Source of the DNA: Cyanophora paradoxa CCMP329
Lineage: Eukaryota > Plantae > Glaucophyta
DNA: 64,000 bases
Reading direction: 5' to 3'
NCBI GenBank assembly: GCA_004431415.1
Contig: QPMI01000232.1
Span: 42,802-106,801 of the forward strand
Part shown: positions 1 to 64,000 of the stretch, piece by piece
Layout: the number at the start of each line of letters is the position of its first letter
How positions within the stretch are numbered: position 1 is the first letter of the stretch
Translations under genes and position numbers: made by a program
Notes under the pieces: model-generated
Databases searched by the model: none
Told to the model about the DNA's origin: nothing
The model's input: only the letters and a program-made list of their open reading frames with translations

Positions 1-2302
1 ACCCCAAATCTTTGTTGACCAGCCGCGGCCGGAAGCCGGCGTGAGCGCCGGGGGCGCTGTGCTCGCAGTAGTAGTATCGGAGAGCCCACCCCAGCACTTT
101 GAGCGCCTGGCCGGGCGATTTCGGGCCACTCGGGGTCGGTTCCCGTCCCGGGCCGCCCCGTGAACCCTTTTTCGAGCCAGCAGCGTCTGGAACAACTAGT
201 GAGGGTCTAAAAAGAGTGGTCCCTCGTTAAGAACGCCCGCCCGCGCCGCCCGCGGCCCTTGACCCGCTCCGCCTCGTCAGCAGAGACCGCGCCTTCGTCG
301 GGCTACAGGGCGGTGCCGGAGCATCGTCAACCGTCCAAGGATGCCATCTACCGCTCTCGGAACGCGGAGAAGGGCGCCGACGCCACGTATTCCACACAAG
401 ATCAACGAGAGCTCGCTCGGGCACGCGGGAGATTCAAGCTTCCTCCTTTGACTCCGCAGAACGAGGGGCGAACGCCCAAGACTAGGCACCTGGTATGCCC
501 TTCTTTCGTTCTGTGCTATCCGCGCCCGCCGCGCACCGGCGTCGCCCGCCGCGCCGCGGATCTTCTGACCGACCCCCCACGCGTCGCAGCTAGCGCGGTC
601 CAACCGCCGAGCTCCGGCGCCGCGGTGGCGGCTCCCGGTCACGCCGGTGCGCATCCCTCGCCGGTCGCTTCGTCTCAGACGCATCCGCGCTGACTTTCCG
701 ACCGTCTAGAACTGCCGGTGAAGCTGGCTTATCGTCCAGGAAGCTCAGGATCGACCGCCGAGAACGAGGTGAGGGCCCCGCGCTTGCCCGCCACCGCGCC
801 CGCCCGCCACCGCGCTGCTGAACGGTTTCCGCGCAGCAAAAGGAGCCGAAAAGGAGCTTTCGTTCTCGATAGAAGCACCTGAGCGCCGGCAGCAGCAACC
901 GGAGCAGCGAGCGCTCTTGGAGATCGGTGCGCCTGCCTGCGCCGCGCGCGCACGCCCGCCCGCCCAGTGCGCCCGCTGATGTCGCCACCCGCGGCTCTCG
1001 CGCAGAGCGATGAGGCTCCGCGCGGCGTAGGCGGCAGCAGCCGGCGGCGGGATTCGAGAGGGGCAGCTAGACTGCACCACCACCTTAGCGGGGCTGCATC
1101 CCCCCCCTCCTCTGCGGCCCTCCCGGGCTGCGGCCCCCTCCGCCCCGCCTTCTCTCTCTGTTCAGCGCTCTGTCGGTAGAGCGCCAGTAGCTCGCCAGCG
1201 TCCTGAGATCTTGATAATGAGATCGTGATTCTCGAGAAACCTGCCCCGCCTGCGCCGTCTGGGCCAGCGAGCGCTCTGTTAAGCATGCAGAATGCTGTAA
1301 ATGCATATATATGATCTATATCTCGCTTCCCGCGCAGGTGCCCCCACCCCAAGCCTTCTGGAGGAGCAGGCGATCTCCGCTGCGGATGCACCCCCGGGGG
1401 CCGCGCTCCAGCTGCGCATGCTCTTCTAAATTGTGCATCGATCTGCGTTAGCGTCGGCCCGGCGGCCCTCGCAGTAAGCAGCGAAATCGAATCTCCCAGG
1501 TGCCACCCCCCCACTGGAGCAGGTGCCGCTGGCGGCGGGGGTGCGTGCCGCCGCCCGTACGCGAGCTCTGCGCGTGCTCTAGATGTCCCTCATGGCCCTA
1601 GACATCTCAGCCCGCACCGCCCCGCCGTCGCAGCCATGCCATCTGGAAACGCATGACATGCTTGATTGCACACGAGCGCGCATCTGCCTGAGGCGCGGCA
1701 GGACACGCAGGCGGGGCGTTCGCGGGCCTAAGCGATGCGGGCCAGCGGTGAGCGGCCTCCGCGACGGCGAAAGATGCCTCGGCGGCGCAGGGCCTGCGAG
1801 CGGCGGGTCGGTCAGGGCGCGGAGTGTGCGAGGGGGGCCGCGCAGGGCTTCACCACGCACTCATTAGTGATGGCTGCACTAGCTATGAGCGGCAGGATCG
1901 ATACGAGGCTCGCGGCGGGCGGCCGGCCGGCCCCGCGGGCGGCCGAAGGTGCTCGTCGCCTGCCGACGGTCCGAAGCTCACACGGCTCGCCCGGGGACGC
2001 GGCAAGGTGCGATCCCGACCTTATCTAACACGCTGAGAACGTTGGTTGCGCTTGCGAGCGACCTGGCTCCGCGGAAGTCGCAAGACGGTGCACGCGAGAT
2101 GGGTCGCGCGCCGGGAGCTAGCGCAAAGCCGTCACAGGTGCTGCCACCATGCTACCGGGGGCTAGGAGCGCGTCGGCGGGCCGCGCAGAGCGCTGCTGTC
2201 GGGGAGAGGCGGACCTCAGGCGGTGCTTGTGTATCACAAGCCGGCTAGTTGCAACGTTTTTAGCAGAGAATTTTTTTCCGGCCCGGCGGCGAGCAGTGAG
2301 CG

Positions 2303-2544
2303 TTTTTTTTTTTGAGAGACTACGGTGGGGCGAACCCCCCGTAGGTAGTGATATTAAAGACAACAATACAGTAAACTAGCACAAAATATATACAGAATCA
2401 AGAGGGATCACGAGAAGGGACACGATCAGAAGAACGCAAAAGATAAGGAGAACGAGCACGAGGAGAAGGAGTAGAAGAACTCAAGGGCGTCGACGCAGAA
2501 TTACTAGTCACACTAGAACGACGAGGAGCACGGGGACGCAGCAA
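2303..2544 (-). mobile_element. Short poly(A)-tailed retroposon (SINE or 5'-truncated LINE 3' end) with target-site duplication
   Basis: T10 at 2303-2312 is the minus-strand poly(A). Just upstream on the minus strand is the stem-loop CTACGG-GGGG-TTCG-CCCC-A-CCGTAG. AGTGAGCGTT occurs at both 2295-2304 and 2545-2554 (TSD). Base composition differs sharply from the flanks. Confidence 0.75.
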
Positions 2545-3059
2545 AGTGAGCGTTAGCGCCAGCTAGAATTAATATTAAAGCTCTAGAAATATATTGAAGA
2601 GCGAATATTTGGTCGGAATCCAGGCCAATCCAGTCGGAATTAAAGCGGAGATCTAGACTGGGAAGTGCACGTGCACGTGCATTTTAGATCAGCCGAGATG
2701 AAAAGCATTTTTGATCTCCCGCCAGAACGTTAACCTCGCCGCGCGAAAGTTGGTCTCGGAGGTCGCTGCGCCTCGCGATCGGCCCCCTCTTCAGCCCTCG
2801 ACAGCGCAAGGCCCTCTCCGCCGAACTGCCCTTCCCGGGACTCGCCGGCCGGAAGCACTGCTAGCTAGCGGAGCTAGCCGCGAAACTGGCCTTTTCCTTG
2901 TCGCCTTTGTATGACCAAACATCATTCCGCGAGAGACTGAGCATAGATTGGCATTCAGAGGCGTTCTCGAGGGGAGCTCAGAGTCTAGCTCGTGTTAAAC
3001 GCTTCGAATTCGGTATCTCGCCAATCGCGCCTCCTATTTTAATTCGAACAGACGAGTGC

Positions 3060-3700
3060 CGAATCTACCCGGTGCAAAACTCTTACAGGCTAGCGCTGCG
3101 AAAGCGGCGTAATTCGCTGGAGTGTGAAAATTCATATGATTACAATCGCGGGAAAATCAAAGTGAATGCCGTTGCCGTTCACGTTGGACCGCGAAACCGA
3201 TCGGTCGACTATCTAGCCGAAGATGCTTGCTATTTGTAGACTGAACCTGTTTCGCCAAGCCTGCCTCAGCCTTATTTAAGCTTGATTTAAATCAGGCTGA
3301 AGCAGGCTCCGGCGAACCCCCTTTTACTAATTCGGGAACTTCAGAACCCGGCAGTTATTTCGAATTCGAGTCCCCTCCTAGGCTAGCTTTCACTAGCTCG
3401 ACTTCTAGCCAAAGTTAAAGAACTATAAAGTCTCTGCCGCCGACCGGCCTTTCACAACTCGTTTTCTCCTCGAATCGACCCGGTGCAAAATTCTTACATG
3501 CTGCGAAAGCGGTGCTGCGGCTGGTGCGACCTCTATACTATGATAGCGATGTGAAAGCAGAAAGCGCTGCGGCGCGCGGAGCTACCCTGGCTAGTACTTT
3601 TGCCTCCCAGTCCACATCCAGTGCGAAAATTCGTAATTTACATAGCGGGAAAGGTGAATATTAATAAATGCCGTTGCGGTTGTGGACCGAGAAACGAATG
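3060..3700. repeat. Diverged direct repeat pair flanking an imperfect hairpin
   Basis: GAATC.ACCCGGTGCAAAA.TCTTACA...GCTGCGAAAGCGG and GTG.GAAAATTC...GCGGGAAA...AATGCCGTTGC...TGGACCG.GAAAC occur at ~3060-3200 and again at ~3471-3697. Imperfect ~30-bp-arm inverted repeat at ~3251-3316. Confidence 0.6.
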
Positions 3701-3770
3701 CCGCGGGCCATATTTATAGCCTATAGCTCTAAGCTCGAGGTACGTGCTGCGAATTGCTGCCGGGGCCGTA

Positions 3771-6700
3771 CTAGCGAACGGGGCGGACGGGGGACCCGGG
3801 AACACCAGGAGGCAGATACGGCCGCGTGGGGCGGGGCGACGCAGGGCCCGCGGCCACGCCCGCATTCTGCGGCGGGGCGCCTCGAGGGGCGGATCCGGAT
3901 CCGGGGGGGCTGGAAGGGGAATTCGAAGCGGCTGCGGCCGCGTTTGCAGGCCGCGGAGGGGTTAACGTTGACGGGAGCAGAGGAGCCGTCGCTGTCCGCG
4001 ACGTCGACGCGTCGAGGAGCGAGGGATGTGCATACGCATGGGCGGGCACGATACCGACGGCGGCTGAACTGGTACTCGAAAGATCGGAATTTGAGGCGAT
4101 CGCGAGGGAATTCGAAGCCGGGGGGAACCAGGCGCGGGACTTGACGGTGGCGGCAGAGGGGCCGCGGCCGGCGCCAGCAGCCCAGGCAGCGCCAATATCG
4201 TTGCCGGCAGCGTCATGCATATGGTAATGCCCAGCTGCAGGCTTGGATTCGGTATCCAGAGATTCTGATCTGGAGGGAACAGCTGCAGCATGCATATGCG
4301 CAGCGGATCCGGGACTGCAGGCTGGTGTTGTGTGTTCGAGATTATCGCTGCAGCTCCGCGATGCTGCAGTAACATGCACGTGGGCAAACCTGCGCATACG
4401 TGGAACGCGTACGCCCGGCGATCATGAAAAGGGCATCCGGCATTGGACCAGAGGCTGGGAATTCGCACCAGCACCGGTCGCCGAACCTGCAGTACCCGTT
4501 CGCGAAGCTCGTGCATGGTCGGCGAGATACCCCCGGCTTGCCGTTGCCGTTGTTGGTGGGACCATGGCCGGCTGCAGTGCGCGAAACGGGAGTCGACGTC
4601 GACGTACGCGTCAACTCCCTTGCAACGACGACGTTGACGTTGACTTCTGGTGCGGATCCGGATGTAGAGTGCCTGTACCTGCGCCAAAGGCGGTCATTAA
4701 TACTGCCATTGAATAATTTAGATCCCGAGAAAAATATAGATCTATATAGCTAATATATAATACGCACCGACAGTGGACCCCGAAGCGGCATGCACCCGAC
4801 GCGAAGAAGCGACAGAGCGGAGCGGCTACCGCCTCGCGAGACTCATTTTCGATTGCTTTGCGATCTCGCGGCTGCTGCAGGCTTAAGCTTGCGGGCCCGT
4901 GGCCATGGCGAGCATCGATATCGCTCGCCGAAACCGTCGCAGCTGCAGCGGTTGCACCCGCCTCCTCTTGCGATTGAAGCAGCCGCAGCCGTTGGGCCTC
5001 CTCCTCGAGTCGCATCCGCTCCTTCCGCCCCTCCTCCTCCCGCAGCCGCCGTTGGGCCTCCTCGATTGCGAGCCGCTGCCGCTCTTCCTCCTCCCGCCGC
5101 TGCCGCTCCGCCTCCTCCGCCGCCTGCAGCTGCAGCTGCGCCGCCACCGCCTCCTCGCGGCGCCTCTCCTCCTCGCGACCGCGCTCCTCCTGCGCCCTTC
5201 GCTCCTCCTCTTCTCGCTCAAGCTCCAGCTGCCGTCTCCGCTGCTTTTCCTCCCGCCTCCGCTGCGCCTGCAGCTGCCGCCGCTCCTCCGCCTCCCGCCG
5301 CGCCGCCTCCTCCGCCTTCAGCTCGGCCTCTCTGTGGTGGCGGAGCTCGGTTTCCGCCCGCTCTCGCTCGAGCTGAACCCTGCGAGGGGCTTAGATCACG
5401 TTCGCGACATGTACACCAACGTTGACAAGCTTTTTTTTTAAGCGCACTTTGCAAGTAAAACGAGCTCAGCAGAGCCGGCGGTCAGGCGTGAAACGGCGAG
5501 CGAGAGCTCCCGCTCCACGACCTCCGCCTCCTTCAAGGCTGCCTCAAACTGGCCCGCGCCCATCTTGCATTCTGGGAAGAGTTTAGAAGCGCGCTGCAAT
5601 ACTTCCGCATGCATATAGCAATATTATTTAATTTGGAGAGGGGGCGAAGGCCTAGGGCGCACGGATGCGGAGCAGGCGCGCCTCTGAGTTGCCAGGAGAT
5701 CGCTGCGCGTACGATGGGCCGCCGGGGTCAGACGGGGCGCACGGGGATAAAAGCTAGATTGGTTCTGGGCCGCGGAGTTGCAGTGAAATCGCTAGCAGTG
5801 AAATCGCTATCAATATTTATAGATCTAGAATTCGAAGTGCACCTTGAGCAGAGCGTCGAGCAGCGTGCGGGCGCGGGCCCAGTCGGCCTCTTGAACGTGC
5901 TTCAGGGCGGCTGCCTGATCATGATCAAGCGCCGGCGTTATTTCACGTCGACGTCGCAATAAACTAGTTCATATTTAATATATTTAATTAGTTTTCGCGC
6001 CTGGTCCGCCGCGTCGCGCTCTGCCCGCTCTGCGAGCTCGGCCTGCTGACGCGCCTGCTGGCGTTCCGCCTCCGCCCGCTTCCGCTCTTCCAGAGATCGA
6101 CGCCGCTCCTCCAGCTTCGCAGACTTGCCGGCAACCTTTAGCAAACGTTGACGCATGACCTTTTTTGCTTTAGCGATGAAACCGGCATGCATATGCGCAC
6201 TCTCTCTGCGCCGCTGCGGGCTGCATCCGTCCCCTTCGAGTTGTCCTTCAGAAATTTCAGGAGCTGCAGCTGCCCTTCGAGCGCCCGCTTCCGCTCGGCC
6301 AGGTTGATCAGATCCGTGTCCGTCGCGCGGAGCTCCTCCATCCCCTGCCACCCGACTCAAAGAATGCGAAAATGTAAGGAAAGTATTGCTCTTATATGAT
6401 TAATACATATAGAACCGGCCCCCGGCCGATAAAGAGTAAGAATTAAGCACTTGAACGAGCTCGGCCAAGGTTGACGTGTCCACAATTTTGTCGGGGCCCA
6501 AGCAAGAGGGCACCCTCCCCGCGTGCGCAATAAAGGCGGCGCATTTCTGCTCGGCGCAGAGCAACGTTAACTTGAGAATTAATATTCGCATCGAAGAAAT
6601 GATCATGAAGGCTTCGACATCGACGCTTCGAAAATTCGGTACCTTCGAGAAGAATTGATACTCGTCGGCGAGGGCAGAGATGGCGCCGGTGGTCTCGCTC

Positions 6701-9336
6701 GCGTGCCGCATCGAATCCTTCGCCATTCGATTCAACAGTGCGCTCAACATGGCCTCCAGGGCCTTCTCCGTGAAGCTGTGGGCCGGTCCGAACAAGTCTC
6801 CAGCGAGGTGAAGAGCGCGCTGCGGCCGGTCAGCTTCGACGTCGACCCGGCGCAGCTATTAAATTAAAGGGCGAGTGCGGAGCTCGATCCCCGGCCCGCG
6901 GGACCGTGCACGCACGCGGAGGGAGGACGTGGCCCCCTCGAAGTTCTTCCTGACGAACTGCACGGTGCCGAGGTGGTAGAGGACGGTCGCCAGGTCCGCG
7001 CCTTCCCCCACGGTCCGCTCGGTCTCGGCCAGCGCACGCTGCGCCGCCACTATTAATATAAATATAAGAGCAACTACCCATCGAAATGAATATCACAGCT
7101 GGAATCGTTATTGAATTTCGCGATCGGTAATAATCGATTTCGGAACGCGCCTGTAAAAGAGACTCGCTTCTGAGCACGTCCGCGCTTGAGCTCAAGAGCT
7201 CTTTATCTCCAGATACGGAACTGGGCACAACAGCTGCGACCCCCAGCCGATACAAAGCCAGCCCGAGAGCGTTGCCGATCTTCTTGCACGGCTCGCATGC
7301 TTGCTCCGCGATCTCCAGGTTCAGCTGCGCATATGCATACACGCAATCTCTAGGTTAGTCTGAAACGGACCGGTACTGCATATATAACAGATTATATTTG
7401 CGAAATCGAAAGCGCTTCACCTCCAGAACTCGTTCCGCGTCTCCAGCACGGGCTGCGTCCTTGTACAGGTCCGAGAGAGCGATAAGGATGTCTGCCAACA
7501 AGCAGCAACGGGAGACGAATGGCTGGTCTTGGTATTCTGGGATCCCGGAATGGGCCAGACGGTCGGACTTTGCTGCTGTCTGCGCGATTGCAAGTACGTG
7601 TACATTTACGCAAATTCATATAACGAGCAGACGCTTATAATTATAGTCAAGGACATATATATAATATGCGGAAATGAAATTAAAGCCAAAGAAGGTGCTC
7701 ACCCGGGCGTATTTCCAGGCCCCGTCCGGTTCCTTCAGCTCGACCGCAGCGATAGCAAGCATCCAAAGCGTCGTGGCGATCTCGTGGCTCAGCGCTCGGG
7801 CGTTGCCAAGGCAGCTGCGCATGCAGATGCAATCGACTTTGTTATTGACACGCGTGTCGAAAATTCGCAGTGTGGCCTGCAGAACTGGTTAGCGCTTGAG
7901 TGTCTATATCTATAGCGACTTTCTGCGACTTTCTATACATAAAATCAAAGTGTCTATAGTGTTTAAGTGTCTATATAAAGCAGTAAAGCGACCGACTTTC
8001 TGCGAATCTCTGCAAAACGCGCACAGTGAGGGCCCCTTTGGCGCTCGCGTAGTCGCCGGCGTTGATGCAGACGACCGCGAACCCGCGCGCGTGCTCCGCG
8101 AGGTCCCTCGGGCAGGCGGCGCCCAGGAGCTCGTCCCGCCGCGCGTCGTCCAGCAGGCGGGGCGCGAGGAAGCGCTGCGCATGCGCAAATCAAACGCAGA
8201 AAATATGAAGAATTCGAACGCCAGCTCATGATCATGCGCGATCGGATGATGAAAGTTGATCGCTCAACCTCTAGATCTAATGGAATTTATTTTAGTAAGG
8301 GCGAGCACCTTGTAGAGGTCCAGAGTTTCGGCGTCGGTACCAATTTCGCGGTAGAGACGGGCGAGCCGGAGGGCGTACGCGGCCGATGCCACGCTCTGTT
8401 CGCCCCGATCGGCAATGCATTTTTCCAGATCGGTCTGCGGGCGCGCGCGCGCGGGCATCACTGAACATGATCATGGTGATCATGTTCAACAAGCAAAGCT
8501 TAAAAACCGCACGCGCAAATATTAAACGCGAGACAATATATACAAGCTAGCGTTGGAGAGCGGCCGCCTGCGCACCAGCCAGTCAGACCTGCAGGCCTTC
8601 AATTGTGCGCTCCCTTCGTCGGGCGGCGCCATCGCTTCCAGGTGGTGCACGAAGTCAGAGCAAAATCCAGCCGCGACGCTCGCTCTCGGCGAGCGCGCTT
8701 CCTCGCACTGATGACACGTGCACCGGTACTTGCACGCCCACGGCCGAGCATTGGGTCTGTAAATGTGCCGCGAATTTCGAATTTCAAACAGGCGCGAAAA
8801 GCCGCACCGCGGTAAGCCAAAACGGTCGAACCTGATGCATTCAGCGCATGGGCATGCGAGATTTAGACGCTCATTTGGTCCCGACCCCTGCATGCAGCGT
8901 TCGAGTCGTTCGGCCTTAGCGTTTGCAATTGGAATCATTATCACGACCAGCCATACGAACCTCTCTAGATCTCGTCGATTCTTCCAGACTTGCGTCGTCC
9001 TCGATCGCGAGCTCGCGATTGTGACGCGATTTCGAAAACGGCGACGATGACGCCGCGCGCGTGGAAGCGCGAAATCCCGCACCCTGCATTGATATCGCAA
9101 ATTCTACGGTCAACCTTTTTCGCGTGGCCTCGCACGCTGCTGCCCCGCACCTCAAGCTCGGCTCGCCCCGTCAAATCTCCGCAGCAGGCGCGCGCCAGCG
9201 CTTCTGTGTGGGCGAGTGCCGCTTCGGAATGTGCGCCGCTTGCTGTCGTAGAAATGGGCAAGCGATGCATATGCTGCATGAGGAATGGGCGCGCGCGCTG
9301 CTGCAGCTGCGCATCGATATCCTCGAGCTCATGCAT
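3771..9336 (-). CDS. Multi-exon TPR + charged coiled-coil + two CCCH zinc-finger protein (5' end uncertain)
   Basis: TPR-like helices (LATVLYHLGTVQFVRKNFEGA; IATTLWMLAIAAVELKEPDGAWKYA; AYALRLARLYREIG). E/R-rich helix at ~4970-5390. Two intron-split C-x7-C-x5-C-x3-H fingers: LCRFFASGACRFGVHCR|YRH and PCTSFANGYCRFGDRCW|FAH. Pro/Ser-rich tail, stop at 3771. Confidence 0.7.
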
Positions 9337-9656
9337 GCGCCGGGGAGCTCGCTTTCTCCTGCATGCATACGCATATATACATGTCCTCTAGCTCGCGATC
9401 GAGCTCCTGCAGCTGCAGCGCTAGCTGGGCATATTTATGTAATGTACAGGCCCTCATGATCAAATATATAGGGGAGGAAAACGTATATATATATAGGCCT
9501 AGGGCACCAATTGCTTATCAAATTTAAATGAGGAGGAAAACAACCAAGGCTGAGCCTCGGATCGGAGGGGAGGAAAACAACGTACCAAGGCTAGGAAACC
9601 ACCGCCGTTTCTATAACCGCCACCGCCGATCGCGACCGGAGCTCGAGCTAGCCCAA

Positions 9657-10661
9657 ATGGTGTCGGTGGGTTTCGGCCGCGGGCCTGCAAATTTCGCGCA
9701 AATTTCGCGCAAGAGATCATGATCATCCACGCAAATTTCGCGCCAGAGATATCGATTGCACCCAGCGGCTGCGCAAAAGTCGCGCGGGAGAGCGCGCGAG
9801 CTGCCGATCGCGAGCTCGCTCTTATTGCTTTGCGCAGGACTACATTCTGCTTGACGTCCGCGGGCGCGAGTTCAAGACGACGCGAGCCACTCTCTTGTCG
9901 AGCCCCGGCGCCACATTCTTCACCGCGCTTCTCGGAGCAAGGTGCGCCGATCATTCACGATATCGATCGCGAGGCCACCGCAGGCGCGTTTCACGGGTCC
10001 GTTTTCCGCGCCTCACCTTTAATTTTCGCGGCTTTCGCAGGATCCCCAGCGCTCGGACGGGGGAGGGCGCTTACGTCGTCGACCGCGACCCGGGCGCCTT
10101 CGCGGCGATCCTCGGCTATCTCTCTAACGGCGTCCTCGCCGTCCCGAGCGACCCGACGGAGCTGCGCGTCCTCCTCGCCGAGGCAGACTACTTCGGCGTC
10201 TCGTTAAAGAAAGGCGCGCATTCAAATTCTGGCACTGCGGCAGCGCTGTTTGAGCTCCAAAAAATTTAAACAGCGTTAAATATCCCTGATATTGATTTCG
10301 ATCATGTCCGACAGAGCTATTACGCTGCAAGACTTGCGAGGTCGTGTACCAGAAGCGCGACGACGACCCCCTGGCTTCGTTCGCCTGCGGACACCACCCG
10401 GGAAAGTTCGCGATGGGCGAGGTGGTGGACGTGAAGGAGGATGTGCAGAAAACCGAATGCCCCTGGCACGGCGACATAAAAAACCTTGCAATTGTACGCC
10501 CGGCCTGCAACTGCTGCTGCAAGGTTGCAGACACACCAGTCGTCAAGAACAAGACGCGCACGGTCCGGCAGGTCGCGCAGTGGACGTGCTGCAAGGACCT
10601 GCGCCCCGACGCCCCCGTCTGCGTGAGGACCGCCCACGCCGGCGTGCCCCTCGCTCATTGA
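9657..10661 (+). CDS. KCTD/T1-type BTB-POZ protein with Cys/His-rich C-terminus
   Basis: Spliced: YILLDVRGREFKTTRATLLSSPGATFFTALLG|...YVVDRDPGAFAAILGYLSNG...LLAEADYFGV, a classic KCTD BTB. Last exon CGHHPGKF...QWTCCKDLRPDAPVC...H, stop at 10661. Start codon approximate. Confidence 0.8.
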
Positions 10662-11116
10662 GAATTTCGCAAGACGTCGACGCGGCGCAGCTCGTTTAGT
10701 TATATATAAGGGCTTGCAATTGCGGAGGCTAGTGCGGGTTCCCGGCATGAAGGAGGCGGTCATGGGTTCGATATCGATGGACTCGCGATCGTGGGGGCCG
10801 CCAGGCTGGCATGGGGGGCCTAGGGCATGGGGAGAGGGGGTGCTTAAAAACTGGCGTCCTTCCCTAATAAACACATTTAAACTGGGCACAACGCCAAGGA
10901 AGACACAGGTACATTCGAAGCGAAAAGAGTCACACAGGGTCAAAGAACATGGTCACAGGGACACGTTCTGAAAGGGGAGTGGATTCGATGATCGGACGCA
11001 AGGCATGCATACGGCGGGTGTGAGGGCCGGGGATGGCCAAGATGCCAGGGAGGAGGCAAGGGCTGGGCCGGGCCAGGGGGGCAGTGAAGGAGGGGCCGGG
11101 CCAGGCTGCATGGCGG

Positions 11117-11868
11117 CTATGTCACCGGGAGACCGGCATCGCTGGCTTCGCGGCCGCTGCCGCCCCCGTCTTCGCTGCCGGGGCCGCGGCCGCCGGCGCG
11201 GGCGCAGCGGCGGCTGGCCTCGCAAGCGGAGCCGCTGGCTTCGCTGATGCTGCTGCTGCTGCTGCCGCCGCCGCCGGGGCGGTCGCGGGCGCCTGGGCCG
11301 CGCCTCCGCTCGCCTCCTCCTCTTCCTCGCTCTCGTCCTCGCTGTCGTCCTCCTCGTCCTCGTCCTCCTCGTCCTGGATGGAAACCGGGATCAGCAGAAG
11401 AAGCTTTGACAGCGTCTGGAAGCGAGCGCGAGGCGCGCCTCATCTTCTTCGTCGTCGTCCTCGTCCTCGAGAGTGAGGCCCGCCAGCGCCGCCGCCTCCT
11501 CCTCTTTCCTCCGCTCCTCCGCAACTGGCCGCCACGCTCAGCAACGAGCGCGCGGGGACGAAGGCGCGCCGCACAGCGGCGCACGGGTCTTCATCTCCTT
11601 CAGGAGCGGAACGTACTGCTTCACGAGCGCGTTGTTCGGCTCCGCTTGAAGGACTGCGCCCGATGGGATCAGCGGCCTGAGGGACGGCCATGCGCGGCGG
11701 GCGAGCGGCCGAGGCGCGCACTCTGGTCGGAGAGCGCAAGTGCCTCATCGTAGCTCTTGCTCTGCACGGCGGCGAGGAACTGCGGCGCGGAGTCGACGGG
11801 GCGAGGCGCTGAGGGCGGGGCGGATGAGCGCCGCGGCACACCGCCAGCAGCGGCGCAGTCTTCGACAT
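11117..11868 (-). CDS. Small acidic protein, ERICH2 (glutamate-rich protein 2)-like
   Basis: Spliced MSKTAPLLA|FLAAVQSKSYDEALALSDQ|xLQAEPNNALVKQYVPLLKEM, then D/E tracts and an Ala/Pro tail. Resembles the ERICH2 core as recalled (FL.A....Y..A..L...IL..EP.N). Confidence 0.55.
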
Positions 11869-12086
11869 GGCTGCTCGGTGGGGAGCCGCAAAGCGCTCCG
11901 CGCGCCTCCGGAAGGCAGCGGGATGACAGCGCGCGTTTCGAACTAGCTGATCCTCCCGGACGCACGCGCGAGCTCCCAGAGACTTCCCGTGCCCTAGCTA
12001 ACCACGACGAGGCCTCTGGTGGAAAGCTACGGGGTTCTCTCGCGCGGCGCGGAAATCTCTCCCTGGCCGGAGTTGAATCGGGGAAA

Positions 12087-14279
12087 ATGTCGTCCTCGGC
12101 GGCCCACAGCGGCCGGGCCCACGCGCCGCTCATGTTTCGCCCGCAAGAGGTCGTTTACACCAGCGAAACGCCCGGCAAGCGCGAAGGTGCGGTTGTCCGC
12201 GCGGGTCGTTGAGGGCCAGTTCAAAAGTTGACGGCCTCCCAGCTGCCGCAGACACATGGGTAGACAGTCTAGAGAGCAGGGACACCACTGCACAGCGGGC
12301 GTACGAGGTACTCGTCCTGCCGGTGCGTTCGACCCGGACTTCCCGCCTTACCATCCCGCGGCCGAGGGCGCGGCCGCCGAGCCTTTCCTACGGGCTAGTG
12401 CAGGTCTCTGAGGTTCTCCGAGTCCGTAGCTAATGCTCCTGGGCCCGCAGGACGCCCGCGCTAGCACCATCCACGAGGCGAGTCGGACGACCCGCGGCAC
12501 CCACGCATCGCCGGCGGTGGACCTCACGCGCGCGTCGATCCCGCGGCGCCTAAAGGACTCGGAGGTGGAGGCGGTGGCGCTCGCCGCGCTCTCGGACCCG
12601 ATGGCGTCGATCGAGAGCGCGTACGAGCGGCGCTACGCGGACGCCCGCATGGCGCTCGAGCAGCTGCGGCTCTCCCGCCTGCGCCACGACTCTTCCACGA
12701 AGTACCTCGAGGGCCTCGAGGCGCAGCTCCAGCAGGCGCGGGCGTCGGCGGCCGCCGAGCTCGCGTCTCGGTACCAGGAGCTCCAGGCGCGCCGCCGGCG
12801 GCGCCCGCCGCCCGCAGATGCCCGCCGCCGCTGACCCGCGCCGCAGGCCGAGCTGGAGCACATCTACAACCAGGCGATCGGCGACCTCGATTCGATCCTG
12901 GGCGCCAAAGTCAAGCCCCTGCAGGCGCGCCGCGCCGCGCCGCGCCGCGCCCCCTCTCCTTTCCAGTCTGATGGGCGGCAACGCAGGAGGATCGGTTCCT
13001 GATCGAGTACCAGACGCGCGAGATCGACCGGGCGACGGCCGCTCTCGAGCGGAAGATGCACAGCTCGACGCACGCCGAGTGCGCCCGCCCCGCTCGCCTC
13101 CCCAGCCCCGCGCCCTCACGTTCCGTGGCGCCCTAGGTTCGTGGCGCACTTCCGCAAGACGCTGGCGGACGCGGAGAAGGCGCTGCGGATGGCGCCGCCG
13201 CGGGGCCCGACGCCGCAGGAGGCGGCGGGGGCCCTGCACGACCCCTTCGAGCACCCGCTCGCCCGCTTCCGCTCCGTCCGCCTCCGGCAGCGGAGCCTGG
13301 ACCCGGCGCGCGAGGGCCGGGGCCGGGGCGAGCGCCGCCGGAGCAGCCGCTCGGCCAGCCGCAGCCGCAGCCGCTCGCGGAGCCGCTCGCGGAGCCGGCG
13401 CTCGCTGCACGTGGACCTGGACCTGGGCGGCGAGGCGGAGGCGGAGGCGGAGGAGCTGAGGAAGAAGGCGCGCGAGGCGAGGAAGCAGCGCGAGAGGCGG
13501 GAGAAGGGCGAGCACAGGAGCCGCCACGGGCACGCCCACGGGCACCGCCGGCACGGCCACCGGCACGAGCGGGCGGCTGAGTCCCCCGAGACGCCCTCGA
13601 CGCCCGGCTCCGAGCCGATGGGCCGCCGCCGGCTCTACGCCAAGCCGTCGGCCCTCCGCGGCCTTGCCTTCTCGACCAGTGCAGAGGCCGGGGTGGCAGC
13701 CACGGCCCCCGCGCCGCTCCTCGCCGGCAGGGCCCCCAGCGAGGACGGCAGGCGCGCACGGCTCGAATCCGGAGCGGCGCATTTCGTGGCTGACCCGTCT
13801 CGCCCGCAGCGAGAACGGCGCTGCGCGGCGGGAGCGCGAAGAGCGCCGCCGCGCCATGGCGGAGCTCGCCAAGTCCCAGAGCGTGCGCCGTACCCCTTTC
13901 CAACCGCCCAGTACCCCTCCCCTCCGAACCTAACGCGTACCCCCCTCGCAGGAGCTGCACGCCCTGTACGATTTCGTGAAGGCGCTGGCACCCTCCGGAT
14001 CCCCCTCGCGGCGGCCAGCGGAGCTGGCCGAGCGCATTGGCCGCATCGAGCAGGCGCGTCGCTGTGGCCCCACGCGTACCCCCCCGGCCCTCTAAATCGC
14101 GTACCCCGCAGATGGTGGAGGACGCGTCAAAGAAAATCGCGGCGACAGCGGCGGCGGCGGCCGCCACGGCGACCCCGCGGGTCTCCTCCTTCCCGACCCC
14201 TCCCCCTTACACTTCCGGCGGCATTGGCGGCGGCTCCACGTCGGGCGCCGGCGCCAGCCGATCCCTCTTCCTGTTCTAG
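12087..14279 (+). CDS. Hypothetical coiled-coil protein with RS and His-rich tracts
   Basis: About 9 exons join in frame. Coiled coils (YLEGLEAQLQQARASAAAELASRYQELQ|AELEHIYNQ), RSRSRSRSRS and HGHAHGHRRHGHRH tracts; ends SLFLF*. Confidence 0.65.
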
Positions 14280-14661
14280 CCCCGCCCGTAATTCAAATCG
14301 AAGCGATTTCTCTGCGTTTGCCGCTCGCGCTCGGCTGAGGATGGCGACGTTTCTTGCGACTCGTGCCATTAAACCCGAGCCATGGCCAGAGGCTCGAATT
14401 CGAAGCGGGAGGCCCTGAGGCGCCCGCGAAGCTTAATTGCAATTGGCTTGCAGCCAAGGCGCTGGCCGGCACAATCGCGGCGCGTCGTCCGCGGCGTTGA
14501 AGCCGTAACGTTAACTAGCTAGCGACCGTCGGACGCGGCGACAGCGAAAGCGGCGGCAGTGCCGCGGCACTCGGGTCCGGGTACACCGACAGACAACGCC
14601 ACCGATCGATTGGCCTGGCAAGCGACGCAGCTCAGCAGCAGCCTGGCAGCGGCTTATCGCC

Positions 14662-17303
14662 ATGGAGCGCGACCCTGCGCCACAGCAGGTGCGCTACTGA
14701 GAGCTGCGGGCCTCGAGGCAGCCAACCGCGCGTCTCGCCGCGAATCCGCGCTGACCTGCGATCCCCGCGCAGCAGCACGATCCTGAGAGATTGCAAACGC
14801 TTGGCCCGCCTCCGAAACGCCACAGATCAAGCGACGCGGACTGCCGCGCAACCGCGCCGCCAGCAGGTGGGAATCGCGGGGCCGGGGCGCGCTGCGCGGC
14901 CGCGTACGCCGATTGTGCCGTCCCCTAGCAGACCATGGCCACTTCTCGCCCACTTCCGAGCCCCCGGGCGAGCCGGTTGCCGCTTCGGAATCCGCCCCGA
15001 GTCAGGACGGCGGCGCAGGTCGGTTGCCGTGGGGCCGCCGCCCTCTCGCAGCTTCCCTGGCCTTATCGCGCCTTTTGCAGCCGAAGCCGAGCCGGCAGGT
15101 CTCCTCGGCCTCCCCGACGCCGTCCTGGCGTCGATACTGGAGCTGCTCGGCCTGCGCGAGGCGTGGCGCGCCCGGGCCGCCTGCCGCCGCCTCCGCGCCG
15201 TGGCGGAGACCGTCGAGTGGTCCGCCATCGAACTGCGCACGCGGAGGCCTGAGAGCGTCTCGGCGCTGGCGGCGCTAGCCCGCGGCGGCGCGCGGCTGCG
15301 GCGGGACGCGGCCGGCGGCCCGCTGCGAGTCTCGCTCGACCTCCGGCGCGAGGCGCTGGAGGAAGGTGGCATTCGTCCCTCGGCCTCGCAGGTTCGAGCT
15401 CGATTCTGAACCGAGAATTCGATCCGCGTCAAAATTTGATCGCGCCCGGACTCGATCCAGGAGCACGAGCTCTCGGTCGTGTCGGAGGCTCTCCTCTTCG
15501 CCTGCGCCCTCGCCGCCCGCCCGCGCGACGTCCGGGTGCAGCGGGCGCCCCTACCCCCCCGCGACCTCGAGCGCCTCGTCACCGGCTCGCTGGCCGCCCT
15601 CGCGGGGGGTACCGCCGCCCCCTGCCTCGCGTCCCTCCGGCTCGAGTCCTCGTGCCGCCCGACGGGCGGGGCCACCGCCTGCGCCCTGGACGCGCCCCAC
15701 GCGGAGTTCGGATCCCGGCTGGCCCCCTTTTCGGCCCTGGGGACCCTCGCCCTGCCCCGCGGGGCCCTCGTGGGGCCCTTAGCCGCCGCCGCCATCGCCT
15801 CCGCCTGCCCCCGCCTCTCCTCTCTCTCCCTCTGCCTCCTAGGAGCCGCCTCCCTCGCCGCCCTCGCGGAGCTCCCGTCGCTATCGAGCCTCGAGGTCCT
15901 CCCGGGGGCCGGCGACGCCGTCCTCTCCGAGGTCCGAATCGCGTACCCCGCGCCCGGCCCTGCCCTGACCGCTGCTTTGTCAGATCCTGTACCCCGGGCT
16001 GGACCGCTTCACGGTTGGGCCCGCCGGACGCTCCCTGCGCGCCCTCCGCGTCGCGTACGTACCCCCCCACGCCTCCTTGACATTCTACCCAGCTCCAACC
16101 CCGGGCAGGAGCGACGGCCGAGGGGGGGTTGAGGCGCCTGGGGACGTCCTCCGTGCCCTCGCGCGGGCCCGCAGCCTCCAGGACATCGATTTGGACATCC
16201 TTCTGCGGGTCTGAATCCCGTACCCCGTTCCGCTCGATCTCCGCGTCACTTGTACCCCCACTCAGATCCCGGTGGATTCGGGGGCATCCTCGCCCCTTGC
16301 ATCCCTGGCCGCCCTCCCCGCCCTGCGGCGCCTCGCACTCCGCCTGCGCCTCCGCGACCGGTGCGGTACCGTACCCCCCAGCCTGCCCGGCTCCGCGCCT
16401 CGGCCCCGCGCGCTCAGGCCGCCGCTTCCGCGCAGGGACGGGGCGCACCTGGCGGGCTTGGCTGCCCTCGCCCGCGCCGCCCCCGCGCTCTCGGCCCTCG
16501 ACCTCGCCCTCGGTGCCCCGTACCCCTCTCTTTGTCCTTCCCCTCGCTGATTCCTCGCACCCCACCCCGCAGAGGCCGCCCCCGACCTCTCCTGGGACGG
16601 CGTGCGCCCTCCTCGTCCTCCGCCCCCCCGCCCCTCTCCCCTCTAACGCGTACCCCCGCTCGCCTTGCCCCCCAGGTGGACGACGAAGCGCTGTCGGCGC
16701 TGCTGGAGGCCGCTCGGCTCTCCCTCCGCCACTTCGAGACGCAGTGAGCCCCGAGCCGCCCCGACGCGCGCCCGCCCGCCCGCCCAGGCCGTCCCCCTGA
16801 GCGAGTCCTGCCCCTCCCCCCCGAAGGTACTTCCCGGCGCTCATGCCGCACGAGGCGGATGCCCTCGCACAGGTACCCCCGCGGCCCTTCTCCCCCCGGG
16901 CCTGTTTTCGAGTTCGTACCCCCCTCCCCCAGATCGGGCCCCAGCTCGAGTCCGCGTGCATCGGGCACCACATCCTCGACGAGGATGACCCCGAGCCGTC
17001 CGCGTGCCCCCTCCCGGATCGACGTACCCTCTTTTAGCTGAGTCGGGGTACAGGTACGGGGCGCTGCGGCCGCTGGCGGAGCGGTTGCCGCGGGGGGCGC
17101 TGCGGGTCGAGCCGGTCCTCCAGCGCCAGGTTCGAGTCCCTGTCGATCCCTTTCTGCGCCCCGGCGTCCTGATCTTGCGGGCAGCTGCCGGGGCGGCCGG
17201 GGGAGGCGAGCCGCGTGAGCTCGCACGCGCGGCGGCGGCTGCCGCGCCTCCTTCCCACCGCCAAAGTGTCATTCACGTACGCCTGAGCCGCGCCGAGCGC
17301 TAG
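14662..17303 (+). CDS. F-box protein with degenerate LRR-like C-terminus
   Basis: F-box LLGLPDAVLASILELLGLREAWRARAACRRLR at ~15100-15200. LxxLxL repeats downstream (LSSLSL, LSSLEV, LRRLAL, LSALDL). Exons 1-4 join in frame from ATG 14662. Confidence 0.75.
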
Positions 17304-17534
17304 CGCGCCGGGCGCCCCCTAGCGCACGCCTCTGACGGTGCGACGCGCCGCGGACGAGCTAGAATGCCCCTCATCGTGAACCTCGGCCTCCGATGAATTC
17401 CAAGTCCCTCGAGCCCGCCCGCCCGCCCGCTTCGCACTAGCTACGCAAGAGGGGCAACCCGAAGCTTGAAGCTAGAAGCGCGAATAGTGTACATGTACAA
17501 ATGCAGTAGTCGTTTCACAACTAAACATGACAGC

Positions 17535-17907
17535 TCATTGATCATGAGTGTTCGCCGACCTGCACATGGACAGCTATAGCGCGATCTCGCGCTCACATCT
17601 CCTTGTCGGAAGCGTACGCGGCCTGTACGATGGCGCGTTTCGTCAGGAGATGAAGTGATGCAAGGTCGCAATCTAATCTGGGCCGCACCTCGCCGGCCTG
17701 GGCTTGGAGGATCTCGTCGACCTCAGCAGCAAGGACATCTGGATCGCTGCCGCCGGCGAAGAGACCGTCGGGGAGTGCAGCCGTTGGCGCCTCGAGTTCG
17801 CCATCGAACTGGGCCAGGAGCGCGGGATCGATCTCCTCCTGCGCGAGGCGCTGCTCGTCGGAGTCCAACTGCCCCGCGCTCGTGCCGCCTCTGCCGCCTT
17901 TGCCCAT
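17535..17907 (-). CDS. Small acidic hypothetical protein (3 exons)
   Basis: MGKGGRGGTSAGQLDSDEQRLAQEEIDPALLAQF...QAGE|AAYASDKE|MSANTHDQ*, with plausible GT-AG introns. No recognisable domain. Confidence 0.4.
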
Positions 17908-17972
17908 TGTGGAAGTGTCGAGGCTATCGTACCCCTCCAGCGGTCGACGTCGACTCGACGACGCTCGACGCG

Positions 17973-19830
17973 ATGGGCTTGCACGACGCCCTCAGCTGCT
18001 GGAATTGCCTGGGCTTGCGAAGCACGCGTGTTGATGTCGAAAGAGCCGCGGGACCAGAGTCGCAGGCCGTGCTGCGCGGGTGCGCGCGAGAACCACATTT
18101 CGACGCGCGGGCGCGCCGCGCGCCGCTGCTTACGCATTGCGGCGCAGACTTGAGGTGAATTTGCGCAAGTTGGACGACGCGCAGGTGCCGGAATGCCACA
18201 AAAAACCAGCTTTGCATGTGGCTGCGAACACCGCGCCGCCGGCGGACGCCGCCGCGCTCCCCAGCGAGCTTTTAGAAATCATTTTTGAGCATCTGGGCGC
18301 CCGCGCTCTCGCCGCCGCGGCCGGCGTCTGCCGCAACTGGCGCCGCTCAGCGACGAGCGACGCGCTCTGGTACAAGCTCTTCGCGCGCTCGGCTCTCCGC
18401 GCCGTCTCGAGCTCCTCTCGCGTTCGGCTCTCCGCTCCGCCGTTCGCCGAGCCGCAGAGACCCTGGTTCCGCACCTACCTCGTCTGCTCAGGTCCGCCCT
18501 AGGCCCCGCCGCCGCGCCGGCGATGCCGAGGTCGCTCGCCCGACGCGGTCGGATGCGAACACGCAGGAGCCCGTGCAAAGATGGAGTCAGCGTTCGACGA
18601 AGCGATCGGGCGGGAGCGCGGGCGCCGCCGCGCGGCCGTGGAGCGGCTGCTGCGGCTCGTCATCGCCGAGCACATGCGCGCGCAGCTGCTTCAGGTGCAT
18701 TCCGCCCCGCCCCGCCTCGATTTCAAATTTTGAATCTAAATTCGAATTTGATCCGCGCGGGCGCAGGAGTGCCGCGTCTACGCGGAGGACGGCCTCGCAG
18801 AAGCGCTGGCCGCCCTCGCCGCCCGCACTTTCTACGTCCCGTCGTCGATCTCCGCGCGGCGCGCCTGCTTCTCCCGACTCTACCCGCCATGTTTTGCGCG
18901 GGCGCTGACGGGCGGCGCGCGCGCGCGAGTAGGCACGGGCACCGGCGCGTCGGCCTACCAACTGCAACGTGGACCCACTCCGTGACCCTGGTACCCTTGC
19001 TCATCCTCATCCCCCTTTCTGCCGCGCTCCGTTCACCCGCTCGATCCGCAGGAACTCGCCATCGTCTGCTTCGACGGGTCGGTCGCCCGCCTGCGGTGCG
19101 AACGGAGTACCCCCGATTCACCCGCCCCCCACACCTCTGCGTCGCTTTACCCCCCGCCAGGCTCGCCTACGAAGAGGCGTGCCGCGTCACGGACCTCGCA
19201 ATGCAGCGCACCGTCTTGGCCCTGCTGGTACCCCCCTCCGCCTCGTTCCCCGTTGACGGGCCCTCAAGAAAACCGCGGCCCAGGTTGGCGGGCGCCGCTT
19301 CGTCCTGCGAGTTGCCCTCGGAGACGACTCGGCGCGGGTTGAGAACGGGGCCGCATGCGCGGTGTGGTCTCTCCGCCCCGCCCCGCCCCGCCCCGCCCCG
19401 CCCGCTATCCTCTGAAGCTTAGACCGATCGACGGGGCGCGCAGGCCGCGATGCGCGCCGCGGGGCTGCCCGATTCGGGACCCCTTCGCCAGGAAGAGTTC
19501 GGTGCGCTCCTCCCCCCCCAGCCCGCCCGGGCACGTCCCGCGCTCACGCAGCCGGTACTTGTACCCTCTCCCTCGCAGCCGAGTTCCTCCTTGCGGCGGC
19601 CTCCATCGCGAGGGGTACATGCTGCTGCCGAGCCTCCGACGCCCTCATGCAGCCCCTGATACCCGAGGTCCGATCCGCCCGGGAGCCGTTAAAAGGCCCC
19701 GCCCGGATTCGAAACCGCTTCGTTCCTCGCAGGTGTACGCGGACTTTCTGGTGCAGCAGCGCTCGGCCCTTGAATCCGCGCGGCCCCTTCTCTGCCCCCC
19801 GGGCGGTGGGCCTACCCCTCGCCGCCCTGC

Positions 19831-19864
<34 letters not shown>

Positions 19865-22081
19865 ACCTGTTCCGTTTCAGCCGGGGACGGGGACGACGAG
19901 GAGGCCGTCGGGGGCGGCTCCGAGGACATCGGCATTGAGAGCAGGTGCGAAGAGCAGTTCGAAGGCACTTCTGCTCGGTTGCTCGTCGCTTTTCCGCGTG
20001 CGTTCTCGGGTCTGACGCCCGCCGCGCGGGCAGCCGGGGGCCGTGGGACCCCTCCCGGCGCGCCGTCTCCCTGGGCTTCTCCGTCTCCCTCCTCCAGGCT
20101 CGCCGTGGCCCCTTACTCCCCGCTTTGCCCCTCATTCATGATCGCTGGCCTCGTGACAGCCCCCTCGCCCCCCGCAGAACGAGGCGCGGCGGCTCTGGCT
20201 GCTGGACATGGCCCGCGTCCGCCTCGTCCCGCGCCTCGCCGACCCCGCGTGCGCCCACCCCGCCCCCGCCCCCGCCCCTGCCTCCGCTGCCACCCCTCGC
20301 CTTCGTTCCGACGCGGTTGGGATGGGCGTGCGCAGGGCGCAGGAGGAGGTGCTGCGGCTCGCGGAGAGCACGTACTTCATCTGCGCCCAGTGCGTCCGAG
20401 CTGAGCTAAGAGAAACTACGACGTAGCCGAGCCAAGCTAAGAAAAACCACGCCAAGCTTAGCCGCCAATGAATTCAGATACGCCACTGCGTCCAGCGCCC
20501 CAACGAGATCTTCCGCCCTACGCACTCGCCCACGCCCAGCGGCCCCTGCGCCCCGCTCTCACTTGCAGTCGTCCCGCCCTCGCTCGCGCAGGAACGCGGA
20601 GGGGCGGCTGGGGGGCTCGCGGCTGCAAGTGGCGGAGGGGGAGGCCGGCGTCCTCGAGGGCCCCTCCCGCTCCCTCTCCTACCGCTTCGCCGTCCACGCC
20701 CTCCAGGTGGGCCCCCAGCGAGTCTGCACTTCCCTTACAGAGCTATCTTTAGAGCTTAGAGCTTCTCGGGGGGGTCCCAAGAGCTTCACAGAGAGCTTAG
20801 AGCTTAGAGCTTAGAGCTAAGAGCTCCTCTTAGCTACCTTAGAGCTACCTTCCCTTCAGAAAGACTTGGAGAGAGCTCTCTTAGAGCTAAGAGCTCCTCT
20901 TAGCTACCTTAGAGCTGCCTTCCCTTCAGAAAGACTTACTGAGAGCTCTCTTAGAGCTTAGAGCTTCTCTTAGCTATCTAAGATCTAGAGCTACCTTCCT
21001 TAGCGCTATTATATTTTTTAGGGCCGGGCTATCAGTCCACTCCAGGCACCACTCTAGATAGGGCAATCTTCGCGATCGCTCTCGCCCCTCCTCGCGCCGT
21101 GCTGACCCCTTGCCCCGCCTCGCTTGCGCAGGGCGGGGGCATCGCGGAGGGCGCTGGGCGAGTCGGGGCGCTAGGACGCGGCTGGGGCGCGCGGGTGCTC
21201 CCGCTCGGGGTCGAGCCGGCGCCGGGCGGCCTCCTCGGCCAGCTCGAGCGCGCCCTCTCCGGGCCCGCCAGGTGCGCCCTACAGATCTAGAGGGGAATTA
21301 GAACGTTAACGGACTTAGAGAGCTCTAAACATCGAACTTGAATGGACAATAGCTTAAGTGGCCGCCCGCTGTTCGGCGGGGGAGATAGCAGCTCGAGTGC
21401 GCCCTCTTCGGCCCCGCTAGGTGCGCGCCCTGTAATCCAGAGCGGCGGATAGCAATAGCTGTGGAAAGGGGGCGCTGCCCTTGAACGAGATATCGCTGCC
21501 CTGTCCGCGCGCTCTCCGTCACAGCTCTGGAGAGAGCTGACCTCGGCGCGTGCGCAGCCCCGGGCGCCCACAGTCGCCGCAGCGCGCCTCGGGGGCCGCG
21601 GGGCCCGCCCCCCTCCCGCGGGGCGGCTATGCCGTGTTCGACGCGTACCTGGGGGCGGCCTCCGAGGGCCCGGGGGCCTCTGCCGAGCTCAACTTCTGCC
21701 TCACTGCCGCCTACAAAAAGGTCCGCCCCTGCCCGGACTTGCATTGTACCGTGTTGCGGCCCGCCATCCTGCGCTTCTCGTGCAAATCATGATCAAATAA
21801 TCACATGCAACGTTAACAAAGAGGCCCTAAACGTGATTGAACGTTTATTCTCAAGACCGTTCGCTTTGTAAATGGTCTGTAGACGTCGACCGCTGACTGC
21901 TCGTGCACATCGGACCGCGGACTCGCAGTCGCTCTTCTTCGGGGCCTTCTCGTCGCTGCGGCGGGAGCGCCTGGGGTACGCCTGCCGCACCGCCTACGCC
22001 GAGCGCCCCGACGAGGTGCCCGCGGCCCCGCCCGCCCCCCCGCCCCCGCCCCGGCCCCGCCCCGCCGGCCTCCAGTACTAG
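17973..22081 (+). CDS. F-box protein
   Basis: MGLHDALSCWNC... joins via a 7-nt exon (18148-18154) to the F-box ALPSELLEIIFEHLGARALAAAAGVCRNWRRSATSDALW. Many downstream exons; the 3' end (AGLQY*) is less certain. Confidence 0.7.
20737..21005. repeat. Intronic minisatellite: 70-bp units built from TTAGAGC/TTAGC words
   Basis: 20811-20880 and 20881-20950 are near-identical 70-mers, with partial copies and TTAGAGC runs on both sides. Confidence 0.9.
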
Positions 22082-23701
22082 CTTGCACGCTGGGCCGGCG
22101 CCCCGGGCCCCAGATCTAGAACGAAGCGAATCCCCTACAGCTGATTCTAGGGCTGCGCGCGCGTGCCGCGGCATCTAGAAGTGCACACCTCGGCTTCTCC
22201 GATCCCTGTGACTGATAATTATGCCCTCACGGGGGCGGGACGCGGCAGTGTCAGGTGTGCGTGGAGTGCTTCGTGGAGCCCCTGGAGGAGCTGCGCGCCG
22301 CCCTCGGCCTCCGCCACCTCGCCCCCGTGCGCGCCCCGGGCCCCGCCCCCGCCTCGCGGCACACGACCCGAGGCTGCCAGGCCTGCCTTGCGCCGGCCGC
22401 CGGGCCGCCGGCGCGGCTGCCGGGCCTCTTCTAGACCCTGGCTCCTCTAGATCTGGTTCAAACAGAGAAGTTCACTTGCTGCGCCACGGCGTGGAGGGCT
22501 AACGCGGGGCGCGCGCAGGAGGACCTGTGGCGCTTCCTGCTGCTCGCGGCCGGCGTCGAGGGGCTCCTCGTCGGGCCCGGGCCCGCGGGGGAGCGCAGGG
22601 GCGGCCCCGGCGCCGGCCCCGGCGCTTCGGCGCGCCGCCAGTTCTGGATGCTCAGGCCGTTCGCCCCCTCCTAGATCCATGCCAGGCCTAGGCTTTGTCT
22701 TCTGTAGAACGTGGTTTAAATATCGAGCGTGATCATGAATCACTGAGTCAGGGCCGTGATCGCTGCGTTTCAAGTTTGACGGTTCGAATTCAGCTCTCGC
22801 GGGCCTAGGCTAGCGCTGATGAGGCCTAGGCCACGTACGCTGATCATGATCATATTAATATTTACGTATACAGTGATATTTCTCATCTGATATCGATGCA
22901 TCAAAATTTGCTCAGCGGCTATCGCAAAGCTCCGATCGCGAGGCTCGCAAATCCGTGAGAGCCTCGCGATCGTAGAGTCGCATATGCATCGCCGAGTCGA
23001 TATCATGGCACTGCGGCATGCATATGCATGTGCAGCCGCTGAGCTGCACTGCGGCAGTGCGCGCGCACGTGCAGGTGCATCGATATCGATATCGGCCGGC
23101 TCTCAGAGTCTCATGCCGCACTGCGGCAGTGCATGCGCATATGATCAGCTGCAGACTCTGAGAGTCTCAAACTCTGACTCGGTGAGACTCAGGCTAGCGC
23201 TAGGCCGGTGAGACTAGACTCGGGCTCTGAGGTACGGTCCCTTCAAGTTGCTTCGGCCTCCCTGGCAACTTGAAGTTCGCCCTGAGTTCGCCCAACTTGA
23301 GGGAGTTGCAATTGGGGCTCGCGACGCGTGTCCCTTCGTGAAAAACGCCAGCAAGAGGGGGGGACGAGTCCAGCTCGGGTACGCGAGCTACGGTTCCCAA
23401 GGCGTGCGACGGGAGCGGGCAGTGGGTGCTCGGCAAGCGCAGCTGCAGCGCAGATCTTAGCTTTAGCTTGACATTTCCTGCTCGCAAGGCCGCCTGCAGC
23501 GCCGACTTTCCAGATTGGCCCACCGGGTGCTTTTCAGGCACAACGTGTCCGTGACCTCTGGACGCTGAAGCTTGCCGCTTGTAGCTTACTTGTGCGTCCT
23601 GGGCGCCCCAGCTAGCTAGCTCAGGGCGTGGCGGAAATGCATCCAGTCAGCTAAAGGAGAGCGTCCAGACGGCTTCTCCAGGCGGCGGAGGAGAAGCCTA
23701 C

Positions 23702-26700
23702 ATGGAGCCCGACCCCGGAGAACGCGCCCGCCTCCTGGCGCGGTTCATCCCGGCGTCGGTGGCCCGAGCAGCAGCGGAGGGGCCGCTGGAGGTGCCGGGG
23801 GGTCATACGTTTCGCTGTGCACTTCTGTTCAGGTGCGTTTCAAATCGTGATCGCTTGCGCTTCAGCCCCTGCGCTGCCCCTGGCCTCCAGGATACCCAAT
23901 CGACGCCCCACGCCCCGCTGACAACTGCGCAGCGACGTCTCTGGCTTCGTAGCGCTCATGCAGAAGTACACGAGCGCCCACGATAAGCTCGGGGTGGAGA
24001 TCATGAACAGGCGAGCGCTGGGACGCGGAACGCGGGACCCTCGGAGGCTAACGCTCGCCCGCGATCGATCCGCGCAGGCACCTCAACGCGTACCTCGGGA
24101 AGCAGATCGACATCATTCTCGAGCACGGGGGCGACCTCGTGTCGTTCCACGGGGACGCCATACTCGTGCGCTCGCGCCGCTGCCCAGCACCGCTGCGTCG
24201 CCGCCGCCTCCGCCGCTGACGCCGGCGCAGGCGATATGGCGTAGCGAAGAGGAGCGATCGGACGGATTCGTCGCTGCCGTGCAACGATGCTGCGCAGCCG
24301 CCGTTGCGCTGCAGGTCCGCCGCGCCTGCGCGCCGCGCCTCCGCGCCCCGCCGCTCCGCCCGCTGAGCGCCGCGGCGCTGCGCGGGGCGCAGGAGCGGGC
24401 TGGCTTCTACGACGCGGACGATGTCCGCTTGCGCGTCCGCGTCGCCGTCGCGGCCGGCCGCTGCATGGACCACGTGACCTCCCTCCCCACCCTTCCCGCC
24501 CCGCGCCGCCCCTCCGACCTTCTCGGCCGCCGGGGCAGTTCTGCGGGCAGCAGGAGTTCCGGGAGGCGGGGGAGGAGCGGCCGATGACGGCGCGGGGCCA
24601 GGCCTCGAAGGCGAAGGGTCAGGTCTTCTACCTGCTGAGCGGCGAGCCCGTCATCGCCCTGGGCCTCCTCTCGGGCCTCGCCAAGCCCGGCGAGGTCCTC
24701 ACCACCCCCGAGACCGCCGAGGCGGCCGCCCGCGTCCTCCTCGTCCGCCCGCACGCCAGCGGCGCCTACTACGTCCAGGGCGTCCGCACCCCGCTCCTCC
24801 CCTACGGCGGGCCCCGCGGCCCCCGCGCCCTCCCGGGCTCCCCCTCCGGGGCGAGCTTCTTTCCACCCTCGCCCCCCGTCTCCATCCCCTCCTTCCCCCG
24901 CGCCCTCTCCGAGCAGGTCGAGCACTTCCTGCCCCAGGTCCGCGTGCCCCCCCCCCCCCCGGCAATGCTCCTTCCATCCGACACGGTACCCCCCCACCCT
25001 CAGGTCGTGCGGGATCGGCTGGACGAGTTCGCGGTGGCCGCGCACGGGGAGGCCCGCGGCCTAGGCGCCGCATGGCTCGCCGAGGTGCCGTACCCCCGTC
25101 CCGACTCGTCCCCCCGCTGCCCCTTGACGGCGTACCCCCGCAGTACCGCTTCGTCTCGGTGATCTTCGTTCGCCTGCTGGGGATCGAGCTCCTCTTCGCG
25201 TCCGGCGCCGCGGGGCCGCACGAGGCAGCGACCCCGGGGGCCACGCAGGGCCCGCCGAGCCTCCCCGGCTCGCCGACGCAGCCGGCGCTCGCCTCGTTCA
25301 ACAGCACGGGTCCGACGGGGCTCTCGGCTCTCGCGCCGCCGGCGCACACGCCCAAGGTCTCTCCCTTGGTGGGGCCGGAGTCGCCGGCCCCGGCCTCGGA
25401 CTCGCGGGGCGGCGGCCTCCTCCGCTTCCTCGTGGGCAAGAAGAGGAGCGTCAACGTCGACCCCGGCGCCCAGTCCCTCCGCTCCATCCCCCCCAGCGAC
25501 GCCGCGAGCGCCGCCGGCGGCTCGCCGCCCTTCGCCGGCGGCGGCCTCGGCGGCTCCACCTGGGTCGCCGACACCCTCGTCCGCCGCCGCGCCGGCGGCG
25601 AGGGCGGTGCCGGCGGCGGCGCCGGCGGCGGCCCCTTCTTCCAGCCGCCGCCCTCGCCCTTCCTCGGCCAGCCGCCGCCCTCGCCGGTCGGCGGGGGCGG
25701 CGGGCTGGCGCGGACGGGCAGCAGCGCGTTCGTGCACGGGCCGGGGGGCACGCTGGGCGTGCCGGCCGAGTCGCGGGACCCGTCGTCGCGCTCGCTGCCG
25801 ACCTCGGACTTCTCGGTGCACTCGCCCTTCGAGTCGCCGGGGCGCGGGAGCCCGCGCCGGCGCGAGCTGCGCGACCGCTCCGTCAGCGAGGCCGAGACCT
25901 TCTTCGACTCGCCGGCCAAGGGCGGCGACGCCGCGGGGCCCCTGCAGCAGCAGCACGGCTCGCCGGCGGCGGCGGGTAAGCCGCCGGGCATCGTGCGGCG
26001 CCTCTTCTCGAGGGCCTTCCGCACGAACAGCGGGGCGAGCGTCGCCTCCGTCGGGACCTCGCGCAGCACGGGGGCCGACACCGTCACCTCCAAGGGCGCC
26101 AACAACAACTCGTCCAAGCGGGCCCCCAAGAAGCGCGGCGGCGGCGGCGGCAGCGAAGAGGAGTCCGCGGGGGCGCAGAGCCCGCCCCCGGACCGGCCCT
26201 CGCTGCGCATCCGCCTGCCCCCGCCGACGGCGCCGACGCCGACGCCGGCGGCGACGGCGGCGGCGGAGGGCCAGCGGCGGCGGGAGGAGCGGGAGCGGGA
26301 GCGGGCCGAGCGGCAGCAGCGCGAGGCGGCGCGCGTGCGGGAGCTGCTGCAGGCGGCGGGGGCCCCCGCAGGGGCCGGCGGCCTCGACCCCGCGCAGGTC
26401 CGCCCCGCCCCGCCCCGCCCCGCCCCGCCCCGCCCCGCCCCGCCCCGCCCCGCCCCGCAAAGTGAAGCCCTGACCGGGGAGCGTTCCTCCTCGCCAGGTG
26501 CGGGAGCGGGGGCGAACGCTCCTCCACCGGGGCATCTGCGCCATGCAGGGTGCGCCCTCCCAACACCCTGCCCCCACACCCCCGAAACCGAGCCCCTTAC
26601 CCCCCGCAGGGGTCATCTACAAGTACGACGGCTTCATTCGGCAGGTGACCTTCGAGGACAAGGTAGCTCCCGCGCCCGCCCGCCACCCTCCCATCCGTCG

Positions 26701-29700
26701 GAGCGCGCCGCGGGCTGAGGGCGGGGGCAGGGCTGCGCCATGATCGCGGCATTCGGGGTGCCGCCGGCGCACGGCCCCGACGACGCGTACCGCGCGACGC
26801 TGGCCGCCCTCGCCATCCGCGACTCCCTCGCCGACCTCGGCGTACAGGTCCGCCCCGCCCCGCTCTGCCTGCCTGCCTGCCTGCTGGGTCGGCCGGGCTG
26901 AAGGGACGGCGGGGCGCAGGCGTCGATCGCGGTGACGACGGGCTTCGCGTTCATGTCCGTCGTGGGCAACGAGCAGCGCTCCGACTTCTCCATCCTCGGC
27001 GACGTCGTGCGCCGCCCCCGCCGTCCCGCCCCGCCGTCCCCCCTCTCCAGCCCAGAGGCCGGCACCTCTCTCCCCTGCCCCTCTCCCGCCTCGAAGCCTC
27101 GCCGCCGGCGCCGCCCCTCGAGCTCGCTGGCGCCCCTCGCGCCCCTCACGCCCCGGGGCGCGCAGGTGAACAGCTGCGCGCGGCTGATGATGCTCTCGGG
27201 GGACTACCCCGACCTCGTCTGCGACGCCCGCACCCAGCAGGTCAGAGCAGATCAAATTTGATCCGATCGGATCGGATGAGGTCCGCCTGATCCGCCCGGT
27301 CCGCCCGGCCGCGCAGGCGGTGGGCGCGCGCTGCGACTTCGCGTCGCTGGGCTCGGTCGCGCTCAAGGGCGTCGCGGCGCCCGTGCCCGTCTTCCGGCCC
27401 CTGCGCGCCGCCCAGCGCCGCAAGGGCTCCGTCCTCTCCCCGACCTCCCCCGCCCTCGCCGCGCCCCTCGGCGAGCGCCGCCCCTCCGTCTCCCTCTCCG
27501 TCGAGATCCCGGACCCCGGCCCTGGCCCGGAGGCCAGCTTCGTGTCCCGCAGCCCCCTCCCCGACCCCCTCTCGGCCATGGCGGCCGCCTCGCCGCTCCT
27601 GGCGCCCCTCTCGCCGTCCCGGGCGGGGCCGCAGCCCTCCCTGCGCTTCGCCCTGCCGGACCCCGGGGAGGAGAAGCCGGCGGGGGAGAAGGTGAAGAAG
27701 AGCGGGGCCGGCGAGGACGAGGAAGGAGAGGAGGCGGCGGTCGAGCCCATCGTGCCCCCCGACGAGGTGCGCGCGCGCGCGGTACTCCTTTGCCCTCCGC
27801 GGTACCCCCGCGAGCGAGCGGGCGGGCGGCGGGGCAGGTGGTGGGGCGCGACCGCGAGCTGCGGGCGCTGCTGGGCCACGTGGAAGCGCTGGCGGCGGAG
27901 GTGGCGGCCGAGGCCGAGGCGCGCCCCGCCGACCGCTCGGGGACGACGAGCCCGGGGGCGCCCCCCCCTCCGCCCCCAACGGCATCTCCTCCATCATCCA
28001 GTCCCTGGCGGGGCGGCGGGCCCGCCGCCGCCCCGCCCTCCCGCGCGGCCGCCGCGGCGCCACAGGGCGCCCGGAGCCAGTCGTCGCCGGCGCGCACCCC
28101 GGGGCACTCCGAGCCCAACTCGCCCCCGGGGGGCACGCGCGGCGGGGGCGCGCGCCCCGCCCTCCCGCCCCTCCTCACCCTCGCCCCGCGCTCCCTCGAC
28201 TCGACCCTCTCGGACGACGACGCGGGGCCGGGGCCCGAGCCCGGGGCGCACCCGCCCACCGCCCCGCCCGGCGCCGTCGAGCCGCTCCCCGGGGCCCCCG
28301 AGGCGCCCAGCCGGCACCTCCTGCCCCTCATCAACGGCCCCCTCGCCATCGCCACCGTGCCGGCCCAGCCGCCCGGCTACCGCCCCTCCCTCCCCTCAAC
28401 TCCCTCCCCGAGTACACCGGCGGCGGCGGCGGCCGCGGCGAGGCGGCGCTGCCGACGCCGCCGGCGGGGGCCTCGGTCTCGGGCCGGGGCTCGGGGGCCG
28501 TCGTGGGGCACGCGAACAGCGGGGCGCGCACGGTGCGGGGCAACGTGACCTTCCGCGGCAACGTCACGTTCCGTGGGGACGTGCGGGCCGAGGCCCCGGC
28601 CGAGGAGACGACGCCGCACGGGGCCCGCCGCGCCGCGCGCGCCGCCCGCTTCTCCCAGAGCGCCGTGCTGGGCCACGCCCACGCGGAGCGGGCGCCCCCC
28701 ACGCACCCGTTCGTCGTCGTCGTCGAGGGGCAGGCCGGCGCGTCGCCAAGCCCCCCCCCGCCCCTTTCCCTCTCGTCTGAGCGCGGGCGGGGCAGGCGTG
28801 GGGAAGACGTGCGTGGCGGACAAGCTCGTGCAGATGGCCGAGGCCCTCTCCGTGCAGGTCTTCCTCACGGAGGTGTACCCCTCCGCCCGCTCCGCCGCCT
28901 ACAACGGCTGGCGCGAGCTCCTCGAGTACGCCCTCGAGGTGCGCGCGCCCCCTCCCCTACTTCTTCTCCGGCCCTCGCGCGAGCGGGCGGGCCCGCTGCA
29001 GGATCCGGACGTGCGGAAGCGCGTCTATCGCTACGCGCGCGCGCGGTGCGCGCGCCGCGGCCGGCGATCGATGGCCGCCTTTACCGCCCCCTCTGAGTGA
29101 CGGGCGGGGGCAGGACGGGCAACCGCGGCATTCGGAGCGGGGCGCTCAGCTCGAAGACCGTCTCTGTCAACGGCGGCGGCTCCGAGGCCAACGGGCCCGC
29201 CGCCGCCGCCGCCGCCGTCCTCGCCGCCGCCAACGACGAGGACGACGAGGAGAAGTCCGGTGCGTGCGGGGCCCTCGCCCTCGCACGCCCCGCCGCCCGC
29301 CCGCCGACGGCACCGGCCGCGCTGCAGGCGAGGCGGCGCCGGGGGGGCTCTGGGACCAGCTCCTGCTGGACGTCCTCGGAGACGTGCGATCGGACCCGCG
29401 CGGGGCCCTTTCCGCCGCCGCCGCGCCTGACCCGGGAGCGATCAGTCGCAGGGCGGGGCCGGGGTGGGGCCGGGCGTGGCGAGCGGGGCGCAGTCGGAGC
29501 AGGCGTCGTACCGGGAGCGCTCCTCGGGGCGGAGCAAGGTCCCCCTGGGCGAGCTCGGCTCCCGCCACATCGGGAGCCGCTCCGAGCACTCCCACGCCCA
29601 GGCCGGCCTCCGCCCCGCAACTTCCCCTCCTCCTCCTCGCCCCGCTCACCCTCACCCTCCGCCCGCGCAGAGCTTCAAGGGGCGGGGGGCGACGGTGCGG

Positions 29701-32700
29701 ACCCTCTTCCTCGCCATCCTCGCCGAGTGGGCCGCCTCCGGCCTCCCCAAGCTCGTCCTCCTCGAGGGTCCGCCCCACCCCCGCCCCGAGCGAGGGGGAG
29801 AGGGGGAGAAGGGGGAGGAGGGCAGAAGATTAGAGCACCGCCTCGCGGAGGAGACCGCGCTCCGTGGAGAGATCGCGCGGCTGACGCGGCGCGGGGCCGC
29901 CGGCTGGCTCGCAGACTGCCACCTGTTCGACAGCGGGTCGATGCAGCTGCTCGAGGCCCTCCTCCGCGAGTTCCCCGCCCGCCTCATGGTCCGCTCGCCC
30001 GCCCTGCGCCGCCCCGCCCCGCCCCGGACCCCAGATCCCCTCCGTTCCTTTCTGACCTGGCGCGCGCAGCTGGTGTTGACGACGCGGCCGTCGCGGGACT
30101 TCGGGGCGCGCCTCCTCCGCGCCGCCGCCGCCGCCTTCGCCTCCCCGACCCTCGGTGCCTGCCTGCAGCCGCCGCCCCCTCGCCCCCTCGCCCCGTCGAG
30201 CTCACGCGCGGCGGCCTCGGGCAGACTCGGACCCGAAGGCGAAGGAGCGGGAGAAGGAGCTCGCCGCCAAGGCCGTCGTCGTGCGCCCGAAGAGAATGAA
30301 GAAGAAGAAGAAGATTAAGGGCGGGGCGAGGGGGGCGCCCGCCCGCCTCCCCCTCGCCTGACGCCGATCCCGCGCCCGCCCCCGCCCCCGCTCCCGCAGT
30401 CGATCCGGCTGGGGAACCTGGACCGGGAGGCGGGGGCGCGCCTCGTGGCCGCCACCCTCGGCGTCCCGCCCTCCTCCGTCCGGGTGCGCGCGCGAGCGGC
30501 GCGGAGCGGCTGCGAGAGGGGAGAGCCCCCCTCGCCCCTCTCGCCCGCCTCTGAGCGCCCCCTGCCCGGCGACGGCAGCCGACGGACGAGCTCGCGGCGT
30601 TCGTCTTCGAGCGGACGGGGGGCCACCCCTACTTCATCTCCCAGGCCCGCCGCGCCCCCGCCCCGAGCCCTCCGGCGCGAGCGAGCGCCCGAGCTGAGGG
30701 GCCGGCGGGGCGGCAGGTGACGGGGAGCCTCGTCGAGCGGGGCGCCGTCGCCGTCGAAGGGAGCGAGGTCCGCCGCCCTGGGGCCTCCGGCCCTCCGGCG
30801 CGCCCCTCTCGGCCTCGGCGGCCCTCGCTCACGCTCCGGGGCAGGTGCTGCTGCTGGGCGACCTGCGGGCCGTGGGCCTCCCCGACAACGTCCACTCCGT
30901 CATCCGATCGCGCGCCCCGCCCCCGCCCCCGCCCCGGCCCCGGCCCCGCCCTGTTACCCTCTCCTGAGCGCCGCGCCGCGTCGCGTCGCGCAGGCGCATC
31001 GACCGCCTCACGACGGTCCAGCAGATGGTCCTCAAGGTAAGAGGGCAGGGAGGGCGGAGGGGGCGTCCCAGAGGCCGCAGGCGGGCGGGGCGACCGGGCC
31101 CCGCGCGCAGGTGTGCTCGGTGGCGGGGACGGACGTGACCTTCCGCATGCTGGAGCGCCTCCTCCCCGCCAGCACCCGCCTCGAGGGCGCCTCCGGAGAG
31201 GCCCTCCTCCTCGTCCGCCCCGCCCCGCCCCGCCCTCCTTTCTCTCGATCGAAGATTAGAAGACGACGACGATTAGAAGCTAGAGGAAGCCCTTCGGCTC
31301 GGCGCGCCCGCTGACGCTCCGGGGCGCGGCCGCAGGCGCTGGACGAGCTGGTGGATCTGGGCCTGCTGGCGACCATCGCCCTCGGGGGGGGCGCCGCCGC
31401 CGCGGGCGCCTCGCACAGCCACAGCGATGCCGCGCAGCCCGGCACGCGCTCCCACGCCTCGCAGGCCCCAGCGCCAGCGCCGCCGCCCCCAGCAGGTCAG
31501 TGGGCTGAGCATTGGGCTCCTGACGCGCCTGACGCGCGGGGCCGGCCGGCAGCGCCTCGCACTCGCACCACCACGTGAGCGCCCGCAACAGCGCCGCGAG
31601 CGTCGCGGCCGCGCGCGACCCCAGCGGCGTCTACGCCTCGGGCGGGGGCGCCTCGGGGGCCGGGGGGGAGGGGGCGCCCTCGGGGCGCTCGCGGCCGCCC
31701 ATCGCGAGCCGCTCCGTCCGCTTCGGGACCGTCAAGGCCCGCAAGGTCGGTCCTCGCGAAAGACAGGGAAAATGTCCTCTCGCCGGCCCCTGATCCCCCG
31801 GGGCCCGCCCGCCAGGCGACGCGCACGCTCCTCGCGACCAAGAGCCGCATCGCCTCCATGTGCGCCCGGCCGGCCCGGCCCCCCGCCCCGCCCCTCGCCC
31901 CCCCTCGCCGGGGCCGACGGGGCGGGGCGGGGCGGCAGGCCGGACGTGCTCTTTGCGGGGGCGGACGTCGGGCAGCGCGTCTACACCTTCGCCTCCGCCA
32001 CCGTCCAGGAGGTCCGCGGGGGGCGGGGGGCCAGGGGCGAGGGGCGAGGGCGGGGGAGGGGGGCGGGCCCTAGCACGGGGAAAAGGGCGAGACAAGGGAG
32101 CGCCGCGGGTCCTGAAGACTGGAGATGATGATGATGAAGGGGGGAATTCCCCGCCCGCACACCGGGGCGATGCGGGCCGCGGGGACGGGGACGGGGGGCC
32201 CGCGCCGCGCTCTCCCCCTTGAGCCCTCTGACGCGCCCCCCCCCTTAGGTGACGTACGCGGGGATGTCGCTGGAGCTGCGCACCCGCCTCCACCGCAGCG
32301 TCGGCTTCTACCTCGAGGAGGTGCGGGGCCCCCACCCCCGCTCCCCCGGCCTTGCTCTGCTTTGCTGGGGAGGGGGGCCTGAGGCGAGGCCCCGCAGGAG
32401 AACGCGCGGCTGGCGAGCCTCCAGCGGGGGGCCCCGCGGGGCTCGGCGGGGGGCCACGGGGCCCACCACGGGGGCCACCACCGCTCGGGGGCGGCCTCAT
32501 CGGGGGCCCCGACGCGCTCGAACTCGCTGGCGGTACCCGCGCCCTCCTCCATCGCCGAGGGCGGCTCGCCCTACCACCGCCAGGAGCGCGCCGAGGGCGC
32601 CAGCGGGGCGAGCGGGCGGGGCGTCGGGGCGGCGGCGGTGGGGGCGGCGACGACGGACGCGGCGTTGGGGAACCACTTCGCGCGGGGGGGCGTGCCGGGG

Positions 32701-35463
32701 CGGGCCCTCCTCTACTACCTGCGGGCCCTGCAGGCGGCCCTGCGCGAGGGCCTCCTCGCCGAGGCGGTGGCCCTCGGCGAGGCCGCCTCCGAGATCGTGC
32801 ACGGCCTGCCCCAGTTTGCCCACCTCCGCCGCCGCGGCTCCCACTCTTCCTCCTCCTCCTCCTCGGCCGGCGGCAGCATCGCCGGCGGCGGCGAGGCGCA
32901 GGGCCCCGGGAAGGAGGGCGGGAGGCCGTCCTTCTGGGCGCGGCTCTGCGGCGGCGGGTCGCGGGCAGCGGCGGGGGCGGGCGGAGCGGGCGGGGCGGCG
33001 CCCCTCGCAACGGCGCGCAGCGTGGCGGGCGGCGGCGGCGGCGGCGGGGCGGAGAGCGACGCGGCGTCGGCGCTGGGGCGGACGCACTCGCTGGCGACGG
33101 CGCCCTCGGGGCGCACGGAGGCCGGCGAGCGGGCGGCGGCGCAGGCGCGCACGGCGCCGGGCCCCGCGCAGCTGCGCGTCGCGGCCGCCGACGCCCTGCG
33201 GTGCCTGGGCGAGGCGTACCGGGACCGGGCGAGTACGGCCGCGCCGCCGCCGCCTACCGCCGCTCCGTCTCCGTCCTGGGCGTCGTCCTCCCGGCCCGCG
33301 GCCTCGCCCTCTCGCTCGCCCTCCGCCGCGGCCTCCTCGCCGAGTCCTGGCGCCTCTGGCGCACCGGCTCGCTGGCGCGGGCCTCCCAACCGGCCCTGCC
33401 GCCCCCGTCCCTCAACGTGCCCACCCCGGAGCCGCGCCCCGGCCACCCGGGCTCGTCGGCCTACTTCCGGCCCCCCGCGGAGCAGGCCGTGTCGGCCGCC
33501 GCCGACGAGACCCCGGCCCGCAGCGGCGTCCTCTCGTTCACGGTCAGCTTTGCCAGAAGATTCGCGGCGCCGCGGGGGCGCCTGACCGGGCGGGGGCCTC
33601 GCGCGCAGGCCGAGTCGGAGGCGACGGTGCCCTCGCTGCCGGCCATCGTGACGAACCCGTCGCTGCTCGCGCTGGGCGGGCCCCCGCCCTCGCACGCCCG
33701 CGTCGGCTCCCGCGACCCCTCCATCGTCGGCGTCGTCGCCGCGCGCAGCTCCTCCGCCGGCGCCGCGCCGCCGCCGGTGCCGGTGCCGCAGCCGCCGGGC
33801 CCGGCGCTGGGGGAGGGGACGGTGGCGGTGCTGGCGCTGCTGGGCCTCTCCGAGGTCGCCCTGCTCCTCTCCGACGTGCCCCTCGCCAACCTCGCCGCCC
33901 TCGCCGCCGTCAACGCCCACCTCGCCGCGCCGCCCGCCGCCCCCGCCGCCCCTCCCGCCCCGGCCCCCGCCTCGGGGCCGGCCCCCGGGAGGCGCACGTG
34001 GACCTGCCGCTGGCGATGGCGTACGGGGCCGGCGTCTGCGCGCGCCTCGGGCGCTTCCGCCGCAGCGAGGAGCACGCCGCCTTCGTCGAGCGGCGCCTGG
34101 ACGAGGGCGCCGCCGCGCGCCCCGCCCGCTGCGCCCTCGCCCTCGCCGCCTCGTACCACGTCCGGGGCCTCCTCGCGCGCGCCGCCGCCGCCGCCGAGCG
34201 CGGGCGGGGGAGCTCGAGGGGGGCGAGGAGGGCGACGCGACGCTCGTCGTTGGCCTCGAGACGTACGGCGCCGTGGCGACCGTGACGGGCCTCCTCGAGC
34301 CCAACTGCCTCGAGGCGACCCTCGGGTCCTTCGCCGAGGCGCTCGCCGGCCTCCGCGCGCGGCACGGCGAGACGGCGGCCCCGAGTACCTCTCCCTCCCG
34401 ACCCGCGTCGCCCTGCTGCTGCTGCGGGGCGCGGCGGAGGAGGCCGGCGCGCTGCTGGACGCGGCGATCGCGCACTACCCGTCGGTGCGGCGCCTCTTCA
34501 GGGTCCCCGAGCCGCGGCACCGGCGGCCCTCGCTGGGGACGGCCTCGGGTGGCCGGCGGGGGCGCCCTCGCGGCGGCAGTCGCTGGACGGGGCGCGCCGG
34601 CGACGCACCGGCGGCGGGGCTCGGCGGCGGACGCGGAGCTGCCGCTGCCGCCGGCGACGAGCCGGCGCCTCTCGACCCGCAGGCGAACTTCCACGGCGAG
34701 GACTCGCACGCCTCCGACGCCGTCATCCAGGTCCCCTCTTTCTCCTTCTCCTCCCCTTTATTTTCTGAGGGCGGGGCGGGGCAGATGCTGGCCGGCCCGG
34801 CGGCGCGGGCGAGTCTGGAGGCGGGGGACGCCGAGCGCGCCCTCGAGCTCGTCGAGGAGGGGCTCCGCCTCCTCGAGACCCGGGTTCGAGCCCCGCCGGG
34901 GCCCTTTCTTATCATTGGCGCGGCCTGACGGGCGCCTCGCAGGAGTCGCTGCCGGACTACGCGCTCTTTCACGTACGTGACCTGGCGCACGCGGCCCTGG
35001 CCCTCGCCGAGGCCGGCGACTCCGGCTCGCTGCGCCGGCCCGTCCCGGGCCCCGACCTCGTCCGCCGCGCCCTCGCCGCCCTCGAGAAGGCGGCCCGCGC
35101 GGTGGCCCACGGCCCCGCCGCCCTCGCCCTTTTCCAGGGGCGGGCCCTGCTCTGGCGGGGCCGCCGGGGGCGGCGGCGCGGGCGTGGCGGGGCGGCCTCC
35201 GCGCCGCCGAGCGCCACGGCTGCGCGATGGACGCGGCAATGCTCCGCGTCTGCCTCGCCTCGCTCGAGCCGCGCGGCGGCCCGCGGCGCGAGCCGCCCCT
35301 CGCCGCCGCCTGCGCCGCCCTCGAGCGGGTCGGGCTCGTCGCCCCGGCGGCGTGGGCGCGGCGCGTGCAGGCCGGCGCCCCGGCCTTCGGCGCGCCCGAG
35401 GGCCTCGCCGGCGCCGCCAGCGAGGGGCCCGACTCCCGCTCCGTCGACGGCCCCGCCCCCTGA
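23702..35463 (+). CDS. ADCY10: Soluble adenylyl cyclase (ADCY10/sAC)-like protein: two class III cyclase domains + STAND P-loop NTPase + TPR-like region
   Basis: C1: ALLF|SDVSGF...HLNAYLGKQIDIILEHGGDLVSFHGDAIL. C2: YDGFIRQVTFEDK|G...AAFGVPP...TTGFAFMSVVGNEQRSDFSILGDV|VNSCARLM...LKG. NTPase: VVGRDREL, VVVEGQAG|VGKT, DCHLFDSGS, RTGGHPYFI, LPDNVHSVIRS|RIDRL, RTRLHRSVG. Confidence 0.9.
26399..26457. repeat. (CCCCG)n pentanucleotide repeat in an intron
   Basis: About 11 tandem CCCCG units. Shorter runs at ~19374-19403 and ~48170-48210. Confidence 0.9.
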
Positions 35464-36084
35464 GCCCCCCGCCCCGCCGCCTCCCTTTCATTCAGAGTGC
35501 CTCGGGCCAGAATAGGGCTCTCTTAACGCCGATTTCTCCCTTTTCGAGTGTCCCGAGTTCGAATTTAGGGCGAGCGCTGCCTGGCGCCCTCTGCTTCGGG
35601 GCGCCAGCCGCTGAGCCGCTCTGCCGTAGTATTTGCAGAGCATGCCTTTCTTCTGCGTCGTATAAAATATGCGTGGCCTGCGTTCGCGGCCCGCTTAGTG
35701 GACTCGTCGTCCAGATTATTTTCGCCGCTTGCTTAGTTGACTCGGTTGTCCAGGTTATTATTTCAAGCATCCTTTAGTCGATTCCAGATTATTTGGGGTT
35801 TTGAAACTATCAGACTCTTGAAATCATTGACTCTGATATAACTAAAGCTGCAGCTGCCCCCAATCACCGCGGCACGTCGAGGCCCCGAGCTCGAGGCGCA
35901 TATTGCGCGCTGAACTTGTACGTCTGCGCAGTTGCCGAGCTCGCCGAGACCATCGCGAGCCTGCGCACGCATGCACATACACATGGGTCCGGATCAAATG
36001 GATCCTATCGATATCCGGATCCCAAGAATCTTTTAATTTTTTTGCGCATCCATCTCCGCGTCCGGCCCACTTCCTAGTATACGT

Positions 36085-36145
36085 GTATGGCTGCCACGGC
36101 AGCCTTGCTTACAGCAAGCTAAGCACAACATGTCTTGTCATGAAG
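36085..36145 (-). repeat. Split direct repeat B2 (3' terminus of element)
   Basis: Identical to 39903-39963 (GTATGGCTGCCACGG...GTCATGAAG). Confidence 0.95.
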
Positions 36146-36553
36146 TGAAGGTCTAGATTCGCGCTTGCCAAAGCCGCGAAGCTAAGATCATGACTCGCTC
36201 GCTCACAAGAAGGGCAAGCTGCAACTGCGCTCGAGGACATCAGCTAGCGCACGCTGCAGAGTGAGTCTTGCGGACGTAGAATGATTGAACATTAGTGATC
36301 AATTGTTGATCAATTATTCATCAAAAGATATCAATGGTTGGCACTAACAATGGCTTAAAGATGACTGAAGGCATAGTAAACAATGGGCATTGCTAACACA
36401 CATTGAAAGCGGCTAAGCAAAGCCGCTCGAGCGGCTAGGGAACAAGCCGCTCAGCAAGTTACACAGCTTGCCCTCGCTTGTGAGCGAGGGAGACAAGCGC
36501 CGACAGCACAGCAAAGGCGCACAACTGCGAAGCAAGACTCTAAGACTAGACAA

Positions 36554-37553
36554 TCAACTACTGCGCCGAGTACGCGCGACTTGCTGCCGACATGACTGCA
36601 GCGAAGCTGACGGGCCAGCGTAACGAGCACCAGGCCTAGCCATGAGCGCAGCCAAGGGCGGGCGCTCAGCAGAATCGATATAGCGTCGGTAGACCGCTGA
36701 CAACAAAGACCAGCGACCAACCGCTTGAACAAGCTCTTCAGGCACGCCCGCAGCAGCCAGAGCAGTAGCTCCACCGCGACGCAAGCCATGAGGTGTGATA
36801 CCAGTGGCGTCCAAGCCCGCCGCGTCAAATGCGAACCGGAGAACATAGGCCACGGTCTGAGCTGACAGAGAACGAGCTGCGTCCGAAGCTGCCCAAAAAG
36901 AGGTGCGCCCGGATCCGCGAGCGCTAGAGTCCGCAAGTAGGTTCGAAACCAGAACACCGGACAGATGACCGACTCTGGGACGGCGCCCAAGACAACTTGC
37001 GCGCCTTGGCGACGACGATCGGTCTTGGAACCGGCAATGAAGAGCACGACGCGATCCGCGCGGATGGACACATCTTGCCGCCGGAGTGCCACGATTTCGC
37101 CACGCCGCAACAGGCCAAAGAAACCGGTAAGCAACATCACAAGGGCGCGAAGGAGCTTGTTTGAGGGGAACGAGCGTAGGTACGAGCAATCGCCTCCAGG
37201 TGGACGGACGTGACCAATGCAGATTGCTTTGCTGGTTTTCCACAAAGTCGGGCGATTCCTTGCAATGTTTGCAGCACAAGGGGGTGAGCAAATGCAGTAG
37301 TAGGCAACATCCTCTGCCTTGTCTGATGTAGCAGAGCAGAGTGACACTGGTCAATTGCTGAGAGACCGTACTCTTCATCAGCAAGAGCCACCAGCAGTGT
37401 TGCGACGCCAGAAGCTGTTGGTGGCCAGGCTGGAATGCAGTGAACCGCGCAATGGCCTTCATAGAGGACGACCCAGCGGGCGTAGAGGCTTTGGGTTCGC
37501 TCGCTCACAGAGTTTGTTCTGTAGAAAGTGACCCGGTTGAGCAGATCAGCCAT
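36554..37553 (-). pseudogene. Tyrosine recombinase of the retrotransposon, two frameshifts
   Basis: Three frames in succession: N-terminal part (MADLL...HPLVLQTLQGIAR), then GFFGLLRRGEIVAL...SKTD...CPV, then TPHGLRRGGAT...VGRW...YRRYI. The R-K-HxxR-W-Y catalytic set is present. Frameshifts near ~37170 and ~36885. Confidence 0.9.
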
Positions 37554-37708
37554 ACGAGCACCTGCATCACCAGAGTCAAGGGTATGTCAGACTACATTTC
37601 TTCTTCTTCTTTTTAAAGCCCCCACTCAAGCTTTCTATCCCTGTTGCTGGACAAAGTAAGCTGAGCAGAGATGAGCAGGAGTTGAATTCTGCAGCAAGAG
37701 CCTTCAAT

Positions 37709-39673
37709 CTACTCCCACGACACATAAAGAGCAACAAGAATCCAGGAAGGTAACTGTGCCGAGCGAGGCCCGCGATAGCACACGTCATATGCTGGGCCAA
37801 GCACCATTGCAGGTGCACGCAAGGCAAGCTGCAACTGTGGCCACCATGGAGCTGAGGGCCACTGAGGGACAATAAAAACTGCCGAGGCCCTACACTGGCG
37901 GACATGTGACACAAGGTGCAAGAGGACATTTGGGTCCGGAAAGACGTAATTACGAGCACCACGCCAGGTTGCTGTAAAGCAATCATATCCTTCAGCATGT
38001 CGATCATTCAAATCAATGGAAAAGTATCGATTTAGGTGAGTGTTGGCTGATGAGGCCATACGATCAATATCAAAAGGTCCAAATGTCCGACTGACCATGG
38101 CAAAATACCCAGGTTTCAAAGAGTAGTCGGCGGGGTAAAAGTAGCGACTCAAAGCATCGGACCACTCATTGTCAACACCAGGAATGTGTTCTGCTTCAAT
38201 GCTGATGCAATTGAGCAGAGCAATATCCCAAATTGCTGCTGCAACTCGGCAAAGGTATTCATGTCTTCCGCCACCATTGTTGATGTAGGCCACAGTCACT
38301 GTGTTGTTCGAGCGAACTAAGATGTTCTGATTGCGCAATAAACCTTGATAGTGCTGCATAGCGCGAAGCACTGCCATTAACTCGCGCCACGACGAAATTT
38401 GCTGAGCTTCTTCTTGGTTCCACAGGCACTGGAATGGGGCAGGCTCAAGCTCCCAAGCCACAGGTTGAGCATCACCAATTCGGGTAGTGATCCAGGCTCC
38501 TGCACCAACATGGCTTGCATCCGTAGTCAACACAAAGAGCCTTTCAGGCCGAATAGGGCAGCGGCCATTGTATCGGTGGATGTTGGCCAGCCACCACTCA
38601 AGTTCCCGACGAGTCTCATTGGTGAGCTCCACTGGATGATTCCAATGCCATTCTCTTGCCACGACATTGATGTATCGAAAGAGGGACCTGGTCTTGATGC
38701 GAGCTGGAGCCAAGCCCCGTGCCATGGACACAAGGGTGCCGGCGACCTTGGCCATTTCACGTGCAGATGCTGATTTCTTTTTCTTCAGAAGCCCTTTGAT
38801 CAAAGCAAGCAGACGACCAAGCTTGTCTTGGGGTACTTCAAACAACATGCGGGCGGAGTCCACTATGAAGCCCAAGAAAGCCACCGACTGTGCTGGGGTG
38901 AGCTCAGATTTGCTGTTGACCACAAGCTTGAGGGCAGCAAATGTTTTGAGGACGAAATCCCGCAATTCACAGGCCTTCTCGTAGGTTGGAGCAGCAAACC
39001 ACCAGTCGTCAACATAGTTCACCACGAAGATGCCAAAGCGGCGGAAGTAGTTGACCACTTGTCGCATGATCTTGACGAATGCAAACGGTGAGTGCTTGAG
39101 GCCGAAGGGCAAAACTGTGTACACATAGAATTTGCTGTCAAACTCAAAGCCCATGTTCCGCCAGTCTTGCGGTGAGACTGGCACGTGGTGGTATCCAGAT
39201 TCAAGGTCAATAGTGAACATGTACCAGCCTTGGCGCAGCATGGCTGCAACATGCTCAAGAGTCTCATACTTGAAGGGGATGTCCGGAAGGCCTTTATTGG
39301 TAGGCCGGCCATCCCAGATGAGCCGCAACTTGGATCCAGTCTTCTTGGGCACCACGGACAGTGAGCAGACAATGTTCACTTGAGCTTCTTCAACTTCTCT
39401 GATCGCTCCCGTGCGCAAAAGCTTCTGAATTTCGGTTCTCACAAAGTCCTGATGGTCCACAGCCGCAGACTTGTGGTTGGCCCGGCGCTCTGCTGGCAGC
39501 CGCCTCGCTCCTGACAAAGGGAAACCACGCAAGATCCAGTTGAGCACGACATCATTGGCTCCAATCGCTCTCCACTGTTGGACTGCAGCTTGAATGCAGG
39601 ATGCAACAAAGCCTCCTGCAAAGTGAGGTGAGGCCTTGCATTGGCAGACATGCCCAATTATCGCGGTGCCCAT
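37709..39673 (-). CDS. pol: Pol: reverse transcriptase + RNase H + DIRS-type adenine methyltransferase-like domain
   Basis: 654-aa open ORF. RT: KLRLIWDGR, FTIDLESGYHHV, LPFGL, YVDD. RNase H: TTDAS, RELMAV, RSNN, HIPGVDNEWSDALSR. MT: DIDRMASSAN...W...YVFP...VPQWPSAPWWP. Confidence 0.95.
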   Translation of the reverse strand: MGTAIIGHVCQCKASPHFAGGFVASCIQAAVQQWRAIGANDVVLNWILRGFPLSGARRLPAERRANHKSAAVDHQDFVRTEIQKLLRTGAIREVEEAQVNIVCSLSVVPKKTGSKLRLIWDGRPTNKGLPDIPFKYETLEHVAAMLRQGWYMFTIDLESGYHHVPVSPQDWRNMGFEFDSKFYVYTVLPFGLKHSPFAFVKIMRQVVNYFRRFGIFVVNYVDDWWFAAPTYEKACELRDFVLKTFAALKLVVNSKSELTPAQSVAFLGFIVDSARMLFEVPQDKLGRLLALIKGLLKKKKSASAREMAKVAGTLVSMARGLAPARIKTRSLFRYINVVAREWHWNHPVELTNETRRELEWWLANIHRYNGRCPIRPERLFVLTTDASHVGAGAWITTRIGDAQPVAWELEPAPFQCLWNQEEAQQISSWRELMAVLRAMQHYQGLLRNQNILVRSNNTVTVAYINNGGGRHEYLCRVAAAIWDIALLNCISIEAEHIPGVDNEWSDALSRYFYPADYSLKPGYFAMVSRTFGPFDIDRMASSANTHLNRYFSIDLNDRHAEGYDCFTATWRGARNYVFPDPNVLLHLVSHVRQCRASAVFIVPQWPSAPWWPQLQLALRAPAMVLGPAYDVCYRGPRSAQLPSWILVALYVSWE

Positions 39674-39741
39674 CTAGCACTGCTACAGCTGATGGTCCAT
39701 GCAGCCGCTGGCTTGAAGATGGTGACACGCGAACGGGAAGA

Positions 39742-39963
39742 AGCTTAGAGGCCTTGGCTGCGAAGCAAGACTGAGGCTTGTACCCCAGGGGCGCACTTAT
39801 AACTTGTAAGTGCGCCCCTTGTACATATGTGCGTAAGCAAGGCTGCCTTTATTTGGCAGCCATACACTGCCCTATGCTACGCTGACGCTCACATAGGTTC
39901 GAGTATGGCTGCCACGGCAGCCTTGCTTACAGCAAGCTAAGCACAACATGTCTTGTCATGAAG
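39742..39963 (-). repeat. Internal B1-A2 repeat junction between gag and pol
   Basis: A copy 39742-39902 abuts B copy 39903-39963, reproducing the junction that joining the two element ends would make. Confidence 0.95.
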
Positions 39964-40601
39964 AATATAAGAGTGAGCGTGTCAATGTGCTTGTTGGTTC
40001 AAGTCTTGAGCTCACATGCACACACAGTGCCACAATGCACCCACAGTGCCACAACACATTTGCACAGGCATGGACTTTCTGGATGAATGCGCCAACCTGC
40101 GATATCAGCGGGAACAGTTGGCATCATGGAATCTTCGTACCCTTGTGTACTCCTCACCTGCAAAATGCACTAGGTTAATTTCAGAGCGCCCAGTATGCGA
40201 TAGCGACACACGGGAAGGCCGGAGGGGGCCAGGAGCTCGACAGCCAGCAGCACTCCTGACCTGTGCTGGAAACAGGTCAGTTGCCGGGAGTCAGCTGGGG
40301 CTCTGCCAGGTTGGAGTCATCCAGACGGCAATATATGCCACTAGCATTGAAAAGAAAAGTAGACTACAATCACAGTCACACTTCACAGTGTTAACACATG
40401 CAAATGCACACAGGACCAATGCATAAAGCCACAGCATGCCGGCGCCACCACGGCTGGTAATGACTATGCCGCACCCGGCCACAATGCCGCACCCGGCCAC
40501 ATGTACACCATCACATGAAATGGAAGCATAATACATGTATTGCATGTTTAGGGAAGCATACACGCACACTCTAGATCTTCTGAAGACTGCACTTGCATAT
40601 G

Positions 40602-41782
40602 CTAGCAATACTTATGCTTGCAAGAACACACCGAAACACTAGTATCTAGCGAAATGCGAAACGAAAACTGCGCGTCCACACAAGGGCGCGCACGTCTACT
40701 TGGGGGGTCGCGCCAGCCGGGGCGCGGCTCGTTCGGGCAATCCTTCACGACATGCCCGGGCTTGTTGCAGCGGAAACACATCCCGCTGTTGCGCTGCGAC
40801 GGCGGGCGATCGCGGCCCTGGTGCTGGGGCCGCGGGTTGGCGTGCTGCACATACGGGCGCCCGCCGGCGGCCTCCGGGCCAGCAATGTTGAGCGCGTGCG
40901 CCAGCGCCGCAGCCGTGCCCCGATACTCCTCTGGCACACCTGCCAGCCGCTCGGCAAGCTTGTCGCCGCCCTTGTCGCGAATGTCGATCCGCTTCCGGAG
41001 CTCGTCGAGGATTTTGAGGCTCTGCTTTACGTGATCGTAGCACGCAGTGCACGAAGAGCATCTCTTGAGCTGAAACTTAAGCTGCGATAGCTGCAGGGCA
41101 AGCTCACGAAGCCACGGGTTTTTGAGCTGCATAGCCTCATGGTTGTCTTTCTGCTGCTCGCCGAGCTGCTGCTGCTGCTGCTCTTGAAGCTTGATGACCG
41201 CGCTATCTATCCCACGCTGAAGTAGCTCAGCCCACGCTGGCGGAAGCGCACCCGCTGCCGGTTTGGTCGACGTTGGGGCAGTCGAGTTGCCAGCGGGTAC
41301 AGCATAAGGGCCTTGAAGGTGACGGGTGAAGCCGGTTGACGGGCCAGCCGCGCCCGGATCCACTTGCGCCAAGTTCGGAAAGTTGCGCGCAGCCACTTGC
41401 TCTTCCTCGTCGTAGGCGCCACCGAACTGCTCACGCTGTGCCAGTCTAACGGCAACGTCGTCCTCAGGTTCATCTTCTGGGTCGGACTGCTGCTGGTCCG
41501 GATCCGGCGACACGGCTTTCTCCTTGCCTTTGCGAGATCGCGTCGGCGGAGGTGCAGGCTGCTCCTCCTCCGCACTGTCGTTGGCCGGAGCTTGAAGACG
41601 AGATGACGACCTCCGGGCCTGGGCGCGGGGGTCGTCGCCGTCTTGGGTTTGGCCGACTTGCGCGCACCAGTGGCCGTTGACTTGCGTTTCTGCGCCGCCT
41701 CGGCACAGGCGACGAGCAGAATGATGGTCAAGACGACTACGAACAGAGGGGCCCACGATGGGCTCCTCCGCGAGCGAGCCAT
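40602..41782 (-). CDS. gag: Gag-like ORF1 with CCHC zinc knuckle (probable 5' frameshift)
   Basis: CFRCNKPGHVVKDC knuckle near the C-terminus of the 384-aa ORF 40602-41756. An overlapping frame from ATG 41782 may supply the true N-terminus. Confidence 0.85.
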
Positions 41783-41788
41783 GACCTC

Positions 41789-41949
41789 AGCTTAGAGGCC
41801 TTGGCTGCGAAGCAAGACTGAGGCTTGTACCCCAGGGGCGCACTTATAACTTGTAAGTGCGCCCCTTGTACATATGTGCGTAAGCAAGGCTGCCTTTATT
41901 TGGCAGCCATACACTGCCCTATGCTACACTGACGCTCACATAGGTTCGA
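41789..41949 (-). repeat. Split direct repeat A1 (5' terminus of element)
   Basis: Matches 39742-39902 with one substitution seen (GCTACACTG vs GCTACGCTG). Confidence 0.95.
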
Positions 41950-42108
41950 ATACGTACTCGAACTCGAACTCGGGCCTTTCCGAGATTTATTTCAGAACCT
42001 TTGCGCCGCTAGCGCTCAGCGGCCTCTTCACAATTCTAAGAACAGCAATATAGTACATGTACAGGCATTCACGCAGAATAAGCGACTACCGTAGTACGGC
42101 CAATCCGA

Positions 42109-43582
42109 TCAACGTGGCGGGAAGGCGGCGCCGGGCTGGATCGCCTCTGCGTGGATGATCGTGGTCGGCTGGGGCCCTACGGGGATGGCAGGCGGCCGCC
42201 GTGCATGAGGAACTCGGCCGGTGTCGAGGGCGCCTGCGCATGCGCGCGCGCGCTTAGGGTCAGGGTCGGGGGGCCCGGGGCGCGGGGCGGGGCGCGGGGC
42301 CGAGGCACCTGCCAGACGCCGCGCTTCCAGGCGGAGACAGCGCCCTCGCGGTCGCCCTCGCGCTCCCCGGGCGCCGGCGCCGACGACGGGCGCGGGCCCG
42401 GCTCGCCCGGCGCCGGCGCCGCAGGGGCCCCACATGCACGGGCGCGGGGGCGGGCGCGGGGGCGACGACGGCGACCGGGGCGGGGCGACGATGGCGGCCG
42501 GGCGGGGGCGGCCGCGAGCGGGGCCGGAGCCGGCTCCGCGACGGCCGCCGGCGGGACGGGCGCGAGCGACACGGCGGCGACGGGGCGCGCCGCCGGGCCC
42601 GGCGCCAGGCGGACCTGCGGGGCGCCGGTGGAGACGATCAGACCGAGAAGGGTGCTTGCGCGGCGCTGGTCGCGCATGCGGCCGGCGCGCCTCGTGCTCG
42701 ATGCGGAAGGGCTTGGGCCGCGGCGCGGCGGCCGCGGGCACCGGGGCGGCGGCCGGAGCCTGCGCGGGGTGGCTCGGCGCCGCCCGCCCCGTCCGGCCGA
42801 CGTTGGCGTACGCCTCGACCTGCGCCGCCGCGAGGGCCGGTATCAAAGGCCCCTCTCGGCTGAAGATTGAGAGCTACAGCCGAGCGGCTGAGCTACAGCC
42901 GAGCGGCTGACATCTAGAGGGGTCGCACCTGGTCCCGGGCGGCGTACATGACCCGCTCCAGCTTGCCGCCGTACTCCTGGCCGAGCAGGGAAACCCGCTT
43001 CACCCTGCCCCGGCCGGCGGTGAGAGGAGAGCAGGCCGCAATTGGCAGGAGCAGAAGCAGCGGCTGCGCTGAGACGGCTCCGATCGGTCGGGGGCGCATG
43101 CGTACCAGAGGAGCCCGATGACGGCGGCGAAGAGGCCGCCCTCGACCAGCCAGCGCAGCGCCGTCGAGCGCTGCGGGAAAGAAATCAAAAGCCGGCGAAC
43201 TGCGATGCGAGCGTGCGGGGGATCCGGAGGACGGAAAAAGGAGCGGGCAAGCCGGCCCACCGTGTTCGCGATCATGAGGAAGCTGATGGCGACGAACACG
43301 GCGGCGGTCTGCGCATGCAGGCGGTCGGTGAAGATCCAAGGCGCGGATCAAATTCACGGATCGAAACATCGGAGGCGCGGGCGCACGATGCCGCTCTCCA
43401 AGAGGTCCAGCATGCGATCCATACGCGCCCGCATCGTCACGAGCGCCTGCGCCGGAAGCGAACTCAGCGGGGCGAGCGGGCACGCGCCGCCGGCCCTTTC
43501 GGATTCGCGCCTCCTCGGTCCTGTAGATCCCTCGATTTGCGACCATCAGGAGCTTGTTGGTCTCGAGCAGGGAGCGTCGCAT
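42109..43582 (-). CDS. Hypothetical two-pass membrane protein with Pro/Ala-rich tail
   Basis: Exons ALVTMRARMDRMLDLLESGI|...TAAVFVAISFLMIANT|RSTALRWLVEGGLFAAVIGLLW|VKRVSLLGQEYGGKLERVMY, with typical splice signals. Both ends uncertain. Confidence 0.5.
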
Positions 43583-44636
43583 GAGCGCAGGAAAGTCTAA
43601 GTTGCGGATTATAATTAGATGAGATATGGCAGGCGCCGGCACGACGCAGCTTTCGCCGACATGCGCACCATTTATGCGATCCGACTGATATGGTAGCAGC
43701 ACGGCGTCAGCAACGGGAGAGCGCGCGCAGGCGCGCGGGCCGGGCGCTCAGCGGTGTCGAACGATCGAGACGGCGCGCTTTGCGGGCGACGGGGAAAGGC
43801 GCGAGCGCTTGCACCTTGCCCACAATGTCATTCAGCTGCCGGAGCGAAGTCAGCATGGCGCCGCAGCGACGCCCCTTCGAACGCGCACCAGAAGAAGCAG
43901 GCGCAGCGCCTCAGTGGGCAGCGCCTGCATCTCCAGGCGGTTTGCCTGCGCATGCAAGTCGCCGGCGAGGCGTTTGGGCGCTCCAGGGCTTGCGCACGTC
44001 GAGCGCTTCGACCGCCCGCTTTTCGCCCTTGTGCAAGAGGCGAAGCGATTCCTGCAGAGAACGTACGTCATCATCATCGCATGCGCTCACACGCGCTCGG
44101 GCGCACCATAACCTTCGACATCGCGGCAGAGCGAGGAAAGCGCGGCGTGACGAATACCGTACCCGGCAGGAGAAAAACTGCGTCGGCTGCGCAGGCGGCG
44201 TTGGCTGCTAGTGGATGCGGACCTTCAACTTCAAGGCTTCATGATCAAGGCCTTCAAGGCCATGAACCTCGCAACACGACCGAACCTCATGAGGCCTCCC
44301 AGGCCTCCCTAGGCCTTCCGGATCCGGATCCCCGAGCTGCAGCTGTTGAACTCGTTCCTATTGTCGCGCGTTTACATTGCAGCTCGAACATGAACATTGC
44401 CAATGCATATGCTCTACATTCAGAATAGAGCGGACGAAGCTAGTCCGATGTGCACGCCGCCATTGCGGTCAGCGCTGCGCCCGCCGGCGCCGCCGGCCGT
44501 CGTCGTCAGCCACGTAAAAGAGAGCGAAAGGAAAGAAAGCACGGACCGTCGCGGCACCAGGGCCCGCAGGCGGTGTACAGCTTCGAATTCGCGAGCTAGC
44601 GCTGAATTCGGAGCGGCCGCGGGATCGAAAGAAGAG

Positions 44637-46046
44637 CTAGAGGAGGCCGTTGTTGCGGAAGCGCCTGCGGCGCTCGTACGTCTCGGCGTCGACGGAGAGG
44701 AAGGGGTCGGAGGGGGCGCCGGGGGGCTCGGGGAGGCGGACGGCGGCGGCGACGTGCTCGGCGATGGCGGCGTCGAGGCGGCGGAGGGGCTCGCCGTCGG
44801 GGAGGAGGGCGCGGGCGAGGGGGCGGAGGCCGGCGGCGGCGGAGAGGAGCTGGCCCGGGGCGGGGGCGACGTCGCGGCCGAGGTCGACGTGGTGCGCCAG
44901 CACGTGCCGCGGCACCAGCGCCCGCATCACCTCCGCCCGCAGCGCCGCTGCCCCGCCCCCGTCGGCCGGGCCGCCGCGCAAGGTGGGGGCGGGGAGGGGG
45001 AAAGGGGGATAGGGGGGCGCACGGATGTCGGGGTAGAGGCCGGCGGCGCCGAAGCGCCACTCGCGAACGAAGGCGGGGTGGTCGAAGACGCTGAGCAGCT
45101 TCTGCCGCATCCGCGTCGGGTCCCGCAGCTCGTCCTCCGTCGGCTGCTGGCCCATCCTGCGTGCCGCCCGGCGTCGGGGGGGCGGGGCGGGGCGCGGGGC
45201 GGCGGCCGGCGGCGCGGGGCGCACAGGGGGCCCAGCGGGCGAGGGCCTCGCGGAAGAGGTCGGCGACGACGTGCGAGAGCGACGAGCAGAACTCGTACAC
45301 GGGCCGGGGAGCAGGCCCGTGGCCCGGCCCAGGCTGCCCCGGCCGCGCAGGCGGGGCCGACGAGGAGGAGGCGCCGGGCTGCGCCGGCGGCGGCGGTGCG
45401 ACGCTCTGCGCGAGTCGGAGTGAGGCGTGCGCCACAGAGCACGCCGGGGTAGGGGCTTGACCTGCAGCGGGCTGGGGGCCTCGGGGGCGGCGACGCGGAG
45501 ATGGCGGAGGTCGGGCGCGGGCGCGCGGCACGAGGCGCACTCAGCGCCCAGAGAGAGGGCGCCCTCGAAGCCGCAGGCGAAGCAGGCGCCGGCCGGCCGC
45601 GCGGACCGGAGCTGGTCCAGCGACACGAGCTCGAACGAGGGATCGGCGTACTCAACGGCTGGCGAGTGACACTGGGGGCACACCGGGCCCGCCTTCATGG
45701 GCACAGCCGCGCCGCCCCGGCCCGCAGCGCACTGCCTATTCGAACAAGGACCTTCCACCCTTAGCGGGATCAGGCCTGCGCAGGCGACGCGGCAATCGGA
45801 TCGCGTCCGAGTTGCAGCTGGGGCAGCGCCAGCAAGGCGCGTGCTGACCTGAGATCGCATCGGGGTTCGCCCGGAGATATTCGAGCACCTTCGAAAACGG
45901 AATGCATTCCTCTTCGAACGCTCTGCTCGCCGACGAGTGAGAACCGCGTAGCTAGTTGCGGCAGAGGCATACAAGAGCAGGGCCCTGATGTCGTCCACAC
46001 GAGCAGATGGAAACAGATCTGCCACCTGCCTCACATGCGCATCCAT
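44637..46046 (-). CDS. Hypothetical protein with CUE-like N-terminus and CxxC zinc-ribbon motifs
   Basis: MDAHVRQVADLFPSARVDDIRAL matches the CUE-like pattern L..[LM]FP......I...L. CPQC, CFAC and CASC motifs follow. Ends FRNNGLL*. Confidence 0.55.
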   Translation of the reverse strand: MDAHVRQVADLFPSARVDDIRALLLYASAATSYAVLTRRRAERSKRNAFRFRRCSNISGRTPMRSQVSTRLAGAAPAATRTRSDCRVACAGLIPLRVEGPCSNRQCAAGRGGAAVPMKAGPVCPQCHSPAVEYADPSFELVSLDQLRSARPAGACFACGFEGALSLGAECASCRAPAPDLRHLRVAAPEAPSPLQVKPLPRRALWRTPHSDSRRASHRRRRRSPAPPPRRPRLRGRGSLGRATGLLPGPCTSSARRSRTSSPTSSARPSPAGPPVRPAPPAAAPRPAPPPRRRAARRMGQQPTEDELRDPTRMRQKLLSVFDHPAFVREWRFGAAGLYPDIRAPPYPPFPLPAPTLRGGPADGGGAAALRAEVMRALVPRHVLAHHVDLGRDVAPAPGQLLSAAAGLRPLARALLPDGEPLRRLDAAIAEHVAAAVRLPEPPGAPSDPFLSVDAETYERRRRFRNNGLL

Positions 46047-46396
46047 CGAACTCGGCGCAGCTGCAGTCAGCAGCCTGTCGATTCCTGCCGCGCGTACGTG
46101 AGCTCTGGTCCTCTGGGGCGCCGCATCGATTCCAGCGATTCTTCGCACCATAGCCTTCGACATTGCGCGAGGAGATCCGAGGTAGCAGCGGCGAATCCCG
46201 TACCCGGCAGGAAAACAAATTCGTCGGCTACGTCTGCCAGCGGATGCGGGCCTTCGAGGCCAGCGGCGCGCCGTTGCTGCTAGCACACTCCGCCGTAGCG
46301 GCGCCGATCCGCCCGCGGCTTCCCAGACGAACGCTGGCCGCCAGCGCTCTCCCGAGCCCAGCGCGGCGGCGATCGCACGCGCGAAGGGCGCGGATC

Positions 46397-48407
46397 ATGG
46401 CGAGCAGGCGGCCGCTTCTGGTCGCCTCCATCGAAGAGGGCGAGCGCGGCCCGCTCATCGATGCTGCGCATGTGGCGCGGCTCACGCTCACGGGAGCGCG
46501 CGCCGCAGAGGGGGTGCTGCTTGAGGAGGAAGAGGCGGATATCGCGAGCGGATCGGGCAGCGGCCAGGCGCACGGTTGGCGGTGCGCGCTGCGCTTGAGC
46601 TGCGCCTGCTGCCACCTTAAGATGGGCCCTGCCGGCTCCCGGGTGCGCGCAGGGAAGTCGCCGTCAGCGCCATCAGGTGCGCAGCGCGGCGGGCGCGCCC
46701 TCTCGGCGCCTGGCTCACCGGGCCGCCGCCCGCAGCGGCGCCGCGGCTGGCTTCACGGTCGACGTGCGCCCCGCGGCGGCCCGGCCCGGGGCGGAGCGAA
46801 CGCTGGCCTGACGGCTCTCGGGGCGCGCGCGCAGCTGGTGATGTACCCGATCGACACGGTGAAGACGCGGCTGCAGGCGCGGGACGTGCGCGGGCTCGTC
46901 AACCTGCGCGGCCTCTACCGCGGCGTCGGGCCCGCCCTCCTCGCCGTCCGCCCCCGCCCCTCTCCTCGCCTCCGGCCTCTGACCCCATGCTTCGGGCCGC
47001 CGTACGAGTGCAGGCCGCCCCGGCCGGCGCGAGCTTCTTCAGTGCGCGCCGCAGCGCCCGGCCCGGCCCGCGCGCGCCGCCGCCGCCTGAGCTCGCTACC
47101 CCTCACAGCGGCGTACGACGGGACGAAGGCGGCGCTGGCGGGATCGGTGCCGCCGGCCGCCGGGCAGGTCGTGGCCGCCGCCGTCGCCACCGTCTTCGCT
47201 GCCGGCCTCCGGTGCCCCGCGCCCGCCCGCCCCCCCGCCCGCGCGCGCCTCGGGCCTCCGCGCGCTGCTTACCGGCGCCCCCACAGGACGCCGTTCGAGC
47301 TGGTGAAGCAGAACATGCAAACGGGAGCCTACAGCACCGGCCTCGAGGCCGCCGGCGCCATCTACAGGTGGGGTACAGCGTCTTCGGAAGGGCCTGCAGC
47401 TCCTCCCACGCCCCCACGTGACGCGGCCGTCCGTGCAGGAGTCGCGGCCTCCGCGGGCTCTTCGCGGGCTACGGGTCGCTCATCGCCCGCGAGATTCCGT
47501 GTGCGCGTACCCCGGCAGTAGCCCGCCCGGGGTACCCCTTTTTGACCCCGACGGCCCCGCAGTCGACTGCATCCAGTTTCCGATGTGCGCCGAGGCTCTC
47601 CCCCACGTCCTTGCCGGACTGCCAAACGCCGTACCCCCGGCTCACCCGCGCGCAGGTACGAACAGATCAAGGACGTCGCGGGCCGCGCGGCGGGGGGCCG
47701 CCCTCTCCACCCCCATGAGATCGTCTTCGTCGGTACGATGCATTCCTGTACCCCCGGCTGCTCCTGTACCCCCAGCTCACCCCAGCCGGGGGTACAGGGA
47801 TGACGGCCGGCGCCATCTCCGCTGGCCTCACGAATCCCCTCGGTGTGCCCGGGGCCCGCCCTGCCCCGTACCTCCGGCGAGCCGCTCTTACCGGCGTACC
47901 CCGCGCCGCAGACGTCGTGTGAGCGCCGTTCTCTCCTCCGGTAGCCCGGCGGTTCCGGAAACCTTCTGCCCCGCAGGAAGACCCGGATCATGACGCAGGG
48001 CGAGGGCGCCCGGCGCTACGCCGGTACCCCCCTCGCCCGCCCCCCTCCGCCTCCTGCCCCGGGCGGGCCGCCAACCCTGAGGCAGGGGTGGCGGACGCGT
48101 GCCGGAGCATCCTGAGGGAGGAGGGCCCGAGGGCCTTCCTCCGCGGCGTCCTGCCCCGCATGACCAGTCCGCCCCGCCCCGCCCCGCACCGCCCCGCACC
48201 GCCCCGCCCTGACTCGCCCTGAATCGCCCTTGCGCAGTGATCGGGCTCGGCGGCTCGGTCTTCTTCACCGCATGTGCGCCGGCTCCGCCCCTCTTCCCCG
48301 CCCCGCTGAGGCGGCCCCGCTGCGCAGTCGAGACGACGAAGCGGGCGGTGGAGCCGCGCCTGCTGGGGGCGGGCCCTGGCCCCGGCCCGCGGCCCGCGGG
48401 ACCCTGA
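46397..48407 (+). CDS. SLC25A26: Mitochondrial carrier family protein, S-adenosylmethionine carrier-like
   Basis: Three Px[DE]xx[KR] repeats: YPIDTVKTRLQ, TPFELVKQNMQ, NPL|DVV|KTRIM. SAMC-type motifs GLYRGVG, GYGSLIAREIP|FDCIQFP, GVLPR and GLGGSVFF. Confidence 0.9.
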
Positions 48408-48477
48408 TACCCCGCAATCGCCCGGCGCCGCCGCGAGGGGCAAGATCGAGAGCTCGCCAAACCAGCACGACAAGGAC

Positions 48478-48530
48478 CCTACTACTCTACTACTCTACTA
48501 CTCTCTACTGTCTAGTACTAGTACTAGTAC
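48478..48530. repeat. (CTACTACT)n / (CTAGTA)n microsatellite between convergent stops
   Basis: ctactactctactactctactactct...ctagtactagtactagtac. Confidence 0.75.
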
Positions 48531-51500
48531 TGAAGATTGAGCCTCCATTGTGCGATGGCGGCGGCGAGGGACTGGTTGGGAGTCAGCACGGGCCCGGGCA
48601 GCGGCTGCCCCAAGGTCAATGTTGGCGACCGTCGAATATTAATGGACTCCGGGAGGGCGGCGCACGATGCGGCGGCGCGTGATGGGCGAGGTTTGGTTGT
48701 CGTTGAGCCAGCGCTGCAGGGCCCTCCGCTCGTAGCTCATGCCCGTCCCGTCGTTGAGAGTCACCGGGTCTGCGCGCGCGCGCGCCACGTGCTCGCTTCA
48801 GCAGATGCGAGAGCACGGCGCGGTGCACCTGCGCCTGCGCGCATGCGCACCCTCCATCACTTCGTGCAAGATGGGGCAAAGGAAGTCGGGCGGTGGTTGC
48901 GATCGCGAAGAGTCCCGCGGCAGCTGCCCGCGGGGGGCGCTGGCGCCGGGGGCAGGCGAGGCGGGAGCCGGCGCCGCGGGGAAGGCCGGGGCAGGCCACT
49001 CCGAAGGCTCGGGCTCGGGGTCCCATTCGAACTGCGAGGGCGCGGCCCACCAGGACGCTGCAGCTGTGCCGTGCATGTACCCGTGCTTACATTAGAAACA
49101 CGACGGCGCATATCAAACTATGCCACAAAATCACTGACCGCGCCCACGGGCGCCGCCGCGGCCCCGCCCGCGGCCCCGCCCGCCAGAGCCCCAGCCGGCT
49201 TGCGCCGGTGCCGGCCGAATGATGTGCCAACCCTGACTCCGCGCCTCGTGCTGCGGCCGAGTCGGACCGGACCGGAGTGCGGGATGGACTGTCGGGGCGG
49301 GGGGGGGGGGGGGGGGGGAACCTGGAGGCGGATGCGGTCCTCGGGGGAGCACGTTTCGTGCGAAAAGCGGCAATCGGCGGCTCTCCGATGGCACCAGTTG
49401 GGGTGGCCCTCCGGGAGCCCGAAGAAGCGGCGACAGGGAAGCGACTTCAGATCTGAATTTGGGTGCGTCGGCGTTCAAAACGGGGGAGGGAAAGCAGGGA
49501 GGGGGGGAGAGGGGGGGGGGGGGAGGCGGACCGTGGATGAAGGGGCACGAGGAGCCGACGGGACAGTTCCCCCCCCTCGACATGAAGGGGCAGACGCGCG
49601 CGACGGAGGCGCTGTGGCGCGATTGCACTCAGCGCGGAGTAAATGAGATTTGGAAGAAAAGGGGGGCGGGGGGGGAAGAGGGGTAGCGGTGGCCGCGAGA
49701 GGGGGGGGGGGAGGGCGGGGAGGGGGGGGCGTAGGGGAAGGGGGGGAAGGGGGGGGGTAGCGGGGGCACCTGGACTGCTGCCCGATGATGTCGGCGCGGC
49801 TTTCCACCGCGAGGCTGCCGACGGGGGCGGCGCGCCCGTCGGGCCCGGGGGCCGGCCGCGGGGCCGGCGGCACGTAGGCGGGGTCCAGCGTGTACGGGCA
49901 CGGCACGGGCGCGATCTCGTCCTGCGCGTCGTCAACAAGGGCCGGCGAGCTCGAGGGCGGGCGACGAAGGCACTCGCCTGGACGATGAAGTCGGAGGCGG
50001 CGCGGAGGGCCGCGTGCGCGATCCTGTACACGTTCTTGTCGATCCGGAAGCACTTGTCCTGCCCCCCCGCCCGCCCGGCCCGGCCCGTCAGCCCGCCTCG
50101 CGTCGGCGCCGGGCGGGCCGCGGGCCGGGCCCGGACCTTGTCGGCGGTGTAGTTCTCGAGGAGGTACACGGAGGCGCGGGGGATGCGCAGCGCCTCGCTG
50201 ACCTGCCGCCGACCCCGGCTGCAGTGAGCGCGAGGCCGTGGGGCAGGGCCGCGGCGAGCGAGCGCGGGGCGGGCGCGCCTTGCGGACGAGGTCGTCGCGG
50301 ACGGCGTCCCCCTCGAAGCGGTCCATGTACGAGATCGCCACGACCGCCTTGCGCCCTGCCGCCCCAGCGGCCGGCGGCGCCCGGTGAGCGAGCGGGGCCG
50401 GCTGCAGGGCGGCGCTCGGCTGCGCGCGCACGGAGCTCGATGGTGGCCTTGCGGTAGAGGGCGGCGAAGCGCTCGAGGTCCTCCCCCGCCACGTACTCCC
50501 CGCTCACGATGAACACCACCGAGTGCACCTGTACACGCGATGAACAGGATGATTGTGGGGCTGTGCACATAGTAGGCTGGAGGGCCGGCGGGGCGGGGCG
50601 GACCTTGCGGGCGGGGCTGTAGTAGATGACGGGGCTGCCCGTCTTCTCTCGCACCAGGTTCTCCGTCACCGTCGCGTTCATGTCGAACTGGCGGTGCCCG
50701 CGCGCCCCGCGGCGTGAGGGGCCCCGGCGCCGGCGCGCGAGGAGCGCCGAGGGGCGCACGAGGAGGGGGAGGGCGCCGTGGAGGATGAGCTTCATCTCGT
50801 CGCCCCCGTAGTTGTCGTCGTCGACGCCCCACGAGTCGAACACGGCGAACTTCAGCTGTGAGAGCTCCGAGATGCTGCGACCGCGGCGAGTCAGCTGCAG
50901 CCGCACGCCCGAGCCGGCCGCGCGCCCGCCTGTCGAGCTGGAACTGGAAGAAGTTGGCGGTGACGTGATCCGCCGTGCCGCCCACCACGCTCGGCGCCAC
51001 CACCTGCACGGAAATTCAGCAAGGGAGTCGAAGTCGACGTCGACGCGCTGACCTGGCTGCACAGGCTCGTGCAGACCGAGTTGAAGAAGCTGGAGCCCTG
51101 TCAGCGCGGGCCGGCCGGGGGCGGGGTACGGGGGCGCGCACGAGCTCTTGCCGTTTCCCATGGGCCCGAAGAAGAGGACGTTGGCGCGGGGGACGTGGGC
51201 CGAGGGCGGCGCCCAGTCGAAGATGTCCCCCGTGAAGTCCTCTGCGGCCCACGCGTACGATTGTCCCCGGCCCCTCGCCTGCATGCAACTTGAAGTGCGC
51301 ACGGAACTCGAGGAAGACGGCGTCGTCCTGCGTCGGGATCCCCACGTTCGCGTCGCTCACCAGCGCGAACTCGACGATCTGCGGGAGATGCGCGGCCGGG
51401 GCGCGGCCGGGGTCAGCGGCCTCTCGGAACGAGAAGGAATCAGGGGCAGACCTCGGGGAGGAGATCGAGGTACTCGTGCAGGGCAGCGTGCGAGCCGCGC

Positions 51501-53408
51501 CCCTTCGACTGGAGGCTGCCCCTGCGCGCGCCGTCGTTTGCACGCGTACGGGTACGCAATGGCGCGGAACAGCGCGCACTTGCTGATTGCCGCCTCGCCG
51601 GTGGCCAGCGCTCGCGTCACGGGTACGATGAGGGATCCGAAGTAGGCGTTCTCCTTGAAAACGACCTGCGGGGGTACGTGAATTCAGGCAAGGGGGTACG
51701 GGGTACGTGAAAAGTTCGCCTTTGAGTTCGCAGGGATCGTCTGCACGCCGAGATTCTCGACCTAAGGGGGCACAGCCTCTTCAAAATTTGCATACCGCGA
51801 GTTTGCCGGGAGGGAGCGGGGTGAGTCACCGCACCTTGACCTCAAGGTGCAGGTCTTGTCCGATCCGAACCTGGGGCCGCCCCGTGAAGGTGCGGCCAAC
51901 TACGAAGCCATTAGCGAGGCACGGAGGCGATTTGGGGGGAGAAGAGGGGGGGGGGGGAGGGGAGAGGGGAAGGGGGGGCGGGAGGAGGGGGGGGGGAGGA
52001 TGCCTGTTACGCGCGCGTATCGTTCGGGCAGCGCCCCGCCCACCGCGCCCGCATCGTCCGACGCCTCAGGAAAGGCAGCGGCGAGCGCCTCATCGAGGCC
52101 CTCCATCGCGTATACGCGCCCGATCTGCACGAGCCCATGATCAGGGCGGAGTCGCGAGGGGCGGGTCCGCCGGTTCCCCGGCCAGCGCACCGAGGCGATC
52201 GGCTCCACGCCCCCAGTTGAGTTCTTCGAACCGCAGACGACGCCGAAGATAGCGGCCTTGTACTGCGGGCCCGCGCGTGAGTCGAGTGGATAGGAACGAA
52301 ACGCGGTGCGAATTCATTCGAGCGCGCGCGCCTCCGTCTTGAGCGCCCGCGCGGCCGCCTGCTGCCCCTCGCTCGGAAAGACGCCAGCGGTGATGACCCA
52401 CACCTGCGGGCAGCGTCTCAGAGTCTCGGAATGCGAGGCGATCGCGATCGGTCTCCGAGGTCTTCGAGGGGGAGGCGGGACGATCGCGCCTGGCGCTTGC
52501 GGGGCGAGGCCTTGGAGACGAAGACCTCGGCGGCGACCTTCTGAAGGGCGCCGGCGACGCGGGCGCCGCCGGGGGCCGCCACAACGCCTGCCACGGCGGC
52601 GTCAGGTAAAAAGTGTGCAGGGAATAAATAGGGAATAAATTCGCAGGATCACGCTAAAACTGTGGGGGAGTAGACCTATCCTAGAATTTGAATGGCGTCC
52701 CTCGATCTCGGTGCGCGGGGACCGGGGAAGAAGGGGCGCGGGGTCTCGGACCGGGGATTGCATCGCGGGCAGCGTCGGCGCCGGACGAGAGGGGCGCCAG
52801 GATCTGGGGTGCGATCACGATCAGACCCGGAGGTCGACGGGGGGGCGCTCCTGAGCTGAGGTGCTGAGCGTGGCTGAGCCAAGCGGACCTCGGGGTGGTC
52901 GGCGAAGCGGAGGAGGGCGGCGCGGGCGGCGGGCCCCGCGGGGAGGCGGTCCAGCACCTCCAGCGCCACCTGATCATGAGTCGCAGAATCGAGCGGATGA
53001 GAGCTAGCGCGAGCGGCCGCCGGACGGGGGCGCGGTCGCGATCGCGGGGGATGCGTGAGAGGACAGGCCTGGCGCGCGGCGGAGAGGGCGGAGGCCTGCA
53101 TGTGCTCCGACACGTCCACGAGCTGCGGCGTCGTCGGGTGTCAGGGCGGCGCTTAATCGAGGGGTCATCTCACAAAGCGCAAGCTGCATGATCATGAACG
53201 TTAAGATTACCAGAACGACGTCGAGGCCGGCGCCCGACGACGAGGACGCGGCGGGCGCGGGCGAAGGGCGGCCGCGGAAGGCCTTCGTGTAGTTCTGGGT
53301 GCGCTGGAAGGTCGCCGTCCCGGGATGCGGCGCGGGCGCGGTCGAAGCCGCGGCGGCCGCGGGCTCCGCGCCGGAGCTCAAGCTGCAGCTGGCGGCTGGC
53401 TTTGACAT
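48524..53408 (-). CDS. vWA - IFI44-like P-loop GTPase - CCCH finger - U-box multidomain protein
   Basis: vWA: LDVVL|LVDVSEHM...RAALLRFAD...GGARVAGALQK...VWVITAG. GTPase: NVLFFGPMGNGKSS|FFNSV, AVFDSWG, ILHGALP|QF, VHSVVFIV, ISYMD, LLENY, ALRAASDF. CCCH: CPFMSRGGNCPVGSSCPFIH. U-box: PPDFLCPILHEVME|DPV...SYERRALQRWL...TSPIT...LTPNQSLAAAIAQW. Confidence 0.85.
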
Positions 53409-53870
53409 TGCCGACACGGAAGAAGGCGCGCTCCTGGCGGACAGGCGAAGGAAAAAGGCCCCTGGAAGAGGCGGGTAGGAGGCCTAGGCCAGAATATCTG
53501 CGGGATATTCGAGTAAAATTTCGACCGAAATTTGGCGATAGGTCAGTACTCATGCAGGGTTGCTGTTAGTCGCAGTTACTCCAGACCGCATCGGTTGCAG
53601 TTACAGCAGTTACAGCTGATCGGTTGCAGTCGCAGCGCTGGCGCGAGCTCGTCCGTAATCGCCAGCAGCTTGCAGATCCAGACGAGATCAGCCTTACAGT
53701 CGAGATCTAGATCATTAGGTGATCATGAGGCAACGACCTGCGCGCTGTCGGCAGATCTAGACATCGATAGACCAAGCGGCCATTTGCATGCGGATGGCCA
53801 TGCATATGCATATGGCCGGCCCGCGTGTCGTGCACGCGCGCGCTCGCCGATTCTGACCGTCGGGCGCGCT

Positions 53871-56800
53871 ATGCCGCACAGACGGTCACCATGCGACGAG
53901 GTTTTAGAGGCCGCGGCCGAGGCCAAGGGGTCGTCAACGTCGACGCGCAGGCGAACTCGTGCGCGCGCGTGCCAGAGCGCGCGCATGCGTCGCTGCGCCT
54001 GCGTCGCTGCGCCTGCAGGGACTTACGAGAGACTTACGTGAGACTTTCGCGCGCTCAGGGCTCCACGCTCTTCGCACCGTGGCTCTGATCATGAAGTTGA
54101 GACACCAGCGGATGAAAGCGTCGAATGTTTGGTGAGAGAATACGAATACGTGGCGTGCGGAAAGCTCGACAAGTCAAACATCCGGGATCTGTCGTGCGCG
54201 CTTCAATCGCCCTGGCTGGCCGGGTACAAGCGTTAATTTAGCTCGAGCTCGCTCGCAGCGCGAGGAAGCCAGAGGAGGCTATTCGGTTCTTGCAGAAGGT
54301 GATCCAACTCGCGAAGAGGCAGGAGCACATTCGCAACCCAAACGGCTTCTTCTCTACCATCTCCGCTGGGCATTCATGGAGCTCAAATTCGGACAGTGCG
54401 CCCGCACCGAAATCGCCGCCTCGTCGCCGAAATCGGAGCGCAGAATTCCAAGAAGAAGGTCGAGTATGGGTGCAAGTCGCCAATGTCGGGGTCTGGCTCG
54501 CGCCCGACGTCGTCGAACTGGTCTATGCGCTGGGAAGCGCAATGAGCTTCGGGCTGAGTCCGCGAACGTGGCAGCGGTTGCAGTGCGTTTTCAATACGGC
54601 AGCGGGTGCAGCGCGGCGCGTGGCTGAACTTCGCTGCAGGCATGAAGACCAGGACGACGTGCTTGCGGCGCTCCGACAGGTGCAGCAAGAGCAGCCGCCT
54701 TCGGGACAACTAGATGAGTTCATCCTCGATCGCTTGCAGCACGCGGCTTTTCCGCCGTTAGGCGGGGCTCGAGTTCAAGGTGGTTCCCGTGCGATGCTGC
54801 CGCCAGCCTTCGCTTCTCACCCCTGTCCGTGCAGCGCCGCTAAAACACGTGCACGGCGGTCCGGAACGTCGACTACAGCAGCAGCAGCTGCTGCAGCAGC
54901 AGCAGCAGCAGCAGCAGCACGATCCAGTGGCTTCCGCAGTACAGCACCCGGCACAGCGCGGGGCTGCAGGGGCAGCGGCGGCAGAGCAGGCAGCAGGCTA
55001 CGCGAAGGGCGAGGATGAGGCGGCGGTGGTCGATGGCGAGGAGCCCGTGCCGGCCGGGGCGCATCCGGGAGCCGCCGCCGGCCCCCCTCGAACGGTCGTA
55101 GAGACCGCGTCGCCCCCGGACGCGCCTTGGCCGCATGCCCCACCCGGGTTCCCAGCAAAGCGATCGGCCCCTCCGGATCCAGTCCCGCAGCGGGCGGTGC
55201 AGTCCGAAGCCCCCGCGCCCGACACGCCCACGCAGCTTTTAAGCGCAGAGCCTGCGCCGTGTGCGCCCGCCGCCGCCACTTTCGTCTCGCAGCCGTCCGC
55301 CCCAGCCCCGCAGCCGGCCGCCCCGGACCCGCAGCTGGCCGCCCCGGCCCCGCAGCAGTCCGCCCCGGCCCCGCAGCAGCCCGCCCCGGCCCCGCAGCAG
55401 CCCGCTCCGGACACGCAGCTTGCCTCCCCGGCTCCGCAGCAGCCTGCCCCCGCCCCGGAGCACCCTGCCCCCGCCTCGCAACAGCCTGCCATGGCCCTGG
55501 AGCAGCCTGCCCCGGCCCTGGAGCAGCCTTCCATGGCCCGACAGGCGCCCGCCCCAGCCCCGCAGCAGCCCGCCCCAGCATCTACACATCTCGTCCCGCA
55601 GCCGCATTCTGTCTGGAAGAAAGGCGCTCCGCGCCCGGCGGGGCCCACGATGCCCTACGCCCCGCCGATAGGCTTGAGAGAGGCGCTGGAGCAAGCGAAG
55701 AGCGACAACGCGAGGCTGCAGGAGGAGGTGCAGACGCTGCAGGAGGAGCTGCAGAAGCAAAGGAGGGACGTGGAGGAGGCCAAGCGCGTCTTCGCGAAAG
55801 CAGCGCCGCTGCGGGGCCAGCTGCAGGCTCTCGAGAGCCAACTCGATGTCGAGGTGCGGCCCGCGCGGCGCCGTGTCCGCTACAAACCGCTGACCTCGCT
55901 GCAGCGGGCTGCGCGCGCGGCTGTAGAGGCGGAGGCGGCCGGCCTGCGCGGCGCCGTGAGCAGCAACGTCGACGGCGAGCGGCGCCTCCGCGAGCGCGCG
56001 GGTGAATGCACCCCGATGGCGCCGATCCTCGCCGCGGAGCGGGCGCCGAGGGCCGCCCTGCAGAGAAGGCGGAGAAGCTCGTCCAGCAGCTGAAGGCGGG
56101 GCGGGAAGCGGACCGCGATCGCATCCGCGCCCTGGAGGCCGAGCTGGCGCGCTCCCGCCCCCTTCCCCATCCGCCGCGCCCGTCGGGCCAGCGCTCAGAC
56201 CCCCCCAGAAGCAGCTCCGCGGGCAGCAGGACCCCGAGGCGGCGCCCTCCGCACACGACCCCGCTCGCGAGTTCGAGGTCCCCGTCGTGCCCGTGCTCTA
56301 CGCCCGCGGCGACAAGGCCCGTGTACCCCCGTCCCCCGCCTCCGTGCCCCGAGCCGGCTGCGTCCCGCAGACGACGGTGCCGGAGAACGTGCTTGAGCGC
56401 CTCACGCCCGAGTGGGCGGGCGTTGCCGACGCGCCGGGGGCGGCCCGCTTCTGCCTGCGGCGGGCGTTGCCGGCCGACGTGGAAACCATCCGACCCCGCG
56501 TCGCGATCGTCCTCGGCCACGCTGCCTCCGACCGCATCGACCGGCGCGCGCGTACCCCCCTGTATGAGGAGGCGTACCCCTCAAGCCCCGGTCCGCAGGC
56601 AGGAGAAGGCGGCCGTCGACGAGGCCCGCGCAAAGGGTGCGCCGAGCGTCCCCGTACCCGTCCCCTTCCCCCCTTCCGCCTCGAACGACGTACCCCAGGG
56701 GCGATGAACGTGGTGCTCGTGATCTTCCGCATGTCGTCGGACCCTTCCAAGGTACCCCGGGCTGCCGACGCCAGCATCGACTCGGGTACCTTCCACCACC

Positions 56801-57021
56801 CCCTTTCAAAGCGCGACGTACCCCCTCAAACAGCGGCACGCAGGCGTCGGCGACAAGAAGGGGATCGTTCGCCTCGTCCAATACCAGTCCCAGGCGCGCG
56901 CGCCCCGCAAGCCTGTACCCCTGCGCTTCTAACTGCCTTACCCCGGCAGCTCGTTGAGCACGAGGAGAACCGGGCGGGGGTACGCGCGCTGCTGGAGATG
57001 CTGGAAGCCGCGCACGCGTGA
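53871..57021 (+). CDS. Hypothetical protein: helical N-domain, poly-Q/PAPAPQQ repeats, coiled coil, C-terminal alpha/beta domain
   Basis: KLDKSNIRDLS|ARKPEEAIRFLQKVIQLAKRQEHIRNPNGFF; Q-run; heptapeptide repeats; coiled coil LEQAKSDNARLQEEVQTLQEEL; C-terminal RVAIVLGHAASDRID...NVVLVIFR; ends LEAAHA*. Start uncertain. Confidence 0.65.
55288..55580 (+). repeat. Coding 21-bp tandem repeat (PAPAPQQ)
   Basis: About 13 degenerate copies of CAGCAGCCCGCCCCGGCCCCG. Confidence 0.85.
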
Positions 57022-57311
57022 CGCCCCTTCGACTTCCGCGGCGGGCGCCTGAGGCGGCCTGCCGCCGGCGCCCGCGCCCGATACCATTTGCCGTTTTGTG
57101 TGGACAATGTAGAATCTAGATACATTTGAGTATGCACGCAGTCGCATCTGGATTTTATATTAGACGAGGTGACTCGGGAAGTTCGAGCACTGCGGCACTC
57201 ATGATCAGATATGATCAGAGATACTCTTCTGCGGATGCCTGTATTGAAACACGAGAAAGAAACATGGCCACCAAAGCGCAGGGCTGGGGTGGGGCGAGCC
57301 ATGCCCCCAGC

Positions 57312-58727
57312 TTAGAACGAGATCTGCGCGGCGGGCAGGCCCTGAGAGGGGCGCGGCGCGGGGCGGCGCCCGTACCCCGCCCGCACCTTGGCCCCCAGCA
57401 GCTCCAAGAACTTCCTCATCATCTCGGGGTGCCCTGGGGTACGGCTTTAGAAAGGACAAAGCGAGTCCGCCCGGGGGGGGGGTACCGGGCCACGCAGGTG
57501 ACGTCACGAGGAGCCCGTCCACAACGGCCTGATCCGCGCCGACCTGGGGGGGGGGGGTTCAGCCAGGGGTACCGCTGCGTGCTGGGCTTAGCGGGTTGGT
57601 CCCCACCTCAACGTATGTGCCGCCGGCCAGACCGCACTCGGGGCCCACAGCCGGGTAGCTGCGCGGGGGCGGTGGCGTTGGCGCCGGGGGTACAGGGTGG
57701 AGGGCCGGCCGAGGGGTACCAGGTGAGCTTCCGATCCTTGCAGACGCCCGCGGCGGTGAGGATCTGGATGCCGTGGCAAATGGCTGGAAGCGGTCAGACC
57801 AGACCGAAGGCGGGGGTACGGGATTCGGGAGGCGTGGGGTACCGGCGACGGGCTTCTTGAGCTCGAAGAACTCCTTCACCAGCGCGAGCACCTTCGCGTT
57901 CTGGAGGCGCGGTGATTTAGGGGGGTACGGGAAAAGTAGTTTGAAGGGGGGTACGGCGGCGAACCAGGCGGAGGTACTCGGGGGCGCGGCCGCCGGGGAT
58001 GTAGAGGCCGTCGTAGTCCTTCGCGTGCGCCGCGTCAAAGTCGAGATTGATCGCGAAGTTGTGGCCCGGCTTCTCGCTGTACGTCTGCGGCGGCGGCGCG
58101 TCAGCGGCCGGCGCGCGCTCTCGGGCATCGGACGCCGCGCCTGGTAGCCCTCGAAACTGCGCCGCGCGCGAAGGTCAGTGGGTGCCACCGGAGCGGGCGC
58201 GAAGGCCGCAGCGGGACCGGCGCACTCGTGGACGGCCGTCTTGACCTTGTCGCCGGCCTTCTTCCTGCGCGTTCCGCCCGGCCCCGGTCGACGTCGGGGC
58301 GGGGCCCGCGGCACGCGGCTCGCGCGCGGCGGCCTCGCACCCCGGGCACACGACGTGGGCCTGGACGCCGAGCGTGAGGAGGATCTGGTACGGGACCATC
58401 GCCTCGTAGTCTGCAGACCGTCAGCGGCCCGCGTCGCTGAAGGCGGCGCTCTATAACGTGTCGGCTGCGCCTCTGGGCTACTCAATGAAAGCGGCGCGGC
58501 GCGGTTGCTGGCGGCGGAGGAGCGGCGGCGTCGCCGCAGGTCCGACGGCCAGACGGCCTAGTAAGCCGCAGGGGGGGCAGCCGGGGCGCAGCAGCGTGAA
58601 TGTGATGTCTAGTGTCGTCGTAATGCAACTCCGGCCGCGGCGCCCTCGAAACACGCGTACGGCGATGGCGCACGTACTGCGCACCCTCAACGAAGTCGCC
58701 GACGAGGATGAGCACCTTCTTGCCCAT
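57312..58727 (-). CDS. pfpI: DJ-1/PfpI family protein (glyoxalase III-like, single domain)
   Basis: [14 protein letters not shown]|[11 protein letters not shown]...KTAVH|DFEGYQ|[10 protein letters not shown]...[16 protein letters not shown]...[13 protein letters not shown]...YPAV...[11 protein letters not shown]|GHPE. Catalytic Glu and Cys-His intact. Confidence 0.95.
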
Positions 58728-58877
58728 GCTGGAACCCAGATTTCGAGCGCCGGATCGAAGTGAAAGAGTTGAGCTAGGCGACTCGCTTCGCGTACCCCGG
58801 ACAAGACTTGAAAGACGTTCGAAGCGGGCAGTTACCAGCGAGCGGCGGCTGCGCTAGCGAGTCAGTGCAGGCGGAGA

Positions 58878-60606
58878 TGGCCTTCGTGCTCGCAGTGGCA
58901 CCGGCTCGGCTCGGTTGGGCGGGCGCGGGAGATGCTGCCTGCAGCCATCTGCCGGGGGCGCAGTCGCACGCCGGCGCGGCGGCAAGGCCGAGGAGAGTAC
59001 TTTGCAGAACTGGAGTAGCGGAGGCCACCCGCGCCCTGGATTTCAAACGAATAATCACGGGGGCTTTTGAGCTGCGGTCGGGCGGAGGGCCGCGACCGCT
59101 GCTGCCGATGTCGCCGAAGCGGAGCTCGGCCAGCTGCGCGCGTGCGTCCCGGCCGCAGCCGCGCCGCGTCTTCTGCGCGGCGGCCGACCTCGCCGGCGTT
59201 GACTTCGGCACCCTCCTGGCCGTCGTGCGCGAGGTCCGCCCGGCGCTCCGGCGCCCCGCTCGCCCCCCGCGCCGCTCCGTCCTGAGCCCCGCCGCCGGGC
59301 CCAGGTCCCCGACATGATCCTCAAGACGCCCCTGGGGGACTTCGCGCTCTCGTCTGCGCGGGAGGTAACCCCCCCGCTCGTCCCCCTCGACGCCGCCGGC
59401 TCCGTCGTCCAGGTACCCCCCGAGCCCCGCCCATCGCGCGCGCCGCGCGCCCCTCTGAGAGGGAACGCGCGCGGGGCAGAACGGGCTGTTCCTGTTCGCC
59501 TCCTCGGCATTCCTCGCGCACGCCGCCTCCTCCTGGCACTTCCGGCAGCGCGACTCCGCCTCGCCCTCCCGTACCCCCCCGGAGATGCCCCCCACCCCCG
59601 ACTGGCTCCTCCCCCTGTACCTCTCCTGCACCGTCGCCCTCCCCGGCCTCTTCTGGATCTTCTTCGGTGCGCGTACCCCCCTTCTGATCCTTGCCCATCT
59701 ACCTGATCCCTTTCCAGCCATCATCAAGGGGGAGGCCTCCGTGACAACCGTCCGCCCGTACTCCTCCCCTCCCCTCCCCTCCCCGCCCAAAGCCGTACCC
59801 CCCAGGCACTCCTCCCCTACCTCGCGATGGTGCTGGTACAGTCCGTTGCGGAGGGGCAGGCGCATGTCTTCCGCAGCCCCGCCTGGGTGCGTTGAACCCC
59901 CTCCCCTCCCCCCCCCCCCCCCCCCCCCCCCCCCGAACCCTTTCCTTCAAGGAAGTGACGGCCGCCCGCTGTACCCGCCCGCAGGCCCTCGTTCCCCTCG
60001 TCTACGGCATGTGGCGCTGTGCGCAACCCCCGCCCCGCCCCCCCTCCGCCCCTCGCCTCCCCATCCCCCCGCAGTCTGGCAGATCTATGCGGGAATGGCC
60101 GTCATCGCCGTTCAAGGTGCCCGCACCCCCTGCGTTCTCCCCTCGCCGCCTTGCCGAGCTTGCACTGGCGCACCCCGCAGGGGGCCCGGCGCCGGTCGCG
60201 GCCCTCCTCGACTTCCTCATGCTCTTCTGGATCGGGGTCTTCGGGTGCGGGGCGCGCCGGCTCGGGTGCGGGCGGGGCGGGACGCGGGCGGGGCGCGGGG
60301 CGCAGGATGCACCTGCTGCGGCTGCCGTACCTGCTCGACGCCGACCTTGACATGGCGCAGCTCTACGCCCCCGCCCCGCCCCAAGAGCTCCCGTGCGCCC
60401 CGCCCCGCCCCCCTCCCCACCGCCCCCGCCGCCTGCCCCGGCCCCGGCAGCTCTCGACCTTTCTGAGCAAGCGCGTCGGCAGCGCGGGGTCTGCCCCGCA
60501 GCGCCTCGGGGCGGAGGAGGGGGCGGCGGCGGAGGGCCCCTCGAGCTCGGAGACGCGCCTCGCCTCCTCGTCCCCCGCCTCCTCGCCCACCGCCGCCGAC
60601 AGCTGA
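58878..60606 (+). CDS. Putative plastid-targeted multi-pass membrane protein
   Basis: N-terminus MAFVLAVAPARL, Ala/Arg/Ser-rich. About 5 hydrophobic segments (LLPLYLSCTVALPGLFWIFF; LLPYLAMVLVQSVAEG; ALVPLVYGMWR; LLDFLMLFWIGVFG). Confidence 0.7.
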
Positions 60607-61870
60607 CCCTCCGACCTGCCCCCGCGCTCCCCCCCCCCCCCCCCCCCCCCCCCCGGTCCGCAGTGCGTATGCGCAGTCCAGCAGCTGCCGGCGCAGTGCG
60701 CAGCCTGCAGGCTGCAGGCTGCAGCCGGCCCGTCCCAGACTTTCAGACTAGCGCTGGCACTGCGGCAGGCTGGATGCTACGTATACGTATACTATCGTGC
60801 TAGCGCCGCGCTAGCGCTAGATGTCGACCTCTGCAGAGTCAGTGCAGGTACTAGTCACTGCAGACACTGTGACAGCAGTCTGCTGCTTGCCGCAGTATAT
60901 ATATATACGTAGAAGTGCAATTAATATTGAGGCTAATCGAGACCAGGCTCCTTGATGCTCTCGGGTGGCGCTGGCCGGTTGGAGGCAAGGTATACGTATA
61001 CGGTAAACGTATAAGGGGATCGGACAGGCCTAGGGGTAGCAGCATTGGCCCGGAGTCAGGTGGACCACCTGACTCGTGGGCCAGAGTCGTGGGGGACAGG
61101 GGTAGCAGCTGACTCGATCAGTGAGCTCGTGGACTCCCGGAGTCCGGGAGCGCCGAACTTTCCCGAGCCTCGGACTCGGGAGGGCGCGCGCGCGCGCGTG
61201 TCGATTCGTGACATGTACAGTTCAGGCCCCGCGCGCTCGGAGGATCCCGCATTCGCCGGCGGCCCGCTCCGGATTCCGGTCCAACGTTAACTTAAGCCGC
61301 TGAGCTTCCGGAATACTAGTACTAGCTATAGACTATAGTGACAGAGCTAGAGCCTAGAGTCCCTTCGGCGGGCCCCGTCGCCTCCGCCAGGCGGGGCTCC
61401 GCCCCGCAGGCTGCAGGCCTGAGGGGCAGGCAGCTGGCGCGATTTGCAGGCTGCGGCGCGCTGCGTCAGTGCGCGTTTCCGGTCCAGCGCTTGCCTAGTA
61501 CTACGGTAGCGCGCGCTCGCGGAAGTCGCGGCGAGCCTCGCGCCCTAGCTTCAGTAGCTGCGCATGCGCCGGCGCGGCGGCGCCGCCTCCGCGCGCGATC
61601 CGAATCATGATCATATATATGCATCCGATCGCGATCATCGGATGCGGAGCTGGGGGGCGAACCAGTTCAAACGGTTGATAACTCTACCCCCCTGGGCCCG
61701 GCCCTGGCGCACGCGCGAGCACTTCTCAGCTTATCACACCGCCGGCGCTGGCCCGGCGCCTTGCCGACGCGTACATACCGGCGCGTAAACCGTAGTACGT
61801 ACCTGCAACTGCAGTTGCGCCGCCCGCGGCGCCGTACGCGTCCGCCGCTGCTGGATCTCAAATTTCTAGG

Positions 61871-62882
61871 TCACCCGGGCCGGCGCCGTGGGCCGTGGTG
61901 CGGCCTTGTGCAGCGGCCGCGGTTGCAATCGCTGGACTCCGCGATGGAGAGCTCCGGGGAATCCGCGATGGAGAGCTCCGAGGACACGACGGGGGAGAGG
62001 CGGCGGCGCATGGCGACGGAGCGGGCGTCGTGCCCGCGGCCGCCCCCGAGCTCCACCTCCCACTCGTTGTTGAAGGTCGCGCAGCACGAGACCACCTGCC
62101 GCCCCCGTCGCCTCGCCCCGGGCGCTGGCGCGGGCGCCGGGGCGGGGCCGCCGGGGCGGGTCGGGGCGGGCCGTGTCGGCGCTGTGGTAGTTGACGAGGA
62201 GGTTGCCGCGGAAGAGGCACCCCACCGCGTACTGCCCCGCCCCAGCCGCCGCCGTCAGCCCAGGCCGCCGGGGGGCGGGCGGGGGGCGGGGCGGGGGGCG
62301 CGCCTTGACCCAGAGGGGCAGGTACCGGTCGTCGTTCGTGAACCTGGCCCGCCACGCCCCGCCTCACGCCCCGCCTCGGGCCCCGCCCCGCACCCTCCAC
62401 GGCGTCGCCCTCGGGCGGGAGCACCGGATGTGCTCGCGGAACATGATCGAGTGGTTCCACTGCACGAAGCCTGCCGCCCCGCGCCCCAGCGCTGAGCGCC
62501 CCGCCCCGCCACGCGCGGGGCGGGGGGCGAACCGGAGCCGTGGAGGAGCTTGGCGACGGTGCCGAACGTGGCCTGGATGCCTGCTGGGCGGGTGATGGGC
62601 GCGGGGGGACGAAGGGCGGGTGGGGCACCGTGGTAGGAGGAGTGCGTGTCGGGATTCACGGGCACCTCCGCCGCGCAAGGCCGCCTGCAGAGCCCCGCGT
62701 TAGGGGCGCCCCGCGGAGGCCAGGGCAGGGGCCGGGGCGGGGCCCGCAGGGGCGGGCATGTTATGGCCGAGGGCGAGCTCGTAAGCCACCTCCACGTCGT
62801 CCACCAGCGCAACACAAATTCGGTAGTCAAAAGTGTCGCAAGCTTACTCTGTCACACTGTCACGCTGAAAGACAGCTTTCAT
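61871..62882 (-). CDS. Hypothetical multi-exon protein (5' end unclear)
   Basis: Exons PVNPDTHSSYH|GIQATFGTVAKLLHGS|GFVQWNHSIMFREHI|RFTNDDRYLPLWVK|YAVGCLFRGNLLVNYHS|VVSCCATFNNEWEVEL, with standard splice signals. Confidence 0.5.
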
Positions 62883-63378
62883 GAAGCTCTACAGGCTGCA
62901 GGAGCAAGCACAAATTGCAGGTTGCAAGTGCATGCACAGAACTGCCTCCGGGAGTTTTGTGCAACTTGAGCGTTACTGTCTTTCGGCGTACTGAGCAACT
63001 TCAAATGACGGAGTCATCCAGAAGGCGTGCTTGCTTTCTGCAAAAAAAAGACCTTGCTAGTGGAAAAGTGGATCTTGTGTTTAGCTCAGCGGAGCACGGA
63101 GAACCTGGGGGAACACACACGAGGTTACTTCAGCGCTGCGTTTCGGCGGGACGGCCGTAGTTCGGGATTCGGCGGTTGAGCTGCCGTAGTTCGCGAAATG
63201 AATGGCCTGGATCCAGCCACTGCTTGCCGTACGTGTCACTGTTTGCTGCTGGCTGAGAAGCTGCTGCTTCTCGAATGATGGTTGCTGTAGAATTAAAGAA
63301 ACAAAATAAGACGACGCAAGACGACATCCTCGCCCCGCGCCCTATATCGTGTTCGTCGACCCGCGCCCCGCCGCGCAG

Positions 63379-64000
63379 GTGGATCGATCCGCTGGGCGCG
63401 ATCGTGAGCCAGACGCAAATACTCAATATATTCGAAGAGTTCACTTGGGCGCAGATCTTCTCGCTCTTCATCGTCTATGACTACGTCGGCATGAGGCGAG
63501 CGGCGCCCCGCCCCCCGCCCGATCGCGAGCGCACGGGGCTGAGGGCGGCAGAGGGCGCGGGCACCGCCGGGGCGCGCAGCAAGGACCTGGTGAAGGAGCT
63601 GCTGGGCGAGTCGGCGAGTCAGCGCCATCACCTACGCCGCCGGACCCGCCCCGCCCCGCCCCGCCCGCCCGGCCTCGCGCCCGGGCCGATCGCGAGCGCG
63701 CGGAGCCTGCAGGACGCACGACCCCGCGATCTCACACGTCGACACGGTGGCCGCCAGCCCTGCCAAACCCGGTTACCCCGGAGCTGACCTGACCGGCGGC
63801 AGGTGCGGGCGTTCAAGCACTCGTCGAACTAGAACTGGGTGGAGGTGGACGTGGTCATGGACCGGCGCGCCCGCCCGCACCCGCGAGATCGCGTGAGGGC
63901 GGCGAGGCTGACGGCGCGCGGGGGCGTTGCAGGCTGACGCTGCTGTACGAAGCACACGACATTGCCGAGGCGCTCAAGAAGAAGCTCGAGGGCTGGCCCT
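63379..64000 (+). pseudogene. Cation diffusion facilitator (MTP-like) C-terminal portion with in-frame stop; runs off the window
   Basis: WIDPLGAI|IFSLFIVY..., VKELLGES, VRAFKHSSN*NWVEVDVVM, HDIAEALKKKLEGWP match the last TM helix and cytosolic domain of MTPs. TAG at 63830-63832. No upstream TM exons recognised. Confidence 0.7.

Follow-up and report, generated by a model that had tools for sequence, protein, structure and literature searches.

Few human genes are induced by interferon as strongly as IFI44 and IFI44L; the molecular mechanism of the two is unsettled, and the GTP-binding motif of animal IFI44 is reportedly dispensable for some activities. CCCH zinc fingers, RGG patches, and E3 ubiquitin ligase domains are frequently combined in mRNA turnover and quality control, and intracellular vWA domains are linked with the ubiquitin machinery in plant WAV3-type RING-vWA ligases, Rpn10, and TFIIH p44. 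A gene of the glaucophyte Cyanophora paradoxa, contained in a 64,000-nt stretch of genomic DNA (hereafter the window), encodes in order a vWA domain, a beta-sandwich, a P-loop GTPase, one or more CCCH fingers, an RGG patch, and a U-box (P0001 in the EukProt collection).

Gene model and transcripts

The gene lies on the minus strand, with 29 exons encoding 896 aa:

48524-53408, minus strand: whole coding region, defined by RNA-type contigs, canonical introns, the open frame, and the EukProt model

The ATG occupies 53408-53406 and the last base of the stop codon is 48524, exactly the ends given in a first-pass annotation made from the letters alone. All 28 introns (49-164 nt) have GT-AG or GC-AG ends, and the spliced translation is uninterrupted through 29 of 29 exons. 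Transcript contigs extend from 53497 in the 5' UTR to about 48323 in the 3' UTR. Spliced contigs from three RNA-type studies cover the gene, with at least 15 listed joints having GT-AG or GC-AG ends; none of these is found in a DNA run (X17). The contigs cannot rank expression. The EukProt model, at 894 aa, is independent of the model given here and two residues apart from it. Searches used either the window sequence or P0001; the joined 896-aa model was translated, and never served as a query.

For exons 2-7, enumeration with restricted donors yielded 99,676 formally valid exon chains. The model adopted there rests on frame coherence with vWA relatives, identity to the EukProt protein, and summed length, since one RNA contig (X7 record 16) demands exactly 429 nt in this part. 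A single intron between 52005 and 51720 was tried and failed; a GC-AG intron at 51900-52003 resolves the region.

Together, the 28 canonical introns, the open frame, the spliced RNA contigs, and the unspliced DNA run place the model beyond chance, and the intact frame, canonical splice sites, and RNA support rule out a pseudogene or annotation artefact. The locus is one expressed gene with the domain order given above, its splice onto the U-box exons having indirect support. This is the architecture originally proposed for it, supported by gene model, splicing, and domain matches, and each listed element was found in its proposed place.

Domains of the predicted protein

The N-terminal part of the protein consists of two domains:

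51898-53228, minus strand: vWA domain, aa ~61-250, from the end of exon 1 to the first base of exon 9
51310-52016, minus strand: beta-sandwich middle domain, aa ~246-360, the all-beta part of the N-terminal structure model

The Pfam VWA profile (PF00092) matches aa 63-215 of P0001 (E 1.3e-14; 55.2 bits vs. a cut-off of 23.8), as does VWA_2 (E 6e-12). An AF2 model of the two domains has a pLDDT of 88.4. In a VIA comparison with the vWA domain of CMG2, the vWA part aligned with Z 23.5 and rmsd 2.1 (168 aligned); the vWA domains of TFIIH and Rpn10 are also among its fold matches. The MIDAS of P0001 reads DVSEH, GGA, and ITAG; the corresponding residues in relatives are DGSGS, GGT, and ITDG (alignments A1 and A4). 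All three checked positions of the relatives' pattern (DxSxS, T, TDG) are lost. A full vWA domain with a degenerate MIDAS, as first described, is thus present. Its suggested role as a sensor is doubtful, however, because all three positions are gone, and the domain may lack the classical mode of ligand binding. The beta-sandwich (segment 190-305 of the N-terminal model) is conserved in relatives, in most of which it immediately precedes the GTPase; that of one relative, P0006, has a weak CARDB match (E 7.6e-4).

The GTPase and its motifs follow:

49978-51236, minus strand: IFI44-like, septin-type GTPase, aa 365-606, exons 14-22, from phmmer, BLASTP, AF2, and Atlas results
51167-51089, minus strand: P-loop GPMGNGKSS plus FFNSV, interrupted by an intron at 51090-51141
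50837-50826, minus strand: DSWG, from the spliced translation
50332-50321, minus strand: SYMD, G4-like, from the spliced translation

With the further motifs ILHGALP, VHSVVFIV, LLENY, and RAASDF, these are collinear over 234 aa with a fish protein named "interferon-induced protein 44-like"; by BLASTP, identity to the IFI44-like protein is 26% over 234 aa (pairwise E 2e-21). A phmmer search with the GTPase returned 388 homologues, including TLDc-plus-GTPase proteins that NCBI names IFI44-like (E ~2e-10; library size, 1.84e9 proteins). The AF2 model of the domain (pLDDT 93.3) matched "Interferon-induced protein 44" clusters in an Atlas structure search with a TM of 0.86 over ~250 of 253 residues. 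In an alignment of 95 sequences (A2), G29, K35, T64, D87, G90, and D184 are invariant or at least 90% conserved, and all are kept in P0001, which retains G1 (GxxxxGKS), the switch-I Thr, DxxG, and the [ST]xxD aspartate. The GTPase is homologous to that of animal IFI44/IFI44L, and IFI44, rather than any other family, is its best named match by both sequence and structure.

The resemblance, noted in the first-pass annotation, holds for the GTPase domain but does not make the protein an IFI44 proper. Pfam finds no TLDc domain in P0001, while the IFI44-like matches P0122, P0123, and P0137 have one. In a tree of G domains the TLDc sequences form one clade (SH-aLRT 100) and P0001 falls outside it, grouping with its Cyanophora paralogues (97-99) inside a weakly supported vWA-rich set. 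On these two grounds P0001 is not an IFI44 orthologue.

For the GTPase domain, Pfam gave sub-threshold P-loop matches only, and on the raw ORF pieces of the gene it detected the CCCH finger and U-box only. A single-sequence PDB search found no match, and Foldseek against the PDB found generic GTPases (EF-Tu and others) at TM ~0.45, which does not discriminate families. A word-indexed protein search had no match to the GTPase domain, and with profile A1 returned only the protein itself, its paralogue P0002, and generic vWA proteins, both results reflecting the sensitivity of the tool and not missing relatives. A profile search of the PDB ranked septins first (E 3e-8), then IRG, Toc34, and GIMAP proteins.

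The C-terminal extension contains the remaining elements:

49533-49592, minus strand: CCCH zinc finger 1 (C-x8-C-x5-C-x3-H), aa 664-683, exon 24, by Pfam and spacing
49358-49435, minus strand: possible second CCCH-like motif (C-x13-C-x6-C-x3-H), aa 690-715, exon 25, from the translation
49139-49190, minus strand: RG/RGG-rich patch, aa ~748-765, end of exon 26, from the translation
48851-49063, 48666-48769, and 48524-48604, minus strand: exons 27, 28, and 29, from RNA contigs
48542-48893, minus strand: U-box, aa 822-891, exons 27-29, by Pfam

All three kinds of element expected downstream of the GTPase (CCCH finger, RG-rich patch, and U-box) were located. The first finger is barely over the Pfam threshold (zf-CCCH, PF00642; 21.7-24.4 bits vs. 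a cut-off of 20.5), and the second motif is non-canonical, with no Pfam match in the P0001 search. The U-box match (PF04564) covers profile positions 2-68 of 73 (E 2.4e-14; 53.7 bits vs. a cut-off of 21.4).

Relatives and family architecture

The vWA / beta-sandwich / GTPase core is also found in Gonapodya, Phalansterium, Physarum, and Pharyngomonas, so that a vWA-GTPase core is seen in four eukaryotic supergroups; the sequences from the last three are transcriptome-derived. All of these proteins are unannotated. That of the fungus Gonapodya sp. JEL0774 (P0021; hypothetical protein KAJ3341444.1) has the order vWA, GTPase, U-box, and a GTPase-U-box arrangement occurs in P0093 and in the Cyanophora paralogue P0004. 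The first-pass annotation named no published precedent for the architecture, and a literature search for vWA / IFI44-like / U-box proteins found no description. With vWA-GTPase-U-box present in a fungus, it is not unique to the alga.

Cyanophora has at least four paralogues, with U-box or LOTUS tails, and a tandem cluster of paralogues is present. P0005 has a LOTUS/OST-HTH domain, and LOTUS and WH_Egal, both modules of RNA-granule type, are among the paralogue domains. The MIDAS is substituted at three of three positions in P0001 and P0002 and is more eroded in P0003-P0005, while it is intact in the relatives outside Cyanophora. Across the family, heads may be vWA, TLDc, Ig, discoidin, or EF-hand domains, and tails U-boxes, LOTUS domains, or zinc ribbons; distribution is patchy, paralogues have multiplied in tandem, and heads and tails have been swapped. 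The Cyanophora gene shows that this poorly understood GTPase family is of much greater age and modularity than one would gather from the animal members.

Possible functions

The preferred reading, held with moderate confidence, is that this one expressed gene encodes a cytosolic protein of 896 aa acting as a nucleotide-gated, RNA-associated E3 ubiquitin ligase. At the RNA level, the CCCH/RGG segment could tether the protein to RNA or ribonucleoprotein. At the protein level, the vWA and beta-sandwich module might bind either another protein or the GTPase itself. With GTP bound at the intact G1-G4 set, the protein would associate with itself in the manner of septin-, Toc-, and GIMAP-type GTPases, and this would gather the U-boxes and so recruit charged E2 enzyme. 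Nucleotide-dependent self-association is suggested because the nearest solved structures are of dimerising GTPases; a complex prediction for a homodimer with GTP scored 0.00, which is not evidence in either direction.

As to what such a ligase might be for, a cell-autonomous defence role can be proposed by analogy only, and the swappable heads and tails and tandem paralogues fit a conflict or defence role. The broader idea, that IFI44-like GTPases are ancient, eukaryote-wide, modular immune or conflict sensors and that the Cyanophora gene encodes, in a single chain, an antiviral ubiquitin ligase triggered by RNA and gated by GTP, is a tentative one, more doubtful than the biochemical reading above. 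If it is true, the effector step built into the Cyanophora protein could reveal the effector logic of animal IFI44/IFI44L.

The protein could instead be a housekeeping post-transcriptional regulator, a CCCH/RGG-guided E3 acting on mRNA- or ribosome-bound proteins, with a regulatory GTPase and no part in defence; it would then work like the Makorin, Roquin, or CNOT4-type RNA-binding E3s. The association of CCCH, RGG, and E3 domains is typical of mRNA turnover and quality control, the paralogues carry RNA-granule type LOTUS and WH_Egal domains, and the gene is present in ordinary culture RNA runs of three studies. However, patchy distribution, tandem paralogues, and domain swapping are more typical of conflict genes, and the nearest named relatives are interferon-induced, which leaves this explanation rather unlikely, if a serious one.

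A second alternative concerns the intron that separates the RGG exon from the U-box exons:

49064-49138, minus strand: intron 26, 75 nt, GT-AG, phase 1

Retention of this intron would end the frame with a TGA at 49133-49131, giving a product of ~767 aa without a U-box. The main product could then be a vWA-GTPase-CCCH-RGG protein, with the ligase isoform minor or regulated. One RNA contig (X7 record 16) is in fact unspliced from 49139 down to 49074, and the breaks in the assembly graphs of X1 and X5 fall precisely at 49139 and 49063, where they would be if both forms exist. On the other hand, the U-box contigs of X1 and X5 match the genome up to 49063 and then continue for exactly 30 more letters, a k-1 overhang that is a sign of splicing, and the upstream contigs of the same two start at 49139; no listed contig has 31 or more letters on both sides of the 49063/49139 junction. 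Splicing onto the U-box exons is thus supported indirectly, via contig ends and the 30-letter overhang. The intron itself, proposed in the first-pass annotation as the means of joining the two parts, is canonical and in frame, with donor GTCAGT at 49138-49133 and an acceptor, CACAG, ending at 49064. Exons 27-29 are joined to each other in RNA contigs (X1 record 1 and X5 record 12), and by translation have no in-frame Met ahead of the U-box, so that a separate U-box protein is impossible. The EukProt model joins the exons, and the homologues P0021, P0004, and P0093 have GTPase and U-box in the same polypeptide. The concern that transcripts might end at the TGA is partly borne out by one intron-retaining contig; the contig ends of X1 and X5 fit a splice to the U-box, and a mainly U-box-less product is improbable.

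That P0001 is a degenerate paralogue, serving as adaptor or decoy to modulate MIDAS-competent relatives or other partners, would accord with its lost MIDAS (and the further erosion in P0003-P0005, against intact sites outside Cyanophora), but is very improbable, the GTPase motifs and U-box being intact and the loss being common to the entire Cyanophora clade, which leaves no evident MIDAS-competent partner in the genome.

The gene bears on the animal proteins in several ways. Clear relatives of the IFI44-type GTPase occur in a glaucophyte, in amoebozoans, in a heterolobosean, and in a fungus of early-diverging lineage; in these organisms the domain usually follows a vWA and beta-sandwich module, and several lineages have it joined directly to ubiquitin ligase or RNA-binding domains. 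Such fusions supply testable hypotheses on what the GTPase couples to, and biochemistry gains in the Cyanophora protein a tractable model made of one chain. For annotation, the gain is a name for a family now labelled "hypothetical protein." A parallel is the recent report of an origin of Mx GTPases before that of animals (PMC11789081).

Comparison with known systems

Makorin, Roquin, and the antiviral pair ZAP-TRIM25 share with the Cyanophora protein the logic of a CCCH RNA reader plus an E3 ligase, a functional likeness and not homology; in these the ligase is of RING type or a separate protein, and there is neither GTPase nor vWA domain. WAV3-type ligases, Rpn10, and TFIIH p44 provide a precedent for a cytosolic vWA domain with ubiquitin machinery in one protein or complex, but have other domain orders and no GTPase, and no specific relationship is evident.

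Among solved structures, those of septin, Toc34, GIMAP (AIG1), and IRG proteins come nearest by profile and can be superposed over the greatest lengths (Toc33, 204 aa at Z 14.8; septins, 192-196 aa at Z 12.6-14.1), but identity is only ~10-15% and the Z scores do not set them apart from other TRAFAC GTPases (EngB, Z 15.2). The proteins of Gonapodya, Phalansterium, Physarum, and Pharyngomonas are collinear through vWA, beta-sandwich, and GTPase, and P0021 likewise ends in a U-box; they differ in their intact MIDAS, in having no CCCH or RGG elements, and in a GTPase identity of 22-30%.

Animal IFI44/IFI44L have a TLDc domain in place of the N-terminal vWA and beta-sandwich, lack the long CCCH/RGG/U-box extension, and belong to organisms with interferon, a system that Cyanophora does not have. 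Their GTPase is nevertheless homologous over its full length of ~250 aa, with the same GPxGxGKSSFFNS P-loop, DxxG, [ST]xxD G4, and C-terminal NY...helix region.

Gene model and transcript evidence

The gene considered here lies on the minus strand of the Cyanophora paradoxa window, in a region of ~70% G+C where plain ORF lists are uninformative. The final model has 29 exons and 28 introns (49–164 nt) and encodes 896 amino acids, from an ATG at 53408 to a stop codon ending at 48524; these are exactly the limits given in the first-pass annotation, which had proposed from sequence alone a single gene joining vWA, IFI44-like GTPase, CCCH and U-box domains. Logan contigs from four public runs were placed on positions 48300–53700 (5,401 letters). 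The minus-strand spliced form is present in X1, X5, and X7, RNA-type runs that each come from a different study. Fifteen of the 31 joints were listed, and all of these become GT-AG or GC-AG once the permitted shift is applied; none of the listed RNA joints was seen as a spliced joint in the 2012 DNA run (X17). A single 2,447 nt RNA contig (X7 record 16) connects 53497 with 49074. Exons 2–7 were selected to total exactly 429 nt, as the RNA contig requires, and to give a vWA-like frame. Segment 52005–51720 consists of a GC-AG intron (51900–52003) and exons 51835–51899 and 51720–51761; a masked junction near 49253/49329 is a 71 nt GT-AG intron (49251–49321); and the middle U-box exon is 48666–48769 (104 nt).

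An independent model was recovered from EukProt by word search with a stop-free ORF from the window: tig00001000_g6184.t1, here P0001, of 894 amino acids. It matches the 896-residue model in all but a pair of alanines where exons 26 and 27 meet, its AG acceptor for exon 27 being 6 nt further downstream:

49057–49065, minus strand: tandem AG acceptors opening exon 27, separated by 6 nt

The upstream acceptor is favored, since RNA contigs from X1 and X5 stop matching at 49063, and there may be alternative splicing at the two sites. The database searches described below took as query either sequence from the window itself or P0001, whole or in part.

The DNA run also contains a 7,998 nt contig matching 49975–50062 for 88 nt only, with five differences (including G>A at 50008 and C>G at 50011 and 50023), and an odd joint, 51124 to 50584. 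A paralogue at another genomic location is the probable source of both. The neighboring gene on the plus strand (~46163–47521) is convergent and includes a repeat of the mitochondrial-carrier type (Pfam Mito_carr, E = 4.8e-8). Further off, G+C is unusually high over the 12 kb from 24001 to 36000 (74–81%, vs. 55–73% elsewhere in the window) and low from 36085 to 41949 (52–58%), a stretch with no relation to the gene considered here.

The U-box junction

The U-box would be joined through a canonical phase 1 intron of 75 nt (49064–49138). In both X1 and X5, the genome match of the U-box contig ends at 49063 with exactly 30 letters beyond, and the upstream contig starts at 49139, as expected where an assembly graph branches and leaves a k-1 overlap. 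Translation of the U-box exons shows no in-frame methionine upstream of the U-box, and both the EukProt model and the homologues agree with a fusion. Against this, or at least qualifying it, X7 record 16 is unspliced down to 49074, a form that would stop at the TGA at 49131–49133, and no contig among those listed bridges the junction with at least 31 letters on each side. Both isoforms probably exist: a spliced one, with the joining proposed in the first-pass annotation, and an intron-retaining one that would lack the U-box.

Domain content

Pfam assigns three domains to P0001:

aa 63–215: VWA (E = 1.3e-14)
aa 662–684: zf-CCCH (marginally over the cut-off)
aa 820–889: U-box (E = 2.4e-14)

There is no significant Pfam match in aa 245–612. 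The AF2 model of the N-terminal part (pLDDT 88.4) has a vWA fold, resembling CMG2/TEM8 and complement C2a (Z 22–23.5), followed by an all-beta domain. In alignments, relatives retain DxSxS, T, and TDG at the MIDAS, where P0001 has DVSEH, GGA, and ITAG; the site is degenerate, as had been read from the sequence, making metal-dependent ligand binding by this vWA domain less likely. Next after the first CCCH finger comes another CCCH-like motif (C-x13-C-x6-C-x3-H), together with an RGG patch.

The GTPase domain

A phmmer search with aa 360–612 against 1.84e9 representatives found 388 homologues, among them three of TLDc + GTPase architecture: P0122 (loach) and P0123 (clam), both named “interferon-induced protein 44-like” at NCBI (library-wide E ~2e-10), and P0137 (1.4e-9). 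By BLASTP, the domain aligns with the fish protein over 234 collinear residues (E = 2e-21, 26% identity), an alignment that includes every GTPase motif named in the first-pass annotation. An AF2 model of the domain, built on a 95-sequence alignment (pLDDT 93.3, pTM 0.91), matches ESM-Atlas “Interferon-induced protein 44(-like)” clusters with TM 0.86 over 247–250 of 253 residues; the top PDB GTPases reach only ~0.45. Judged by sequence and predicted structure, then, the domain is IFI44-like at the family level, as first suggested. Searched with the family profile, PDB yields septins first (E = 3e-8), then IRG, Toc34, and GIMAP4; the longest VIA-align alignments are to Toc33, mitofusin, and septins. 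The columns invariant or at least 90% conserved in the 95 sequences (P-loop G and K, switch-I Thr, D and G of DxxG, G4 Asp) are all kept in P0001, so that nucleotide binding is plausible.

Kinship at this level is not orthology. Pfam finds no TLDc domain in P0001, and in a quick IQ-TREE analysis of 98 G-domain rows the TLDc proteins form a single clade (SH-aLRT 100). P0001 instead clusters with its Cyanophora paralogues P0002 (99) and P0003–P0005 (97). The set enclosing them has weak support (76) and comprises 37 rows, including 19 of the 20 vWA-linked ones. Without TLDc, and placed by its sequence outside the TLDc clade, the protein is not an IFI44 orthologue.

Distribution of the architecture

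A collinear vWA/beta-sandwich/GTPase core is found in the fungus Gonapodya sp. (P0021, KAJ3341444.1), in Phalansterium and Physarum (Amoebozoa), in Pharyngomonas (Heterolobosea), and in many metagenomic proteins. P0021 ends in a U-box, as do the paralogue P0004 and the shorter P0093. Among the 115 top-ranking hits, the domain most often found as a partner is VWA (17), followed by double zinc ribbons (6), U-box and EF-hands (3 each), and TLDc (2). P0141 has a discoidin head, and the Atlas rows include fish IFI44-like proteins with Ig heads.

Cluster look-ups place the paralogues of P0001 in EukProt set EP00741, Cyanophora paradoxa, which makes the alga a glaucophyte. Three have near-adjacent gene numbers:

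P0003: contig tig00020629, g12366
P0004: contig tig00020629, g12367
P0005: contig tig00020629, g12369

Their GTPase domains are almost identical and their long tails differ (U-box, LOTUS/OST-HTH, WH_Egal-like); they look like a recently duplicated, diversifying cluster. Since the architecture recurs in other organisms and in paralogues, the fusion is not a local annotation accident, and the gene is not unique in its architecture.

Possible functions

The combination of an intact GTPase of a dimerizing class, RNA-binding-type modules, and a U-box favors a nucleotide-gated, RNA-associated E3 ligase. Dimeric action is common among U-box ligases. A defense role for such a ligase is suggested only by analogy, from kinship to an interferon-induced family, the exchange of domains at both the head and the tail end, and the expansion of paralogues; the main rival is that the protein is a housekeeping RNA-regulatory E3. 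A literature search found no description of IFI44-like GTPases outside animals, or of this architecture. For interferon-induced GTPases of deep eukaryotic origin there is a precedent in Mx (PMC11789081).
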